DNA from: an uncultured bacterium
GTDB taxonomy: Bacteria > CSSED10-310 > CAZUFC01
Assembly (NCBI GenBank): GCA_964619725.1
Contig: CAZUFC010000018.1
Location: forward strand, 397-64,396
Length of the DNA: 64,000 bases
Reading direction: 5' to 3'
Position 1 is the first letter of the stretch. The number at the start of each line of letters is the position of its first letter. Made by a program: the position numbers and the translations under genes. This document shows, piece after piece, positions 1 to 64,000 of the stretch. Below the pieces are notes generated by a model. It worked only from the letters and a program-made list of their open reading frames with translations, ran no database searches and was not told the origin of the DNA.

Positions 1-192
1 CTAAAATAACCAAACAATCCCTCTAACCAGCCCTAAAATAACCCAGCTATACCCCCAACCAGCCCTAAGATAACCCAACTATACCCCTAACCAGTTCTAA
101 GATAATCCAACTATACCCCTAACCAGCCCTAAAATAACCAAACAATCCCTCTAACCAGCCCTAAAATAACCCAGCTATACCCCTAACCAGCT
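1..192. repeat. 32-bp tandem repeat, 6 imperfect units visible (may continue beyond the window start)
   Basis: Units CTAA(A/G)ATAACC(C/A)A...CCCTAACCAGCC at 1, 33, 65, 97, 129 and 161; units 1 and 5 are identical. There are no spacers, so it is not CRISPR. Confidence 0.95.
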
Positions 193-193
193 C

Positions 194-310
194 AAAAATA
201 ACCCAATCTGACTCCCCCTCTCCATTCATGGAGAGGGGGCCGGGGGGTGAGGTCAAACCACCGAAAACCATAAAAACCGCAAGTCGGCAATCCGGCAAAT
301 ATTTTTTATA
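194..310 (+). repeat. REP-like palindromic element CCCCCTCTCCAT-TC-ATGGAGAGGGGG + CCGGGGGGTGAGG, copy 1
   Basis: 12-bp perfect arms at 214-239; ~110 bp of homology with 6392-6505. Confidence 0.9.
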
Positions 311-451
311 TTGGTTCGCTAAGTCCAACGTTTTAAAAAAAATGTAACCCCGGTTTGAACAGACCCTGAAATAATTTAATCATTTACTGATGCCTGACTT
401 GTTTTATTTCCCGTGCGTGATACCGATAACGACCCCTGTCAAATGCCCCTA

Positions 452-3400
452 TCAAGAGGAATCTTCATTTGAAAGATAAAGTCTTACAACCAAACCAAGG
501 CATAAAATCATCAAAACCAAACCGATATTCCGGCTTGAAGGAATGGAAGGGTATGTTGAAGTCGGAGTAGGCGACGGCGTTTCATCTGGCGCCTGCGTCG
601 GCGAAAAAACAGGACTGTATGTCGACACGGGTGATGGACTGTTTGTGTGCGTCCTCGTGGAGGTTGCCGTTAAAGTCGGCGAAGGACTGACGGTGGAAGT
701 TCTCGTCGGCGTCATTGTGGGGCTCAATGTTGCTGTCGGCGTCATGGTCGGCGTAAAGGTAGCCGGCGGGGTCGCTCCCGTTTCCTGCGGCATGGCTGCG
801 ACTTCGCTGCTTAACGGCCCTTGGTTGTCCCGCACATCGTAAGCCTGAATGGACATGAAATACCACTGATCGTTGGTCAGACCGGTCAAAGTAAAAATAT
901 TCACGTCGCCTGCATCAATGGGCGAAGGTCCTTCAGCCGCGTCCACGCCGTTGTAATTCCCGCTTTCCAGGCCGTAATGAAGTTTATAACCGTCCAGGTC
1001 CTCATCGGGATGAGGCGCCCAGGAAATTATTACCGCTTCGTCCAATGCCTGTGATGTCACTCCTTCTACTCCGCCGATACCGGTCTCTATTATAAATGAA
1101 TGACTGACGTCCAGGGGCATCTCCATCCCTTCGGGGTCCCTGGCTCCCGAAATCCTGATATAATTTTCTCCGTCGCCGGTAAAATAATCAATATCAAAAC
1201 TCCCCGCCCAGGTTTGATCCGTATCCCATATCCCGCCTGTTATCTCATGCTCATCGTACGGCTCATCCTGCCCGAACGTCACCGCCGGTTCGTAATTAGT
1301 GTCCATCGGACGGCTGAAGGTTAATGTGAATATAACTATTTCAGCGCCGACCGGGCTGGGCGGATTCAGATTAACAGACCACAGGTGACCGGGAGCTGAA
1401 ACTTCCGGTTCGGAGCGCCAATAGCCGAAGTCGACGAATCCCATGGCAGCATCGTCATTGAAGTCATAAATCGCTTCTATATTTGAACTGGCTACGGGCC
1501 AGACGTTCTCCGCGGCCATCTCATTTGTGGTGTCTTCACCCCAGTAGGAATATGCCGTATCTAGATGATATTCCGTTTCATTTTTGAAATGATACGTCGC
1601 ACTACCGTAATAGTTGTTGCTGCGATATCTGTATCCCTCCGAATCCGCTGCATCAACGTCGCAATCTTCATTCCCCATGAAATTGTTCGATTCTCGCGGG
1701 AAGAAAGTGGGGGTTGGAGTCGGTACAGGCGTTGGAGTCATATAAGCAGAAGGAATATAATGGACTCCCATGTCGATTATTTCTGAATCCGTTATTTCAT
1801 CCGTTCGGGTGGTCAATTCATCCATGCAAATCAGCCAGGGCATTTCAAAACAGATATTGTGAGAATAATTATCGCCGGCGTTAATGCAGGGACTGTCGAG
1901 CGCTTGCCCGGCATTGATTTGACTTAAATAAAAATCGCCTTCCGGACCAGGAGCGAATAAGGGATCGATATTGAGCATGCCGTCTCCCCAGTAGATTTCA
2001 CTATCTTCAGCCGTATAAATATCGTCCAATCCGCCTTGAACGTCACAATAGCTTACGACTAAAGATGCTTCATCGAGAAGTGCGATGCTTCGTCCCTCTG
2101 CAGCATAATTTTCCCAGAATATACTGTTTGATATAGTTAGTGACTGTCCACAAACTCGATTCTCGATTCAAAATTTAATGCTGGACAGTCACTGCGGTTT
2201 TTGATCCATAAACGAGCGAATTTTTCTTAAGTCAAGGATGGTAATGATTTGCGAGGCAGGGGCGGCGCTTATACTTTGACTGAGCAAATCCGAAGACTGA
2301 CGCAGTATTGGGAAAAATTCGCCGTTTATGGACAAAAACTAGTTAAGGATGAATATTCAGTGCACTGAATAGCGCCTCCATAACCTTCATTTGTTGAATT
2401 ACCATAAATACTGCAATTTATAACAGTTGGACTTGATTGACCATCACAATAAATGCCGGCTCCCCCATCGCTCCCGGCCGAATTATAAGAAATAACGCAA
2501 TTCGTCATTGCCGGCGAGGCGGATTTACAATAAGCGCATCCTCCAGAGGAGTAATTCCAGTTACCTTCAAATATGCAGTCGGCAATTGATGGATTCGTAT
2601 TGAGACAACCGATTGCAGCTCCCGGGCATTCATCATATGCTGAGTAATTTGCTGTAAAAACGGTATCCGTGATGTCGGCGGAATTACAATCATAAAGCAA
2701 AACGCCGCTACCGCTTCCCAATGAACTGTTTTCATAAATATTACACCTGTTTATACTCACATCATTAGCTTTAAAACATGCGATGCCTCCGCCTCCGCGA
2801 CACGTTACGCTGTGCTTTTGGGCTGAGTTCTGATAAATATTTGAGTTTGATATAGCGGCATTGGAACCGTCTGGACAAATAATTCCGCCTCCAATGACGT
2901 TCGCATAGTTGCCGTAAATCTCGCAACCGGTTACATTGAAGGAAACGCCGTCTCCATATATTCCTCCGCCCCGTTGAGCAGTATTTTCAGAAATAGTGCA
3001 TTCTTCTATAATTGAAGTATATTCAGCGCCGCAATAAATTCCTCCGCCGTATCCTTCCCAGGATATATTTCCGGTAATAATGGAGTTTCTTATTATAGGT
3101 GATGAGATATAGCTGCAATAGATACCGCCGCCGTCACCCGCAACTGAACCGTTTTCAATTGTAAATCCGTCAACGACTGAATTTTGGGTTTCTCCGGAAT
3201 GAAAGTAAAAACCGCGTCCGTCGTCTTCACAGTCGATCACGCAATTATCCGGACCGTTTTCTGACATAACGGTAATCGCTGTTCCGGTAAAATCTATGTT
3301 TTTATTCCCGATTCCCGTATATGTTCCGTCCGCAACCAATACCGTGTCGCCTGTGATCGCAGCATCAACCGCTGCCTGTATGAATTCAAAATCCTGAGGA

Positions 3401-6099
3401 ACCCTAAGGATGCCTTTATCTGAAGTTCTACTTCTTTCCCTTTGTATGCCCCGTTCATTTCGCCTAATTTTCCCTTCGTTACTCGCATTCCGTTTGCGGA
3501 AGCTTTCGCTTATTCCTTTGTTACAGGCTATTATGTTATTGACTTTAATGTTTAAGGAATCAATTACGCCGTAATAGCATTCTTCAATATGATTGTACTC
3601 CGCTTTATAAAAACTATCTATGGCTGTTTCGCAGCATTTAACAAAATTGTATCGGGCAATAGGACTTTCAACCGTATTTGAGGAATCATCAGAGAACGCT
3701 ATGCCTGTTCCGCTGCAGTTTTCTATTGTGGAATCCTGCACGACACAGGAATAATGACAGTTTCCATTATGATATATAAAAATTCCGTCCCCTGTGATGT
3801 CATGAAGCATATTGCCGTTTATTTCCAGGTCATCGATGTAGGAGTCTTCGTTAGCATCGTTTATGGAACAGGATAGCCCGCCGCCGTTCGTTATCAAATT
3901 GTTTTCAATAATGCTTTCATCAGGGTTCCAGTTTTTAAAGTAAACATCTATTGCAACGCCTCCTTCAACATTGTTTAATTCGTTACCGCTAAAATAGTTT
4001 GTCATGAGCGATAAAGAAGAAGAGCTATCCTGAACGATGTTGTTTTCGAAGACGGTTTTTCCTGAGTTGTCGTTTACGGCCTTGGTCGCATAAAAGAACC
4101 TGCAGAACCGCATTTCATTCTGTTGAGAGCAGGTATCTTCTAATTCCAGGGCTCCCCATTCGGTCGGCGGATTTATGGAAGTGAAAGTGATGGGTTGCGT
4201 TTCCGAGCCGCCGGCGACGAGTCGGGCGTCATTTCTGAAATAGATATTCGAATTTTCGCCCAGTTTGACGGTCACTCCGGGTTCAATCGTCAACACCGCG
4301 CCGTCGGTCACAAGGACATTGCCCGAAATGAGATATGCGGCGTTTTCTTCCCAGGTAGTGTCGGTATTGATGAAAGTGGGTACGGGATACTCCCAGGAAC
4401 CGGCGGTCAAGATTATATCGAAGTCCCATTCGTTAGAGGCAGAATCCTGTGCATGCAAGTTCAGGTTAATCTCATGACCCGGCGGACATGTATCGGAAAG
4501 CGCCAATTCGAAAGGATCGCTTCCATTGTCTATGTATCGTAATGCTTCGACGTCTCCGAAATCGCTTACGGCGCTGGTGACGGTCACATTGGAATCAGTT
4601 GTGCTGAGCGTACCCTGGACTGATGAAGCATCTCCCCAGGAATTATAGAGGGTGACTACAAGGTCTGCCGTTTCGTTTGGATCAAGGACGCCGTCTTCAT
4701 CGCCGGGATAGGGATCATCAATCATGAAAGAGGCAAATTCAAGCGCAGGTTCTGCAGAGCCGCTCAAGCAATAATAAGCATTAACCCGCCCATTTCCCAG
4801 GAGTCCGGCGTATGAAGGATTATGACCATCCACTGAATCGGCGGTATTAAGCATCTGCGCTTCGACCGAACCGTTGTCCCAGTCTGAGTTGTAAGAAAAA
4901 AGCAATCCTGCGACGCCGGAAACGAAGGGGGCCGCCATGCTTGTTCCTGACCATTGGCTGTAGGCATCGTGATAGGCCGTGCTCATAATGGAGGCTCCCG
5001 GCGCCGCCAAGTCCACCCATTCGCCGTATCCCGACAGTTGGTATTTAACGTCGTTATGGTCCAGGGCAGCCACAGCTATGACATTTTCGCACGCCGCCGG
5101 GTAGAAAGGGTCTTCCACGTCGAAATTGCCGGCTGCTCCCACTATAACGCAGCCTGCATCATGAGCCGCGGTTATCGCATCCTGTAACGACTGAGAATAG
5201 GTCAGGCTTCCCAGGCTGAGGTTTATGACGTCCGCTCCGTTATTCGCTGCATAGTCGACTCCTTCAACGATGTCGGAGTAGGTTCCGTTACCGTCGTCGC
5301 CGAGCGTTTTCACGGACATCAGGCGGCATTCCCAGCAAACTCCTGCCGTACCCTGATTGTTGTTCGTCTCGGCTGCAGCTATTCCCGATGTATGTGTTCC
5401 GTGCCCGTTGTCGTCCTGGGGGGCCGAATCCGAGTTTACGAAATCCCAGCCATTCATGTCGTCGACAAAACCGTTCCCGTCATCGTCCGTTTCATTGTCG
5501 GGTATCTCATCGTCGTTTACCCAGATGTTATTAGCCAGGTCCTCGTGATCCAGATCAATGCCTGTGTCGATCATAGCAATAACGATATTTGATGTGCCCG
5601 TTTCTATTTCCCAGGCCTCCGGAGCATCAATATCCGCATCAGCCGTTCCGCCGGTCTGACCCTCATTATGCAATCCCCATTGCTGATCAAAATATTGATC
5701 GTCCGGGTCCGTCCTGGAACCCCACGACGAAGCGATACCGGCATAATAATTCGGTTCTGCATACTCTACGGACGATATCCGTGAATATTCCAGAGCAATT
5801 TTTTCCATATCCGTTCGGTTGTTGAAATCAAGCAAATAAATTTTCGATAATGATGAACTCTGAAATAATCTGCGGCTTCCCGTTAATCCATATCTGACGT
5901 TCAGCCCGTCGACCGCAAAAATTCCGAATAAAATTGTCCCGTCATCCTTTACGTCCGGTTCCACAGCATGAGTCAATTTTATGATTAATTCACCGGGAAC
6001 ATACTCTGAACCGGCATTTACGCGTTCCTGAAACATACTCGCATTGATAACTATTAATAATGCCTGATAAAAAAAGAAAAACGTCGTTAACTTTTGCAT
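452..6099 (-). pseudogene. Secreted S8 subtilase (~1813 aa if intact) with beta-helix repeats, FN3, PT linker and IPTL-CTERM-like anchor; interrupted by a 200-bp MITE
   Basis: Catalytic motifs IDTGID, HGTHTSG and GTSMAAP. ATG at 6099 with GGAGG RBS. ORFs 2326-6141 and 452-2029 join in frame (...EYSSLT-ISNSIFWENY...) when 2140-2345 is removed. C-terminus is IPSSRNIG + TM helix. Confidence 0.9.
2140..2339. mobile_element. 200-bp MITE, copy 1, 6-bp TSD TAGTTA
   Basis: TIRs GTGACTGTCCACAAAC / GTTTATGGACAAAAAC. TAGTTA at 2134-2139 and 2340-2345. Homologous to 38134-38333. Confidence 0.93.
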
Positions 6100-6391
6100 C
6101 AAAAAAACCTCCCAATTGTCATTCAAACATTGTAATAACATAAAAGTTCATGTCAAATCGGCATCTTTCAGCTATCCGACATCGCTCCGGACCATGATGA
6201 ATCGCATGAAACGGCTGACGAGCCATCATTTCATTTAATAAAGGAGTCAAGGAGACGATATTCACGAATTTTTTTGCAGCGCCGGATGATTCTGTATGGT
6301 CGTGTTGGGGATTGATTAAAAGTAGTGACAGATCAAGCACAGATTACATTTGATTCAAAAAATCGGCGCTACGAAATCTCCCAACCACCTA

Positions 6392-6505
6392 AAAAATAAC
6401 CCAATCTTACTCCCCCTCTCCATTCATGGAGAGGGGGCCGGGGGGTGAGGTCGAGCCACCCAAAACCATAAAAACCGAAAGCCGGTAAGCGAGCAAAGAT
6501 TTTTT
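6392..6505 (+). repeat. REP-like palindromic element, copy 2
   Basis: Palindrome at 6412-6437 identical to 214-239; flanks are homologous. Confidence 0.9.
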
Positions 6506-6531
6506 ATTCAAGGAATAAAGGAAATCACGGA

Positions 6532-6710
6532 AGGCAATGATCACAAATGCATCTTTTGAGGTTACAATTTTTCCGAACATCCCATCATTTGTTTTGATTG
6601 AGATTGTTGTCACTATATTGGCCTCGATTTCGACCCCGATACCGACCCGGATCACTGAAACGAACCGTCAAAAGTTTTGCAAGAAGTGTAACTCGGGTTT
6701 GATCAGACCC
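6532..6710 (+). mobile_element. MITE-like dispersed repeat with GG(G)NNTGATCA(AA) termini
   Basis: Starts GGCAATGATCACAAATGCATCTTTTGAGGTTACAAT and ends GTAACTCGGGTTTGATCAGACCC; internal GA(T/C)(C/A)CC hexamers; many copies in the window. Confidence 0.8.
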
Positions 6711-6795
6711 AATTTTCCTGCAACATCTTTACAACCAAGAAAAAGGCTTTACAATTTAACATGCCGTGTTATTGAGCGTGCGGATCATACGGGAG

Positions 6796-8610
6796 ATGAT
6801 GACGATGGGAGATTTTCCCTGGGAAAGACTGGAAACGTTGAAACTTATGTTTGATCTTCTGAACCGGAGTCCTGACTGGACGACTATGCAACGGGCCTGT
6901 GCGGAGCTTGCGGATTTGGATGAGATGCTGCGGGCTCAGGAGATTACTCAGGAGGAGATATTTCAACGTCTGGAGACGACGGCCAATTTATATTCTCTTG
7001 CTTCGATGTATTATTCCCGTCACGATCAGATCGGTCCGGCGTTGACGATGCTTGAACGGGGGAAGACCCGGATATTACGTGAAAGGGCTGTTCGAGACCA
7101 GGCGCTGTTTTTGCTCCTCAAAGATGATGACAGACGGGAATACGAGCGACTGGCCGGCGAATTGAAAGAAATTGAGGCGGGACGGCAGGGAAAAGCCTCG
7201 GACAGTTTTTTATTTGAAACGTCGAAAAGGATACGCAGCCTGCAGTCTCATTTGATGTCTCTGATCGAGAGAATCCGGCGATATGAACCGGAATTTCTGG
7301 CTCAGGAGTACATAAACTATCAGGACATCATCGCTCGACTGCCTGCCGGCGGGGATACGGCGCTGATCGTTTACAACGTCACCCGGTACGGGACAGCAGC
7401 TTCCATCCTGGCGGGCAAACCGGATGAACCTGTTGAAATGACCTTCATCATTGATGGATTTAGCGACAAGAAATTGAAGGATTACGTTGCACGCTGGATG
7501 GAAGGATACCGGCAATTCAAGACCTGTCCCTGGCGAAACGAATGCCGGCTCAAATGGGGCGCTGCCGTCGAAAAAATAACGGAAGAACTCTTCCGGGAAT
7601 TATTCCAGCCCATCAAACCATGCATCGACGACATCAACCCTGATACGCTCGTTTTTATTCCGCATAAGGCCCTTCATATTTTGCCGCTGCATCTTTTCAA
7701 CCGAGTTGAAGACCGGACAAGAAGATACCTGCTTGAGGATTACCGGATCATATATTCTCCTTCTCTTACTATGCTGGGACGACATATCGGAGATGAAAAG
7801 ACCTTTGGGGCGGATAATTTTGCGACTCTGGTTTCCGATCCCACGGACGAGTTATTCTGGAGCCGGAGAGAAATCGGTTACATCGAACGATTATTCCGGA
7901 ACAAGCGGGTGTTCGAAGGGGCTGCCGCCAGGATAAACGATGTGATGGAATCCGCCGTCCGATCCGGCGTATTACACTTCTCCTGCCATGGAGAATTCGA
8001 TATGAACGATCCGTACGAGTCGCGACTGATCCTGGCGCCGCCGGCCAGGAAGACGTCAGACAGTGCGGATCATAAAAAATCAAGGTCTGACGGCGGCGTT
8101 GCCGGCGACTGCGACGAATTGCCGGGTGAAGCTGTAATCTCTGACCGTCATAAAGAGCGAGAACGAAAAAATTATTCTAACGGAAAGTCGGCGTCTGAAG
8201 AACAGGATAACGATCAAATCCGAAAAATAAGCGTGGGCGGCGAAACGGAACTTCCGGAAGGCGAACGCTGGACGCTGAGGAAAATTTTAAAAGAATTACG
8301 TATTCCTGATGCTCAACTGGCGATGCTTTCGGCCTGCGAATCGGGAATCGTCAATGTGGAAAACTTGCCGGACGAATATATCGGATTGCCGGCAGGATTC
8401 CTGGCCGCCGGCGCACGCAGAGTCGTCAGCAGCCTCTGGATAGTGGACGACAAAAGCACCTTCGAGCTGATGAAAAGATTTTACGATAACCTTATCGGCA
8501 AAAAAATGTCTGCTGCCGATGCGTTAAGAGATGCGCAACTTTATATTAAATCAGAGGTTCAATTTGCGAATCCGTTTTTCTGGGGCGCTTTTCAAATGTC
8601 CGGGTTTTAA
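6796..8610 (+). CDS. CHAT-domain (caspase/separase-clan) cysteine protease
   Basis: HFSCHG (catalytic His), LSACES (catalytic Cys), FIPHKALHILP and C-terminal PFFWGAF. Start at ATG 6796 or 6805 after GGGAG. Confidence 0.9.
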   Translation: MMTMGDFPWERLETLKLMFDLLNRSPDWTTMQRACAELADLDEMLRAQEITQEEIFQRLETTANLYSLASMYYSRHDQIGPALTMLERGKTRILRERAVRDQALFLLLKDDDRREYERLAGELKEIEAGRQGKASDSFLFETSKRIRSLQSHLMSLIERIRRYEPEFLAQEYINYQDIIARLPAGGDTALIVYNVTRYGTAASILAGKPDEPVEMTFIIDGFSDKKLKDYVARWMEGYRQFKTCPWRNECRLKWGAAVEKITEELFRELFQPIKPCIDDINPDTLVFIPHKALHILPLHLFNRVEDRTRRYLLEDYRIIYSPSLTMLGRHIGDEKTFGADNFATLVSDPTDELFWSRREIGYIERLFRNKRVFEGAAARINDVMESAVRSGVLHFSCHGEFDMNDPYESRLILAPPARKTSDSADHKKSRSDGGVAGDCDELPGEAVISDRHKERERKNYSNGKSASEEQDNDQIRKISVGGETELPEGERWTLRKILKELRIPDAQLAMLSACESGIVNVENLPDEYIGLPAGFLAAGARRVVSSLWIVDDKSTFELMKRFYDNLIGKKMSAADALRDAQLYIKSEVQFANPFFWGAFQMSGF

Positions 8611-8665
8611 TTTCTGATCCGCGGTTATGCGCCTTGTCGCATAACCGCGGATCAGAAATTAAAAC
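8604..8665. terminator. Perfect 28-bp inverted repeat between convergent genes (bidirectional terminator or palindromic insert)
   Basis: GTTTTAATTTCTGATCCGCGGTTATGCG-ccttgt-CGCATAACCGCGGATCAGAAATTAAAAC; the arms contain both stop codons. Confidence 0.7.
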
Positions 8666-11600
8666 TGCTTTTTCCACTCTTCAATCACTAATCTGTTCAG
8701 TGGAGCATTAAGGACATTTAGCCGACCGTCCGGCTCTTTTATTCTGTCGGTATGACCTTTCAGAATTTGGTAGGCTTTGTTCAGATATTTTCTGGCCTTT
8801 TCCTGATCTTCTTCCTTAAGGACCAGGAAGCGGGTGAAGTATATCTGTCCAATGTCGGGCAGGGCGGCGGACCATTTTGATTCATTGATTTTCAGCCATT
8901 CTGCGGTTTTTTGCGACATATTGCGGGCCTTGTTTTTTTCTCCCGTCAGATGGAGCAGTCTCGCCAGCATGGATTTCGCCATCATGATCATGTATTCCTG
9001 TTCTGTTTCCGACAGGAGTATTACCGATTTCCTAAAGCAGTCTGCGGCTTCCGCGTATTGTTTTCCGACATAAAACAGAATGCCTGATTTTATCAGGGAA
9101 TGACCTTCGCCGTGAAAATCTTCTATTTCTCTTTTCATCTTCAGTGATTTCTGATAGAGAGCTTCGGCCTGCTCAAGCTGATTCATGGAAAAACGAACAT
9201 CTCCCAGCGCACTGATAATGTATGCTTCGGAACGGCGATTTCCGACTTTTTTCCTGAGATTCCTGGACTGGGCGTAAAGCTCCAGGGCTTTTTCGAATTG
9301 CCCCTTACGCAAAAGCGTTTTGCCCAGGTTTGCCAGAACGATATACCGGCCTTTTTTTTCCTTTAATTCTTTAAAAATGTTCAGCGCCTCATTAAAATAA
9401 TCCTGCCCTTGTTCATATTCGCCCTGGAAAAGATGTATTTCTCCGATGTTGTTCAGACAGAAGGCTTCATTGCTGCGAAAATTGATTTCTCTGCTGATTT
9501 TCAGGGCTTCTTCGTATTTTAATAAGGCCTGTTTCCATTCTCCCCCGGCGAAATGAAGCTTTCCTATATTCAGGACGGCTCCGCATACTCCTGTTTTATT
9601 ATCCAGTTCCTGGTGTCTGAGGAGCGATCTTTTCATGCACTGTGAGGATATGTCGTATCTGCCGTCTTTGTAATGGATCATTCCCACGTTGTTCAATACT
9701 TCCGCTTCACGTTTTATGCTGCCGAGTTCACGGCTCATAATGAGAGCTTTTTGAAAGTAAGGGAGCGCTTGATGATTCATACCCTGCAGGTACATTATGT
9801 TTCCTATATTCAGGTTTGAGGCGACTATACCGGCCCTGTCCCTTATTTCCTTCCTGAGTTCCAGCGATCGACGGAAATATTTCAGCGCTTCTTCAAAATT
9901 TCCCGTCCGGCAGTATGTGTTTCCCAGGCTGTTGAGAGAGCGTGTTTCCCCTTGAAGATTACCGGTCTCGCTGCTCAAAACCAGGCTATTTTCAAAATAT
10001 TCCATCGCCTTTGAATATTCCGCTTTATTGAAATGCAAAATTCCCATATTGAGCAGCAGGTTGGCTTCATTTCTCCGGTCCTTCGATTTCTTTTTTATTT
10101 CCAGCGCTTCCTGGAAATATTCCAATGCTTCGTCATACCGCCCTCTGCTTTTATGAATAAGTCCCATATTATTCATAGCATCGGCGGCGCCGTTCATATC
10201 ATTGATTCTTTTTCTCACCTCTATGGATTCCAGGTAAAATTCAGAGGCTTTATCGCAGCGTCCCTGCGAATAGTGAATGTTTCCTATGTTATTTAAAGAT
10301 TTGCCTATGCCGGTATGATCGGAAATACTCTGTCTTAATTCAAGCGATTTTTGGTAACATTCATGCGCTTCTTCGATTTTTCCCTGCGAGAAATGCATGG
10401 TTCCGAGGCGATCCAGGGCATCGGCTTCTCCTGTTGCGTCGTCCGCCCGCTTTGCTGAAGCCAGGCTTTCCTCAAAATCCAGCATCGCTTCGGCTGTTTT
10501 GCCGAGCCTGGCGTATGCTTCACCGCGAGCCAGGAGAATTCCGATTTTTTGGGGATCGTCGTCATTAATTATTTCATCTGCCCTGGTGAATGAATACAGC
10601 GCGGACTTGTGATCGTATGAACTGAGGGCCTGCCGCCCCGCTCTTTGAAAATAATCCGCTGCTTTGGCATCATTGCCGGCCCGCAACCAGTGCTCTGCTA
10701 TATCGCGACAATGCGGTTCCATGTCTTCTGAGAAAAAATGTTCCAGCCCTTCCGCACATATTCTGTGGAGAATGCGGAGGTTGGAATGCAGGAGCGTATT
10801 GTAGGCTGCTTCCCTGATGATTGCGTGCCTGAAGGTGTAGAGTTGAGTTTTTTCGTCATAGGCAGCAGAAGCCGGTACAGCATTTTTCATTGAGCCGGAT
10901 GAAGGGTAAGCGTCTGTCTTTGACGAAACTGAGTCGGCGGTTTCAGTCGTTTTAATAATAAAATTGAGGGATTCCAGCATATCCAGCGCTTCTTTTAAAT
11001 CGGTATTACCTTCAAGTTTTTGTTCAATCCATTGAAGAATACCATGAGAAAAATCACGTCCGTAAACCGATGCGCGCTGGAGTATATTTTTTTCCGGTTC
11101 CTCCAGCAGGTCTATTCTTTCAAGCGCCAGATTCTGCAGGGTTGCAGGAATGCGGCCCAGTTCTTCCCGGCTTCTGAATTTCCAGCCTTCCCTGGTTCTG
11201 ACGATGATCCCCGTGTCCATAAAATGCTGAATGAGCTCTTCCACGAAAAAGGGATTGCCTTCAGTTCGTCCCCGCAGGATCGTGAGAAGTTCCTCGGGCG
11301 TTTCGATTCCTCCCAGCATACTTTGAATCATCAGTATTTCATCGTCTCTAGTCAATGGTTTGAGTTTCAGCGTCCCTGTTTTCACCCGCGTTTTCATCAC
11401 TTCAGGAAGTTCGACGCCGGGACGATGAGGCAATATGATCATGAGAGGCAGGAAGGTTTTTGCTGATGAAAGCAGAAACCGCAACGCTTCTTTCGAAGGA
11501 TCGTCAGCCCAGTGATAATCTTCCCAGATCATTATGAAGGGTCTTTTTCCGTAATGATGATTCCTCTGCGCCAGCGTTTCCATGAAAGTTCTGAACGCTA

Positions 11601-12831
11601 TGACGATTTCCGTCCGGAGACTCATGGGATCGAGCGCCTGGAAGCGCGGATCGTCGTAATGCAAGCCGAGCAGGCGGCCCAACAAGGGAATCGCTTTATC
11701 GAGTTTTTCGCTGCTTTCCGCATCTTTTTTCAGCCGCTCCATGGCCTGTTCAAAATCCTTTTTGATCGGTTCTCCGATAGTCGGCTTATTCAAAAAGTTC
11801 AAGAGGAATGAGATAACCATCTCGTAAGGTCTTGAAGCGAAATGAGAAGCATTGCCTTTTAAAAACGGAGGCGCGGTTTCCACTTTGTTCTGCTGTGAGT
11901 CCATTGCGCCGGATTTATTGATTGACTTCAGGAATTCATGAACCAGCCGGGATTTGCCCATGCCGGCCTCAGCTTCAATATCAAGCAGAACATGCCTGAC
12001 AGGCGTTTCAGGATCGCCGGCAGAAGGCTCTTTAAAACACTGTTCATACATCGATTTCAGATGAGCGAGTTCCCGGCGGCGTCCCACGAAATTCGTCACG
12101 GATAATAAACTTGAACGCAACCATCGCTCTTTTCGCCGAATTCGTCCTTCCACGGAGAAATTACTTATCGGAAATTTTTTGCCTTTAGCGTACAGCGGCG
12201 ATTTCTCTGAGAAACTGTACCTGTCCGCAGCCAGGTTTCGCGTTACGTCAGACACTAAAATTGAGTTCACCTCGGCATTCTGCTCCAACCTCGCCGCTAT
12301 ATTCACCGTGTCGCCCATAATGACGTCCGATTCGTCCCGTTTCCCACGCGTCGCTTCTCCCGAATGTATCCCGATTCGCACCCCAAACTCGCCGCCCAGC
12401 CTCGAAAGCTGAGGATTTAGACTTCCCGCCGTATCCAGAATCGCAAACGCTGCATCGATGGCGCGGGCCGCATCATCTTCATGCGCTTTCCGGGCCCCGA
12501 ACGCAGCCAGGGCCGCATCGCCCGCATAATGATCGATCCAGCCACCTCTTCGCTCCACCTGGTTACGGACGATCCTGAAAAAATGTTCCGTAAAATCATT
12601 GATGAATTCATGGTCCATCCTGCCGGACAGGTCCGTAAAACCTTTTATATCCATAAATAAAACGGTTACGAAACGTCGCTCGCCCTCCTTCAAAACGAGC
12701 TTTTCATCACTCTTCTTCAGCGGCGTCGTCAAATCCAGTAACTTCTGCAAATCCTCCCTGATCAGATCAGAATCTTCTCCATATATTTTGTCGTCTATAT
12801 TGTCGTCATCATAAGTTCCGGATAATTTCAT
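8659..12831 (-). CDS. Class III nucleotidyl cyclase + AAA_16/STAND NTPase + long TPR array
   Basis: VLFMDIKGFT, AGDA, IGIHSG and GDTVNIAARLE cyclase motifs. Walker A AEAGMGKS and Walker B WEDYHWAD. About 14 repeats of ~40 aa (LNNIG..Y..G.Y..A..Y...L). Confidence 0.92.
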   Translation of the reverse strand: MKLSGTYDDDNIDDKIYGEDSDLIREDLQKLLDLTTPLKKSDEKLVLKEGERRFVTVLFMDIKGFTDLSGRMDHEFINDFTEHFFRIVRNQVERRGGWIDHYAGDAALAAFGARKAHEDDAARAIDAAFAILDTAGSLNPQLSRLGGEFGVRIGIHSGEATRGKRDESDVIMGDTVNIAARLEQNAEVNSILVSDVTRNLAADRYSFSEKSPLYAKGKKFPISNFSVEGRIRRKERWLRSSLLSVTNFVGRRRELAHLKSMYEQCFKEPSAGDPETPVRHVLLDIEAEAGMGKSRLVHEFLKSINKSGAMDSQQNKVETAPPFLKGNASHFASRPYEMVISFLLNFLNKPTIGEPIKKDFEQAMERLKKDAESSEKLDKAIPLLGRLLGLHYDDPRFQALDPMSLRTEIVIAFRTFMETLAQRNHHYGKRPFIMIWEDYHWADDPSKEALRFLLSSAKTFLPLMIILPHRPGVELPEVMKTRVKTGTLKLKPLTRDDEILMIQSMLGGIETPEELLTILRGRTEGNPFFVEELIQHFMDTGIIVRTREGWKFRSREELGRIPATLQNLALERIDLLEEPEKNILQRASVYGRDFSHGILQWIEQKLEGNTDLKEALDMLESLNFIIKTTETADSVSSKTDAYPSSGSMKNAVPASAAYDEKTQLYTFRHAIIREAAYNTLLHSNLRILHRICAEGLEHFFSEDMEPHCRDIAEHWLRAGNDAKAADYFQRAGRQALSSYDHKSALYSFTRADEIINDDDPQKIGILLARGEAYARLGKTAEAMLDFEESLASAKRADDATGEADALDRLGTMHFSQGKIEEAHECYQKSLELRQSISDHTGIGKSLNNIGNIHYSQGRCDKASEFYLESIEVRKRINDMNGAADAMNNMGLIHKSRGRYDEALEYFQEALEIKKKSKDRRNEANLLLNMGILHFNKAEYSKAMEYFENSLVLSSETGNLQGETRSLNSLGNTYCRTGNFEEALKYFRRSLELRKEIRDRAGIVASNLNIGNIMYLQGMNHQALPYFQKALIMSRELGSIKREAEVLNNVGMIHYKDGRYDISSQCMKRSLLRHQELDNKTGVCGAVLNIGKLHFAGGEWKQALLKYEEALKISREINFRSNEAFCLNNIGEIHLFQGEYEQGQDYFNEALNIFKELKEKKGRYIVLANLGKTLLRKGQFEKALELYAQSRNLRKKVGNRRSEAYIISALGDVRFSMNQLEQAEALYQKSLKMKREIEDFHGEGHSLIKSGILFYVGKQYAEAADCFRKSVILLSETEQEYMIMMAKSMLARLLHLTGEKNKARNMSQKTAEWLKINESKWSAALPDIGQIYFTRFLVLKEEDQEKARKYLNKAYQILKGHTDRIKEPDGRLNVLNAPLNRLVIEEWKKQF

Positions 12832-13147
12832 TGTCCTGTGTGGCTCCCCATCTGCTCATCGATTTCATGTGATAAGCTCCGTCAGATTTTTTCAGCTCGC
12901 CGCTTCTTCAACAAACGCCGTCCGATGTTGTCGACGCCATTATATAGTGAATGCGCTTGAAAAACAAAATCAGCAGTTTTGATTTTCATGTAAATCTACG
13001 GACCTCGATGAAAAAACAGCGGTGAATTCGTCAAACAGACAGTATTGGGGCAGGGTAAGCTTCTTAATGGGGATTTCAACAGTCTGATAGTTTTCAAAAA
13101 AGTGCAACCTCGGTTTGATCAGTCCCGTCCTTTTTTTCAACGGTATC

Positions 13148-13175
13148 TTGACCGGGATGTATAATATATTATAAT
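13148..13175 (+). promoter_or_regulatory. Putative sigma-70 promoter of the fibre-like gene
   Basis: TTGACC-16 nt-TATAAT, ~60 bp upstream of the AAGGAG RBS and ATG 13234. Confidence 0.5.
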
Positions 13176-13233
13176 TGAGTTAGTTGAGAGGCTTGGATTA
13201 GGATAAAATATCTTAAGCGAAAAAGGAGTTAAC

Positions 13234-14541
13234 ATGTTTAAGAAGGATTCAAATTCAATAAGCGCCTTTCTTTATGCAGTCATTTTGCTCTCGTGTGTTT
13301 GCAGCGCATTTATCTCTGTAACCCTGGCCGTACCCGCGACCATGAACTTTCAGGGTAAAATTAACGTTTCGGAAGTCCCGTTTACGGGTACGGGAAACTT
13401 CAGATTCGCGCTTTTAGACGGTTCGTTTACCCCGTTATGGACCAATGACGGCGAATTTCCCGAACCGCTCACCGATGTTGTCGTGGATGTGAGCAACGGA
13501 CTATACAACATCATTCTGGGTGATGCTCCCATGGCGCCGATACCGGTATCGATTTTCACGGAGGACGAGATATACCTTCGCATCTGGTTTGACGACGGCA
13601 GCGTAGGCCTGGAGCAATTATCGCCGGATCATCGGTTGACCAGCGTTGGTTTTGCGTTCCAGGCTGAGAAGGCGAATACGGCTGAAAACGCGGCTAACGC
13701 CGAGCTGCTGGACGGTCATACTTGGAGCGAGTTAGAGGAATCCGACGAAATTGATGCTGATATCCTGACTCATGCTGCTCAAGCTGATGCGCATCATGCC
13801 AAGACCACCAGTTTCAGCGAATTAACCGATGCAGCCGTCGATACCCAGATACCCGACGATATCTCCATCGACAACGGCAGGTTATATGCCCCGGCAGGAA
13901 GCGGCAAAGTAGGCATCGGCACGACCGATCCGAGCTCCAAGCTTGATGTATCCGGCACTGTATCCGCAAACAAATACACATCCACGGTAGACGTCGGCAC
14001 TGCTCCGCTGACCGTCACGTCGACAACCAAAGTTGTTAATCTCAATGCCGATATGATGGACGGCAAACACCTGAGCGATCTGGACAATCGGTTCGTCAAA
14101 GAAGGGCAAAGCAACAGCATCACATCAGCCATGATAACCAATAATACAATCGATGAAAGGGACCTCGGCTTCATGCGATGGGGCGATTGGTGCGGCAACG
14201 GCGATATAATCGCTGAAATCGGTAACTACCTCAGGGTATCAATTGGACCGACCAAAAATGAAATACAACTGGAAAACTTGGGCGGGTCATATTCGATAGG
14301 ATATGTTATGATAAAAATCGATTCTTCCGGGAATGTATCGGCCAGTGACGGCGCCATATTGGATGGAGAAACCGCATCTAAGAACTTTGCAAGTGCCAGA
14401 GATTTCACGATCCATTGCTATTTCTTCGAAAATTCAACCTATTTTACGTTTAACGGATTTTTTCCCTACTATTTGGGCGGTGATCCGGGAATCACCGGCC
14501 GCTGGGCTTACTTCAACAATAACGCCTATTCTAAAAAATAG
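13234..14541 (+). CDS. Secreted fibre/tailspike-like protein lacking the usual C-terminal S74 chaperone
   Basis: Signal peptide; VPATMNFQG N-domain; AELLDG and NADMMDGKH motifs and a KVGIGTTDPSSKLDVSG shaft repeat typical of S74-chaperoned trimeric proteins. Confidence 0.7.
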   Translation: MFKKDSNSISAFLYAVILLSCVCSAFISVTLAVPATMNFQGKINVSEVPFTGTGNFRFALLDGSFTPLWTNDGEFPEPLTDVVVDVSNGLYNIILGDAPMAPIPVSIFTEDEIYLRIWFDDGSVGLEQLSPDHRLTSVGFAFQAEKANTAENAANAELLDGHTWSELEESDEIDADILTHAAQADAHHAKTTSFSELTDAAVDTQIPDDISIDNGRLYAPAGSGKVGIGTTDPSSKLDVSGTVSANKYTSTVDVGTAPLTVTSTTKVVNLNADMMDGKHLSDLDNRFVKEGQSNSITSAMITNNTIDERDLGFMRWGDWCGNGDIIAEIGNYLRVSIGPTKNEIQLENLGGSYSIGYVMIKIDSSGNVSASDGAILDGETASKNFASARDFTIHCYFFENSTYFTFNGFFPYYLGGDPGITGRWAYFNNNAYSKK

Positions 14542-14780
14542 ATGCTTCGGAAAAAGCGTCTGTGGTCGAATGGCCGGTTTGTGGGTCGGTTCAATCTAAC
14601 ACCGGAATCTTCTCGGTTTTTTGCCGTTGTGGGCGCTGGATTCACGCCGTGCGGCGGGAACGCGCTCTTCGCATGTTATCCGCCGTAGGAAGGAATCGCT
14701 TTTATCGATCAATGGGAAGTCATTTTACGCATTATGAAGAATCTTGATCTTTAGCCGCGGCCGGCAAGAGACCCGCCTGA

Positions 14781-15155
14781 ATAGGTTGGTATGCCCCTAT
14801 CAATAGATTAGAACTGCCGAATGAAGACGGAACCGGCGGTCGCGGGTTGGCTCGATCATGGATAACTTTCAGCTCTTCAAAATTAAAAACTAACCTGCCG
14901 CCGATCAATAACGCACTTGAAAAAGTCTTGAATTTGAGCGGGGTATATTTCAATTGGAAAGAAAATGGCAGTCGTGATTTAGGGATGATCGCAGAAGAAG
15001 TCGCTGAAATAATACCTGAAGTAGTCGCTTACAAAGAAAAAGGAAAATAAGCTTACGCACTGGATTATTCCAGATTGACCGCCCTGTTGATTGAAGCGAA
15101 AAAGCAACAGCAAAATGAAATAGACGAGTTGAAGCTTCTGCTGAATATTGATTGA
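14781..15155 (+). pseudogene. Orphan peptidase S74 intramolecular chaperone domain remnant
   Basis: One frame reads IG..P.NRLELP...WITFSSSKLKTNLPPINNALEKVLNLSGVYFNWK...GMIAEEVAEIIPEVV...*AYALDYSRLTALLIEA.KQQQNEIDELK. In-frame stops at 14778 and 15048; no credible start. Confidence 0.8.
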
Positions 15156-15346
15156 CAATCTTTTGCCACAGCCCGAATTTTTCGGCATTTATCAGTCACC
15201 GAATCTTATATCGGAATTTAAGAGTAGCGTGAATCATTGTTGATTTCAGTTTTTCCTTGCTCTCTTCTTTCAGTTTACCCATAATTCAACAGAAGGACTT
15301 TCTCAATCGGGAAATTCCTTTGGCCGCTTCAGTTCGAGTAGGAATA

Positions 15347-17191
15347 ATGAGTGATAAAAAAGACAAAGAAAAAATATTGCCGCAATCTCGTCTGCATAAA
15401 TCGGGAAAATTCGTCCTGCTCAGCCTGCTTGCGCTGCTCATCACTTTTTTTATGATCTACGGGTTTTTCGAATGGAAGAATCTTTCCACGACGCTGCCCT
15501 TCGGCGATGCCAGGCTGAATATGTGGATAATGTCCTGGAACAACCATATCCTCGTCACCGATCCGTTAAATTACTTCAACGCCAACATTTTTCATCCCTA
15601 TTCCTGCACCCTGGCGTTCAGCGAGCATCTTTTCGTTCCCAGTCTTATCGCCTGGCCTTTTAACTTCATATCGGGGAATCCTCTGATCGGATATTATTTC
15701 GTCATTTTTTTCAGTTTTTTCTGTAATTTCTGGTTCATGTATCTTCTCGTCCGGGAATACGGTTTTTCCAGCCCCGTTTCTTATTTGGCTTCCGTATTTT
15801 TTGCGTTTTCCATATCTTTTGTGGGAGAAGCTTATGCGCATATTCAGACGTTGCAGTTTTACTGGAGCCTGGCCGCTTTTCTGTTTTTTCGCAAATGGAT
15901 GCTAAGCGACAGGTTCCGTTTTTTAGGGGCGTTTTTTGTCTGTGTTTTGGGGCAGGCACTTTCCGGATGGTATTTATGGTCGTTTTTTCTCCTGCTTTTT
16001 TTTATCGGCATTTTATTTCCGTTTTTCCGCGCCGGGGTCGGCATCACGTGGAGGAGGTTGTTAAAACTGGGCGTCGTTTTTTTCATCGCCGGCATAATCC
16101 TGATACCTTTTACGGCGCCTTATCTGAATAAAGCGCTTCATACAGCGCCGGAAAAAAGTTCATATGCTTCGGTCAGTTTGACGAGCTGGTTGAAGCCTCC
16201 GCCGGGGACATTCTGGGCCGACGTATTTAGACTGAAATACAAGTGGTTTCTGGCGAATTACCTGTTTCCGGGGTATTCTCTATTGATATGCGCCATAGCC
16301 GGTTTTATCATTCCCCGCGGTAAAAAAAGCGAAAAAAGAGGAATCAAGTTCTATTCGATCATCATCATTCTCCTGGGCGTAACGGCTTCACTCGGCACGG
16401 TCGTTAAGAATCCCGACGGCGATACCATGATAAAATTGCCCTATTATTACATGGTGAAATTCCTTATTTTTTTGCGGCCCATGAGAGCCGTCGGCAGGTT
16501 CGGCATAATCGTTTTTTTCGCAATGGCTTTAATGGGAGCGTTCGGGATAAATAGAACGGTCCGCAGATTTTCAACCAACAAAAAATGGCTTTTTTGTCTG
16601 GCGATTTCATTGATTTTCCTCCTGGAAACCAGGATAAACATTAAAATCGCTTCCCCGAACCTGGGCCCGAATAAAGTCGACGGCTGGCTCGATTCACTGC
16701 CTGAGCCTCCCGTGGCAGCGATGCTTCCCGATCTGACCGGGCAATATCTGCCTTTGAATGTGGATTACCAGGCGCATTCCGTGTATCACTGGAGCAGACT
16801 GATCAACGGAGACAGCCGCTACATGCCGGGCGACTATCGCAAAATAGTCAAGATAATGAATCGTTTCCCCGATGAGGAATCCGTCAATTTACTTAAAAAG
16901 TCCCACGTCGATTATGTCGTGGTTCACCCGCGTCGTTATTTGTTCAAGGAGATCAATGCCCTGGAAAAATTGATCACTCTGGGCGATTTCAGGGACAATG
17001 TGAGTTATTTGAATGCATTTGTGGAGGAGATACTGGAGAATCCGGAGTATGTGCCGGAACAGTGGAACAAGGTTTATGAAAAACTGGAAGGGCATCCCGA
17101 TCTTCAATGCCTGGCCCGCTTTCCTTCAGGGCTGATTTATACTTTCAGGACCGAAAAGCCGCCTGTGGACCGGAAGATAAGCCGAAAGTAG
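15347..17191 (+). CDS. Multi-pass membrane protein, YfhO/GT-C glycosyltransferase-like
   Basis: GD.RLNMWIMSW, FNANIFHPY..TLAFSEH, YLFPG, R..GRF and LINGDS motifs; more than 10 hydrophobic segments. Confidence 0.7.
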   Translation: MSDKKDKEKILPQSRLHKSGKFVLLSLLALLITFFMIYGFFEWKNLSTTLPFGDARLNMWIMSWNNHILVTDPLNYFNANIFHPYSCTLAFSEHLFVPSLIAWPFNFISGNPLIGYYFVIFFSFFCNFWFMYLLVREYGFSSPVSYLASVFFAFSISFVGEAYAHIQTLQFYWSLAAFLFFRKWMLSDRFRFLGAFFVCVLGQALSGWYLWSFFLLLFFIGILFPFFRAGVGITWRRLLKLGVVFFIAGIILIPFTAPYLNKALHTAPEKSSYASVSLTSWLKPPPGTFWADVFRLKYKWFLANYLFPGYSLLICAIAGFIIPRGKKSEKRGIKFYSIIIILLGVTASLGTVVKNPDGDTMIKLPYYYMVKFLIFLRPMRAVGRFGIIVFFAMALMGAFGINRTVRRFSTNKKWLFCLAISLIFLLETRINIKIASPNLGPNKVDGWLDSLPEPPVAAMLPDLTGQYLPLNVDYQAHSVYHWSRLINGDSRYMPGDYRKIVKIMNRFPDEESVNLLKKSHVDYVVVHPRRYLFKEINALEKLITLGDFRDNVSYLNAFVEEILENPEYVPEQWNKVYEKLEGHPDLQCLARFPSGLIYTFRTEKPPVDRKISRK

Positions 17192-17310
17192 ATTGGGAGT
17201 GACCAGTTTCAAATAAATTCTTCACAGAAGGGCGAACGAAAGTAAAACTTCCGCCAACCGGCTTCCTGCGCATCCTTCTGATTTTTTCTTTTCGCTATAT
17301 CTGCAATTTG

Positions 17311-17471
17311 GGGACTGATCAAACCGGGGCAACGCTTCTTTCAAAACTCTTGACGGTTCGTTCCAGTAAACGGTATCGGGGTCATGGTCGGTATTGAAAT
17401 CGAAACAAAATGACGGGTGATTGTGATTCTGTCAGATTGTATCCTAAAAAGATCTATTTTTGATCAAGCCG
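17311..17471 (-). mobile_element. TGATCA-ended MITE-like repeat
   Basis: GGGACTGATCAAACCGGGG...TTTTTGATCAAGCC; reverse-orientation homologue of 6532-6710. Confidence 0.8.
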
Positions 17472-17485
17472 CAATTGTATGTTAA

Positions 17486-18868
17486 TCAGAATTCAGCATT
17501 ACCGGGGGTTCTGGGAAAGGGTATGACGTCGCGTATATTAGTCATGCCGGTTACGAACATGAGCATCCTGGCGAATCCCAGTCCGAAACCGCTATGTTCG
17601 ACGGTACCCTGGCGTCGGACATCGAGATACCATTCATAGTCCTCTTTGTTGAGACCCTTGTCTTCTATCTGACGGAGAAGAACATCGTAGCGTTCTTCCC
17701 TCTGGCTGCCGCCTATGATTTCTCCTATCCGGGGAACCAGCACGTCCATGGCTGCTACGGTTTTTCCGTCATCGTTCAACCTCATGTAAAAAGCCTTGAT
17801 CTTCTTCGGATAATCATATACCGTGACGGGTTTTTTGAAATGCTTCTCCGTCAGATAACGCTCATGTTCCGTCTGAAGATCGCAACCCCAGAAAACAGGA
17901 TACTCGAAATTCTTCTTGCTCTGTTCGAGAATCTTAATCGCATCTGTATAGGGAACGTTAACGAAATCACTTTTTACCACGGAATTGAGTTTATCGATGA
18001 CCCCCTTTTCTATCCAGCGGTTGAAAAATGCCATATCATCAGGGCAATTGTCCAGAACATACTGAATGATATATTTGAGGAATTCCTCGGCCAATTCCAT
18101 ATTATCTACGTTGTCGTAAAAGGCCATTTCCGGTTCTATCATCCAGAATTCAGCTACGTGACGGGCCGTGTTGGAATTTTCCGCTCGAAAAGTGGGTCCG
18201 AAAGTATAAACATCGCCCAGCGCCAATGCCAGGAGTTCCGCTTCCAATTGTCCGCTGACGGTGAGAAACGTCGGTTTTTCAAAGAAATCCTGTGAAAAAT
18301 CCACCCTGTCGTTCGATTTCGGAATATCATTGAAATCAAGCGTCGATACCCGGAACATCTCTCCGGCCCCTTCGCAATCGCTGCCGCTTATGATCGGCGT
18401 GTGGATATATATGAAATTACGGTCGTTGAAAAATTTATGTATAGCGAAAGAAAGCGCGTGACGGACCCGGAAAACCGCTCCGAATGTATTGGTCCGAGAC
18501 CTCAAATGTGCTATTTCACGAAGAAACTCGAATGAGTGCCTTTTCTTCTGTAAAGGATAGTCTTCCGTAACCCGGCCCAATACCCTGATGTCCTTCGCCT
18601 GTAATTCAACGCTCTGCTCCTTTCCCGGAGATTCAGAAAGGACGCCTTCTACAGCGACGCTGCAGCCTGAAATTATTTTTCGCACTTCATTCGCATAATT
18701 AGGGAGTTTTTCATCCGCTATCACCTGGATATTAGTAATGATCGATCCGTCATTGACTTCGATGAAAGAAAAATTTTTAGCGTCCCTTTTCGTTCTGACC
18801 CATCCCTTGATTTTGACTTCTTCGCCGGCTTTACCGTTCTTCAGTAAATCTATGATCTTTCGTCTCAT
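17486..18868 (-). CDS. asnS: Asparagine--tRNA ligase
   Basis: GWVRTKR OB fold, [37 protein letters not shown] and IPFPRTPG motifs; ATG 18868 with GAGGGAG RBS. Confidence 0.97.
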
Positions 18869-19010
18869 GATGATGCTCCCTCTTTTTATCACATTCAGCG
18901 GCAACCAGGCGCCGCGACTTAATCCGTAATTGTAGCGCCTTGCCGCCGCCGCCGGCAACATGTTATCTTCTAACCGGGAAAAAAGTTCCCGCAGGTAACG
19001 GAAAACAGTC

Positions 19011-20453
19011 ATGAGTCGAACCGCCGGAAAAAACAAACGGATATTTGAAAGCCTCAGCGGTTCTTTCTTTTTTATCGCAGCGGGGGTAATTTTCATTTTG
19101 TTGCAGATGTCCGGCTGCAGTCAGTTTGAAAAAGAGGCTCCTGCAGGGATAATATTGATTTCCATCGACAGTCTCCGGGCCGATCATCTGCATTGTTACG
19201 GATACCCGGTCGTAACGTCGCCGAATATTGACCGTATAGCGGACGAAGGCATTCTCTTTCAACGGACCATAGCCCAGGCTCCCTGGACCCTTCCGTCCCA
19301 TCTGTCTATGCTCACGTCCCGGTTCGTGAAATCGCACGGGGTCGACGAAGGCAATAAAAAATTGAATGCTGAAACGGTGACTCTGGCTGAAGTTCTGCAG
19401 CAGGAGGGATATGCGACGGCCGCTTTCGTGAGCGGTCCCTGGATGCATCCGCAGTTCGGTTTCGCCAGGGGGTTCGACTTTTACAATATGGAATCCGGCA
19501 GCGCTGATGCGATAAGGTCTCATTCCGACATAACGTCGCCGGCCATAACCGCCAGGGTCATGGAATGGCTCAATCATTTCGACCGCAAACGTAATTTTTT
19601 CCTTTTCATCCATTACTGGGACGTGCATTACGATTATATTCCGCCTTCGCCATACGATCGTATTTTCGATCCGGACTATACCGGGAACGTCGACGGAAAA
19701 AACTTTGAAACCGATCCCGGAGTTAATCATGAACTGCCGGAAGAAGACATCCGGCATCTCCTGGCCCTTTACGACGGAGAAATAGCTTTCACGGATAAAT
19801 ATATCGGAATGCTGTTCCAGAGGCTCATTCAACTGGACCTGTTCGATGAGAGTCTCATCATTATAACGTCCGATCACGGCGATGAATTTTTCGAGCATAA
19901 AGGCAAAGGACACTGCACGACTCTGTATGATGAGGTTATAAGGGTTCCATTAATCATCCGCCCGCCCAGGGGTAAAGATAAGACGAAAATCATTCCTGCG
20001 ACGGCCCGCTCCATCGATATTGCGGCGACTGTTTTAAAATTTGCCGGCTGCACCATACCGGACTCTTTCCAGGGTAAAAACCTCCCGGCCGTCAATCCTT
20101 CACATTCAACCGAAAACGTTTGTTATCCGGCATTCAGCGAAACTTCGGTAGTCCGCAGAGGACCCGACGGACGACCCGTCATGTTTGAAGAAGACGGCCA
20201 CAAACTGCTTGTAGAACAAAATTTATTAAAACTGATCAGGGAAAATCCTGGAAATACGCGTGAATTATACTCAATCGCCGGGAATCCACGTGAAACAAAA
20301 AACCTCCTCCAGGATAAACCGGAATTAAACTCGCTGTTTGCTGATACGATAAATTACTACGAAAAAGGATTGAAAGGCGAATCAGACCTGGAAGCCGTCA
20401 GCCTGGATGAAGAAACTCAGGATCAGTTGAAAGCCCTGGGATACATTGAATGA
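19011..20453 (+). CDS. Sulfatase-like alkaline-phosphatase-superfamily protein (Thr-type, probable lipoprotein)
   Basis: [35 protein letters not shown] and LKALGYI; MSGC lipobox-like signal. Confidence 0.88.
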
Positions 20454-20719
20454 ACGGTTTCGGCGATGTAGAAGTTCACATCTCCTGACATTCACTGATA
20501 AGAAATTGTGAAATGTCTGATGAAAGAACAATGTTGAAGCAGTCAAACGGATAATTGCAGGCAAGGATCAGTTTTTTAATAAGGATTTCAATCAGTCAAA
20601 GGTGTTATGAAAAAGTGCAGCCCTGGTACAATCAATCCCAAAAATACCGTCTCTTTTTCTGTGAAGGTTAATTTCCAGATGCCCGCTATTGCTAATAAAA
20701 ATGATTCGATATTCCAATC

Positions 20720-20774
20720 GTCCCTTCTGTCCCTTAGGTCTCTTAGGTCCCTTAGGTCCCTTTGTCCCTTTGTC
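20720..20774. repeat. 8-9-bp tandem repeat (GTCCCTT(AG/T))x6
   Basis: Directly visible in the sequence. Confidence 0.9.
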
Positions 20775-21174
20775 TATTTTTATTAAAATCCTCATCCTTA
20801 CCCGAATTCAATCAGTCAAACGATTCATCACTTTTCCATAGTTTTCTTAGCCGTCTTTTGCGGCCCTTCGCGGATAAAAAGTATACGAGCACATCAGGCA
20901 TCTGCAAATGATTAAATAATTTCGGAAGAATTACTGTCCGCGAAATTACGCGAATTTACACGAAAAGAGAAGGGCGGGAAAATGTGTTCGATCGATTCAA
21001 ATGACTGCCCTGTTTTGTTTTCAAACGACTGTACAGGCCAGGCCGATGCTTCGATTACGATTACCGCTGCACTGAGCAAGAGCATGAGCAAGAAGGATTC
21101 AAGCTGAGAAATTGTAACCCAGACATGGCCATTTTTGATCAGCGCCGGAATTTCTTATTCACTTGAAGAAGACG

Positions 21175-21311
21175 ACACTCGATCATTCTTTCGATTTATT
21201 TTGTTTCGACTGCGATTCCGATCCCGACCCCGATTACTGAAAAAAAAACTGTCAAGCGTTTTGAAAAAAGTGTAACCTCGGTTTGATCATTTCCATTTTT
21301 TGATCAGTCCC
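21175..21311 (+). mobile_element. TGATCA-ended MITE-like repeat (degenerate left end, doubled right end)
   Basis: TTTTGTTTCGA...GATCCCGACCCCGATTACTGAAA...GTAACCTCGGTTTGATCA...TTTGATCAGTCCC. Confidence 0.75.
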
Positions 21312-21349
21312 AATATTTCTTTTTGACTTCTTTTTCTTTTTTTGTATTA

Positions 21350-21398
21350 TTTATTTTCATAGACCAATGAAGGACCTTCATTGGTCTATGAAAATAAA
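21350..21398. repeat. Perfect 24-bp-arm palindrome directly after a putative promoter
   Basis: TTTATTTTCATAGACCAATGAAGG-A-CCTTCATTGGTCTATGAAAATAAA; TTGACT-16-TATTAT at 21323-21350. Confidence 0.9.
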
Positions 21399-21461
21399 GG
21401 AGATTCTTCCGCTTTTTTAACCCCCCCTTGTCATAATTTAAGAAGCGAGATGAGATAAGCT

Positions 21462-23738
21462 ATGAAACTAAATATCCTGTCAAATCGGTCTGTGGTCAAT
21501 GCTGCGTTGAGGTGGATGGTCAGCCTGGCGTTGCTGGTGATGGCGGTGGGGTGTGAACGGGATGACGCAGATCGGGTGAACGAGCCTTCTGCTCCGTCCG
21601 GACTCAATGTGTTGCTTGTGACCTTGGATACGACGCGTGCGGACCGGCTGGGGTGTTATGGATACGATACTGCAGAGACGCCGAACCTGGATAAGCTTGC
21701 GGCCGAGGGCGTACGATTTGATAGGGCGTATGCTCAGGCTCCGCTTACGCTGCCGTCCCATGCCTCTTTGCTCACTGGGAAGTACCCCCCTGAGCTTGGG
21801 ATGCGAATCAACGGGGGCGGGCGTTTGTCCGGCGACATTCCGACGCTGGCAACGGAGTTGAAGGGTGAGGGCTACAGAACCGGGGCGTTCGTGGCAGCGG
21901 CGGTTTTGAGCAAAGCGTACGGACTGGAACGCGGTTTCGATATTTACGACGACGATATGAGTGACACGGGCGCAGGCGTTTTAGTTGCAGAGCGCCCGGG
22001 TGATCAGGTTTGCGACGCAGCGCTTGAATGGCTGGCTGAGTCGCCTGAGGGGCCGTTTTTCGCATGGATACATCTGTTTGATCCACACCATCCATATAAT
22101 CCTCCCGATCCTTATCGTTCGAAATTCTCCGATCCGTATGACGGCGAAATCGCTTTTACGGATGCACAGGTGGGACGGCTGCTGCAACGGCTGCAGGACC
22201 TGAAGTTGACAGACCGTACCCTCGTGGTGGTCGCCGGGGATCACGGGGAGGCATTCGGCGAGCATCAGGAAAAGCAGCACGGACTGTTCGTTTATGAATC
22301 GACCATGCGAGTGCCGCTTATCGTTGTTAGTCCAAAAAGCGTGCAGGTTGGTCTGGTGATTGACGGCGTAGTAGAATTGGTGGATATCATGCCGACGGTT
22401 CTAGAACTGGCGGGTATGAAGGATGTACCGGAGGTTTCGGGTCAGAGCCTGGTTGCAGCGATGCGGGACCCGGCATCAGCGGTCGGTCAGTATGCGTATG
22501 GGGAATCGCAGTATCCGCGCATGAGCTTTGGGTGGGCATCTTTGGTAAGTTTGACTTCTGATCGATGGAAGTACATCAGAGCCCCACGGCAGGAGCTATA
22601 TGACCTGCGGGCTGATCCGAGCGAGGAGGAGAACATCATAGCGGATTACGCTGAAGTGGCGTCCGATCTTGACTGCCGACTGCAGAGGATGCTTGAGATG
22701 ATGGAGGTTCAGGAGGCTTCGTCCGTTGACCGGAACGCGGAATCTCTCGCCCAATTGCAGGCCCTGGGGTATGTCGGCGGAACGTCGAATAATGTCGGCG
22801 ATGATGAGAACGGCCGTGATCCGAAGGACATGGTCGTTGTGTATCGTGGGCTGATGCAAGCGCGCGACGCGCTTCAGCGCAGGCGATATGATGACGTGAC
22901 CGAGATCATCGAACCGCTGATTGAGCAAAGTCCGGAGTCTGACGCGCTCTATGCGCCGTTGGGTGCGGCATTTCTGCGGTTGGGGCGCTTTGAGGATGCC
23001 CGGCATGCTTACTCGATGAGTTTGCGGCGGGATAATGACCATCCCGGAAACCTGTGCGGCCTGGGAGACTCCTTGCGACAGTCGGGGCGAGTGGATGAAG
23101 CCATTTTGGTCTACGAACAAGCGCTGGCGGCGTGGCCGAACTACGGGCAAGCACACAGCCGGCTGGGGCTGATAAGGGCGCAACAGGGGGACCACGCCGA
23201 AGCGCTCGAACATTTTCGTCGATTTGCGGAGCTGAATCCCTCCTCGCCCAACGCACACACAAACCTGGCTAATGCTTTGATGGCTGTGCAGCAGGCGGAT
23301 AAGGCAGTGCATGAGCTAGAGATTGCCCTGGAGCTGTCTCCTGACTACGAGCCTGCGCTGCGGATATATTGGTACTATCTTTGGTCGACCGGTCGGCGCA
23401 AGAAGGCGGCGGCAGCTCTACGGCGGGCCTGCAAAGCATTTCCGCAGGACGGCGAGTTGTGGCTTAATCTGACCCGGGTGCTGGCAACGGCTCCCGGTTT
23501 GAGAAGCGGGCTTGACGAGGCGGTGCAGACAGGAGAACGGACCGTTAAGCTTCAACCCAATGATCCTGTGGCGCTGGATACCCTGGGTATAGTCTATGCG
23601 CAGGCGGGTCGGTTCGAAAAGGCGATCCGACTCGCAGTGCGTGCGGAAAACCTGGCCCGTGCCGCGGGGAACGATGAATTCGCTGAAGAGATTCTGTCCA
23701 GATTGCAGCGATATCGCGAGCAAAAGCCTCTGCCGTAG
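21462..23738 (+). CDS. Sulfatase-like (Thr-type) lipoprotein with C-terminal TPR repeats
   Basis: AVGC lipobox; TLDTTRAD, PLTLPSH, HLFDPH, GDHGE and LQALGY; TPRs in the last ~300 aa. Confidence 0.9.
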   Translation: MKLNILSNRSVVNAALRWMVSLALLVMAVGCERDDADRVNEPSAPSGLNVLLVTLDTTRADRLGCYGYDTAETPNLDKLAAEGVRFDRAYAQAPLTLPSHASLLTGKYPPELGMRINGGGRLSGDIPTLATELKGEGYRTGAFVAAAVLSKAYGLERGFDIYDDDMSDTGAGVLVAERPGDQVCDAALEWLAESPEGPFFAWIHLFDPHHPYNPPDPYRSKFSDPYDGEIAFTDAQVGRLLQRLQDLKLTDRTLVVVAGDHGEAFGEHQEKQHGLFVYESTMRVPLIVVSPKSVQVGLVIDGVVELVDIMPTVLELAGMKDVPEVSGQSLVAAMRDPASAVGQYAYGESQYPRMSFGWASLVSLTSDRWKYIRAPRQELYDLRADPSEEENIIADYAEVASDLDCRLQRMLEMMEVQEASSVDRNAESLAQLQALGYVGGTSNNVGDDENGRDPKDMVVVYRGLMQARDALQRRRYDDVTEIIEPLIEQSPESDALYAPLGAAFLRLGRFEDARHAYSMSLRRDNDHPGNLCGLGDSLRQSGRVDEAILVYEQALAAWPNYGQAHSRLGLIRAQQGDHAEALEHFRRFAELNPSSPNAHTNLANALMAVQQADKAVHELEIALELSPDYEPALRIYWYYLWSTGRRKKAAAALRRACKAFPQDGELWLNLTRVLATAPGLRSGLDEAVQTGERTVKLQPNDPVALDTLGIVYAQAGRFEKAIRLAVRAENLARAAGNDEFAEEILSRLQRYREQKPLP

Positions 23739-23988
23739 AACTATTTGAGTGACCGGTTAAAAACGCCTCCTGATGCGTCAGGGATGCGCTCTACCCTCCC
23801 ATTGCCGCTAGGATAAGGCTTGTTTTTATTTCCAGTAACCATTGCCGGGTTTTGGCCGGCTCGGTTAGGTCGGGATTGTTTTGTTCGTTTTGAGCCTTTT
23901 CCTTTGATTCGGATGCTGGATGGCTGATCATGGTTGCTTTTACGGCTTTTTTTAAGTGACTGATCAGATGAAGGTAATAAATCAGAGA

Positions 23989-24166
23989 GGCCTGATCAAA
24001 CCGTAGCTGCTCTTTTTTCAAAACTTTTAACAGTGTGTTTCGGTGTCGGAGGCGCAGCAAAATGATTAAGAGGAGATATGTGTTGTCCTCATCATATTTA
24101 CAAAGTTCTTAATTATTCAAGGCTTCGAAAATCGTAACCTCAAAGACGCATTTTTGATCAATGCCC
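23989..24166 (-). mobile_element. TGATCA-ended MITE-like repeat
   Basis: GGCCTGATCAAACCG...GTAACCTCAAAGACGCATTTTTGATCAATGCCC. Confidence 0.75.
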
Positions 24167-24217
24167 CTTTTGCAGAAAAAACAATCGTTTGAACGAAGCG
24201 GCAGGATAGGGATTTCT

Positions 24218-27200
24218 TTAAAAGCGCTCCTTATTCATCGCCGGTGAAAACACAGGAGTTGTCGTCGGTTTAGCGATCACTGACGGAGCGGCATAACTGC
24301 AATCGTAAGTGAATATGCCGTCCTCCGGCCTGAAATAGCGAATTTGATCCACCGGGTTGGATATGATGACGGCGGATTCATCGCCGTAAAAGCAGTCGAC
24401 ACAGACGACTTCGAACGTAATGACTGCAAACGAACCGTTTAATTCGGGAGTAATCGCTGCATAGGGATCGAAGGCGCCTGTTCTGAGATGCCCCGGGGAC
24501 GTTCTGTTGCATATGAACCAGTTCCATGTTGAATTTAACTCGCCTTTACGGCAGGATATGAACTTCAGCATTTGAGGATCATAAAAAAGATCGAATCCTG
24601 CGGCATGAACAGTGTGTTCGTTGCTGCGAATCATCACGGGAACATCAATCAAGTCTCCTGCGCAGCCTCTGATATCGTTGATGAAGAGTTTTCCCCTATT
24701 GTGAGAAAAATGCGGTTGATCGTCATAGCGTCCCAGGTCGATGTTTTTAAACGGTCCTATGGCATCGACGCATTCGCAGTCCAGCATGACGTAATTCCAC
24801 AGGATGCACTGAGCATCTCCAGGCGTTACGGCGGCATTGCCGTCGCAATCAGCGGAACAAAACTCTTCAAATGTCGGCTCCGGCATATCTTGCAGATAGA
24901 TGTTGAATGCGTGGAGGCCGTCACCCGGCGTCAATTCTCCGTTATTGTCTACATCGCCGTCGTTCCGGCAATCGGGAGGACAGGGAACGCCCTGACTGCT
25001 GCTTAACCACGGATCATACAGCACATCGCCCCATACTTCGTCGCCGCTTCCTGTTCCGAGGCCGGACGGTCCGTCGGAAGCGCCCCAGTAGTTGAAGTCT
25101 GCCTGGAAAGTTCCGCCTGAAGCGTTGGAATCTGCCGTCAGTCCGTATAAGACATTATTTTGTATATTGTTATATTCCGCATAGCCGTCCGGAATGGGAT
25201 AAGGTCCTCCGTATTCACCGCTGCCTCCAAACAGAAAAATGCCCTGTGCGTTACCGGTCACGTCGTTGCAAACGCATATCAATTCGGAGATGTCCCATAA
25301 ACGGAACGCCTGCCCTTCGCCGCCTTCACCTGACGATACGTTGTTTACGCTGTTGTGATGCAATTCGACCGCACCGGCGTGATTGATTTCCAGGGCCGCA
25401 TAATGCTGACCGGTTTGCCCCTGGTTTCCGCCGATATCGCTCCAAACGTTATCGTAACATTCAACCAGGTCGGTCAGGTCGGAATAATCGCCGCGGAGAG
25501 CGACAACGCCGTTGCAGTCATGGATGTAGTTCCCTGCGAAAAGGATTGTCGCGACAGGCAGTTCATTTTCACCGGTGAATCCCGGATTCACAGGGTCCAT
25601 GTCCATGACCGCGCTTCCGAGAATGTTCCTGAATTCCGTATTCGTTACAGCGAATGAATCACCCAGCTTGTTGCCGTATATCCCATGACGGTCTGCAGCA
25701 TTATGGCCGTCTAATACGCACTCGTCCATAACGAAATCCCGGACAGCGCCGGTATTCGTCATGCTGATGATACAGTCAGAACCCGCATCGCCTTCAATAT
25801 GCAGGTATTCGAGATAAAGTCCGGAAAGATTTCCGGCATTCTGGAACAAAATTCCGCCTGAAATAACCGGCAGACCGGCCGCCTCGCCTGAAATAAGCAG
25901 ATTGTCCTTGTTAAAATCAGACTCGAATGTAACGGTCTCGTCGTAAATGCCGGAATTAACTCTTATTTCACCCCCGTACGCAACCGCCTCCAGCGCCTCC
26001 TGGACACCGGCGAAAGCATCGTAACCGAAAACATGGCCGTCGACGATGTCCCCTGGTTCGCTTCCCGCCCAGTCGTCGTCCACCCACACCAGGTTTGGCT
26101 GCGGGGATGGACTGGGTGAGGGGGTATACGTCGGGCTGCTGCTCGGAGTCCTGGTCGGCGTCAGCGTGGGCGTTCTTGTCGGAGTAAGCGTCAGGGTTCT
26201 CGTGGGGGTATTGGAAGGCGTCAGCGTATGAGTCGATGTCGGAGAGGGCGTCATAGTTGGAGTCAGGACGACTGTCGGTGTCGGTTGAACGTCTCCGTAA
26301 GGACCGTCCGGCGGAGTGAAATCTGTCGTCCATCTCGCCAATCCCTTCGTAATGCGAATCTCGTCGAGGTGACCATCTAAAAATTGGGACTCATATACAT
26401 TGCTTCCGATGAACAGGTCATCAGAATTATTATTGATCACGCCGGAAAAGGTTCCATTGTCATCTTCGTGTCCGTCTATGAACAAATATACATCTGTCGC
26501 TGATTTTGCTCCGGCGACGTGATGCCATTCCCCGTCATTTAACGACCCGGAACTCGTTAGGGCAAAATAAGGCAGCCCCCCGTCGTCGTCCAGGCTGAAT
26601 TCTATTGTACCATGATAGATTCTGAACTGCCAGGACCTTTCCTGCTCCTCCCATCTCCATTGCCCGATAATTTTGTTGTCGGGTTGAGATGCCGTAGTCC
26701 TGATCCAGAAATCGACCGTAAAATCGCCGCTGCCGAAGTCCCAGTCTATGCTGTCAGGAATACGAAGATAATCGCCGGTTCCGTCGAAACAGATGGAACT
26801 CTGGGAAAATTTTGCATAGTCAGTATCATGCTGGGCATCGCCATAAGGGGTTATAGGATGAGGTTCGGATGCCCCCAGCGAAGCATCCTGGAACCCTGTT
26901 GCTCCGTCCGTATGATTGGAATGGATCAACAATACGGTATAAGCGTCATTGCCGTTTCCAGGCAACGTAGGAGACGGACTCGGCGTTAAGGTTGGCGTCA
27001 TAGTCGGCGTCGACGTGGGCGTTAAAGTTGCGGTAGGAGAATGCGTCGGCGTCGACGTGGGCGTTAAAGTTGCGGTAGGAAAATGCGTCGGCGTATGGGT
27101 CGGGGTAAAAGTGGCCTGCGATTCACCGTAAGGTCCCGTGGGCGGAATAAATTCTTCGGTCCATCGAGCCATTCCTTTGCTTATGCGTATTTCGTCCAGG

Positions 27201-28621
27201 TAACCGGTATAATGCTCGCTCCCGTATACATTGCTGCCGATGTAAAGGTCTGCCGTATTGTTGTTGACGTTCCCGGAAAACGTCCCGCTGCTCGCTTCCT
27301 GTCCGTCGATGAATAAGTATACGTCGTCTCCCGATTTGACGCCGGCCACATGATGCCATTGCCCGTCATTCATATTGCTGCCGGACAACAGGGAAAAATA
27401 GGGCGCTGAACCGTTATCGTCCAGCGAGAATTCTATTCTGTTGTTTGCCAGTCTCAGTTGCCATGATCTTTCGAGTCCCTCCCATTCCCATTGACCGATA
27501 ATCTTACTGTTGGATTGCGAAACCGTGTCTCTCATCCAGAAATCGATCGTGAAATCGCTGCTGTCAAAATTCCAGTCTTCGCTGTCAGGAATAGTCAAGC
27601 AATCGCCGCTGCCGTCGAAGCATATCGAACTCTGCCCGAATTTAGATATATCCGTCGAATGATGCACATCCCCAACGGGCGTAATCGGATGCGGTTCCGT
27701 CGCGCCGTAGGCATCGTCGACGAAGACCGTCGAACCGTCGCCATCGTCTGAGTGGATCAGCAGTACGGTATTGGAGTCGTTGCCGTATCCGGGCGCTGTC
27801 GGGGTCGATGTGGGCGTTCTGGTGGGCGTCATGGTGGGCGTTGCGGTTGATTGCGGTTGACCATAGGGTCCTGTCGGCGGCGTGAATTCGGAAGTCCACC
27901 TGGCTATGCCTTTAGTGATGCGAATTTCATCAATATAACCGTTGAACGCGTAGCTTGTCTGCCAACCGTCTATGCCTATCATAGCGCCGCCGCCGTCCTC
28001 GATTACGGATGCTCCTATATCGGTCGTTCCTACTGAAACGCCGTCCAAATACAACGTTACCGTCGACCCATACCTCACCACAGCCACATGCTGCCACACG
28101 CCCGTCACCAGCGACACACTCGATCTCACATCCGTCCAGTTTCCTCCTATTCTCATGATCGCCGTCAGTCGTCCCCCGAACCCGTCATGCCTCGCATACA
28201 GGTTTACGCCTTTCGCTTCACCCAATACTCGCATCCCCATTATGCCGTCCTTGTCGCCTACATAATTGGGAAATACCCAGCAATCCATCGTAAAATCAGC
28301 GTTCCCGAAATTCCAGTCATCGCTGTCGGGGATGCTCAAATAATCGCCGGTTCCGTCGAAATAAATCGAGCTCTGACCGAATTTCGATTCATCCGTGGAA
28401 TGATGAGCGGTTCCCGACGCCGTGATTACATGAGTCTCCCCCGCTCCGTACGCATCGTTGACGAATGTCGTCGAACCGTCAGGTTCGTCTGAATGAATCA
28501 AAAGCTTTGTATACTGATCGTTACCGTCCCCCATTACACATGGAGATGAAATCAATCCTGCGATTAAAATAAAAAAAATTGAAAAAAATGACCTTTTTGA
28601 CGATGCGATCATCAACTTCAT
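24218..28621 (-). CDS. Secreted protein: 3x LamG/concanavalin-like + PT linkers + beta-helix + dockerin-like + cohesin-like
   Basis: Three LLIHS...FT(M/I/V)D.W...WHHVA...IDEIRI(T/S)KG repeats. DGDVDNNGELTPGD / ADCDGNAAVTPGD EF-hand pair. DVPV...GFDLFYDP..L.F cohesin-like strands. Signal peptide. Confidence 0.85.
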   Translation of the reverse strand: MKLMIASSKRSFFSIFFILIAGLISSPCVMGDGNDQYTKLLIHSDEPDGSTTFVNDAYGAGETHVITASGTAHHSTDESKFGQSSIYFDGTGDYLSIPDSDDWNFGNADFTMDCWVFPNYVGDKDGIMGMRVLGEAKGVNLYARHDGFGGRLTAIMRIGGNWTDVRSSVSLVTGVWQHVAVVRYGSTVTLYLDGVSVGTTDIGASVIEDGGGAMIGIDGWQTSYAFNGYIDEIRITKGIARWTSEFTPPTGPYGQPQSTATPTMTPTRTPTSTPTAPGYGNDSNTVLLIHSDDGDGSTVFVDDAYGATEPHPITPVGDVHHSTDISKFGQSSICFDGSGDCLTIPDSEDWNFDSSDFTIDFWMRDTVSQSNSKIIGQWEWEGLERSWQLRLANNRIEFSLDDNGSAPYFSLLSGSNMNDGQWHHVAGVKSGDDVYLFIDGQEASSGTFSGNVNNNTADLYIGSNVYGSEHYTGYLDEIRISKGMARWTEEFIPPTGPYGESQATFTPTHTPTHFPTATLTPTSTPTHSPTATLTPTSTPTMTPTLTPSPSPTLPGNGNDAYTVLLIHSNHTDGATGFQDASLGASEPHPITPYGDAQHDTDYAKFSQSSICFDGTGDYLRIPDSIDWDFGSGDFTVDFWIRTTASQPDNKIIGQWRWEEQERSWQFRIYHGTIEFSLDDDGGLPYFALTSSGSLNDGEWHHVAGAKSATDVYLFIDGHEDDNGTFSGVINNNSDDLFIGSNVYESQFLDGHLDEIRITKGLARWTTDFTPPDGPYGDVQPTPTVVLTPTMTPSPTSTHTLTPSNTPTRTLTLTPTRTPTLTPTRTPSSSPTYTPSPSPSPQPNLVWVDDDWAGSEPGDIVDGHVFGYDAFAGVQEALEAVAYGGEIRVNSGIYDETVTFESDFNKDNLLISGEAAGLPVISGGILFQNAGNLSGLYLEYLHIEGDAGSDCIISMTNTGAVRDFVMDECVLDGHNAADRHGIYGNKLGDSFAVTNTEFRNILGSAVMDMDPVNPGFTGENELPVATILFAGNYIHDCNGVVALRGDYSDLTDLVECYDNVWSDIGGNQGQTGQHYAALEINHAGAVELHHNSVNNVSSGEGGEGQAFRLWDISELICVCNDVTGNAQGIFLFGGSGEYGGPYPIPDGYAEYNNIQNNVLYGLTADSNASGGTFQADFNYWGASDGPSGLGTGSGDEVWGDVLYDPWLSSSQGVPCPPDCRNDGDVDNNGELTPGDGLHAFNIYLQDMPEPTFEEFCSADCDGNAAVTPGDAQCILWNYVMLDCECVDAIGPFKNIDLGRYDDQPHFSHNRGKLFINDIRGCAGDLIDVPVMIRSNEHTVHAAGFDLFYDPQMLKFISCRKGELNSTWNWFICNRTSPGHLRTGAFDPYAAITPELNGSFAVITFEVVCVDCFYGDESAVIISNPVDQIRYFRPEDGIFTYDCSYAAPSVIAKPTTTPVFSPAMNKERF

Positions 28622-29003
28622 CCTTCCCCCCTTCATCAAAACCGGCGCCTCGCTCCAAAACGGCATCGTTGAATCAATGGCTCCTCCACAGTTACGACCG
28701 GCCGTGCAAAAAAAATAAAGAATTCGACACGATCAACAAAGACTTGACGCTTAAATTCACAAGCTGTTCATCGCCTTTTAACCCTTACAGTTTAATGCTT
28801 AATCTATTAACAGTCAAACGGCGTTCGGGATGAAGCTGATTAAGACCGGGAAATGGATGGAACAGCCGGGGACGCCGGGGCAATATGCGGATATTTGCGG
28901 CAAGGAAATTTCCGAAGGGCGCTGACCCCAAAAAAAATAGCCGGACTCTCGTTCGGCTCCCTTTTCCTGTCTATTTCGTTTCTGCACCGAAACCGGTTCA
29001 ACT

Positions 29004-29862
29004 GTGAATAGGTCCCGCATAGACAACGACAAAGAATTTATATTTACCCTCACCTCCACGACTGCTGCGCCGCTCCGCCCAAATTGCGCTGCAACTCCTT
29101 CACGAATACACAGCCGTTACCAAAGACATCCGGAAGATATTTCGACAGCAGATTTTCCAGTCCGATTATGTATTAATATTCGAAAATTATTCTGCGACAA
29201 TGAGCAGTGTCGTTATAGGATATTCACTGAAAAAATACCGTTCCTTTTGAATTCATACTAACGACTAACAAATGGATTATTACAGCAGGCATTACATGAG
29301 GCATTTGCTCTTGGCGGCGAAGCCGGCTCCCGGCTTCTCGAAATTCTGGGTATATCGATTAGTCCGGACACGCTTATTCGCCTTATCCGCCGCTTTCCTG
29401 ATCCTGTCTTTCCAACGCCTCGTGTTTTGGGTGTCGATGATTGGGCCAAAAGCAAAGGACAAACCTATGGGACATTGTTGGTTGATTTGGAGAAAAGACG
29501 TGTCGCGGATGTTTTGCCCGACAGATCGGCAGAAACTTTGAAGAAATGGCTTATTGACCATCCATGCATAGAAGTCGTCAGCCGGGACCGCGGAACGGAA
29601 TACAGTAAAGGAGCGACAGAAGGCGCTCCTAATGCCGAGCAGGTGTCGGATCGTCGGCATTTATTGAAGAATTTACGAGAAGCCATCGAGCGTGTCCTTC
29701 AAACAAAGGTTTCTTTTTTACAAGTAGTTCCGGTGAATGAAGAATACGAGACCAATTGTTCCGGCGCTTCACCGCCCGGACAGGACAAACCGGCAGTTGA
29801 AAATGAGGATGCCGCAAATGACAATATACAGGGATTTGAAATGCGTAATCCGACAATTAAAA
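29004..29862 (+). mobile_element. ISL3-family transposase relic (nonsense stop at 29259, 3' truncated)
   Basis: zf-ISL3-like SRIHSRYQR...FC.N.QC.YRIFTE, then LGVDDWA..KG.TYGTLLVDLE, VVSRDR and QVSDRRHLLKNL in a single frame. Confidence 0.9.
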
Positions 29863-29930
29863 TTATCCTAATGCCAATACAATGAATGGAGAGGGGGAGT
29901 AAGATTGGGTTATTTTGGGGCGGGTTAGGG
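29863..29930. repeat. End of TTATCCTAAT element fused to the right half of a REP palindrome
   Basis: TTATCCTAATGCCAATAC + AATGAATG + GAGAGGGGGAGTAAGATTGGGTTATTTT (reverse complement of the REP at 194-239). Confidence 0.8.
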
Positions 29931-30165
29931 GATTTCGATCAGTCAAAGGTTTCATGGAAAAGTCCACATTTCGGGTTAACAATAGGCAGCTTGCTTGATT
30001 AGGAGTATTTACGAACAGATTTGTTCTCCCATTACGCTATTATATCCGCCAAGTCGGGAATTTACTTTGCTCCTAAAATAGCAGCATTTGTCGCCCTCCT
30101 TGTAAAAACCGCAACATATGGCAGGAGTGACAAATGTCACTATCTTCGGAGCTTAAGCGATTTTT

Positions 30166-30314
30166 GGGAATTGATCAAAAATGCGTCTTTTGGGATTACG
30201 ATTCTACAGAATATCCCATCATTTTGTTTCGATCCCGACCCCGATAGCGACCCCGATTATTGAAACAAAATGTCAAACGTTTTTAAAGAAGAGTAACCAC
30301 GGTTTGATCAGCCC
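30166..30314 (+). mobile_element. TGATCA-ended MITE-like repeat
   Basis: GGGAATTGATCAAAAATGCGTCTTTTG...GTAACCACGGTTTGATCAGCCC. Confidence 0.85.
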
Positions 30315-30320
30315 AAGAGT

Positions 30321-33300
30321 TTACCGTTTAAACCGTGCGGCCTGGGCTCCCAGGAGTATGCCCAGTAATGTCATTATCAGGATTTTACCGGTTGAAGAAA
30401 ATGACGGTACGGGTTGAGGTTCCGGCGTATGAGTCACTGTCGGCGTAAACGTGAGAGTTGGTGAAGTGGTCGGGGTTATTGAGGGAGTATTTGTCGGAAC
30501 AGTAGTGGGCGTCAAAGACGGTCTTTCGGTGGGAGTATGAGAAGGGACGGCGGTTGGCGTTTTTGTAGACGAGGCGCTGGGCGTTGGGGAAGATGTGGGA
30601 TACGGCGTAGATGTCTGCGTTGCCGTGACAGTCGGTGAAGGCGTCGGTTGAGAACTCATCAGGAAATCTACGGCATTTTCGGCGAATTCCAGCATATCCT
30701 GTTTACCGTCATCATCGGCATCGTCATTATAGAGTCCGGGAATACCTCCGAAAAGGATTGTGCGATCGTCGTTGCCTACTATAATGCCGTGTTGTCCTGT
30801 TTGAGGCGAGGATGTATAACCGCTGACCGCTGTTGCTCCGCTGTAGGCGGTAAAATAGGCGCCGTCGCAATTGCATGTGTCTGAGTTCGTAATCAGCAGG
30901 TCCAATGCATTCGGCGTCGTATAAAGCGGATGGGACGTGCTCCAGCAATGGATATTCAGGGGGGCATAATATTCGCTGATGTAATCGGCATCGAAATGAG
31001 CCGCCAGCGAGTCATCCCAGTCCCAGTAGTTGATGAAACAATATCCGCCGTTATCGACATAATCTTCAATTGCTGCTTTGGCATTGGGACTCAAATATGA
31101 CGAATACTGATCGACTATAACCAGGTCCCAGTCCGTTCCGCCCGTCAGCGCTCCTAGGAAGTCGGCATCCGTGCCGGTATCCGTGAAGGAGTGTCCCAGG
31201 TTGGACAATGCGGGCGGGAAATATTCGATGCTGCCGCCGCAGGAGCCGCTTAGCAGCAATATATCCAGGTTGGGATCGGCTGTCGGCGTACGAGTCGGCG
31301 TATTGGTAGGAGGCGTTGTTGGCGTTTTGGTGGGGGTTTGCGTCGGTCCCGTGGGGGAAAGCGTAGGGGTTTCGAAAGAACAGGGAGCAGCGACGTAAAC
31401 CAGCACGTCGTCAATATTCCAGCCGCAATAGGTTACGCTGCTGTCTGTGGTTCCCATCACCCATCTGATTTGCACTGCGGAGTGACCGGCTGCCTGCGCG
31501 GATATGTCGTATTCTTCAAGTTTCCATTCAGTGTCCTGCAGGGACGTCGAAGGATTTTCCCACAACGGGGTCCAGGAGGAGCCGTCATTTGAAATCTGGA
31601 GCCGGGCATGGTCCCACCGGGAATTTTCCACTCCCAGCCATCGATAATAACTGAACAGGACTTCGGAAGAAGCCGAACAGTCGAAAGCGGGCGTCGTTAA
31701 GAAATATTCAGGCATATAGTTGGTATATTCGCCTTCCAGGTTGTATCCGTAAACATAATCGCCCGTGTAACCCGAATCGGGATCGCCGTCGTTGCCCAGG
31801 GGCGTTCCCCATTCCCAGTCGCCGCCGCTGATGCTCCATCCGGGATTCGCATCCATATTTTCTTCAAAAAGGATCACAAGCTCCCAGGTAACAAAAGAAT
31901 AAAAATCTCCTGAATTATCATCCGTAATTTCGTTTCCTGCTGAATCCGAGGAACTGACCTGAAAATAATAAAGAGTGCAATCATCCAAACCGGTCAATTC
32001 CATAGAATGAGAAGTCGTCATTTCTTCATCTTCAGCCGTATAGCCCAGGGTTTCGTCAGGACCGTATTCCACTTTTGATGAAGCGGCTTCATTAGTCGTC
32101 CAGGTTATGGTAACTGAATTATGCGAGACGTTTGTCGCCTCAACGTTCGTGATAACCGGAGCCGCACAGTCTGCTGCAGCGTTGTCCGTTAAATTCTGGG
32201 GGCCGGAACCGCCGTGATCTTCATCGTAGTAGCGGACCTCGATTTCATCGTTATGAGCGACTTGAAGTATCCCGTCCAGTGTAGGAGAACCTGCCGCAGC
32301 GGATATGGTTCCTTCAAAATGAGCTGTGTTGATTTCCGTTAGGGTCACCGTTTCCCAAATTGTTTCCGTGTCGCTTCCGATCTCGACGTCTACCGTGCCT
32401 TCACCTTCCAGGTCGAGGTCCTCAACAGTAATCAGAATCTGATCGCTGCAGTTATAATAATCGCGGTCCAACGATACGGAGCCTTCGGACGCGGGCCCCG
32501 AACCGGCCAGGGTTACCGTTGATCCGTAATCGGCAGGCCATTCCGCATACTGGGGATGCTCATCGTCCTCATCCATGAATTCCGCGTATGTGTAAGCTTC
32601 ATCCATGGTTATTTCTCCGTCGGCGTTATAATCCGCATCTACGGGAGTCCCATAGGCATCCATCCAGCGTACCGCCGCCGTCCAGTGAAATACATACGTG
32701 TCGTAAACATAGTCCGGGGGCATGGCCCAGGAGTATTCATGGTCATTGGCCGCTGTGGATATGACCCGAGGAACGTCCGAATCCATATTGATCACATCGT
32801 CTATAAAACCGCCGGAAAAACAGGGCTCAAGCGTTAATATGATCTCACGACATGCGATGGGCTCCAGCAGAGCAGCAAATTCATAATCCCATATGACCTC
32901 CCCGTTCCATAAATTCATGGACGTCGGCTGTCCAGGAACGCCAAGCTGTCCGCTGCCGTGGTCCGTAGTGAAAATAAAAAGCGTATCCAGAGAACCCAGC
33001 GAACTTGCCAGATCGTCGAATATCATTTCTAAATTGTCAAATGTGCAGGCATACATGATGTCGTCGTCGCCGTCGCCGTCAAGATCAGGATCGGAACTCG
33101 TCCCCGTCGACTGATCCGCCGCCGGATCTGTCCCGTCAGAAATCGCTGCGATTATATGATCGTCAAGATAACCGTAGACGTTCTTCAATGTCTTGTATAT
33201 CTCCGAACAGTCGTTCCAGTACCGGGGATAATTGGAATAGGAATGAGCCCCTCCGGATAAAATTACCGCCCAGAGATTATCAGGCGACCTGGAATTTTTT

Positions 33301-33734
33301 CGGGCATGTATTTCCTGCAACGTGATCTGACGGTTCTCACCCTTGAACGGGTCCGGACCCTGAAAACGTATCATTTCCTTTAACATTAACGGAGGACGCA
33401 TGCCGGGAATCACTTTATACCCGGACATACCCGGATCGATCAATACATAACGGCATGCATGCTCCCAGTTCGCTCCGGGATGATCGTCAATAAATACGAA
33501 CCATTGATCCTGTTCCAATGTTAAAAAAGGGCCTTTCCACGTTTCGATGACCGTTCCCCCAGTCAAAAGCGATGAAGAAACGAAAACTGACGGCTCCTCC
33601 GCTTTTTTCCGGCATAATTCCCGTTCGGCAAATCTGAAAATATCCTTTGCGGTTTCCGCTTCCGAAGAAGACGCCGCTGCGAAACAAAAAAATGTTGATA
33701 TAAAACAAAAAAGAACCGTCGCCTTGCAGTTCAC
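30321..33734 (-). CDS. Secreted C13 (legumain-like, clan CD) peptidase with FN3, beta-sandwich, PT linkers and IPTL-CTERM-like anchor
   Basis: FIFTTDHG (His) and LEPCFSGGF (Cys). GTG start at 33734 with GGAGG RBS. C-terminus VPSFSSTG + TM helix + RFKR. Confidence 0.85.
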   Translation of the reverse strand: MNCKATVLFCFISTFFCFAAASSSEAETAKDIFRFAERELCRKKAEEPSVFVSSSLLTGGTVIETWKGPFLTLEQDQWFVFIDDHPGANWEHACRYVLIDPGMSGYKVIPGMRPPLMLKEMIRFQGPDPFKGENRQITLQEIHARKNSRSPDNLWAVILSGGAHSYSNYPRYWNDCSEIYKTLKNVYGYLDDHIIAAISDGTDPAADQSTGTSSDPDLDGDGDDDIMYACTFDNLEMIFDDLASSLGSLDTLFIFTTDHGSGQLGVPGQPTSMNLWNGEVIWDYEFAALLEPIACREIILTLEPCFSGGFIDDVINMDSDVPRVISTAANDHEYSWAMPPDYVYDTYVFHWTAAVRWMDAYGTPVDADYNADGEITMDEAYTYAEFMDEDDEHPQYAEWPADYGSTVTLAGSGPASEGSVSLDRDYYNCSDQILITVEDLDLEGEGTVDVEIGSDTETIWETVTLTEINTAHFEGTISAAAGSPTLDGILQVAHNDEIEVRYYDEDHGGSGPQNLTDNAAADCAAPVITNVEATNVSHNSVTITWTTNEAASSKVEYGPDETLGYTAEDEEMTTSHSMELTGLDDCTLYYFQVSSSDSAGNEITDDNSGDFYSFVTWELVILFEENMDANPGWSISGGDWEWGTPLGNDGDPDSGYTGDYVYGYNLEGEYTNYMPEYFLTTPAFDCSASSEVLFSYYRWLGVENSRWDHARLQISNDGSSWTPLWENPSTSLQDTEWKLEEYDISAQAAGHSAVQIRWVMGTTDSSVTYCGWNIDDVLVYVAAPCSFETPTLSPTGPTQTPTKTPTTPPTNTPTRTPTADPNLDILLLSGSCGGSIEYFPPALSNLGHSFTDTGTDADFLGALTGGTDWDLVIVDQYSSYLSPNAKAAIEDYVDNGGYCFINYWDWDDSLAAHFDADYISEYYAPLNIHCWSTSHPLYTTPNALDLLITNSDTCNCDGAYFTAYSGATAVSGYTSSPQTGQHGIIVGNDDRTILFGGIPGLYNDDADDDGKQDMLEFAENAVDFLMSSQPTPSPTVTATQTSTPYPTSSPTPSASSTKTPTAVPSHTPTERPSLTPTTVPTNTPSITPTTSPTLTFTPTVTHTPEPQPVPSFSSTGKILIMTLLGILLGAQAARFKR

Positions 33735-33877
33735 ATATTCCTCCTTAATATAATTGAAAACAATACCCCTTCCGCTCACCAGTCAACAAGAGCAGCTTTC
33801 TCGTTTCATTTAATACACGTTTTATGGGTAAAAATGCAAATTTTTTACCTCACCCCCCGGCCCCCTCTCCATGCATG

Positions 33878-34094
33878 GCTTTGGCATTAGGATAACAGGA
33901 ATCAATCGTTGTTTTTAAAGCAAAAAACGTTAAAAATGTATTCGGTGTCGTTGTCGCTGTCGAATTTAAACTCGAAGCTCATTCATGTGAAATTGGGTTT
34001 AAAATTCATCGCGCACGATAATCCGACAACGACAACGATTCATCAGCCAACATATTGAGAAGTAATGAAGTAAAGCTTATCCTAATACGTATTC
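33878..34094. mobile_element. 217-bp MITE with ...ATTAGGATAA termini inserted in a REP palindrome; ~8-bp TSD
   Basis: GCTTTGGCATTAGGATAA ... TTATCCTAATACGTATTC, flanked by CATGCATG (33870-33877) and CATGCCTG (34095-34102), with REP halves on either side. Confidence 0.78.
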
Positions 34095-34371
34095 CATGCC
34101 TGGAGAGGTGAGCAGTCCGGATATAGCATTGGGATGTATAGACTGGTGTAATTTTGACTGGATAAGGTCAAAGACCGGTTCAACGGCTATACGATATAGC
34201 TCCGGATGAGTTTGCACTCTTCTGCGATCATTTTTTGCTTCTGTTCGTCTTGTCCAAAGTTTGACTTGGGAACTCTGCGGCCTGTATTCTGAAATTACCA
34301 TTCCCTTTTCGGGAGAAGTCGAATGTGACTGAAAAACATAAAAAATAAACGAGCAAAAAGCAGGTGAAATA

Positions 34372-37300
34372 ATGATTCGAATATTATTGGTTGTGATTTG
34401 TCTGACGGTGGTTTCTGCCGGTTCTCAGGCGCAGACTATCGCCTTGAAAAGCATCGAATTTGATCCAGCAAATTTTTCTTCGGATAAATTACCGGAACAA
34501 TTTTTCATGGAAGCGCCGCCCGGGGATTACGGGTATTATATCGTTCAGGCTGAAGGAGGGCTTGACGGCAAGATGCGAGGTGCTGTTGAGCAGTGCGGGG
34601 CTTCGATATTGGATTATGTGCCTTATGATGCTTATCTTGTTCGTGCGGATATTGCGGATGTTGAAGCGATAGAAGAATTGGCCTTCGTACGATGGACAGG
34701 ACTCTGGCAGCCTTTTTACAAGATAGAGCCGATTTTGCTGAAATTCCGGGGTGAAAAGGATTATGATCTTTTCATCCAGTTGTTTGAGGGAGAACCGGTT
34801 GATGATGTGCGAAGAACCGCGGAATCGTCAGGAGGAATAATTGTTTCGGAATCGGGCGGGGTAAGGGAGAAGCTGCATGTACGCGTTCCTGGTTTTGTGT
34901 TGAGGAATTTTTTGGAGATGGTATCGGCGATGACGGAAGTTTCCTGGATAGAAAGGTATCCAGAGTATACGATGTGCAACGACAACACGATATGGGTATG
35001 TCAGAGCGGACTTTATGCGGGGGAGACTACGCCGGTTTGGGACGCCGGAGTGCACGGAGAAGGTCAGTATGTGGCGGTGCTTGATACGGGTTGCGACGCG
35101 GACATGTGTTATTTTTATGATGATACTCAGGGAATGCCGGGCGGTCCGAATCCAGATCAGCGTAAAATCTATTCATACCAGGACATATATGAAACTGCTA
35201 ACTGGGACCAGGTGGGTCATGGAACACATTGTGCGGGGACGATAGCCGGCGATGATTTCGCCAACCCGATCATACATGATACGGGCGACGGGATCGCTCC
35301 GGGGGCTTTTCTGGTTATCCAGGATGCGGGCGTACCCGGAGACGTTCAGCCTCCCGACGACATGTACGGCACGTTCGCCGCCGCTTATTCGGATATGGCG
35401 CGATTGCATTCCAACAGTTGGGGATGGCCGGGAACTAACGGCGAATATCATGTTCATTCCCAGGAAATAGACCAGTTTACCTGGGAATATCGTGATTTTC
35501 TGTGCATTTTTGCGATGGGTAATGAAGGACCGGGATCAGGGACAATGCGTGCGCCCGGAACAGCCAAGAATTGCGTCAGTGTCGGCGCCACGCGACCCGG
35601 AAGTCAGGCGGAAAACAACGCCTCTTTTTCGGCTCACGGACCTACGGATGACGGCCGGATCAAACCTGACGTCACCATGCCGGGAGAATCCATTTATTCG
35701 GCCTATAACGACGGCAGCGGATCGTCGTTCAACTGCAGCGTTACAAGCATGAGCGGCACGAGTATGGCGACGCCGGGAGTCGCAGGAGCCTGCGCACTTA
35801 TCAGGCAATACTTTGCGGACGGATATTATCCGACGGGATTGCCTTCCACGGGAGATGCTTTCGATCCCTCCGCCGCCTTAGTCAAAGCCGCCCTGATCAA
35901 TTCTGCAGTCAATATGACCGGTTCCTACACCGCAGACTCAGGCTCCGGACACGCTGATATTCCCTCTTTCGGACAGGGCTGGGGACGCGTCCTGCTTGAC
36001 AATGCGCTCTACTTCGACGGTGATGTCCGTGACCTCTTCATTGATGAAAATATAGAGGGACTGAATACAGGACAAACGTCTGACGCTTCAGTGGCTATCA
36101 TTTCTGAAGAACAGCCGCTTGAAGTGACCCTGGTCTGGTCTGATTATCCTTCCAACCCCTCAGCAGCGATTAATCTCGTGAACGACCTGGACCTGATTGT
36201 CGTTCATGACGGAACAGTTTACCGGGGAAACAACTATTCGGAAGGAGAATCCGTTCCCGGAGGAAACAAGGATGAACTCAACAACGTGGAATGCGTTCAA
36301 ATAAACGGTCCAGCTCCCGGAGTTTATGAAATAACCGTTTCAGCCGCATCAGCGCCTTTCGGTCCGCAGCCTTACGCCCTGGTCGTGACGGGCGATATAG
36401 CCTTTTCAGACGGCATTATTTCCCTGGAACGGGACAAATTCGGATGCCAGGATGAAATCGGAATAAGGGTGTCGGATTATGATTTGAGGAATGAAGGAAC
36501 GATCGTGATTACGCTGGACAGCGATTCGGAACCGCAGGGAGAACCGGCGACGCTGACGGAAGTATCGCCTGATTCCGGAGTTTTCTATGGAACGATTGAA
36601 ACGACCGATTCCAGCCCTCATGAAAACAAACTATTCGTTTCAGAAGGCGATTCGATCACTTCTCTCTATGTCGACGAAGATGACGGTCACGGCGGTTATG
36701 ACGTACCCAAGACGGATACTGCAACGGTGGATTGCACCGCTCCGATCATCAGCGGACTGGAAGTTACGGAAATAACCGGCGTAAGTGCGGCGATAACCTG
36801 GCAAACGAACGAACCCGCCGACAGCATGGTCGTTTACGGCTCACAGATACCGCCTATGAACTCGGTTTCAGACGCCGCAATGACCCAGTATCATGAAATA
36901 GTCATCGAGAATCTTATGGAAGATACCTGGCATTATTTCTGGATATCGTCAAAGGATGAAGCTCATAATCAGACTGTCGACGATAACGGCGGAGAATACT
37001 ACTCCTTTAAAACATTAAAAACCATCATCAATTTTTTCGATGATATGGAATTCAATCCTGCCTGGTCGCAACAGGGAGACGGACAATGGGAATGGAATCT
37101 GCCCATGGGTTTGGGCGGAGGATTCCTCACGCATGCCGATCCTTCTGAAGACCATACGACCGGATACGGAAAAGTGCGGGGAACAGATTTGACCCAGGAC
37201 GGTCTGTATAACGCCGGCTCAAACTGTACCCTGGTCTCTCCGGCGATTTCATGTCAAAACAGCGTCAACACCAGGCTCGAATTCTGGCATTGGCTTAATC

Positions 37301-38121
37301 TCAGCACAATGGACCTGATACTCCAGGATAAAGTATTCGTCGAAGCGTCAAGCGACGGAGGCGCGACCTGGCATGAAGCCTGGAAACAGGAAGGCGCCTA
37401 TACCTCCAACCAGTGGGACATGCTCTCAATCGACATATCACAATGGGCCGACGAACAACCCTCCGTAAAAATAAGATTCAGACTGACCTCCAGTCCCCTG
37501 TTCAACGACAGCGGATGGAACATCGACGACCTGACAGTCTGGGGATACGATACGGAAACCTCCAATCCGACCTTTACGCCCACGTATACTCCGACAAAAA
37601 CCGCAACGCCCACATTTACCCATACCCCCACAAATACCGTCGCTCCCGGAACGCCTACTTATACCCCCTTCCCGCCAACTTCGACGCCCGAAATAACGAA
37701 TACTCCCGAAGGAACCCCGGGACCCTCACGGACGCCGACCATCCCCGCTCCGACAAATACTCCTTCCAGCGGCTCAGGCATAGCATTGCAACTCAATCAA
37801 TCCGTCTTTACCGCCGGCGACCGGTTCCTGCTTGAAATGCAAGTTTGGAATACAACACAAGGCTTTGCCGCTGATATCTATACCGTTCTCGACGTCGCCG
37901 GAGGCTTCTGGTTCTGGCCCTCCTGGCGTCCTCTTCCCGAAATGGACTGCCTTACGACATATCTATACAACGGCTACGCCGGCAATGACGTTATCCTGGA
38001 TTTCCAATGGCCGGAAAACGCAGGAGCCTTCTTCGGCGCCAGATTCTGGGGCGCCCTGTTCCACAGTCAAAGCTACGATCTCGTCTGTGAACCATGCTGC
38101 ATCGTTTTCGGGTGGGAATAA
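34372..38121 (+). CDS. Secreted S8 subtilase (Kp43-like) with FN3/beta-sandwich domains, PT linker and C-terminal aromatic domain
   Basis: VLDTG, HGTHCAGT, AKNCVSVGA, GRIKPD, SGTSMATP and QGWGRV; signal peptide. Confidence 0.93.
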   Translation: MIRILLVVICLTVVSAGSQAQTIALKSIEFDPANFSSDKLPEQFFMEAPPGDYGYYIVQAEGGLDGKMRGAVEQCGASILDYVPYDAYLVRADIADVEAIEELAFVRWTGLWQPFYKIEPILLKFRGEKDYDLFIQLFEGEPVDDVRRTAESSGGIIVSESGGVREKLHVRVPGFVLRNFLEMVSAMTEVSWIERYPEYTMCNDNTIWVCQSGLYAGETTPVWDAGVHGEGQYVAVLDTGCDADMCYFYDDTQGMPGGPNPDQRKIYSYQDIYETANWDQVGHGTHCAGTIAGDDFANPIIHDTGDGIAPGAFLVIQDAGVPGDVQPPDDMYGTFAAAYSDMARLHSNSWGWPGTNGEYHVHSQEIDQFTWEYRDFLCIFAMGNEGPGSGTMRAPGTAKNCVSVGATRPGSQAENNASFSAHGPTDDGRIKPDVTMPGESIYSAYNDGSGSSFNCSVTSMSGTSMATPGVAGACALIRQYFADGYYPTGLPSTGDAFDPSAALVKAALINSAVNMTGSYTADSGSGHADIPSFGQGWGRVLLDNALYFDGDVRDLFIDENIEGLNTGQTSDASVAIISEEQPLEVTLVWSDYPSNPSAAINLVNDLDLIVVHDGTVYRGNNYSEGESVPGGNKDELNNVECVQINGPAPGVYEITVSAASAPFGPQPYALVVTGDIAFSDGIISLERDKFGCQDEIGIRVSDYDLRNEGTIVITLDSDSEPQGEPATLTEVSPDSGVFYGTIETTDSSPHENKLFVSEGDSITSLYVDEDDGHGGYDVPKTDTATVDCTAPIISGLEVTEITGVSAAITWQTNEPADSMVVYGSQIPPMNSVSDAAMTQYHEIVIENLMEDTWHYFWISSKDEAHNQTVDDNGGEYYSFKTLKTIINFFDDMEFNPAWSQQGDGQWEWNLPMGLGGGFLTHADPSEDHTTGYGKVRGTDLTQDGLYNAGSNCTLVSPAISCQNSVNTRLEFWHWLNLSTMDLILQDKVFVEASSDGGATWHEAWKQEGAYTSNQWDMLSIDISQWADEQPSVKIRFRLTSSPLFNDSGWNIDDLTVWGYDTETSNPTFTPTYTPTKTATPTFTHTPTNTVAPGTPTYTPFPPTSTPEITNTPEGTPGPSRTPTIPAPTNTPSSGSGIALQLNQSVFTAGDRFLLEMQVWNTTQGFAADIYTVLDVAGGFWFWPSWRPLPEMDCLTTYLYNGYAGNDVILDFQWPENAGAFFGARFWGALFHSQSYDLVCEPCCIVFGWE

Positions 38122-38133
38122 GATACTTACCTA

Positions 38134-38333
38134 GTGCCTGTCCATAAACTCGATTGTCGATTCAAAATTTAATGCTGGACAGCCACTTGGGTTTTGATCC
38201 ATAAACGGGCGAATTTATCTTAAAGCAATTAAGACAAGGATTTGCGAGGCAGGGGCGGCGCTTATACTTTGACTGAGCAAATCCGAAGACTGACGCAGTA
38301 TTGGGGAAAAATTCGCCGTTTATGGACAAAAAC
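38134..38333. mobile_element. 200-bp MITE, copy 2, 6-bp TSD TACCTA
   Basis: TIRs GTGCCTGTCCATAAAC / GTTTATGGACAAAAAC; TACCTA at 38128-38133 and 38334-38339. Confidence 0.93.
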
Positions 38334-38506
38334 TACCTAATAACGCGGCGATAAAACCCGGATGCATTTTTATGAGAGAACGCTCTGTTTCGATGGTTTC
38401 CCCAAAAAAACGTTCAACGATGATACAAAACCGAAATTGTAATTCCTTTATTTCCACATGATCGGGCACAGTCAATTTAAACCTCCCGGAAACAAGGAAG
38501 GAGAAA

Positions 38507-38713
38507 ATGATCAACTTAACTCCGAAATATGTCGTTGACGGCAAGAAGAGAATTGTGGCGGCGTTTATCCGTATTTCCAAATGGGAAAAGATAATCGAAG
38601 AAATTGAAGAACCGGACTACATCATAGCCTATGATGAGGCCAAAGCGTCTATTCAGGAGAGTATTCCATTCGATTCAGAGGTTCGAGAGATTCGAGAGGG
38701 ATATGAAACTTGA
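38507..38713 (+). CDS. Putative type II antitoxin
   Basis: 68 aa, acidic, AAGGAG RBS, ...EEIEE.D.I.AYDEAK....IPF pattern; overlaps a RelE-like ORF. Confidence 0.65.
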   Translation: MINLTPKYVVDGKKRIVAAFIRISKWEKIIEEIEEPDYIIAYDEAKASIQESIPFDSEVREIREGYET

Positions 38714-38830
38714 TATTTTCGACAGAAATTCTCCGATCAGCCCCAAAGCAGTTGAGTAGAATAAACAGACGAGATCAGGATTGGATTATGTCATCAATTC
38801 GAGCTTTAGCTTTAGAGCAGAATCCTTATC
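38710..38830 (+). pseudogene. Truncated RelE/ParE-family toxin
   Basis: STEILRSAPKQLSRINRRDQDWIMSSIRALA matches the RelE N-terminal half; the catalytic R.R.G.YR half is not recognisable. Confidence 0.6.
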
Positions 38831-38871
38831 TTTTAATCCGCATTGTTGATTCATACCGGAAATTCTCATCG

Positions 38872-41514
38872 TCATTCAGAGTCGCGGCATAAATTGATCA
38901 ACTCGTTCCAGGTGTATTCTCGTGTGGCGGGGTATTGGCTTTCGTATCCTGAGCCTTCATAGTGGAAAGCGTGATCGCAATTTGCATGGGCGAAAGAGAT
39001 GATGAAACTGCTCTCATTTATGATGTCATTGCCGGAACAGGATATTTTCGGTTCCGCGACTATGAGATGAATTCCCGTGACCAAACCACCTGCGAAGCGC
39101 CACCAGGGGTCTGCATCGGGGTCGGAAACCAGCCCGTAGTTTTTCATAATGTTGAAAAGGGCCTGTTTATCGATGAATACGCCGGCATCCAGCATTTCTG
39201 TGATATCGTCCTGAATGCCGCTATAGAGCTCACTGGTAAAAATCCATCCGCCGTAAGGGGCTCCTCCTGTGTTGTACCACCAGGAATCCCAGCTTAAATC
39301 CAGCGGAGGAGTGTAAACTTTGCGCAAATCGCCGGGAGTCGCTATGAACAGAGGGTATAATTCTGCATTATCTGAGCCCGGATCATCCCAGTATCTAATG
39401 TCTGCATTGCCGTTGTAAGAATCCCAGTCTTTGAAGAATCCATGACCTTCGGGCCATTCGCCTTCCGACCATACCGCCTGCACTCCAGGATAATATGTTT
39501 CATATATGACAGAGGGTTCTCCGTTCCAATTGCCCAAAGGTCTGACGACATGCAGCCCAAAAGGCGACATCGTATTCGTGTTTCTGTAAAAATCGTAACC
39601 TCCCTCAACCGTTGAGGCATTCTCGACGACATGTCTGCACATTAAAGTTATCGGGACAAGATACTCCAAATTATCCGGAAGCGAATCGACCAGGGCTTCC
39701 ACCCTCAGGTTCAGCCAATCCATGCGATCCTGAGGAGTATCATCTATGTCATAGGGGTCGCGAAGCCACCACGCTGCAGCAATTCCCGAATAGGACAACG
39801 CTTTTTCATTCATAGCCCATAAGAATCCGCCTATGTGTCCTGCGTACGATGTCGTTACCCAGGTATTTTTTGGGTCGCCTTCGTTGCCATAGACGATAAT
39901 GATGTTATGAGTCGCCCAGGAGCTGAACCAGTCCATTACATAGCCATGAACGTTCCTGTCCTGCAAGAGACCGTCCTGCCACAATGCGGCGGACTTGCAG
40001 TTCGACATGTGCAGATCATCGTAAATATGCAATGCGTATAAATCCCATACATCAAGCTCCCTGCTGTTTTCACCGGTATAAACGCGTGTGTCCTCTACCA
40101 GTCCGATACGAGGAATCACCAAATCGCTCATTCTTATCCCTCTGAGCATTCCTTCGAGTTCTTCATGATATTGGGAATAATATTCATAATACGGATTGCT
40201 TTCATCATCGAGGTTAAAAAGAGTTTGGGCCAACTGACGTATCGCTTCATAACCTTCTGCATCCACCGTGATCCCGCGTATTTCCACGTCCACGCCGCCT
40301 ATGTGTTCGTCCGTATAACTCTTGAGTTCATCATTCAGCAAAGCTGATATTTCTTCTGCAAGAAGGTAACCGTGAGCAGCGCCCTGATCGAAAGGGGAGC
40401 CTTTGGCGTTGAGGTATAGAATCCTGTGATCTGAACCTCTTGTGTCCATAGGTTCAGCTCTCTTTGAATCGTATGTATCGGCGCTGACGGCTATAAAGCG
40501 ACCTTTCACTGATTTCCTTCTTACAGGCGTATTTGACGTTATGGTGAGTCTTAAATATTCAAAATTATCGTCAGGATCGGTTCGATGATAATCTGATTTT
40601 ATCATGGCATCAATTCCGGCGTCCCGATCTGCGAACGGCATGCCTTGCCATCTGTAAACCCAGAAATCATCTCCTATTATCCCGCCGCCCATATAATTTG
40701 TATCGAGATCATAAAGCGCATATTCATCGCCGCTGACGAAAATTATGATCTCCTCCAGACTGTCAGGATCGTAAAAAGGTTCCATTGAATCAATCGTCTC
40801 AAAAGGAAAATTCGCTCCGCCAAAAGGCCATTGTTCTGTTTTGATCGTGCCTGCTTCAGAATATCCCCCCTGAGAATCCCAGGAAATAAACTCATTCCCG
40901 CATGTGAAGAGCTGGAGTCCGCCCTCACAAACTTCCATGGCAGCATCCATGCCGTTACTCAGCAATTCCGGAAAATCATCGCCCCAGAAATCATCGCCCA
41001 AATAACCGGGTGCATCCCCCTGTTCAAAACTGAAATATCCCCGATCGGCCGTCCATAATATGTATTCGATTCCATTGATGTAAATCTGACATGCTTCAGG
41101 GGCATCTCCTCCCGGTCCGTCAAAATCAATCAATGCCAACATACCGGCATCGATTTCTTCAAACGGAAAAGCAGTTCCCCCTGCATCACGCCACCAGTCA
41201 TCATTAATCATAGAAGGTCCGGATGATGTTCTACTATAATAATACCTGCCTTCAGGATCACGTACGACATATTCCGTCGCGTTGTAATCAGCTATTGCCG
41301 TCGCCTTGTTTACTTTACTCCGATCAATATCCTCTGCCGTTCTAAGGGCTGAAATTTCTTCTGCAAAAGTATCCTGAGAACTCGATTCAACAAAAACAGA
41401 CCTTAAGGATGGTGCCGATGCCGATGAAATTCCAGCGCCGCTCGCTGAAATTATAAAAACCATCATGAATCCTGATACGATGCTTATTTTCCTGCCGATT
41501 TTATAAAAAATCAA
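38872..41514 (-). CDS. Secreted protein: hemopexin-like repeats + C45/Ntn-hydrolase-like domain
   Basis: Four W..G..(F/M)P...(I/M)D(A/S) repeats; GSPFDQGAAHGYLL, NCKSAA (Cys nucleophile candidate), HGYVMDW and AMNEKAL. Start codon uncertain. Confidence 0.65.
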   Translation of the reverse strand: MIFYKIGRKISIVSGFMMVFIISASGAGISSASAPSLRSVFVESSSQDTFAEEISALRTAEDIDRSKVNKATAIADYNATEYVVRDPEGRYYYSRTSSGPSMINDDWWRDAGGTAFPFEEIDAGMLALIDFDGPGGDAPEACQIYINGIEYILWTADRGYFSFEQGDAPGYLGDDFWGDDFPELLSNGMDAAMEVCEGGLQLFTCGNEFISWDSQGGYSEAGTIKTEQWPFGGANFPFETIDSMEPFYDPDSLEEIIIFVSGDEYALYDLDTNYMGGGIIGDDFWVYRWQGMPFADRDAGIDAMIKSDYHRTDPDDNFEYLRLTITSNTPVRRKSVKGRFIAVSADTYDSKRAEPMDTRGSDHRILYLNAKGSPFDQGAAHGYLLAEEISALLNDELKSYTDEHIGGVDVEIRGITVDAEGYEAIRQLAQTLFNLDDESNPYYEYYSQYHEELEGMLRGIRMSDLVIPRIGLVEDTRVYTGENSRELDVWDLYALHIYDDLHMSNCKSAALWQDGLLQDRNVHGYVMDWFSSWATHNIIIVYGNEGDPKNTWVTTSYAGHIGGFLWAMNEKALSYSGIAAAWWLRDPYDIDDTPQDRMDWLNLRVEALVDSLPDNLEYLVPITLMCRHVVENASTVEGGYDFYRNTNTMSPFGLHVVRPLGNWNGEPSVIYETYYPGVQAVWSEGEWPEGHGFFKDWDSYNGNADIRYWDDPGSDNAELYPLFIATPGDLRKVYTPPLDLSWDSWWYNTGGAPYGGWIFTSELYSGIQDDITEMLDAGVFIDKQALFNIMKNYGLVSDPDADPWWRFAGGLVTGIHLIVAEPKISCSGNDIINESSFIISFAHANCDHAFHYEGSGYESQYPATREYTWNELINLCRDSE

Positions 41515-41714
41515 CTCAAGTCTCCCAATTTCTTAATATAATGGAATACTAAGCGGAAAACAAAAATTAAATGAACCCTTCAAAAGTCCAGGATTGGACT
41601 CGCAAACTCGCGCTCCAATGGGATTTCGATCCCTGCATGAACGCCGGAGATGCTCAAAAATTGTAATCGGCAGACTAATTTTTCCTATAAGCTTTTATAC
41701 GGATGTTTTTCTCG

Positions 41715-42830
41715 TCACTCAAAAGGTCTTGACGGGTAATTCCGAACGAATTCAATCATTTTCGGTATTACGGAATAAATGGACGGACAGACTATCCCGC
41801 TGCCTTTCAGAAAAGTCTGAGTATTTTTCGTATCGTAAAAGGCAGGATGATTAAAGTATTCGACCAGCTCGGCGGGGATGTTGAGTAAAGAGGGCACAGC
41901 GGGAAGCTGGACCGCGTTCTCGACCAGGATTGACGGTATCATGCCGAACGTTTTTATGCCGAAGTGCGAGAGGATGTTCTCGTATAAATCTGAAACGGGA
42001 ACAGGTTCCGGGTCGGCAACATGAAACGTCAGGCCGAGGGCGGCTTTTTGCTCGACGATTTCCATCACGGCAGCCGTCATGTAATCAATGGGAACAAGGT
42101 TAATGGGGTATTTGCCCTGGCCGATCCTGGGCAGAGTGAACAATTTCAGCGGCAAACCGAGTTTCTCCAGCTTGACTAATAATCGTATGACGAAATAGGG
42201 TCCGTCGTACTTGTCGGTTTTTCCTGTTTTGGAATCTCCCACCACTATCGAAGGACGGATGATGATCGTCGGTATCTTTGTCATTCGCGAACGTACTTCA
42301 ACTTCGGCATGAAACTTGGTCTCTTCATAGTAATTCTTGAAACGCCGGCCCGCATCCAGGTCCGATTCCAATATCAGCCCCTCTCGCCTGCCCGATACGT
42401 AACAGGTACTGAAATAAACGAAACGCTCCAGATTTTTCATCTCTTCGCAGAACTCCAATATGTTCAGCGTTCCGTCGACATTGACCTGATAAGCCGTCTT
42501 TCGGGGAACAGAAAGGTCGTAAATCGCCGCAAGGTGAAATACGTGAGTGATTTCATCAGACAAAGTTTCAAAAGTCAGCCGGTCCAGGGCAAGTCGCGGA
42601 ACGGTTATGTCTCCGCAAATAATCCGCGCCCTTTTCTCGAAGCCGGGGATTTCCGTTGCTATCTGGCGAATGTCCTGCTCCGCTTTGGGAACGAACGCCG
42701 CCTGAACCAAAAATACGAATTTCCTGTCCCTGCGTTCCAACGCCATAGACTTCACCAGCCTCCTGGCTATGAATCCCGGGAATCCCGTGAAAAAATAAAG
42801 CTCTCCCTTTTTTGATTTTTTATTCGTCAT
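41715..42830 (-). CDS. Extended SDR, thioester / fatty acyl-CoA reductase-like (NAD_binding_4)
   Basis: TGFPGFIA, GDIT..L.L, HLAA.Y, VNVDGT, ST.YVSG, YEETK and RPSIVVGDS. Confidence 0.85.
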   Translation of the reverse strand: MTNKKSKKGELYFFTGFPGFIARRLVKSMALERRDRKFVFLVQAAFVPKAEQDIRQIATEIPGFEKRARIICGDITVPRLALDRLTFETLSDEITHVFHLAAIYDLSVPRKTAYQVNVDGTLNILEFCEEMKNLERFVYFSTCYVSGRREGLILESDLDAGRRFKNYYEETKFHAEVEVRSRMTKIPTIIIRPSIVVGDSKTGKTDKYDGPYFVIRLLVKLEKLGLPLKLFTLPRIGQGKYPINLVPIDYMTAAVMEIVEQKAALGLTFHVADPEPVPVSDLYENILSHFGIKTFGMIPSILVENAVQLPAVPSLLNIPAELVEYFNHPAFYDTKNTQTFLKGSGIVCPSIYSVIPKMIEFVRNYPSRPFE

Positions 42831-43352
42831 AATTATGCCTTCCTTTTCCTTTCGAATTCAGGGTTAATCTTCCGTCTTATTTTTCGCCTTTTTGCGAAAG
42901 ATTTATTTCATCTCTTCGCAACGCTATTTCCAAATTTCTGCCTGCTGAAACCGGTCCTTATCTCTGAAATGAATTCTACATTGAAAACATCGTTAATTGC
43001 AAACAGCCGGCCGCTATCGGAGTAAAACTTTGCGCCTGATTACGGGCTGTATGTTCACTCCCTTTTATTTATCTGATTAATACTTCCAAAAAAGCTCCTC
43101 TTCCGAAAAAAAATTGTATTTATTCTGATTTTTGCTAGAATTCAAATTGAGGCCGTATTTCTCATAATTGCATACTTCAGGAAACTAAATCGTAGAAGTT
43201 GATTTGACCGATTCATCGCCGTGACGTACGTGTGAGGATTAACGAAGCGCGTTTTGAGGACGCTTGAGGAATTGTTTGATCTGTTGTTTTGAAAGGGGGG
43301 AATTGCAGGTTTTTGATGTTTGGAATTGATTTTATCAGAAGAGGAGGATGTA

Positions 43353-46300
43353 ATGGAGATACCATTAAAGAAATTTTTCGGTTCGATGGAAACTGATGCG
43401 GTTCTGATTGTTCCTGAGGATATTAATCTTAATGAGCCTATTGAAAACGGACCCTTTAAAAAGATTGGAATAAATGCGAAGTGGGAGAAAAAGCTGCCTG
43501 TTTTCGGGGAGGAACTCAGTCTCGATGCTGAAGTTGAATCTTACGTTTATTTTCATGATGCGGGGGAGAGCGTCAGGACGTTTCAGGGACTGAAAGCAGC
43601 AACTCCGGAAGGAAGGCATTTCGTGGAACTGGCGTTTCGTCCCAGGGTTACTGCTGAGATGGGTATGAAATGGTCTCTGGGATATTGGGATTTAAGTTTA
43701 AAAGCTGATGCTTCGATGGATGCGGAATATCGGCATCTGTTGTTGTGCAACCCGGGGCAGAAGCGACGTGACGCCTTTGAATCTGTTGTAAAATCCGCCA
43801 AATTGCCGAGGTTCATTGATTTAAAGGAAACGCATGAAAGGAAAATAAAACCGTATGAATTTACAGGGCTTCATTACGCTTTACGCGAAAAATTGAAACT
43901 CGAAGCAGGCATCATCAAGGAATATGATTGGGAAAAAGCTTTGCCGGATGTCCACAAGTTATTAAAAGAACTGAAAGAATCGGAATTACCGGAATTTAAA
44001 GTTAAAGCCGAAGCAAGCATCAAGGCCGGATTAGGTTTTGAATTATATGATGAATTAACGTGGGAACTGGGCAAAATTAATTGCGTGCATGACGATTGGA
44101 CGAGAGTTAGAATCTCCAAAATTCATGAAGAGAGATTAACTCTGGGAGCGGTCATAGCTTTGAAGGCGGAATATGATCTGGGCAGTCCGTTCATATCTAT
44201 GCTGGAAAAAGCAATGGAATGGTCGCCGGTAAAAACAGCGATGAATGCATTGGCCGATGTCGGGAAAGTGAGTTCAAAAATTAAGGCGGGGGAATGGGAA
44301 GCTGTCGCTTCCGAGCTGGCTGAGAAGGCGACCCCTTTGCTGGCTCAACTTTTGGGCATCGATGAGCTTTTCGAGGAATTGAAAGATTCGGATGATTTAA
44401 AGAAAATACTGCGTGAATTGAATGATGCCGTCGAATTTTACAGTGAACTTGACGAAACCTTGAAGTCACTGTGGGAGGATTTACTGTCTGATGCGGGAGT
44501 GGGCGAAGATTCGGATATCGTATTACGGTTGAAGGAGATAAAGGGACTGAAAGGGAAGTCGATTCAGGAATGTATAGACCTGTTGTTCGACGACGAAGGC
44601 AATGACTGGAGCAAAGCCCTGGACCTGTTTGAGACGTTGATGGGCGTCGACATTGAGTCTTTGGTCGTTTATGACGATGAAAAAGTCAGGGAAACGATAG
44701 ACAAAGCGGCTGAAATGGCTGAAAAAATTCTGAAATTCCTTGAGGATATTCCTGATGCCGTAATCGAAAGGTTCAACCAGTTTAATGATGAAACCGGCAT
44801 CACGGCGGTTGTCCAGTGGATAGAGGAGCATACCGATTCCGTTGAAAGCCTGCAGAAATATGCAAAGGGTCAAATGGCGAAGTTTATCGAGCGCATTCTG
44901 AATAAATCAATCGAACTCCTGGAGCCAGAGGATTTGAATAGAATTCAGAAATGGGCGGAAATTATTGATGAACTGATCGATAAAACAGATGAAATCGATG
45001 ACAAGATAAGGGAAATGCTGGAAAAAATGAAAGGCGATATGGGATTCTCCCTTTCTTTGGAACTGGACCGTGCAGTCAGAAAAACAGCGTTGCTCGATGT
45101 GGAAATAGATACTGCATCACGTCACTTGTCCGTGAAAGTCCTTAAAGCGCTCAAAGAAAGAAAAATTAAACGTTTTCTTAAGGAACTTCCTGGCCCGAAA
45201 GATGATAAAGAATCTCCCTTCATATTGCATGATTGCCTGTTCACGTCACGCAAGGTCAGAACCAATGCCTTGAATTTTATCTGGTCAGCGTTCGGATTGG
45301 AGGGATTATTAAAAAGAACAATTAAGCGTATCACCTCCACAAAAATTGAATTCAAAGAAAGTGACGGACAACAAACCAGAGAGGCGCTCTATTCGGCGGA
45401 AATGCAGGCCATGTTTGAAAGAAATGAAAATGTCCTTCAAGGCGGAATATCACTCCAAACATTTATAGAAGGCAAAGATTTTTACTTTGAAGGTCCGTAT
45501 GACGCCGGTACGCTTAAACACAATCTCAATTTGTTCTTCCTGCTTGACGATCCGGAGTCTACCGCCACAAACCGAATATTCACGGACATATTCCTGATGC
45601 AGATAGGGTTCCTGGGCGTAAACCCGGAGTATGCCGCAAACGTTAAAATTCAGAAAAACCCGCCCAGCAATCTTTCACTCAGGATAATGCTGCCGGAAAA
45701 AGCCCTGGAACCTCTGTTCAGCGATTTAGATCATCCTAACTTTCAAGTAGACTTCTTGAATGCCTGCACCAGATGGCTGGATGAACCGTTTCTTAGAGGA
45801 GATGATAGTCAGGGAGAAGATGGATTAACTAGAGAAAAAAAGATGGCAGCCTTGATGACGTGGGAAAAGTATCATGAAATATGTGAAAAGCATGGTTCTG
45901 CCGGCCATAAAGTCGTGGAGGAATTGATAAAGCTTGGAGGAGCAGAACTGACTATAGGCGGTAAACCAGTAACAGTTTATTTTCGTCGCGATGGAACAAA
46001 CTTGAGACCGGAATTCATTTTTATTACCGAACTGCCGCGTATGATGAATGAATTACGTGAAAAGATGAAACGGTTCAGAGAGCATTTACCGAAAAAAAAC
46101 GCCGAAAGCATCAATCATAATTACATGGTAGAATTCATCAATTCGTTCGCGTCAAAAACTTTGAAAAAAATGAACCATAAAAATTGGAATAGTCCGCTAT
46201 TTCCGCTCTGGTTCATAATGGCTAGGTTGGGACGCAGTGCCGAGGATGTATTGAAAGAGGCGGAGGGGATTGCCGTATTCAGTTATGAGACTGATGAAGG

Positions 46301-46397
46301 AATGCGGCATTTGCGACCGTTGATGCTTGATCAGGGACTAAGAATCGACAAACCGGGCGACGGCAAAGGCTTATTTCCAATAAAATCCGGGGATTGA
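43353..46397 (+). CDS. Large hypothetical cytoplasmic protein (1014 aa)
   Basis: Long open frame, GAGGAGG RBS before ATG 43353; no family recognised. Confidence 0.85.
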   Translation: MEIPLKKFFGSMETDAVLIVPEDINLNEPIENGPFKKIGINAKWEKKLPVFGEELSLDAEVESYVYFHDAGESVRTFQGLKAATPEGRHFVELAFRPRVTAEMGMKWSLGYWDLSLKADASMDAEYRHLLLCNPGQKRRDAFESVVKSAKLPRFIDLKETHERKIKPYEFTGLHYALREKLKLEAGIIKEYDWEKALPDVHKLLKELKESELPEFKVKAEASIKAGLGFELYDELTWELGKINCVHDDWTRVRISKIHEERLTLGAVIALKAEYDLGSPFISMLEKAMEWSPVKTAMNALADVGKVSSKIKAGEWEAVASELAEKATPLLAQLLGIDELFEELKDSDDLKKILRELNDAVEFYSELDETLKSLWEDLLSDAGVGEDSDIVLRLKEIKGLKGKSIQECIDLLFDDEGNDWSKALDLFETLMGVDIESLVVYDDEKVRETIDKAAEMAEKILKFLEDIPDAVIERFNQFNDETGITAVVQWIEEHTDSVESLQKYAKGQMAKFIERILNKSIELLEPEDLNRIQKWAEIIDELIDKTDEIDDKIREMLEKMKGDMGFSLSLELDRAVRKTALLDVEIDTASRHLSVKVLKALKERKIKRFLKELPGPKDDKESPFILHDCLFTSRKVRTNALNFIWSAFGLEGLLKRTIKRITSTKIEFKESDGQQTREALYSAEMQAMFERNENVLQGGISLQTFIEGKDFYFEGPYDAGTLKHNLNLFFLLDDPESTATNRIFTDIFLMQIGFLGVNPEYAANVKIQKNPPSNLSLRIMLPEKALEPLFSDLDHPNFQVDFLNACTRWLDEPFLRGDDSQGEDGLTREKKMAALMTWEKYHEICEKHGSAGHKVVEELIKLGGAELTIGGKPVTVYFRRDGTNLRPEFIFITELPRMMNELREKMKRFREHLPKKNAESINHNYMVEFINSFASKTLKKMNHKNWNSPLFPLWFIMARLGRSAEDVLKEAEGIAVFSYETDEGMRHLRPLMLDQGLRIDKPGDGKGLFPIKSGD

Positions 46398-47537
46398 TCA
46401 GGAGGCGTTTTTTTCTTCAAACAATTTACGGCATTCGGCCAGTCTTTCGACAATAGAAATATCCTGAGGACATTTATCTTCGCATTCTCCGCATTCGGTG
46501 CAAGCGCTTGCGGGTTTACCGGGATACCAGGGGTCTTTTCCTATTCGATCATATTTTTCTCTGGCGAAATTCTGCATCTCGTAGACGTCGTGGTAAATCT
46601 GGAATTTAAGTATAAGCGGTATGTTCACTTCCTGCGGGCAGGGCATACAATACTTGCAGCCCGTACAGCGTATTTCTCCCTTTTTTTTCAATTCGGTCAT
46701 CACTTGAACCGCTGAATCGATTTCATCGTTATTCAACTCAGCAGTCTTGCTCGCCCACAACAGATTCTCCCGCACCTGTTCGATGGAACTCATCCCCGAT
46801 AAAGCGCAATCAACATCCGGATTCGACCATACGAACTGAAGTGCAAACCGGGCCCGCTCTTCTGCAGAAATATTAAGCTGTTCCAGGACGCTCGGACCGA
46901 ATTCTGTTATCCGGCCGCCGGCTACAGGCCCCATGACGGCTATGCCGAGATCGCGCTCCTTGACTTTTTTCATGGATTCAGCGTTGCTCATATCCAGCAG
47001 GGAATACTGACACAGAACCGCTTCAAAAATATCAACCTCAGCCAATGTCGCCAAGTCTTCCGTCGGACCGTGAAACGAATAACATAAATGTCTGACCAGT
47101 CCCTCCTCTTTCAATGCAGCGAATTTTTTTATCCAACCGAACTTGTCGTCAAGCTCTTTGTACTCTTTTTCATTAATCCCATGCAAATAATAAATATCCA
47201 GATAATCAGTCCGCAACTTCTCCAACTGTTCATCAAAAACGCGGCGGAAATCCCCAGGCTCCTTGTACACCCAACCCGGAGCCTTGGTTGATAAAATAAT
47301 GTCCTTCCGATACGGCTCCAGCAACTTCCCCATCACATTCTCCGACTCGCCGCCATGATAAGGATACGCCGTGTCAAAATAATTCACGCCGCCATCCATC
47401 AACTCCTCAAACATCAATTCCGTATGCTCCATGTCGATTTTCTTCATGTCGGCCGGATCGCTCAACGGCAACCGCATGCAACCCATCCCCAAACGCGAAA
47501 TCTGAATGTCCGTTTTGCCGAACCTTTTGTAAATCAT
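46398..47537 (-). CDS. Aldo/keto reductase with C-terminal 4Fe-4S dicluster
   Basis: LGMGCMRLP, YFDTAYPYHGG.SE, CTGCKYCMPCP and CTECGECEDKCP. Confidence 0.93.
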   Translation of the reverse strand: MIYKRFGKTDIQISRLGMGCMRLPLSDPADMKKIDMEHTELMFEELMDGGVNYFDTAYPYHGGESENVMGKLLEPYRKDIILSTKAPGWVYKEPGDFRRVFDEQLEKLRTDYLDIYYLHGINEKEYKELDDKFGWIKKFAALKEEGLVRHLCYSFHGPTEDLATLAEVDIFEAVLCQYSLLDMSNAESMKKVKERDLGIAVMGPVAGGRITEFGPSVLEQLNISAEERARFALQFVWSNPDVDCALSGMSSIEQVRENLLWASKTAELNNDEIDSAVQVMTELKKKGEIRCTGCKYCMPCPQEVNIPLILKFQIYHDVYEMQNFAREKYDRIGKDPWYPGKPASACTECGECEDKCPQDISIVERLAECRKLFEEKNAS

Positions 47538-47626
47538 CTTTCCCTCCCGCCCTTCTCTGTTACCGTTTTTTCTTCATAATCGAACGAAGAGCCTCTTTTA
47601 ACATACTATGAAACATGATGAATTCA

Positions 47627-47816
47627 TAGGAGGTTCAAAAAATTTGAATTTTAAGTTTTTCATAGATCGTCATGATGCCAAAAATCGTCTTTATCCCGCA
47701 GCATTGAGATTTAAAGCTTTACGAGATTTAGAGTCAGTAGTGAAATAATAATTGGCGTCTTTCAGCAACAACAATTTCAAAAAATTTGAAAAAAATTCAA
47801 ATTTTTTGACCCCCTA
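47627..47816. mobile_element. 190-bp MITE with ~25-bp TIRs and 4-bp TSD TTCA
   Basis: TAGGAGGTTCAAAAAATTTGAATTTT ... AAAATTCAAATTTTTTGACCCCCTA; TTCA at 47623-47626 and 47817-47820. Confidence 0.8.
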
Positions 47817-47843
47817 TTCAGCCATTTCGCCGATTTCTACGTT

Positions 47844-48027
47844 TAACACGCATTTCTCATGCAAAACCTGTTACGAACGTCCATATCACCGCAGATTCAA
47901 GCGGCGATCCCTACGGTCTTGCTCAATATAGCGCTGCTATGCTTCCGCAGGCCTCCGGTCCGCCACACTTGAATCTGCGGGAATCTGAACGTTCTCGCTA
48001 CGATTTTATATGATAAATCCGGACTAA
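47844..48027. mobile_element. ~184-bp fold-back element (MITE-like)
   Basis: Long imperfect terminal IR with a perfect CCGCAGATTCAAG (47889) / CTTGAATCTGCGG (47968) core and a central ATAGCGCTGCTAT hairpin. Confidence 0.6.
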
Positions 48028-48054
48028 GTCATTGTATTTTCGTTCACAGACCTT

Positions 48055-48071
48055 TTGGCATGAAAAATGCT
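48055..48071 (+). promoter_or_regulatory. Putative sigma-54 (-24/-12) promoter
   Basis: TTGGCATGAAAAATGCT = GG-N10-GC; IHF-like TAAGTCATTGTAT at 48025-48037. Confidence 0.6.
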
Positions 48072-48081
48072 TCCATATCAG

Positions 48082-48245
48082 CGTCAGCTTCGGACCGAAT
48101 GCAGACAAACTTACGCTCGATGGAAGGCAGGGGGCATGCCGCTGTAGACGGTAAAACCTCAGCGGCCGGACTATGCCCGATAAAGAAATGCTCTGCGCCC
48201 AAACCGGGCGTGGGGGAGGGCCCGAAAAAAGGGGCGGGGTTTATC
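48082..48245 (+). ncRNA. Candidate structured small RNA
   Basis: GC-rich island with successive hairpins starting at the predicted +1; no credible CDS downstream. Confidence 0.35.
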
Positions 48246-48440
48246 CTTTGATTTTAAGGGTTTAGCCCCTGCTGCCGTATTCCTTGTGTCGACAAGTGTA
48301 ATTGGAATTTTTTAACGGGGGATATTACGTCGCAAAATGCGGGATTCCTGAACTTGATTTTTCGGGGCCAGGGGAATCACTGAAAGAAATCGATCCATCC
48401 TTTCAGTAAGCATCAAAAGGAAAGTTCAATGAGAAATATT

Positions 48441-48922
48441 CGGCACTGATTGAAAACAGGTCTTTTGAGTTTACAATACGGCAAAATATCCCATCGTCTT
48501 GTTTTGATTGCGGTTGCGATTTATATCCCGATCCGACCCAGATTACTGAAGCGAACCGTCATACTTCAGAACTCCTGACAAAGACAACCTAATATATTGA
48601 AATCAATTGACTTTTTTACACTGAGTCTCGGCATAAAAATTGTGCAGTTTTTAGCCCCCCCTATATCCGTGAAAAGAGCGTTGATTAATCGAAATTCAAA
48701 GATTGGCACTGATGTCAATGAGGATACAGGATGATGTTTCTTGTGGTTTTTAATAGTCTTCATATTCGATTAATCAACGGACCCGCAAGCGGGGGAATTT
48801 TGTTTAATTGATTTTTTTGATCGATTACTGGATTTTCGTCGAATATTTCACAATTTTTTATCGGTCAATGTCAGGATATGTGAAATTTTTCTAAGAAGCG
48901 TAATCCCGGTTTGATCAGTCCC
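48441..48922 (+). mobile_element. Composite or interrupted TGATCA-ended repeat
   Basis: Left end GGCACTGATTGAAAACAGGTCTTTTGAG at 48442; right end GTAATCCCGGTTTGATCAGTCCC at 48922; 48835-48890 matches the reverse complement of 20471-20525. Confidence 0.65.
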
Positions 48923-48981
48923 GAATATTCAATTTTAAAACGTCAGAAGCATTTATACGGCGAATCATCGATAGATTCAGT

Positions 48982-50109
48982 TCAGTCCAGTTCCTCCGTC
49001 AATCTTGGAATCATGCATGCCCATAGCATGGCTCGTTCTGACGTATGACCGAAGCGGCCTTTCAGCGGTTCTGAGCCGTCGGGTTCGAAGACTTCCATGT
49101 AAGTCCGGTATTTTTCTATGTGTTCGGTATATTGTTTGAGATAGAAGCGGGCTTTTTGGGGGTAGATTTTTGCAGTCATTCTGATGAAGATCGGGGCGTG
49201 AAGGGTCCAGATGGAGTCGCCTTGGTAATTGGGCATGAAGAGACGAGCCATGAGATGCGGCGGCGACTTCACATCCTTTTTTTCATGGTATTTCAAGGGG
49301 AAAGGTTTATCCAGCATCTTGCCGATTATAGCATCGATGGATTTTTTCATCATACCTTCGTCGTTGATTATGCCTGTCCAGTAAGGCCATACGTTTGCGT
49401 CGGACGAGCAGACGGGCTCATCGTCCTGCAGATCGTTGCGGAAATATTTGCCTGTCCAGAATGCCTTTATGAATTCATTTATCAGGTCTTCTTCGTCAAA
49501 AGGATTATCCAAAATGTCCTCAAATTCTTTCAGCAACTCAGCGCAGAAAATCATGAAAGTATTGTCAGTGCATGAGCGTTTCCGTCCGGCTACGTCTTTA
49601 ACGTTTGAAAAGTAACGATTTGCAACTGTTTTCCGTTTTTTATCGAACACCGTTTTATAATATGTCCAGATTTCTTTGTTCAGCAGACTACGGTATTCAG
49701 CGGCCAGTTCTTTTTTTCCGGATTTTAAGAGGCAAAAAAGGAGGTAAGGGAGTGAGTCTGAGGAGTAGGTATAGATATTGACGGCAGCTTTTGACTGAAA
49801 TATGGTCGTAGAGATTTTTCCGTTTAGTTTATAGACATTGAGCGCCCATTTCAGGTTTTGAACGAGTTTGTATTTGTAACCGAGATAAAGGAGGTCTTCT
49901 ATGCACCAGCCCAGGTCTCTGATCCAGAACTGGTCCAGATGTACTGCTCCGGCTTTGAAGTAACTGCCGTTCCAGCAATCGTCGGCGATAGATTTGCAGA
50001 TTTGAACGGCATTACCCTGGTATTTTTTGTATTTTTTTTTTGAGAGATCGTGCCTGAGCAGTCTTACGCCTTCTTTGATCATAATCCAGGAGTTGGCGAT
50101 TCTGTTCAT
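48982..50109 (-). CDS. Putative (alpha/alpha)6 glycoside hydrolase-like protein
   Basis: QFWIRD motif, DSLP, and YQGDSIW / YMEVF patterns seen in six-hairpin glycosidases; no signal peptide. Confidence 0.55.
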   Translation of the reverse strand: MNRIANSWIMIKEGVRLLRHDLSKKKYKKYQGNAVQICKSIADDCWNGSYFKAGAVHLDQFWIRDLGWCIEDLLYLGYKYKLVQNLKWALNVYKLNGKISTTIFQSKAAVNIYTYSSDSLPYLLFCLLKSGKKELAAEYRSLLNKEIWTYYKTVFDKKRKTVANRYFSNVKDVAGRKRSCTDNTFMIFCAELLKEFEDILDNPFDEEDLINEFIKAFWTGKYFRNDLQDDEPVCSSDANVWPYWTGIINDEGMMKKSIDAIIGKMLDKPFPLKYHEKKDVKSPPHLMARLFMPNYQGDSIWTLHAPIFIRMTAKIYPQKARFYLKQYTEHIEKYRTYMEVFEPDGSEPLKGRFGHTSERAMLWACMIPRLTEELD

Positions 50110-50133
50110 GATAAATGCTTCCCTCAATCGAAA

Positions 50134-51564
50134 TTAAAGTTTAATTTTCTTCCATTTACCTCTCTGGAACCAGGTAAAAGCCATCAATCCCGAAACTGTG
50201 ATGGCGATAGTTTGAGCCCAGAATATGCCGTTGACTCCCAGTTCCGGTAATTTGCTGAGGTAAAGCGCCAGGGGAACCTGCAAGCCCCACAGGCTTATTA
50301 AGGTGATAATCATGGGAGTAATAGTATCGCCGGCGCCTGCCAGGCTTCTGTTCAAAACGATGGACAATGCAAGGAAAGGCAGGCAGATAGAGGTTATACG
50401 GAGCATTGCGGCCCCGATTTTCAATACTTCGGGATTGGTATCAAAGAGGCGGATGAGTGTTTCCGGAAAAAAGAGGAAGGCCGTAAACAGTGCAGAAAGC
50501 ATGATCAAGTAGAAGCCTACGGCCGAGTAGGCGCTTTTGGTTGAACGACTGACTTTACCGGCTCCCAGGTTCTGTCCGACCAGACTGGCGGAAGCTATGG
50601 CGAAGCCGAAACCGGGGAACAGGGCCAGCATGAACATGCGGTGTCCCACGCCGAAAGCCGCTACGGCAGCCGTACCGAATCCGGCGGCAATCCCCATAAT
50701 CACGACTCCCATGATGCCGCGGACGCTGAGCTGGATGGAGTTGGGTAAGCCTAAACGGATAATCGTCGCGAGTATTTTCCAGGAGGGTTTGAGATAGGCC
50801 GGGACGAATTTGATTCTGAATTTGCCCTTGTACAAAATAAACAACATGATTAATGAAGCGATGATCCTGGAAGAAACGGTAGCTGCAGCGGCCCCTGATA
50901 TGCCCATTTCCGGGAAGGGTCCCCATCCGAATATCAGAAAAGGATCGAGACACATGTTGATTACGAGGACGGAGGACATAACCTTCATCGGCGTAAAAGA
51001 ATCGCCGGAGCCTTGCAATGAGGCGTTGAGCACAAAAGTCAGGAATACGAAAGAACTGAAGGAAAACATTATACTTAAGTATTGCACGCCCTGCTCTGTA
51101 ACTTCAGGACTCGCTCCCATCAACCGGAAAAGGTCCGAGGAAAACATTACGCCGAAAATCGAAACGGGAACAGAAATGATGAGTCCCAATAAAACGGCGT
51201 TGGCGCAAATTCTGTCGGCCCTGTCAAAATCCTTTTTTCCGTAAGCCCGGGCAATCATGGCTGACGCTCCTGTTCCTACTCCCATAACGAACATGAACAG
51301 CAACATCATCAGGGTTCCGGCAATTGCAACGGCGGCCAGTGATTGAGACCCCAAACGGCCTACCCAGAACATGTCCACGATGTGAAAGAGACTGTTGGTG
51401 AGGTTGGTTATGATCTGAGGTAAAGCAATTATCCATATCGATCTTGATATGCTGCCCCTGGTCAGGTCCAATTTCGTGCCCTTTTTGGTAACTCCAATAA
51501 TTTCCCTCAGAAGACTCCTGTCTCCAGGCACATAAGATTCCGATGCGTTCATCTTGTCATCCAC
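50134..51564 (-). CDS. MATE family (MOP superfamily) transporter
   Basis: DLTRGSI, DMFWVGRLG, GDSFTPM, LDPFLIFG, GAAAAT and GQNLGAG; ~12 TM segments. Confidence 0.93.
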   Translation of the reverse strand: MDDKMNASESYVPGDRSLLREIIGVTKKGTKLDLTRGSISRSIWIIALPQIITNLTNSLFHIVDMFWVGRLGSQSLAAVAIAGTLMMLLFMFVMGVGTGASAMIARAYGKKDFDRADRICANAVLLGLIISVPVSIFGVMFSSDLFRLMGASPEVTEQGVQYLSIMFSFSSFVFLTFVLNASLQGSGDSFTPMKVMSSVLVINMCLDPFLIFGWGPFPEMGISGAAAATVSSRIIASLIMLFILYKGKFRIKFVPAYLKPSWKILATIIRLGLPNSIQLSVRGIMGVVIMGIAAGFGTAAVAAFGVGHRMFMLALFPGFGFAIASASLVGQNLGAGKVSRSTKSAYSAVGFYLIMLSALFTAFLFFPETLIRLFDTNPEVLKIGAAMLRITSICLPFLALSIVLNRSLAGAGDTITPMIITLISLWGLQVPLALYLSKLPELGVNGIFWAQTIAITVSGLMAFTWFQRGKWKKIKL

Positions 51565-51792
51565 GCTCTTCTACGATTGAAGAGACATTCGATTCGTTTT
51601 ATTTCTATTTGGATTATTCACGTTTTGGGCTGCTTCCTGCATTTAATGAGGCTGCTCACCTGCATTCATCCCTGAACCATTATCATCGGCCGGCGCCATT
51701 CAGCCGACCCGCATTCTCAATTGGCGAGATTAAGGCAGTCGAAGCCTTAAGTCAAATTTACTTTTTCTGCGAGTCAACTGAAAACAGCATAA

Positions 51793-52728
51793 CTACAAAA
51801 GAACATTCAGTGCCGAGGGGCAGATGCGGAACTTCGCCGGAAGCGTTCCCGTCTGCTCGCCGTCAATATCCAGAAACACTTTTTCATCCGACAGCGCTCG
51901 AACTTCCTGCGCCCTGTGCACCTCAACTTTCTCATGAAGTATGTGCTTTCCCGAATAAATCAACGGCATTGTTCTTATAAGGTCATAGGTTTCCAGTTCT
52001 TTGATGACTACTACATCGAAACGGCCGTCGTCTATTTCCGCATCGGGCGCCACGCACATGCCGCCGCCGAAGTATTTTCCGTTCGATATCGCCGCTCCTA
52101 CAATTTTCTGTTCATCCAGTTCCTTTTCATCCAAATAGAGTTTAACCTTCTTGGGAGCGAAACTAAGAATAGTCATTACTGAGCTGTAAAGAAAAGAAAC
52201 AAAGCCGCCGAAAAATTTGGTCGTTCGGTTAACCCTGTCAGCGACTTCTCCTCCTATTCCCATATCCGCTATGTTGATGAATCGCCTTTCGATTTTTTTC
52301 TGAGCGTGGTCGACAAAAGATGCGATGCCAAGGTCGACTCTTTTAATTTTCCCGTCAGTCATTTTTTGTATCTGTTTTTCATAAGGAAATTTACCGGAAA
52401 GGGTTTTTATCAGGTCCTGTCCTGTGCCGACAGATATAATCCCTAATGCTGCATCGTCGTTGACAGGGAAACCGTCCTCTTCGAAGAATCCGTTAACGAT
52501 TTCATTCACTGTTCCATCGCCGCCCACCGCCACGAGCAGATCGAATCCTTTTTTCAGTTTTTCGCGAGTCAAAGAAAGGGCTTCCATGGGTTGACGCGTA
52601 AATTGAGCTTCAAATCGCCAGCCGTTAAGCTCCATTTTTTTTCTTATAAAAGGCCATATACGGGCAGCTTTTCCATTTCCCGCATTCGGATTGATTATTA
52701 CAAATATTTCAGCGGATTTTACATTCAT
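51793..52728 (-). CDS. Diacylglycerol/lipid kinase family (DAGK_cat, YegS-like)
   Basis: NPNAGNG, GGDGT.NE, GTGQD, NGKYFGGG and DGE. Confidence 0.93.
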   Translation of the reverse strand: MNVKSAEIFVIINPNAGNGKAARIWPFIRKKMELNGWRFEAQFTRQPMEALSLTREKLKKGFDLLVAVGGDGTVNEIVNGFFEEDGFPVNDDAALGIISVGTGQDLIKTLSGKFPYEKQIQKMTDGKIKRVDLGIASFVDHAQKKIERRFINIADMGIGGEVADRVNRTTKFFGGFVSFLYSSVMTILSFAPKKVKLYLDEKELDEQKIVGAAISNGKYFGGGMCVAPDAEIDDGRFDVVVIKELETYDLIRTMPLIYSGKHILHEKVEVHRAQEVRALSDEKVFLDIDGEQTGTLPAKFRICPSALNVLL

Positions 52729-52740
52729 TTTCCGGTTACC

Positions 52741-53853
52741 TCACGCTCCAAGCGCTTCGCTGAGCACATCCATAATGTCTTTAACTCTGCCTTCTTTTCC
52801 GTCGACGTTATTAAACGCTCTCGTGCATTCCGGACAGGCGGTAACGAGGATATCGCCTTTGCGTACTTTGAATTCCCGGAATCTTCTTTCGGCAATGGCG
52901 GCGGCTGTTTCAGGAACGGTAAAGGACAGCCGGCTTCCATAGCCGCAACAGATTGCATCTCTTTTATGCCAATGAAATTCCTGGAATCCGTTTCGGCAGA
53001 TTTTTTCCAATATCCTTCTCGGCGCCTCGAATATATTAAGTTTTCTTCCCAAATAACAGGGATCATGATAAAAAATTTTCCCCTCGACCGGATGAACCGG
53101 CTTATTTACATCAGCAACGTAAGGGGAGAAAAATTCGGTTACATGGACGAATTCCGTTCTGCTTTTGAATCCCAGGGCGGGATAACGCTCCAGAAACTCA
53201 ACCAGACATTCCGGGCTATGGCAGATAACCTTTTTCGCATGCTTTATATTCTTCCAGAATTTTCCGGCATGCTTTTCAAATTCATCGGCAAATCCCAGAA
53301 CATCCAGAGGTTCGCCGCAGCAAAACGGCGGTTCCGTCATGACTCCCACAAAATCGATTTCAAAGAATTTCAGGAGTTTAATAATGGAAGCTAAAGTTTT
53401 CGGACTGTTCGCAACTAAATCGCAACCAGGAAAATAGAGGACTTCTGCATCATTGACTTTGTATTCTTCGGGAACATAGTGATCGAGATTTTTTTTCAAG
53501 TCGGTTTTGTGAAGGCTGCCGAAATGAGTGAAATTCCGTTTCAAATTTCTGGTATCTCTGGAGATAAGTTTCAAATCGACGGCTTGTCGTCTTGCTTTTC
53601 TCATGACGTCGGGTATTACGACGTCGTGATCGCAATATTCAAAGCATGCCATACAGAAGGCACAATGATGAAACAAAGAGGCGGTTTCGACGTCGAAAGG
53701 TCTAAAGCCTTTTTCGACAAGATAAAACAGCGTCTGCCTGCCCCATGGCGTAGACGTTTCGCTGCTTTCAGCAACGGCGACAGGGCATGAAAACCGGCAC
53801 AATTTAGGACAATAAGCGCAATATCTGGTTTCCCATCCCGGTTCGTCAGTCAT
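52741..53853 (-). CDS. Fe-S oxidoreductase subunit (2x4Fe-4S + 2 CCG domains; GlcF/GlpC-like)
   Basis: CAYCPKLCRFSC, CAFCMACFEYC, CCGEP, HDPCYL and CCGYG. ATG overlaps the upstream stop (ATGACTGA), with GGGAG RBS. Confidence 0.88.
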   Translation of the reverse strand: MTDEPGWETRYCAYCPKLCRFSCPVAVAESSETSTPWGRQTLFYLVEKGFRPFDVETASLFHHCAFCMACFEYCDHDVVIPDVMRKARRQAVDLKLISRDTRNLKRNFTHFGSLHKTDLKKNLDHYVPEEYKVNDAEVLYFPGCDLVANSPKTLASIIKLLKFFEIDFVGVMTEPPFCCGEPLDVLGFADEFEKHAGKFWKNIKHAKKVICHSPECLVEFLERYPALGFKSRTEFVHVTEFFSPYVADVNKPVHPVEGKIFYHDPCYLGRKLNIFEAPRRILEKICRNGFQEFHWHKRDAICCGYGSRLSFTVPETAAAIAERRFREFKVRKGDILVTACPECTRAFNNVDGKEGRVKDIMDVLSEALGA

Positions 53854-56689
53854 AATGTATCTCCCTGAAAGCGGGGATTGAAGCCAGAAAACGACGAGCC
53901 TCCTTCGCCATTGTCCATTTTTCCTCCGGATAGTATAAAAGCTCACCTTTGCGTTTAAGCATCAGAAGGCTTAATCCCGCTTTTTCAGCCGTCTTTTTAA
54001 TATCTTCATCACTCGGCAGGGCACTTTTTTTCATTTTTATCCAAAGCGTCGCTCCGTGCTTATTGCATCTGCTGAGCATCGCCGGTTCTCCGCAGACATC
54101 ATTGAAGAATGAATCGTTGCTGAATATTATCAGCAGGTCTTTCCAGATTCCTGAAACGGAAATCATCCGCTCATTCATTTTCAGGTTGAACAATTCTGAA
54201 TTTTTTTCAATTTGCACCTCAGATAACCTGTCGCCGATATTTTTCATGCTTTTTTGAAATCGCTCGAGTTGGATGGACGCTCTTTTGCGGTCTCCGTATG
54301 ACGTGGCCTGTACAAGTAATTTTCGTCCGCCGTCATCGAACAGCATTTCGCAATGAAGAGTCGTCATATCGGCTGCCAGGAGTCCGGCGATCGCTTTAAG
54401 AGTTTTCCGGGCATCTGAAGTTTGAAAAATTTCACTTGCGGCCGCTTTTTCTATTCTGCGTATTTTGAACCTTACCGCAGTCATCAGCACGAAATGACCG
54501 CCCGAACCTATGAAAAGAGGCTTCAGATCGGGGCCTGCAGCGGAAGCGGGAACATTCCTGGTTTTTAATTCCGATCCGTCCGGAAGAAGGCCGGTCCAGG
54601 ATAAAATGGAATTTTCAAGACTCATTTCCGTCAATCCGTCAGGATAAACCATGCGAGCGCCGAGCAGACCTCCGAGAGTACCTTCATCATATCGATTGCA
54701 GGCGAAGGCCGGCCTGTAACCCTCTTCTTTGAGTTTTTCAATGATGTCCTTGATTTTTGCTCCGCTTTCGGCTTCCGCTGTCATGGTAATGGGGTCCGGC
54801 TTGAAGATGCGGTTAAGCGAAGTCATTCTAATGATATATGCGCCGCTCAATTCACCCGGATTAAAAAAAGTTCTCGTTCCGTTACCCACAACATAAATTT
54901 TTTTATTTTTACCGAACAATAAGCTTATGCATTCCGCCAATTGATTTTTGTTCTCCGGCATCATGATGCATTTCGGTAAATCCGCTTTTTCCGGCGTCAT
55001 GAAGGGTAATGACTTTTTCACGAAATCGGCGATTTCGGCGCTGTCTTTTATGATCCCTTTTTTTCCTGCAATAGTTTCCAGTCCTCTCACCGTATCTTTT
55101 CTCTTTTTAGTCTTTTTCGGAACATCAATATTGTCAGGATTCAGACTCATTTTACCGGGATTCATTAAACCACCGGGATCAATAACGCTTTTGAAGCTAC
55201 GCAAGACATTGATGCCGTTGCCTTTTTCTTTCGGCATCCAATTTTGCTTAAGGAACCCTATACCATGATGATGAGATATCGTCGCATCGCATTCGAGAAA
55301 AGCATCGAGGGCTTGCGCCCATACCCATTGATGCGTTTTCAGCGCTGTTTCAGCATCATTTTCATTTCCCACGACAGAAAAATAAATGGAACATCCTTCG
55401 GGGTAGGGATGAGAAAAATGCGCCATAATGAATGCCTTTTTACGGACCTTACTTATAACGGCATGGTATAGAGCTTCCACTTTATCCCAGGTTGCGCAGG
55501 TTTCTATCGTATCGACGAAGGAGCCAGCGTCGAAAATTTTCGATTGGTTGTATGACACGTGATAGCGGTTGTTCCACCAGTTTTCAGCGGGTTGGCTGCC
55601 GGCGTTTTCTCCGTCGTTTTTCTCGCATATATCCGTTGCAGCCTTAAGATCATGGGCAGATATTTCGTCATTCCCTTCAAACGTCATAATCAGTAAACAT
55701 TTGTCGGGAATGATGCCCGCCGGCAGGTTCAGTTTTGTCGGATGAGCGAGCAACCAGGCTTCGCTTCTGGAATAGATGGATTTCGATATAAATTCAAGTG
55801 CCTTGAACAAATGTGTATTCAGCAGTTGCGCCGTAAGAGGCGTTTTACCTCCGGAGGATTTCCCCACGAGCAGGGTGTCGAAGGGATCGTACAGTCTGAC
55901 GGCTGCAGGTTTAACGTCGCTCTGCATTATTTCCCGTATAGCGTTCAAAGCATCCTTTAAGTTTTTAAAATAGAATCCCTGAAAACATCGCGCCGCCGGT
56001 TTCCGGTATATTTTAAGCGTAGCCTGGGTAATGACGCCCAGGGTTCCTTCCGCTCCCACGAACAGTTCTCCCGCGTTCTTCTCATGCGAAGGAAAAAGTT
56101 CAGGTGACGTCGTTTCAACGATCTTTCCATTCGGTAAAACTACTCTTAGAGCAACGATCATATCTTCAATCTTGCCGTACCGGGGGGAAAGCTGCCCTGC
56201 GCTTCGAGCGCTGATCCAGCCTCCCAAAGCCGAGCAGTAAATGGACGAAGGGAAATGACCGAGAGTAAACCCGCGATATTGCAGTTCCCTTTCCAGTATT
56301 TCACCGATGATGCCGGTTTGAACTTTAGCGATAAGGCTGTTTTTATCCAGGGAAATGATGCGATTCATACGCTTCATATCCAAAATGACGCCGCCTTCCA
56401 ACGGCGCTGTTCCTCCGCATACCCCTGAGCCGCAACCAAAGGGAACGACAGGAACGGATTCCGCCCGGCAAACCTCCAATATCCGGGAAATTTGTCGTTC
56501 GTTTTTGGGTTTAACTATTATTGAAGGAAAGGGACAATATTTGCCGGCTCTTAATTTGATGATCGACCGAGGGTCCAGGTCCCTTGAATAGGCTATTTTA
56601 TCCGGCTCGTTATGCGAAATGTTCGGTTTTTTGACGATTTTTTCAAGTTTTTTTTCTACGGCGCTCAGTTTTTGTATTCGTTCATTCAT
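53846..56689 (-). CDS. Alkyl-dihydroxyacetone-phosphate-synthase-like FAD protein fused to a second (GlcE-like) FAD-binding domain
   Basis: PFGCGSGV.GG, LGHFPSS...S.LGGW..ARS.G..S..YGKIEDM, G.EGTLG, HFSH.Y..G.SIYF and ISHHHGIG (ADPS HHH). Second domain has VGNGT, TLGG and AGPDL..LFIGS.G. Confidence 0.82.
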   Translation of the reverse strand: MNERIQKLSAVEKKLEKIVKKPNISHNEPDKIAYSRDLDPRSIIKLRAGKYCPFPSIIVKPKNERQISRILEVCRAESVPVVPFGCGSGVCGGTAPLEGGVILDMKRMNRIISLDKNSLIAKVQTGIIGEILERELQYRGFTLGHFPSSIYCSALGGWISARSAGQLSPRYGKIEDMIVALRVVLPNGKIVETTSPELFPSHEKNAGELFVGAEGTLGVITQATLKIYRKPAARCFQGFYFKNLKDALNAIREIMQSDVKPAAVRLYDPFDTLLVGKSSGGKTPLTAQLLNTHLFKALEFISKSIYSRSEAWLLAHPTKLNLPAGIIPDKCLLIMTFEGNDEISAHDLKAATDICEKNDGENAGSQPAENWWNNRYHVSYNQSKIFDAGSFVDTIETCATWDKVEALYHAVISKVRKKAFIMAHFSHPYPEGCSIYFSVVGNENDAETALKTHQWVWAQALDAFLECDATISHHHGIGFLKQNWMPKEKGNGINVLRSFKSVIDPGGLMNPGKMSLNPDNIDVPKKTKKRKDTVRGLETIAGKKGIIKDSAEIADFVKKSLPFMTPEKADLPKCIMMPENKNQLAECISLLFGKNKKIYVVGNGTRTFFNPGELSGAYIIRMTSLNRIFKPDPITMTAEAESGAKIKDIIEKLKEEGYRPAFACNRYDEGTLGGLLGARMVYPDGLTEMSLENSILSWTGLLPDGSELKTRNVPASAAGPDLKPLFIGSGGHFVLMTAVRFKIRRIEKAAASEIFQTSDARKTLKAIAGLLAADMTTLHCEMLFDDGGRKLLVQATSYGDRKRASIQLERFQKSMKNIGDRLSEVQIEKNSELFNLKMNERMISVSGIWKDLLIIFSNDSFFNDVCGEPAMLSRCNKHGATLWIKMKKSALPSDEDIKKTAEKAGLSLLMLKRKGELLYYPEEKWTMAKEARRFLASIPAFREIHYD

Positions 56690-56770
56690 CGTTTATTTTC
56701 CATCTGAAAAATTAGAAATGTTCTTTCCGGTTCGCAAAGCATCAGGGTTATGCCCCGGCCTATCAGCAAA

Positions 56771-57997
56771 TCAGCGCTTTTCATTACCGCTTTCAGATTG
56801 CTTAAGAAATTCTGAGAAAGTCATAACCGGAAAATCGTCTAAATCCGAGAACTTTCTGAAAACATAACGGCTGGTAGGACAAAATGTGACCATAATTTTC
56901 GCCTTTGAGAGGAAAGCCCGTTGCACGCCTTGAGCCGCCATTGCTTTAACCAGTTTCTTGTGAGTGATTCCCGCGCCTCCGCCTGCGCCGCAACAGGGAG
57001 CGGTTTCCGGGTCCTGGTCCATGTTCGTTATTTCCGCTCCCGTTTGTTTCAGGAGCATTCTGTTCAGAACGCCCAGGTTTTCATACCGGGTAAGCAGACA
57101 GGGATCGTGTATAAATATCTTTTCGGGGATGCTCAACGACGGCAAACGGTTTCGAAGCGCTTCGGTAATAAAGAGAATCCTGAATGAATGTTTGAAGTAA
57201 GGGCTGTTTTTAAAGAAAAGGAAGCAACCGGGACATCCCGTTATAATTGTGTCTGCACCTGCTTTTCTCAACATCTCCAAATTACGGCGAATCAAGTTCT
57301 CCTGTTCTGAAGATGGGAAGCCGAAAACATCAAGTATCCTCCCGCAACAGACTTCATCGATTAAGCCGGCTTGCAGGCCTGCTTTTTTTAACCAATAAAG
57401 ATCATGGTCCGCTGTTTCAGGACTTCTCCACCGGACCGTGCAACCTCTGAAATATACGATTTGAAATTTACCGGTTGCCTGGCCTCCGGACTGCCCGAAA
57501 ATATTTCCGCTTTGCTGCAGGTTCTTTATCGTTTTTTGAATTTTTTCAGGAAGCTGTTCCCGTGACGTCCGGTAAACCGAGCTCCGCACGAATTTGACCA
57601 TCTGAGCGACAGGAACTTCCTCCGGGCAAACAGACTCGCATTGCCGACATAGCAGGCACATGTAAAGCCGGTCTGTCGTGGAACGACTTTCCGGAACAGA
57701 ACGGCCGTAAGCCGTCACGTATTCCCGTGGGCCGGGAAATTCCGGCAGACTGCCGGTTTTTACTAGTTCACAATGATCTTCGCATAGTCCGCAACTGACG
57801 CATCTTTCAAATTCAGGCAATCTTTTCAGGTCGTTGAAAGTATAACCGGAGATTCTGTCTTCATGATACGTTTTCTCAAATTCATCAGCCTGATCGCTTC
57901 TGGATTTGAATATTCCGGCGATTCTTTGAAAAAGATGAATATTGAACCTGATACCCAGATGAAAAATGGCGCTGATCGCTCCTCTTATCTTCCCCAT
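56771..57997 (-). CDS. Fe-S oxidoreductase, GlpC-like (2x4Fe-4S + 2 CCG)
   Basis: CVSCGLCEDHC, CLLCRQCESVC, CCGR, GCPGC, HDPC and CCGAGGG; start uncertain (57997-58045). Confidence 0.85.
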   Translation of the reverse strand: MGKIRGAISAIFHLGIRFNIHLFQRIAGIFKSRSDQADEFEKTYHEDRISGYTFNDLKRLPEFERCVSCGLCEDHCELVKTGSLPEFPGPREYVTAYGRSVPESRSTTDRLYMCLLCRQCESVCPEEVPVAQMVKFVRSSVYRTSREQLPEKIQKTIKNLQQSGNIFGQSGGQATGKFQIVYFRGCTVRWRSPETADHDLYWLKKAGLQAGLIDEVCCGRILDVFGFPSSEQENLIRRNLEMLRKAGADTIITGCPGCFLFFKNSPYFKHSFRILFITEALRNRLPSLSIPEKIFIHDPCLLTRYENLGVLNRMLLKQTGAEITNMDQDPETAPCCGAGGGAGITHKKLVKAMAAQGVQRAFLSKAKIMVTFCPTSRYVFRKFSDLDDFPVMTFSEFLKQSESGNEKR

Positions 57998-58013
57998 GAT
58001 CCGGCTTTTCCTT

Positions 58014-59402
58014 TCAACCGCCTCCCGCAAAAAGCGAAGGAACATTCAATCCGGCGGCGTATCCCGTCAAAAGAGCGGTCCCTAATCCGCAACTTTCCTC
58101 TACAGGATCGTAACCGCTCAGGACAGAACCGGCGAGCATGACATTTTTCCAGATGACCTTACCGGTGTCATCTACGGGACGTAACATGCCGTCGGTCCAT
58201 ATGCCCGATGAAAACAACGGTTGTTTTCCGAAAAAAGATGGATGGCTTAATTTGGCTGCGTTCGCGGCGCTCAGAACTCCATCGCGTGATTGAAGTTCAA
58301 GGTTCAACAATTTATTACAAACAGCGCCCTTATCGTTTAATTCGGTTCCGGCAAACCGTCCGACTGCGAAAATAAAAGCGTCTGCCTCGATTATCAGTTC
58401 GGCGCCTGATATCTTTCTCAGACAGACCGCTTCAATTCCGTCTCCTTCCGTATTAAATTTAACCGATGCGATACGGCCCCGGAGAACAGGAATACCGGCA
58501 GACATCAGCATTTTTTCCAGTCTGCGTTTTATCCTGATTCCCGCAGCCCCGGGAAACGGCGATACTATCTCAGCGACGGATTTGTTCAGCTCATTTTCCA
58601 GTATCTGCAGACATTCTTCATGCCGCTCCAGTCCCAGAACACAGGGAAAAATCACCATATCAACATCGTTCGAGAGCGATTTCAATTCAGTTTTCACTTT
58701 TTCAGCGATTTTAAGGGAACAAGAAGCATCATCCAATTTTCTTGCGATTTGAGCGGCTTTGATTTCGTGGGAATTCTTCAAATCATCCAGCTCTAATTCG
58801 CATGCCTTAACTGATTTACTGAAAGAACCGGATGATAATGAGTTTTGTAATTTTTCTTTGAGGAATGCCGAGATATACCCGGCTGAAAATTCCGGATATT
58901 GTTTAAAACCTGTAATCAGAAGCGATTTCGAGTTCAGATTTTCTCTTCTACATTCGTAAAAGGCCGGCAGGCAATAATCGGTCCAACGATAGGCGCCGAA
59001 GGAGGTCAAAAGTTCTATCGATCTCTCAGGCGTTCCTTTCCAATATGATTCGTCCTCGCCGTCATCGAATGCTTCAACAACGGCACGAACAGCTTTTGAA
59101 AGTCCGCCGTTATCATTTTTACTTCGGATAATTTCCGCTACTTTGGCATAAGGATGTTCCGGATTGCGCTCGATAAGCCGCTTTATCCTCTGATCTAAAT
59201 TCAAGTCCCGGCGGTTATTAATTCGATAATAGTCGTCCCACTCGGTGGGAGAAGCGAAATGAAGCAAGCCCGATGAAAGTTGCGTTTCACCTCCCCCGCC
59301 TTCAAGGACGCACAAATTGAGACCGGATTCTTTCGCTTTCAGGGCTGCCATCGTTCCTGCAGCTTCTGCCCCTGCGATGATCAGATCGTAACGCCGGTTC
59401 AT
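58014..59402 (-). CDS. glpB: Anaerobic glycerol-3-phosphate dehydrogenase subunit B-like
   Basis: N-terminal FAD Rossmann (divergent GAEAAG), G.T.LSSG, HPY, P.VLG, PG..G.R and GSVLSGYDP...CGLG.A..TG. Confidence 0.78.
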   Translation of the reverse strand: MNRRYDLIIAGAEAAGTMAALKAKESGLNLCVLEGGGGETQLSSGLLHFASPTEWDDYYRINNRRDLNLDQRIKRLIERNPEHPYAKVAEIIRSKNDNGGLSKAVRAVVEAFDDGEDESYWKGTPERSIELLTSFGAYRWTDYCLPAFYECRRENLNSKSLLITGFKQYPEFSAGYISAFLKEKLQNSLSSGSFSKSVKACELELDDLKNSHEIKAAQIARKLDDASCSLKIAEKVKTELKSLSNDVDMVIFPCVLGLERHEECLQILENELNKSVAEIVSPFPGAAGIRIKRRLEKMLMSAGIPVLRGRIASVKFNTEGDGIEAVCLRKISGAELIIEADAFIFAVGRFAGTELNDKGAVCNKLLNLELQSRDGVLSAANAAKLSHPSFFGKQPLFSSGIWTDGMLRPVDDTGKVIWKNVMLAGSVLSGYDPVEESCGLGTALLTGYAAGLNVPSLFAGGG

Positions 59403-59484
59403 CGGTAATCCCTCCGGTATTTCCGGTTGCCGGGTAAAAGGAGGCGGCAGAAGCGCCCCTGGTTGAATAGGAGAGTATTACAAT

Positions 59485-61140
59485 TCATTTTAATGCGCCT
59501 GTACCCAGATGTATAAAACGATTTATCTGTTCCTGCAGCAGGTTGATCCTGGAAGCGACGGGACGGCGGTTTTTCCATTTTGATTGAAGAAAAGAGCGTA
59601 ATTCATTTTTTATCTGATCCGCTCCCCATTCCAATTCTTCTCCAAGAATAACCGCTGCCTGGAATGAACAGGAAAAACCTCCGCAGGGACCCATCCCGAG
59701 TCTCGTCCGCCTGCTGATGTCTTCCAGCGTTGCGGCATGTTCATGTCTCACGGCGTGCCTGATTTCAGCGCGACTGATCGATTCGCACCGGCATATAATG
59801 GTTTTTTTGTCCTGGTCGTCCCATTCGTCCGATTCCAGTATATCCTGCGCCGTCGTTCCATATCGGCAAATCATACGTTCCGCAGCTAACTCGATAATAC
59901 CGTGTTTTCTTGCAAGTTCGCCGGCGCTTACGGAGGATGCGCTTCCCGGTAAAGGGAGCTCCCGGGTTCTGCAGGCGCTGCAGGTACGCTTTCTGTTCAG
60001 TTTTTCACATACGCGGTCAACAGCCTTTTCCGCCATCAGGCGATAATCAGCCAATTTTCCTCCCGTTATAGTCGCCAATCCTTCGATGCCGTCAGACTCA
60101 GCGTGATCAATTACTTTGAAATCCCTGGACAGGCGATCCTCGTTCACCCCCCAATCGAACAAGGTAGGCCTAATACCGGCTATCACCCCTGTGATCCGTG
60201 CCTCCCTGATCCGGGGAAGAACCCGCTCCATCGACGCCAGCAGGTATTCGACCTCATCATTTAAAACTTCAATATCGTCCAAATCTCCGAAATAATCATC
60301 ATCCGTCGTTCCCAGCATGCTGATGTTTTCATGCGGCTGAACGAATATCTCACGCCCGTCCATGGCCGTGGCTACGACGGCATAATTCACTATCCGCCGA
60401 TCGAACAGAATGTGCACCCCTTTGGCAGGCCTGAGCTTCACCTCCGCACCGGCCATCTCAGCCAATTCCGAAGACCAGGGTCCGCCGGCATTTAAAATTA
60501 TATCGCATTCCAATTCCTTGTATTCACCCGTCAATTCGTTCACGCAATTCAGTCCCGTTATTCTTCGGCCTTCCCGTCTGAAACCGGCCGCTCGATGGTG
60601 ATTCCATATCTCAGCGCCGTGCTCCCTGGCTGATAAAGCATTCAAAAGACATAAACGATATACGTCTATCCCCCATTCATCAAAAGTGATCGCTCCCTCC
60701 GTCATCCACGACAATCCCGGTTCCAACTTCAAAACCTCTTCTCGCCTCAACCTCAAATGACGTTTGCCGCCCTTTAACCGGCTGAACCGGTCATATTCCT
60801 TCATGAAAGTTTCGATCAATTCTATCTGTATCTTCGGAAATAACTTATCCTTCAAGACAGGAAATATAAAAGGAATGCGGAATATCAGATGTCCCGCGTT
60901 TTCTGCTATTGAACCGCTGTCCTCACAAGCGTCTCGCGTCGTCTTGCGATCATACAGCAAATATCGCACGCCGCCGTGGATCATGCCGCTCGATACGCCG
61001 CTCGTTCCCGATCCGAAATCGTTTTTCTCAAGCAATAACGTCTTTACGCCCCGCAGCGCCAGATCACGCGCGCACCCGCTGCCCACTGCTCCGCCGCCGA
61101 TCACGATACATTCAAATTTTTTTTCTCCTCTTTCTTTCAT
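59485..61140 (-). CDS. glpA: Anaerobic glycerol-3-phosphate dehydrogenase subunit A-like with C-terminal BFD [2Fe-2S]
   Basis: GGGAVG...ARDLALRG, SGMIHGGVRY, KGVH, GTTD, AGIRP, GGKL..YR and CRCE...RTRLGMGPCGG..C. Confidence 0.9.
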   Translation of the reverse strand: MKERGEKKFECIVIGGGAVGSGCARDLALRGVKTLLLEKNDFGSGTSGVSSGMIHGGVRYLLYDRKTTRDACEDSGSIAENAGHLIFRIPFIFPVLKDKLFPKIQIELIETFMKEYDRFSRLKGGKRHLRLRREEVLKLEPGLSWMTEGAITFDEWGIDVYRLCLLNALSAREHGAEIWNHHRAAGFRREGRRITGLNCVNELTGEYKELECDIILNAGGPWSSELAEMAGAEVKLRPAKGVHILFDRRIVNYAVVATAMDGREIFVQPHENISMLGTTDDDYFGDLDDIEVLNDEVEYLLASMERVLPRIREARITGVIAGIRPTLFDWGVNEDRLSRDFKVIDHAESDGIEGLATITGGKLADYRLMAEKAVDRVCEKLNRKRTCSACRTRELPLPGSASSVSAGELARKHGIIELAAERMICRYGTTAQDILESDEWDDQDKKTIICRCESISRAEIRHAVRHEHAATLEDISRRTRLGMGPCGGFSCSFQAAVILGEELEWGADQIKNELRSFLQSKWKNRRPVASRINLLQEQINRFIHLGTGALK

Positions 61141-61219
61141 AATGTCATTTCTAACCGTATTAACGCATTGTGTCAAGAGCTTGAAATAAATAATCATTAC
61201 GGGAAAAATTAAAAAATTC

Positions 61220-61357
61220 GGGAATGATCAACCCGGGGTTGCACTTCATTCTAAACTTTTGACGTTTTGTTTCAGTAATCGGGATCGCAATCGAAACAAA
61301 ATGAGGGGAGATTCTGTCGAATTGTAACCTCAAAAGACGCCTCTTTGATCGATGCCC
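61220..61357 (-). mobile_element. TGATCA-ended MITE-like repeat
   Basis: GGGAATGATCAACCCGGGGTTGCAC...GTAACCTCAAAAGACGCCTCTTTGATCGATGCCC. Confidence 0.85.
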
Positions 61358-61495
61358 TCTCTAAAAAATGCATATCGCTTTATCATTGTCAATCATCAAA
61401 CGCATCGCATAGAATGAAGGCTGCGTAGAATTTTGGTCGCATGAGCAGGACATCAAATCAGGATCGCCGAAATAAAGTCGGCAGAGCAGGGAAAA

Positions 61496-62422
61496 ATGTT
61501 GAACCGTGTGAAGAATTTCTTTATTTACAGCAGATTTCCGTTTTTTACGGGAGTGGTCATGCCGGTAATGATAGGGACGAGTCTTGCTTATGCGGAAGGA
61601 CATCCTGTGCATTGGGTTCGTTTTCTGATGGTTCTGGCCGGGATGGTGTTTGTTCATGCCGGTATGAATCTGGCCAATGATTATTATGATTTCAAGAGCG
61701 GGGCCGACCTGGGGAACCGCAATCGAGGACCTTTTTCAGGAGGCGGTCCGGCGCTGATTGAAAAGCGTGCGACACCTGGGCATGCAAAAGTATTGGTTGT
61801 ATTTTCATTTGCCGTATCGGCGCTGATGGGTATTTCACTGGCATTGGCGGTGAAGGAAGTCCTGGGGCTGTTAATTTTTCTGATGGTCGCCGGTTTCCTG
61901 GGCGGCTATTTTTATGCTGCGCCGCCGGTGCAGCTTGCGTACAGGGGATATGGCGAATTGTTCATATTTCTTTGTTTCGGGCCGCTTGTTGTTCTGGGCG
62001 CTTATGCGGTCCAGAGCAGTATTTTTTCCTGGTCTGCAGTGTGGGCAGGCTTTCCTGTCGGGTTCCTCATAACCAATGTCTTATGGATCAACCAGTTTCC
62101 CGATGCTGAATCAGACAGGCAAGCCGGAAAAATGACCCTGGTGGTAAAAATGGGAAAAGCTCGTGCCCGTATACTTTTTTATCTCTTTTTTGCGGCGGGG
62201 TTTGCTGCACTGCCTGTTCTTTTTTTTGCGGGAGTGATAAAAGCGCCGGCGCTTGTCGCTCTGATTCCTGCCTTATTGGCCCTGAAGGCTTCGCTCATAT
62301 GCCGCAGGCATTACGATAATGCAAAGGCTCTCCTGCCTGCGCAACGTTATACCATCCTGGTCCATGCTTCCACGGGCATCCTGATGGCGCTCGGTCTGAC
62401 GGCATCCGGTTTTATCTCTTGA
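61496..62422 (+). CDS. menA: 1,4-dihydroxy-2-naphthoate prenyltransferase (UbiA family)
   Basis: NLANDYYD, Y..PP..L.YRG.GE and NQFPD..SD..AGK.TL.V motifs. Confidence 0.85.
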   Translation: MLNRVKNFFIYSRFPFFTGVVMPVMIGTSLAYAEGHPVHWVRFLMVLAGMVFVHAGMNLANDYYDFKSGADLGNRNRGPFSGGGPALIEKRATPGHAKVLVVFSFAVSALMGISLALAVKEVLGLLIFLMVAGFLGGYFYAAPPVQLAYRGYGELFIFLCFGPLVVLGAYAVQSSIFSWSAVWAGFPVGFLITNVLWINQFPDAESDRQAGKMTLVVKMGKARARILFYLFFAAGFAALPVLFFAGVIKAPALVALIPALLALKASLICRRHYDNAKALLPAQRYTILVHASTGILMALGLTASGFIS

Positions 62423-62806
62423 CTTTTTAGTTATATATGTCCATCCGTCCTATATTCAGACTTCGTTAAGGCAAAATTTAAAGTCATTTAAATTCAATTA
62501 TTTGAGCAGCATCTTTAAAATTGGACAATCGAGCAAAAACAAACATTTCAAAACTATTTAAATTCAATATGATAGTCAATGCCGGTGAATCGCCCGATCA
62601 TCTCTTTTTGGTCTAACTATATGATTTTAATAACTTTAATAAAATGATCCATTGTCCAAAAAATCCACTGTTTTTTCACCCCTTTTTAACGATCTCTGAT
62701 ATTATAATTTTTCATCTGCATTTTTCGATTATCGGAGTCGGTATAGCAAGCGGAACGGCAAATTCGGGATGTATCTTTAAATCTGATGCTAATATGCGTT
62801 TTTGAT

Positions 62807-63274
62807 TCAAATGCCGGTAGAGCCGAATCCGTTTTTGCCCCTGTCGCTTCGATCTATTTCATCTGTTTCTTCAACCGCTACACTGTAAACGGGTTGAACA
62901 ACGAGCTGGGCTATTTTCATACCGGGTTTGATTCGAAAAGTATCCTTGCCGTGATTGATCAGGATAACGCCCACTTCGCCGCGGTAGCCTTCGTCAATAG
63001 TGCCGGGAGCGTTCAGCACGGTTACGTTGAAATTGAGGGCGAGACCGCTGCGGGGACGAACCTGGGCTTCTGTATCGTGGGGCAGTTGGATCGCTATCCC
63101 TGTTCTCACCAATCGAGCCTGGCCGGGATCGATAGTCAGCTCTTCGCAGGAAAAAAGGTCCAAACCCGCATCGCCCGGATGCGCCGGACGTGGCAGCATC
63201 GCTCTTTCCCTCAATTTTTTGATCAACAATTTTGGTTTTGGCTGTCGTTTGCGACGATGCTTTTTGGCGTTCAT
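62807..63274 (-). CDS. dut: dUTP diphosphatase
   Basis: [24 protein letters not shown] and RG.NGFGSTG. Confidence 0.97.
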
Positions 63275-63450
63275 ATTTTAATTCTCCGTTGAGCGACATC
63301 AGGGCTTTCTTTTTTAGGTAATATTGAATGGCATGTCAACCGAACAGCCCCATGCTTTACTTCATTTTTCCTTCTGCGACGGCGTGAATCTTTTTTTCGC
63401 TTCAATTGCTTATATGCTGAGGTAAACCAAACGACGGTCGCTTTGTTTTC

Positions 63451-63479
63451 TTGTGTTCATACTGAACAGTCGTTATAAT
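63451..63479 (+). promoter_or_regulatory. Putative sigma-70 promoter
   Basis: TTGTGT-17-TATAAT upstream of AGGAG and ATG 63535. Confidence 0.45.
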
Positions 63480-63534
63480 GAGCTTCCTGGAATTTTGGTT
63501 TTTGCGGGCGGCGCTCGCAGAAGGAGAGAGACGC

Positions 63535-64000
63535 ATGAGAAAAATAATTCAACTGTTGATAATGTCCGGAGTAATAATTGTATTGGCGGCTCATTCAGCG
63601 AATGGATTCGGCCTGTCACTGGCGGGTAGATACTGGAGCTCGAGTTGGGAAACGGAGAATCTTGTGCTTGAGATACCGGAGGCGTCTTTCGGAGGTTATG
63701 TAGTTCCGAGTTATTACGACACAGTGGACAGCATGGATTCGTCGGGCGTCGGCATGTACGGACTGGGACTCACTTTGCATCTGACGGATGCTTTTTCTTT
63801 TAATACCACGTTTATGACGGGAAATTACGATGTGGAGATCGAATACGAGCAATTCATACCGGCGGAAGAAGTGGGCATTGATTTTGAGACTGAGTTTCGC
63901 ATGGAACAGAGCGTGACCCGGTATGATATTGACCTGGCGTTTCAATACCGGATCAACCGTTATCTGACGGCCATCGTAGGATATAAGTCGCTGACCTATT
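63535..64000 (+). CDS. Partial outer-membrane beta-barrel-like protein (runs off the window)
   Basis: Not in the ORF track. MRKIIQLLIMSGVIIVLAAHSANG signal peptide, amphipathic strands (GLGLTLHL, RYDIDLAFQYRI, LTAIVGYK) and an AGGAG RBS. Confidence 0.75.
   Translation, partial: MRKIIQLLIMSGVIIVLAAHSANGFGLSLAGRYWSSSWETENLVLEIPEASFGGYVVPSYYDTVDSMDSSGVGMYGLGLTLHLTDAFSFNTTFMTGNYDVEIEYEQFIPAEEVGIDFETEFRMEQSVTRYDIDLAFQYRINRYLTAIVGYKSLTY

Follow-up and report, generated by a model that had tools for sequence, protein, structure and literature searches.

Does this locus of a microbial-mat bacterium encode one pathway for ether lipids, and if not, which of its genes belong together? In the 64,000-nucleotide stretch analysed here (the window), eight minus-strand ORFs occupy positions 48982-61197 and one plus-strand ORF positions 61496-62422 (Table 1). 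This bears out the eight co-directional genes with a divergent menA reported in a preliminary description, as well as the absence of glpK and glpF among the eight. The tight spacing it reported is also real: at 53846-53853, ATGACTGA overlaps the stop of the gene for a 947-aa flavoprotein (P0001) with the ATG of the next gene. From this overlap, the true start of the Fe-S gene is 53853, giving a product of 370 aa, and the gene is translationally coupled to P0001. The locus is best explained as two adjacent flavo-iron-sulfur dehydrogenase sets plus a kinase.

Table 1 Features of the locus and spacing between them, in window coordinates.
Feature	Position or spacing	Strand	Basis
MenA (DHNA polyprenyltransferase)	61496..62422	+	UbiA 124.9 bits; TIGR00751 114.2 (cut-off 102.15)
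Gap GlpA to menA, divergent	298 nt		
GlpA-like FAD/2Fe-2S glycerol-3-phosphate dehydrogenase subunit, 570 aa	59485..61197	-	DAO, DAO_C, Fer2_BFD
Gap GlpA to GlpB	82 nt		ORF coordinates
GlpB-like flavoprotein subunit, 462 aa	58014..59402	-	FAD_binding_2 50.9 bits
Junction GlpB / GlpC-like	overlap		ORF coordinates
GlpC-like Fe-S protein, 424 aa, two 4Fe-4S motifs and two CCG domains	56771..58045	-	
Gap GlpC-like to 947-aa flavoprotein	81 nt		ORF coordinates
P0001 N half, residues 1-520, AGPS-like catalytic module with HHH loop	55130..56689	-	FAD_binding_4, FAD-oxidase_C
P0001 C half, residues 530-947 and stop, degenerate second FAD-binding domain (GlcE-like) and unassigned tail	53846..55102	-	
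Flavoprotein / Fe-S gene	8 nt overlap		Corrected start 53853
Fe-S partner of flavoprotein, 370 aa, two 4Fe-4S motifs and two CCG domains, GlcF/GlpC/HdrD-like	52741..53853	-	
Gap Fe-S to kinase	12 nt		ORF coordinates, corrected Fe-S start
DgkB/YegS-family (DAGK_cat) kinase, 311 aa	51793..52728	-	DAGK_cat 94.4 bits, YegS_C 128.2 bits
Gap kinase to MATE	228 nt		ORF coordinates
MATE transporter, 476 aa	50134..51564	-	MatE 223 bits; TIGR00797 292.1 (cut-off 147.4)
Gap MATE to last gene	6 nt		ORF coordinates
Last gene, (alpha/alpha)6 glycosidase-like predicted fold, 375-381 aa	48982..50127	-	Fold only

The first set resembles GlpABC. Profile searches found DAO (175.5 bits), DAO_C (63.5) and Fer2_BFD (47.4) in the GlpA-like subunit, and CCG (69.5 bits, two stretches) and Fer4_8 (40 bits) in the GlpC-like protein, whose cysteine motifs were read in the sequence. 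Such matches uphold the GlpA-like, GlpB-like and GlpC-like Fe-S/CCG family calls, though the dedicated models score below their cut-offs: 406.9 bits against 552.8 for TIGR03377 GlpA, 142-148 against 174-345 for the GlpB models and 89.4 against 278 for PRK11168 GlpC. The top solved relatives of the GlpA-like subunit are GlpO (2rgh, 185.9 bits) and GlpD (2qcu, 132.4 bits). Because it is the sole GlpA/GlpD homologue found in the 90.9%-complete assembly (the runner-up scores 50 bits) and a canonical glpK (699.9 bits) sits on a different contig of that assembly, the set most likely serves the cell as its ordinary, quinone-linked sn-glycerol-3-phosphate dehydrogenase. The special role in alkyl-G3P oxidation earlier proposed for GlpABC is not required.

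The second set is built on P0001, with two FAD_binding_4 stretches and one FAD-oxidase_C domain. Among the VAO/PCMH flavoenzymes, its catalytic half falls in the AGPS-like (HHH-loop) branch and, as first described, is closer to ADPS than to GlcD or D-LDH, both by sequence and by fold: it scores 239.5 bits with Dictyostelium ADPS (2uuu, over query residues 32-514) against 136 bits with D-LDH, and AGPS chains fill Foldseek ranks 1-37 throughout at TMt 0.72-0.77. The expected HHH motif is present as ISHHHGIG (residues 472-479), and it aligns with AGPS together with the catalytic Tyr (guinea-pig Y578, Dictyostelium Y508) and Arg (R419 and R352). H473-H475, Y436 and R265 are invariant across 25 fused relatives, and in an 83-row alignment they persist in the 80 rows from related loci as well as in that of the window. 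The two other rows of this alignment, GlcD-like outgroups taken from the host's own paralogues, are without HHH, Tyr and Arg, with S-[GA]-E-H-G in place of HHH.

The C half, overlooked in the preliminary description, is a degenerate, GlcE-like second FAD domain. FAD_binding_4 is the one model that matches it (63 bits), and its hits to PDB sequences are weak, at most 33 bits. A second HHHG is absent here and in 77 of 77 fused relatives; the best 119 homologues (77 fused, 42 short) each carry a single one. Two basal loci, L005 and L008, encode the second FAD protein separately, as a full copy in which HHH is retained. The predicted structure of full-length P0001 reaches a pTM of 0.84. With this C half, the flavoprotein and the Fe-S protein (CCG 74.8 bits, cysteine motifs read in the sequence) form a GlcDEF-like unit.

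Structure prediction places the Fe-S partner against the catalytic half, an arrangement that implies electron transfer. Complexes of P0001 residues 1-525 with the partner gave an ipSAE of 0.90 in three runs, against 0.00 for the best of three controls; this value is the predictor's own confidence, a mark that 58 of 80 solved complexes attained, along with 2 of 110 mismatched pairs; the calibration is approximate here because the alignment was self-made. At least 95% of contacts are common to the runs, with a partner pLDDT of at least 89. The predicted interface sets the partner's N-terminal cluster domain (7-76) against P0001 residues 22-49, 84-88, 104-152 and 376-387.

Could the second set then be an ordinary GlcDEF-type glycolate or D-lactate dehydrogenase, a chance neighbour of GlpABC? 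The three-part D/E/F-like architecture fits, as do the matches of the TIGR00387 GlcD model to P0001 (241.8 bits) and of a GlcF model to the Fe-S protein, but the former lies far under the 567.9 cut-off and AGPS ranks above D-LDH in both comparisons. HHH also replaces the x-E-H kept by the genome's two true GlcD-like paralogues, and the conserved partner is a lipid-type kinase, making this reading highly improbable.

P0001 is not a plain AGPS either, since the AGPS-only N-terminal gating domain is missing and the Fe-S partner implies electron transfer, which plain AGPS does not need. The alignment begins at residue 115 of the Dictyostelium ADPS chain and at residue 167 of the guinea-pig chain; according to a review (PMC3509576), the missing domain bears the gate-keeping helix by which the C16 channel is closed. 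Given its absence and a TMt to AGPS of just 0.72-0.77, when the smaller D-LDH reaches 0.86-0.88, an AGPS-type lipid channel is not established for P0001. The counterpart of Dictyostelium R447 differs as well, being Q382 with N at 381, where most relatives have K or R. Mutagenesis reportedly marks R447 as a third residue that matters.

The missing gating domain weighs against a biosynthetic AGPS, which would join acyl-DHAP and a fatty alcohol into alkyl-DHAP as in animals and Myxococcus; GlpABC would be the source of the DHAP backbone, and the sole task of the Fe-S partner would be to keep the flavin oxidised where the cell is anoxic. Besides the retained catalytic motifs, it could draw on the genome having no AGPS-like gene besides P0001 and on a FAR-type NAD_binding_4 gene 6 kb off (window 41715-42830) that, at 152.9 bits, is the best of its kind in the genome; carriers of the module also include lineages listed in PMC11868695 as ether-lipid producers or Agps-homologue holders. 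However, the FAR-like gene stands on a separate unit and at 0 of 80 related loci, whereas the verified M. xanthus Agps shares an operon with a FAR-GNPAT fusion, according to a preprint (bioRxiv 10.1101/2025.10.10.681575). No DHAP acyltransferase is linked, the kinase would be superfluous, and identity to mammalian AGPS is just 26-27% in structural alignment, whereas the M. xanthus enzyme reportedly reaches about 42%. We regard biosynthesis as improbable.

The kinase itself was correctly assigned to the DAGK family and to the cluster: it scores 171.6 bits with TIGR00147 (cut-off 118.65), and its top solved relative is S. aureus DgkB (2qv7, 81.7 bits). To our knowledge, YegS/BmrU-type kinases are mostly without a proven physiological substrate. 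The combination of AGPS-like enzyme, second FAD domain, Fe-S protein and DgkB/YegS kinase recurs in Myxococcota, Bdellovibrionota, Planctomycetota and other MAGs; the family tree does not resolve at its backbone. Where 6 kb or more of downstream sequence is available (54 related loci), the Fe-S gene is present at 27, the kinase at 25 and both at 23. Unbiased clustering of neighbours at the 42 loci with either partner recovered the flavoprotein 42 times, the Fe-S protein 41, the kinase 31, an Lnt-like protein 12 and a GlpA-like protein 9. It is a widely conserved and hitherto unstudied gene set, built round an AGPS relative with an Fe-S partner and a lipid-type kinase; we found no description of it in the literature.

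Synteny beyond chance thus holds for the core and fails for the outer genes. MATE and the last gene occur at 0 of 80 related loci, as does menA at E <= 1e-5, with one 23-bit UbiA-family match at E <= 1e-3. All three, proposed earlier as cluster members, are neighbours in the host genome only. Seven of the nine original family calls stand, including MATE and MenA, both above their TIGR cut-offs. Among the failures is the "glycosidase": no Pfam or NCBIfam model matched it even at E <= 1, and its homologues are unnamed or hypothetical (34/34). Its likeness to (alpha/alpha)6 glycosidases is confined to the predicted fold (pLDDT 92.6), with Foldseek matches to GH133, GH78, GH116, GH100 and GH63-type chains at TMq 0.5-0.67 and 10-15% identity.

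All this makes quite improbable the original model, a single oxygen-independent alkylglycerol pathway of eight genes in which the glycosidase would strip a sugar head, MATE move the lipid, the kinase make alkyl-G3P, GlpABC convert it to alkyl-DHAP, the AGPS-like enzyme free the alcohol and MenA provide the quinone. The conserved motifs and kinase partner are compatible with its core chemistry, and the glycosidase-like fold of the last gene suits it, as do glycosidase-like genes of a different fold after the unit in L005 and L008. Against it, beyond the missing synteny, stand the 228-nt gap between kinase and MATE and the probably housekeeping role of GlpA.

The gene anatomy, the motifs, the conservation of the four-part core and the confident predicted flavoprotein/Fe-S interface established here are, in our view, best explained by an AGPS-like/Fe-S/kinase unit that acts on phosphorylated glycerol-lipid derivatives via DHAP forms (probability about 0.4). 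The kinase would phosphorylate a glycerol-based lipid-derived alcohol: a mono-alkyl-glycerol, a mono-acyl-glycerol or diacylglycerol. The resulting C1-substituted glycerol-3-phosphate may be oxidised at C2, by the AGPS-like enzyme or by GlpAB, to the matching dihydroxyacetone-phosphate derivative. An AGPS-type site (Tyr base, Arg, HHH loop and flavin N5) would then free the C1 substituent, leaving DHAP, and the Fe-S/CCG partner would pass electrons between flavin and menaquinone pool or keep the flavin oxidised. More broadly, the module probably processes a glycerol-based lipid fragment; ether-lipid salvage is possible, with roughly equal odds for a small substrate of the glycerol-phosphate type.

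With such a small substrate, the AGPS-like/Fe-S complex would be a dehydrogenase of some soluble phosphorylated polyol; it would deliver the electrons to the quinone pool and bind no long chain. Candidates are sn-glycerol-1-phosphate or another glycerol-phosphate-like compound, the kinase making or recycling a related by-product. Possible sources of sn-glycerol-1-phosphate are phosphatidylglycerol, via lipoprotein diacylglyceryl transfer, and archaeal lipid; Lnt, downstream of the kinase at 12 of 42 loci, provides a context of lipoprotein maturation. The GlcD/GlcE/GlcF-like build with its predicted Fe-S docking and the missing gating domain agree with this picture. So do the basal loci L005 and L008, whose context suggests a small soluble substrate: neither has the kinase, both have GHL13/GHL10-like genes, and L008 also has a sodium:solute symporter. 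On the other hand, the metal-type S-x-E-H-G of GlcD/D-LDH-like paralogues has become S-H-H-H-G family-wide, with the AGPS Tyr and Arg retained, and the partner kinase is nearest to the lipid kinase DgkB. We hold this dehydrogenase to be somewhat unlikely, and plain sn-G3P is an unlikely substrate because genomes with the Fe-S-linked form already have a GlpA/GlpD homologue (24/24) and GlpK above cut-off (22/24).

Judging from gene content, the module that we read as acting on glycerol-lipid derivatives supplements the ordinary glycerol route. Its association with a G3P dehydrogenase does recur, in a minority of loci: of the 53 that extend 6 kb or more upstream, 8 have one nearby, and GlpA/GlpD adjoins the AGPS-like gene in L006, L012, L022, L049, L034 and L070 and in a genome of the same phylum (G007). 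Elsewhere, the AGPS-like gene adjoins a glycerophosphodiesterase and an acyl-CoA synthetase (G009) or a phosphatidylserine decarboxylase (L044).

Eight open reading frames run co-directionally on the minus strand from position 48982 to 61197, in agreement with the preliminary description, and a plus-strand frame diverges from them across 298 nt. Their identities, obtained by Pfam and NCBIfam searches, are listed below. Counting from the GlpA-like gene, the first spacings are 82 nt, an overlap and 81 nt. The string ATGACTGA, earlier cited as a sign of overlapping genes, is real: the TGA of the flavoprotein gene (P0001) overlaps the ATG of the following Fe-S gene, and the two are translationally coupled. 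Another 12 nt separate the Fe-S gene from the kinase gene and 6 nt the MATE gene from the last gene, with a gap of 228 nt (51565-51792) between kinase and MATE. In a simple scan, promoter-like and terminator-like sites are no commoner than in shuffled sequence (19 versus 19.4 and 18 versus 19.9, respectively), and a search of positions 41000-64000 found no Rfam families or tRNAs. The portion 49500-59400 is present in four DNA runs, all from one microbial-mat study, and in none of the listed RNA runs. The roughly 1.4 kb lying 3' of the last gene (47580-48980) hold no open reading frame above 65 aa, Rfam match or tRNA.

Genes of the cluster and its divergent neighbour, with window positions and profile scores
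Gene	Position	Strand	Length (aa)	Domains and matches
GlpA-like	59485-61197	-	570	DAO, DAO_C and BFD 2Fe-2S domains; TIGR03377 406.9 bits, below cut-off 552.8
GlpB-like	58014-59402	-	462	142-148 bits, under cut-offs
Fe-S protein (GlpC-like)	56771-58045	-	424	two 4Fe-4S motifs and two CCG domains
Flavoprotein P0001	53846-56689	-	947	two FAD_binding_4 stretches, FAD-oxidase_C
Second 2x4Fe-4S/2xCCG protein	52741-53853	-	370	
YegS/DgkB-family kinase	51793-52728	-	311	TIGR00147 171.6 bits, cut-off 118.65
MATE transporter	50134-51564	-	476	TIGR00797 292.1 bits, cut-off 147.4
Last gene	48982-50127	-	375-381	no family match (Pfam, NCBIfam), even at E <= 1
MenA	61496-62422	+		TIGR00751 114.2 bits, cut-off 102.15

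The nearest solved relative of the N-terminal half of P0001 (residues 1-520), both by sequence and by fold, is alkyl-dihydroxyacetonephosphate synthase (AGPS or ADPS), an ether-lipid enzyme; the half carries the FAD_binding_4 and FAD-oxidase_C domains of the VAO/PCMH fold. Over their full length, residues 32-514 match Dictyostelium ADPS (PDB 2uuu) at 239.5 bits, and the best D-lactate dehydrogenase match scores 136 bits. With AGPS (EC 2.5.1.26; M. xanthus MXAN_1676, 2uuu, 4bby) P0001 shares its fold, the HHH loop, the catalytic tyrosine and one catalytic arginine. In the alignment, H473-H475 fall on the HHH of both solved enzymes (2uuu and guinea-pig 4bby), Y436 on Dictyostelium Y508/guinea-pig Y578 and R265 on R352/R419, the guinea-pig numbers being taken from the alignment and PDB titles. 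These residues are invariant across 25 fused relatives and kept in the window row and those of the best 80 related loci in an alignment of 83 rows; in its two outgroup rows, GlcD-like paralogues from the same genome, S-[GA]-E-H-G takes the place of HHH. HHHG is likewise found in all of the best 119 database homologues.

A third important residue, Dictyostelium R447, named like the other catalytic residues in the consulted sections of a review (PMC3509576), aligns with Q382 of P0001, which has N381 and K384 close by; position 381, one before the R447 column, is K or R in most relatives and N in the window protein. Only some 31 residues precede the aligned core, compared with about 114 in Dictyostelium ADPS and 166 in the guinea-pig enzyme, whose alignments begin at residues 115 and 167. 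The same sections of the review describe this N-terminal region as an AGPS-only domain, with a gate-keeping helix that closes the C16 channel (PMC3509576). P0001 has no such gating domain. Consistently, when the full-length AlphaFold model (pLDDT 78, pTM 0.84) is searched with Foldseek, ranks 1-37 are all AGPS chains (E ~1e-31, TMt 0.72-0.77, 26-27% identity), and mouse D-LDH follows next with the higher TMt of 0.86-0.88, which fits an AGPS-type core devoid of the extra domain. P0001 is the sole AGPS-like gene found in its assembly, beside two GlcD-like paralogues and one YdiJ-like protein.

Unlike AGPS, P0001 continues into a degenerate second FAD domain and has an obligate-looking Fe-S/CCG partner. 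Its residues 530-947 match FAD_binding_4 alone, at 63 bits, and PDB entries weakly. Among the best 119 homologues, 77 are fused (at least 850 aa) and 42 short (at most 560 aa); each has one HHHG, and none of the fused forms has two. Two basal loci, L005 and L008, instead encode the second FAD protein as a separate full copy, with HHH still present. Altogether, the fusion looks like a GlcD-GlcE-type pair whose second member has decayed.

The Fe-S gene downstream of P0001 is found in 41 of the 42 related loci of the best-80 set having either partner. In predictions of its complex with the catalytic half of P0001, ipSAE is 0.90 in three runs, compared with 0.00 for the best of three controls; of 80 solved complexes 58 attain the mark used, and of 110 mismatched pairs 2 do, a calibration that holds roughly here, with our own alignment, and the pass may also mirror a resemblance to flavoprotein/Fe-S complexes already solved. 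The runs have at least 95% of contacts in common, with a partner pLDDT of at least 89. The N-terminal cluster domain of the Fe-S protein (residues 7-76) is placed on residues 22-49, 84-88, 104-152 and 376-387 of P0001, the last being the stretch that holds R447 in true ADPS. The predicted docking, along with the conservation of the partner, supports electron transfer between flavin and cluster; a redox-neutral AGPS would not need such an arrangement.

The architecture is that of GlcDEF and D-2-hydroxyacid dehydrogenases: a catalytic FAD protein, a second FAD protein without catalytic motifs and a 2x4Fe-4S/2xCCG subunit, with a likely shared electron route from flavin through Fe-S to quinone. 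Even so, we rejected a plain GlcDEF, which is highly improbable given both scores and motifs: P0001 lies far below GlcD cut-offs (TIGR00387 241.8 versus 567.9, PRK11230 123.6 versus 897), has HHH in place of the E-H of GlcD-like paralogues, fuses the D and E parts and is accompanied by a conserved lipid-type kinase. A small soluble substrate for the AGPS-like/Fe-S complex is a different matter. The missing gating domain, the GlcDEF-like build and the context of L005 and L008 all speak for it, and we regard it as a possible, if somewhat unlikely, alternative. Each of these two loci (L005 9932-20000, L008 1307-10800) holds a tandem pair of full AGPS-like genes that both carry HHH; next come the Fe-S gene, a glycosidase-type gene resembling GHL13/GHL10 and an unknown gene, without a kinase. 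In L008 there is, in addition, a sodium:solute symporter gene in divergent orientation.

We collected related loci by a pattern scan with one genome per species: at least 595 stretches matched, 582 encode relatives and the best 80 were kept, their open reading frames being stop-to-stop frames with rough gene starts in high-GC loci. Without selection for neighbours, the Fe-S gene occurs in 35 of the 67 loci that extend at least 3 kb downstream; for the 54 with at least 6 kb, we count the Fe-S gene in 27, the kinase in 25 and both in 23. The other half of the loci is without both partners. Clustering the neighbours of the 42 loci with either partner returned the flavoprotein (42), Fe-S (41), kinase (31), Lnt-like (12), GlpA-like (9), Ser/Thr kinase (7) and AspRS (6) families, the counts of 41 and 31 being partly circular as the set was chosen for having an Fe-S or kinase gene. 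A GlpA/GlpD-like gene is nearby in 8 of 53 loci with at least 6 kb upstream: four have the GlpA subtype of the window at 536-566 bits (L006, L012, L022, L049) and four are GlpD-like at 125-227 bits. In L006 the order is GlpA, GlpB, mini-ferredoxin, AGPS-like protein, kinase. This evidence supports a conserved four-part unit composed of the AGPS-like catalytic flavoprotein, the second FAD domain, the CCG Fe-S protein and the DgkB/YegS kinase.

The rest of the cluster does not travel with this unit. The preliminary description had joined all eight genes, with MenA as quinone supplier, into one alkylglycerol pathway. Neither the MATE transporter nor the glycosidase-like last gene is found in any of the best 80 related loci, and menA is represented among them by one UbiA-family match of 23 bits. 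With three of its parts failing on conservation, the eight-gene pathway is very doubtful: what was observed largely stands, whereas its interpretation holds in part for the core and not for the periphery. Nor did these 80 loci yield the adjacent aldo-keto reductase or the FAR-like gene. The former (46398-47537, minus strand) is a 379-aa fusion with a C-terminal 4Fe-4S dicluster, placed between the cluster and the FAR-like gene.

The three Glp proteins have the A-B-C order and domain content expected of GlpABC and a menaquinone biosynthesis gene nearby, but none attains its NCBIfam equivalog cut-off (GlpA 406.9 versus 552.8, GlpB 142.4 versus 174.15, GlpC 54-89 versus 278-280). A search of the assembly (9.17 Mb, 344 contigs, 90.9% complete) returned no GlpA/GlpD homologue besides this GlpA, the next match being at 50 bits, and a canonical glpK (699.9 bits) sits on another contig. 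The simplest reading is therefore that the GlpABC set is the ordinary glycerol-3-phosphate (G3P) dehydrogenase of the organism. Across the 24 genomes carrying the Fe-S-linked AGPS-like form, a GlpA/GlpD homologue is present in all and GlpK is above cut-off in 22, so the unit is an add-on to the standard glycerol route. We rejected replacement of GlpD by the AGPS-like/Fe-S complex on the former count, and of GlpK by the DAGK-like kinase on the latter. GlpA of the window's subtype (at least 490 bits to it, 45-51% identical) occurs in 7 of the 24, sometimes unlinked to the unit. The kinase itself combines DAGK_cat and YegS_C, scores above the YegS/Rv2252/BmrU family cut-off and has DgkB as nearest solved chain. 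A comparable trio of G3P dehydrogenase, AGPS-like FAD protein and DAGK-family kinase is presumably formed in M. tuberculosis by glpD1, the Rv2250A/Rv2251 flavoprotein and the Rv2252 DAG kinase; we know of no Fe-S partner in that neighbourhood.

We tentatively propose that the unit is a kinase-fed, quinone-linked enzyme acting on a glycerolipid-derived glycerol phosphate or DHAP that is substituted at C1, and that AGPS-type chemistry would release the substituent (probability about 0.4). We infer every chemical step of it. In a more specific and unlikely version, AGPS-type covalent flavin catalysis would run in the direction of breakdown and cleave glycerol ether lipids independently of O2. The DgkB-like kinase would produce 1-O-alkyl-glycerol-3-phosphate; the Fe-S-wired AGPS-like enzyme, or GlpAB, would oxidize it to alkyl-DHAP and pass electrons to menaquinone; the HHH/Tyr site would then expel the fatty alcohol from alkyl-DHAP, leaving DHAP. 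If true, this would give alkylglycerol monooxygenase its first anaerobic counterpart and would explain the recycling of buried ether lipids. Ether lipids serve as stable biomarkers, and a unit cleaving or salvaging glycerol ethers without oxygen would fill a long-standing gap in their anoxic degradation. Flavin chemistry would also gain a new combination, an active site of the AGPS type connected to Fe-S clusters.

That the enzyme is instead a biosynthetic AGPS could be argued from the FAR-like gene at 41715-42830, about 6 kb away. We find this quite unlikely: there is no DHAP acyltransferase to go with it, and the kinase would be left without a role. In the consulted part of a recent preprint, the verified M. 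xanthus Agps belongs to a three-gene operon with a FAR-GNPAT fusion (bioRxiv 10.1101/2025.10.10.681575), whereas the partner here is a DAGK-family kinase. The FAR-like gene (minus strand, 371 aa) is the best FAR-type match of the genome and lies in a separate unit; it scores 152.9 bits with NAD_binding_4, 95 bits with a thioester-reductase domain and 232 bits with PRK07201, below the cut-off of 549. It is followed by an 880-aa protein (38872-41514, minus strand) with a weak C45 acyltransferase/hydrolase match of 48 bits, below cut-off, which was not found in the best 80 related loci.

The wider family is repeatedly placed beside glycerophospholipid genes: G3P dehydrogenases, glycerophosphodiesterase, acyl-CoA synthetase, phosphatidylserine decarboxylase and Lnt. 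In quick LG+G4 trees with SH-aLRT support only, rooted on the two own-genome GlcD-like paralogues, free of M. xanthus and eukaryotic AGPS sequences and with an unresolved backbone, the window protein falls in a basal grade. Full SH-aLRT support (100%) goes to a clade of 23 Polyangia/Sorangium rows in which neither an Fe-S gene nor a kinase gene is a neighbour. One of its members, from Polyangium jinanense (L044, 7162-12031), is a 678-aa AGPS-like gene with a C-terminal extension, preceded by phosphatidylserine decarboxylase and a 666-aa methyltransferase-containing protein. Lnt (apolipoprotein N-acyltransferase) lies directly 3' of the kinase in 12 of the 42 loci, for example L015 8150-11179, an adjacency that common descent of these loci, and not function, may explain.

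The closest relatives in the genome comparison are of the same phylum, and 2 of 13 such genomes have an AGPS-like gene, with weaker matches. One is directly followed by a GlpD-type dehydrogenase (G007, locus L105 4939-8342); the other comes after an acyl-CoA synthetase and a glycerophosphodiesterase (G009, locus L106 7100-12116). Both genes are longer, with an N-terminal extension. In a distant genome, an AGPS-like match (G019:C4:3051-4664) is broken by five stop codons (two TGA, one TAG and two TAA) and may be a decayed copy or two frames.

Among 8000 candidates scored, 2954 proteins at E <= 1e-10, hence thousands, belong to or neighbour this uncharacterised AGPS-like branch; some are named alkyldihydroxyacetonephosphate synthase by JGI automatic annotation. 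Our literature search, supplements aside, found no paper describing an Fe-S/kinase-linked AGPS-like unit. As far as the consulted part of the preprint goes, AGPS carries too little phylogenetic signal, and only proteins of 500-700 aa were kept, by which the fused form was excluded (bioRxiv 10.1101/2025.10.10.681575). Two surveys of metagenome-assembled genomes (MAGs) use M. xanthus Agps as query and, in the parts consulted, take homologues as potential for ether lipids or plasmalogens (PMC11868695, with BLAST cut-offs of E < 1e-30 and 30% identity or more; bioRxiv 10.64898/2026.06.23.733905); those parts, supplementary tables aside, do not mention an Fe-S, kinase or GlpA neighbourhood. Agps-based ether-lipid counts in MAGs could be inflated if the function of the Fe-S-linked branch is a different one.

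The last gene had been called a glycosidase, of which the predicted fold stands and the sequence assignment does not. Its family comprises 34 proteins, each unnamed or labelled hypothetical, and profile searches against PDB, Pfam and NCBIfam return no match. Its model (pLDDT 92.6, pTM 0.93) resembles (alpha/alpha)6 glycosidases in Foldseek, namely amylo-1,6-glucosidase, rhamnosidases, GH116, GH100 invertase and GH63 (probability 1.00, TMq 0.5-0.67, 141 matches at E <= 1e-3), and an ESM Atlas feature search leads to the same fold. Residues D65, D118, D172 and E339 are invariant in 30 relatives. Glycosidase-like in predicted fold, the protein is not borne out as a glycosidase itself; the GHL13/GHL10 genes of L005 and L008 have another fold.

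A genome search for CarF/PEDS1 (PF10520) gave no match, but its control was also silent in every genome. An HGD-D match of 402 bits, which bears on the possible presence of PlsA/Ger, lies on another contig of the assembly. Further along the window, positions 21462-38121 encode large secreted-type proteins, among them a sulfatase-TPR fusion, a 1482-aa LamG/cohesin protein, a 1249-aa S8 subtilase and a C13-peptidase/fn3 protein, and an ISL3 transposase fragment is located at 29427-29885.
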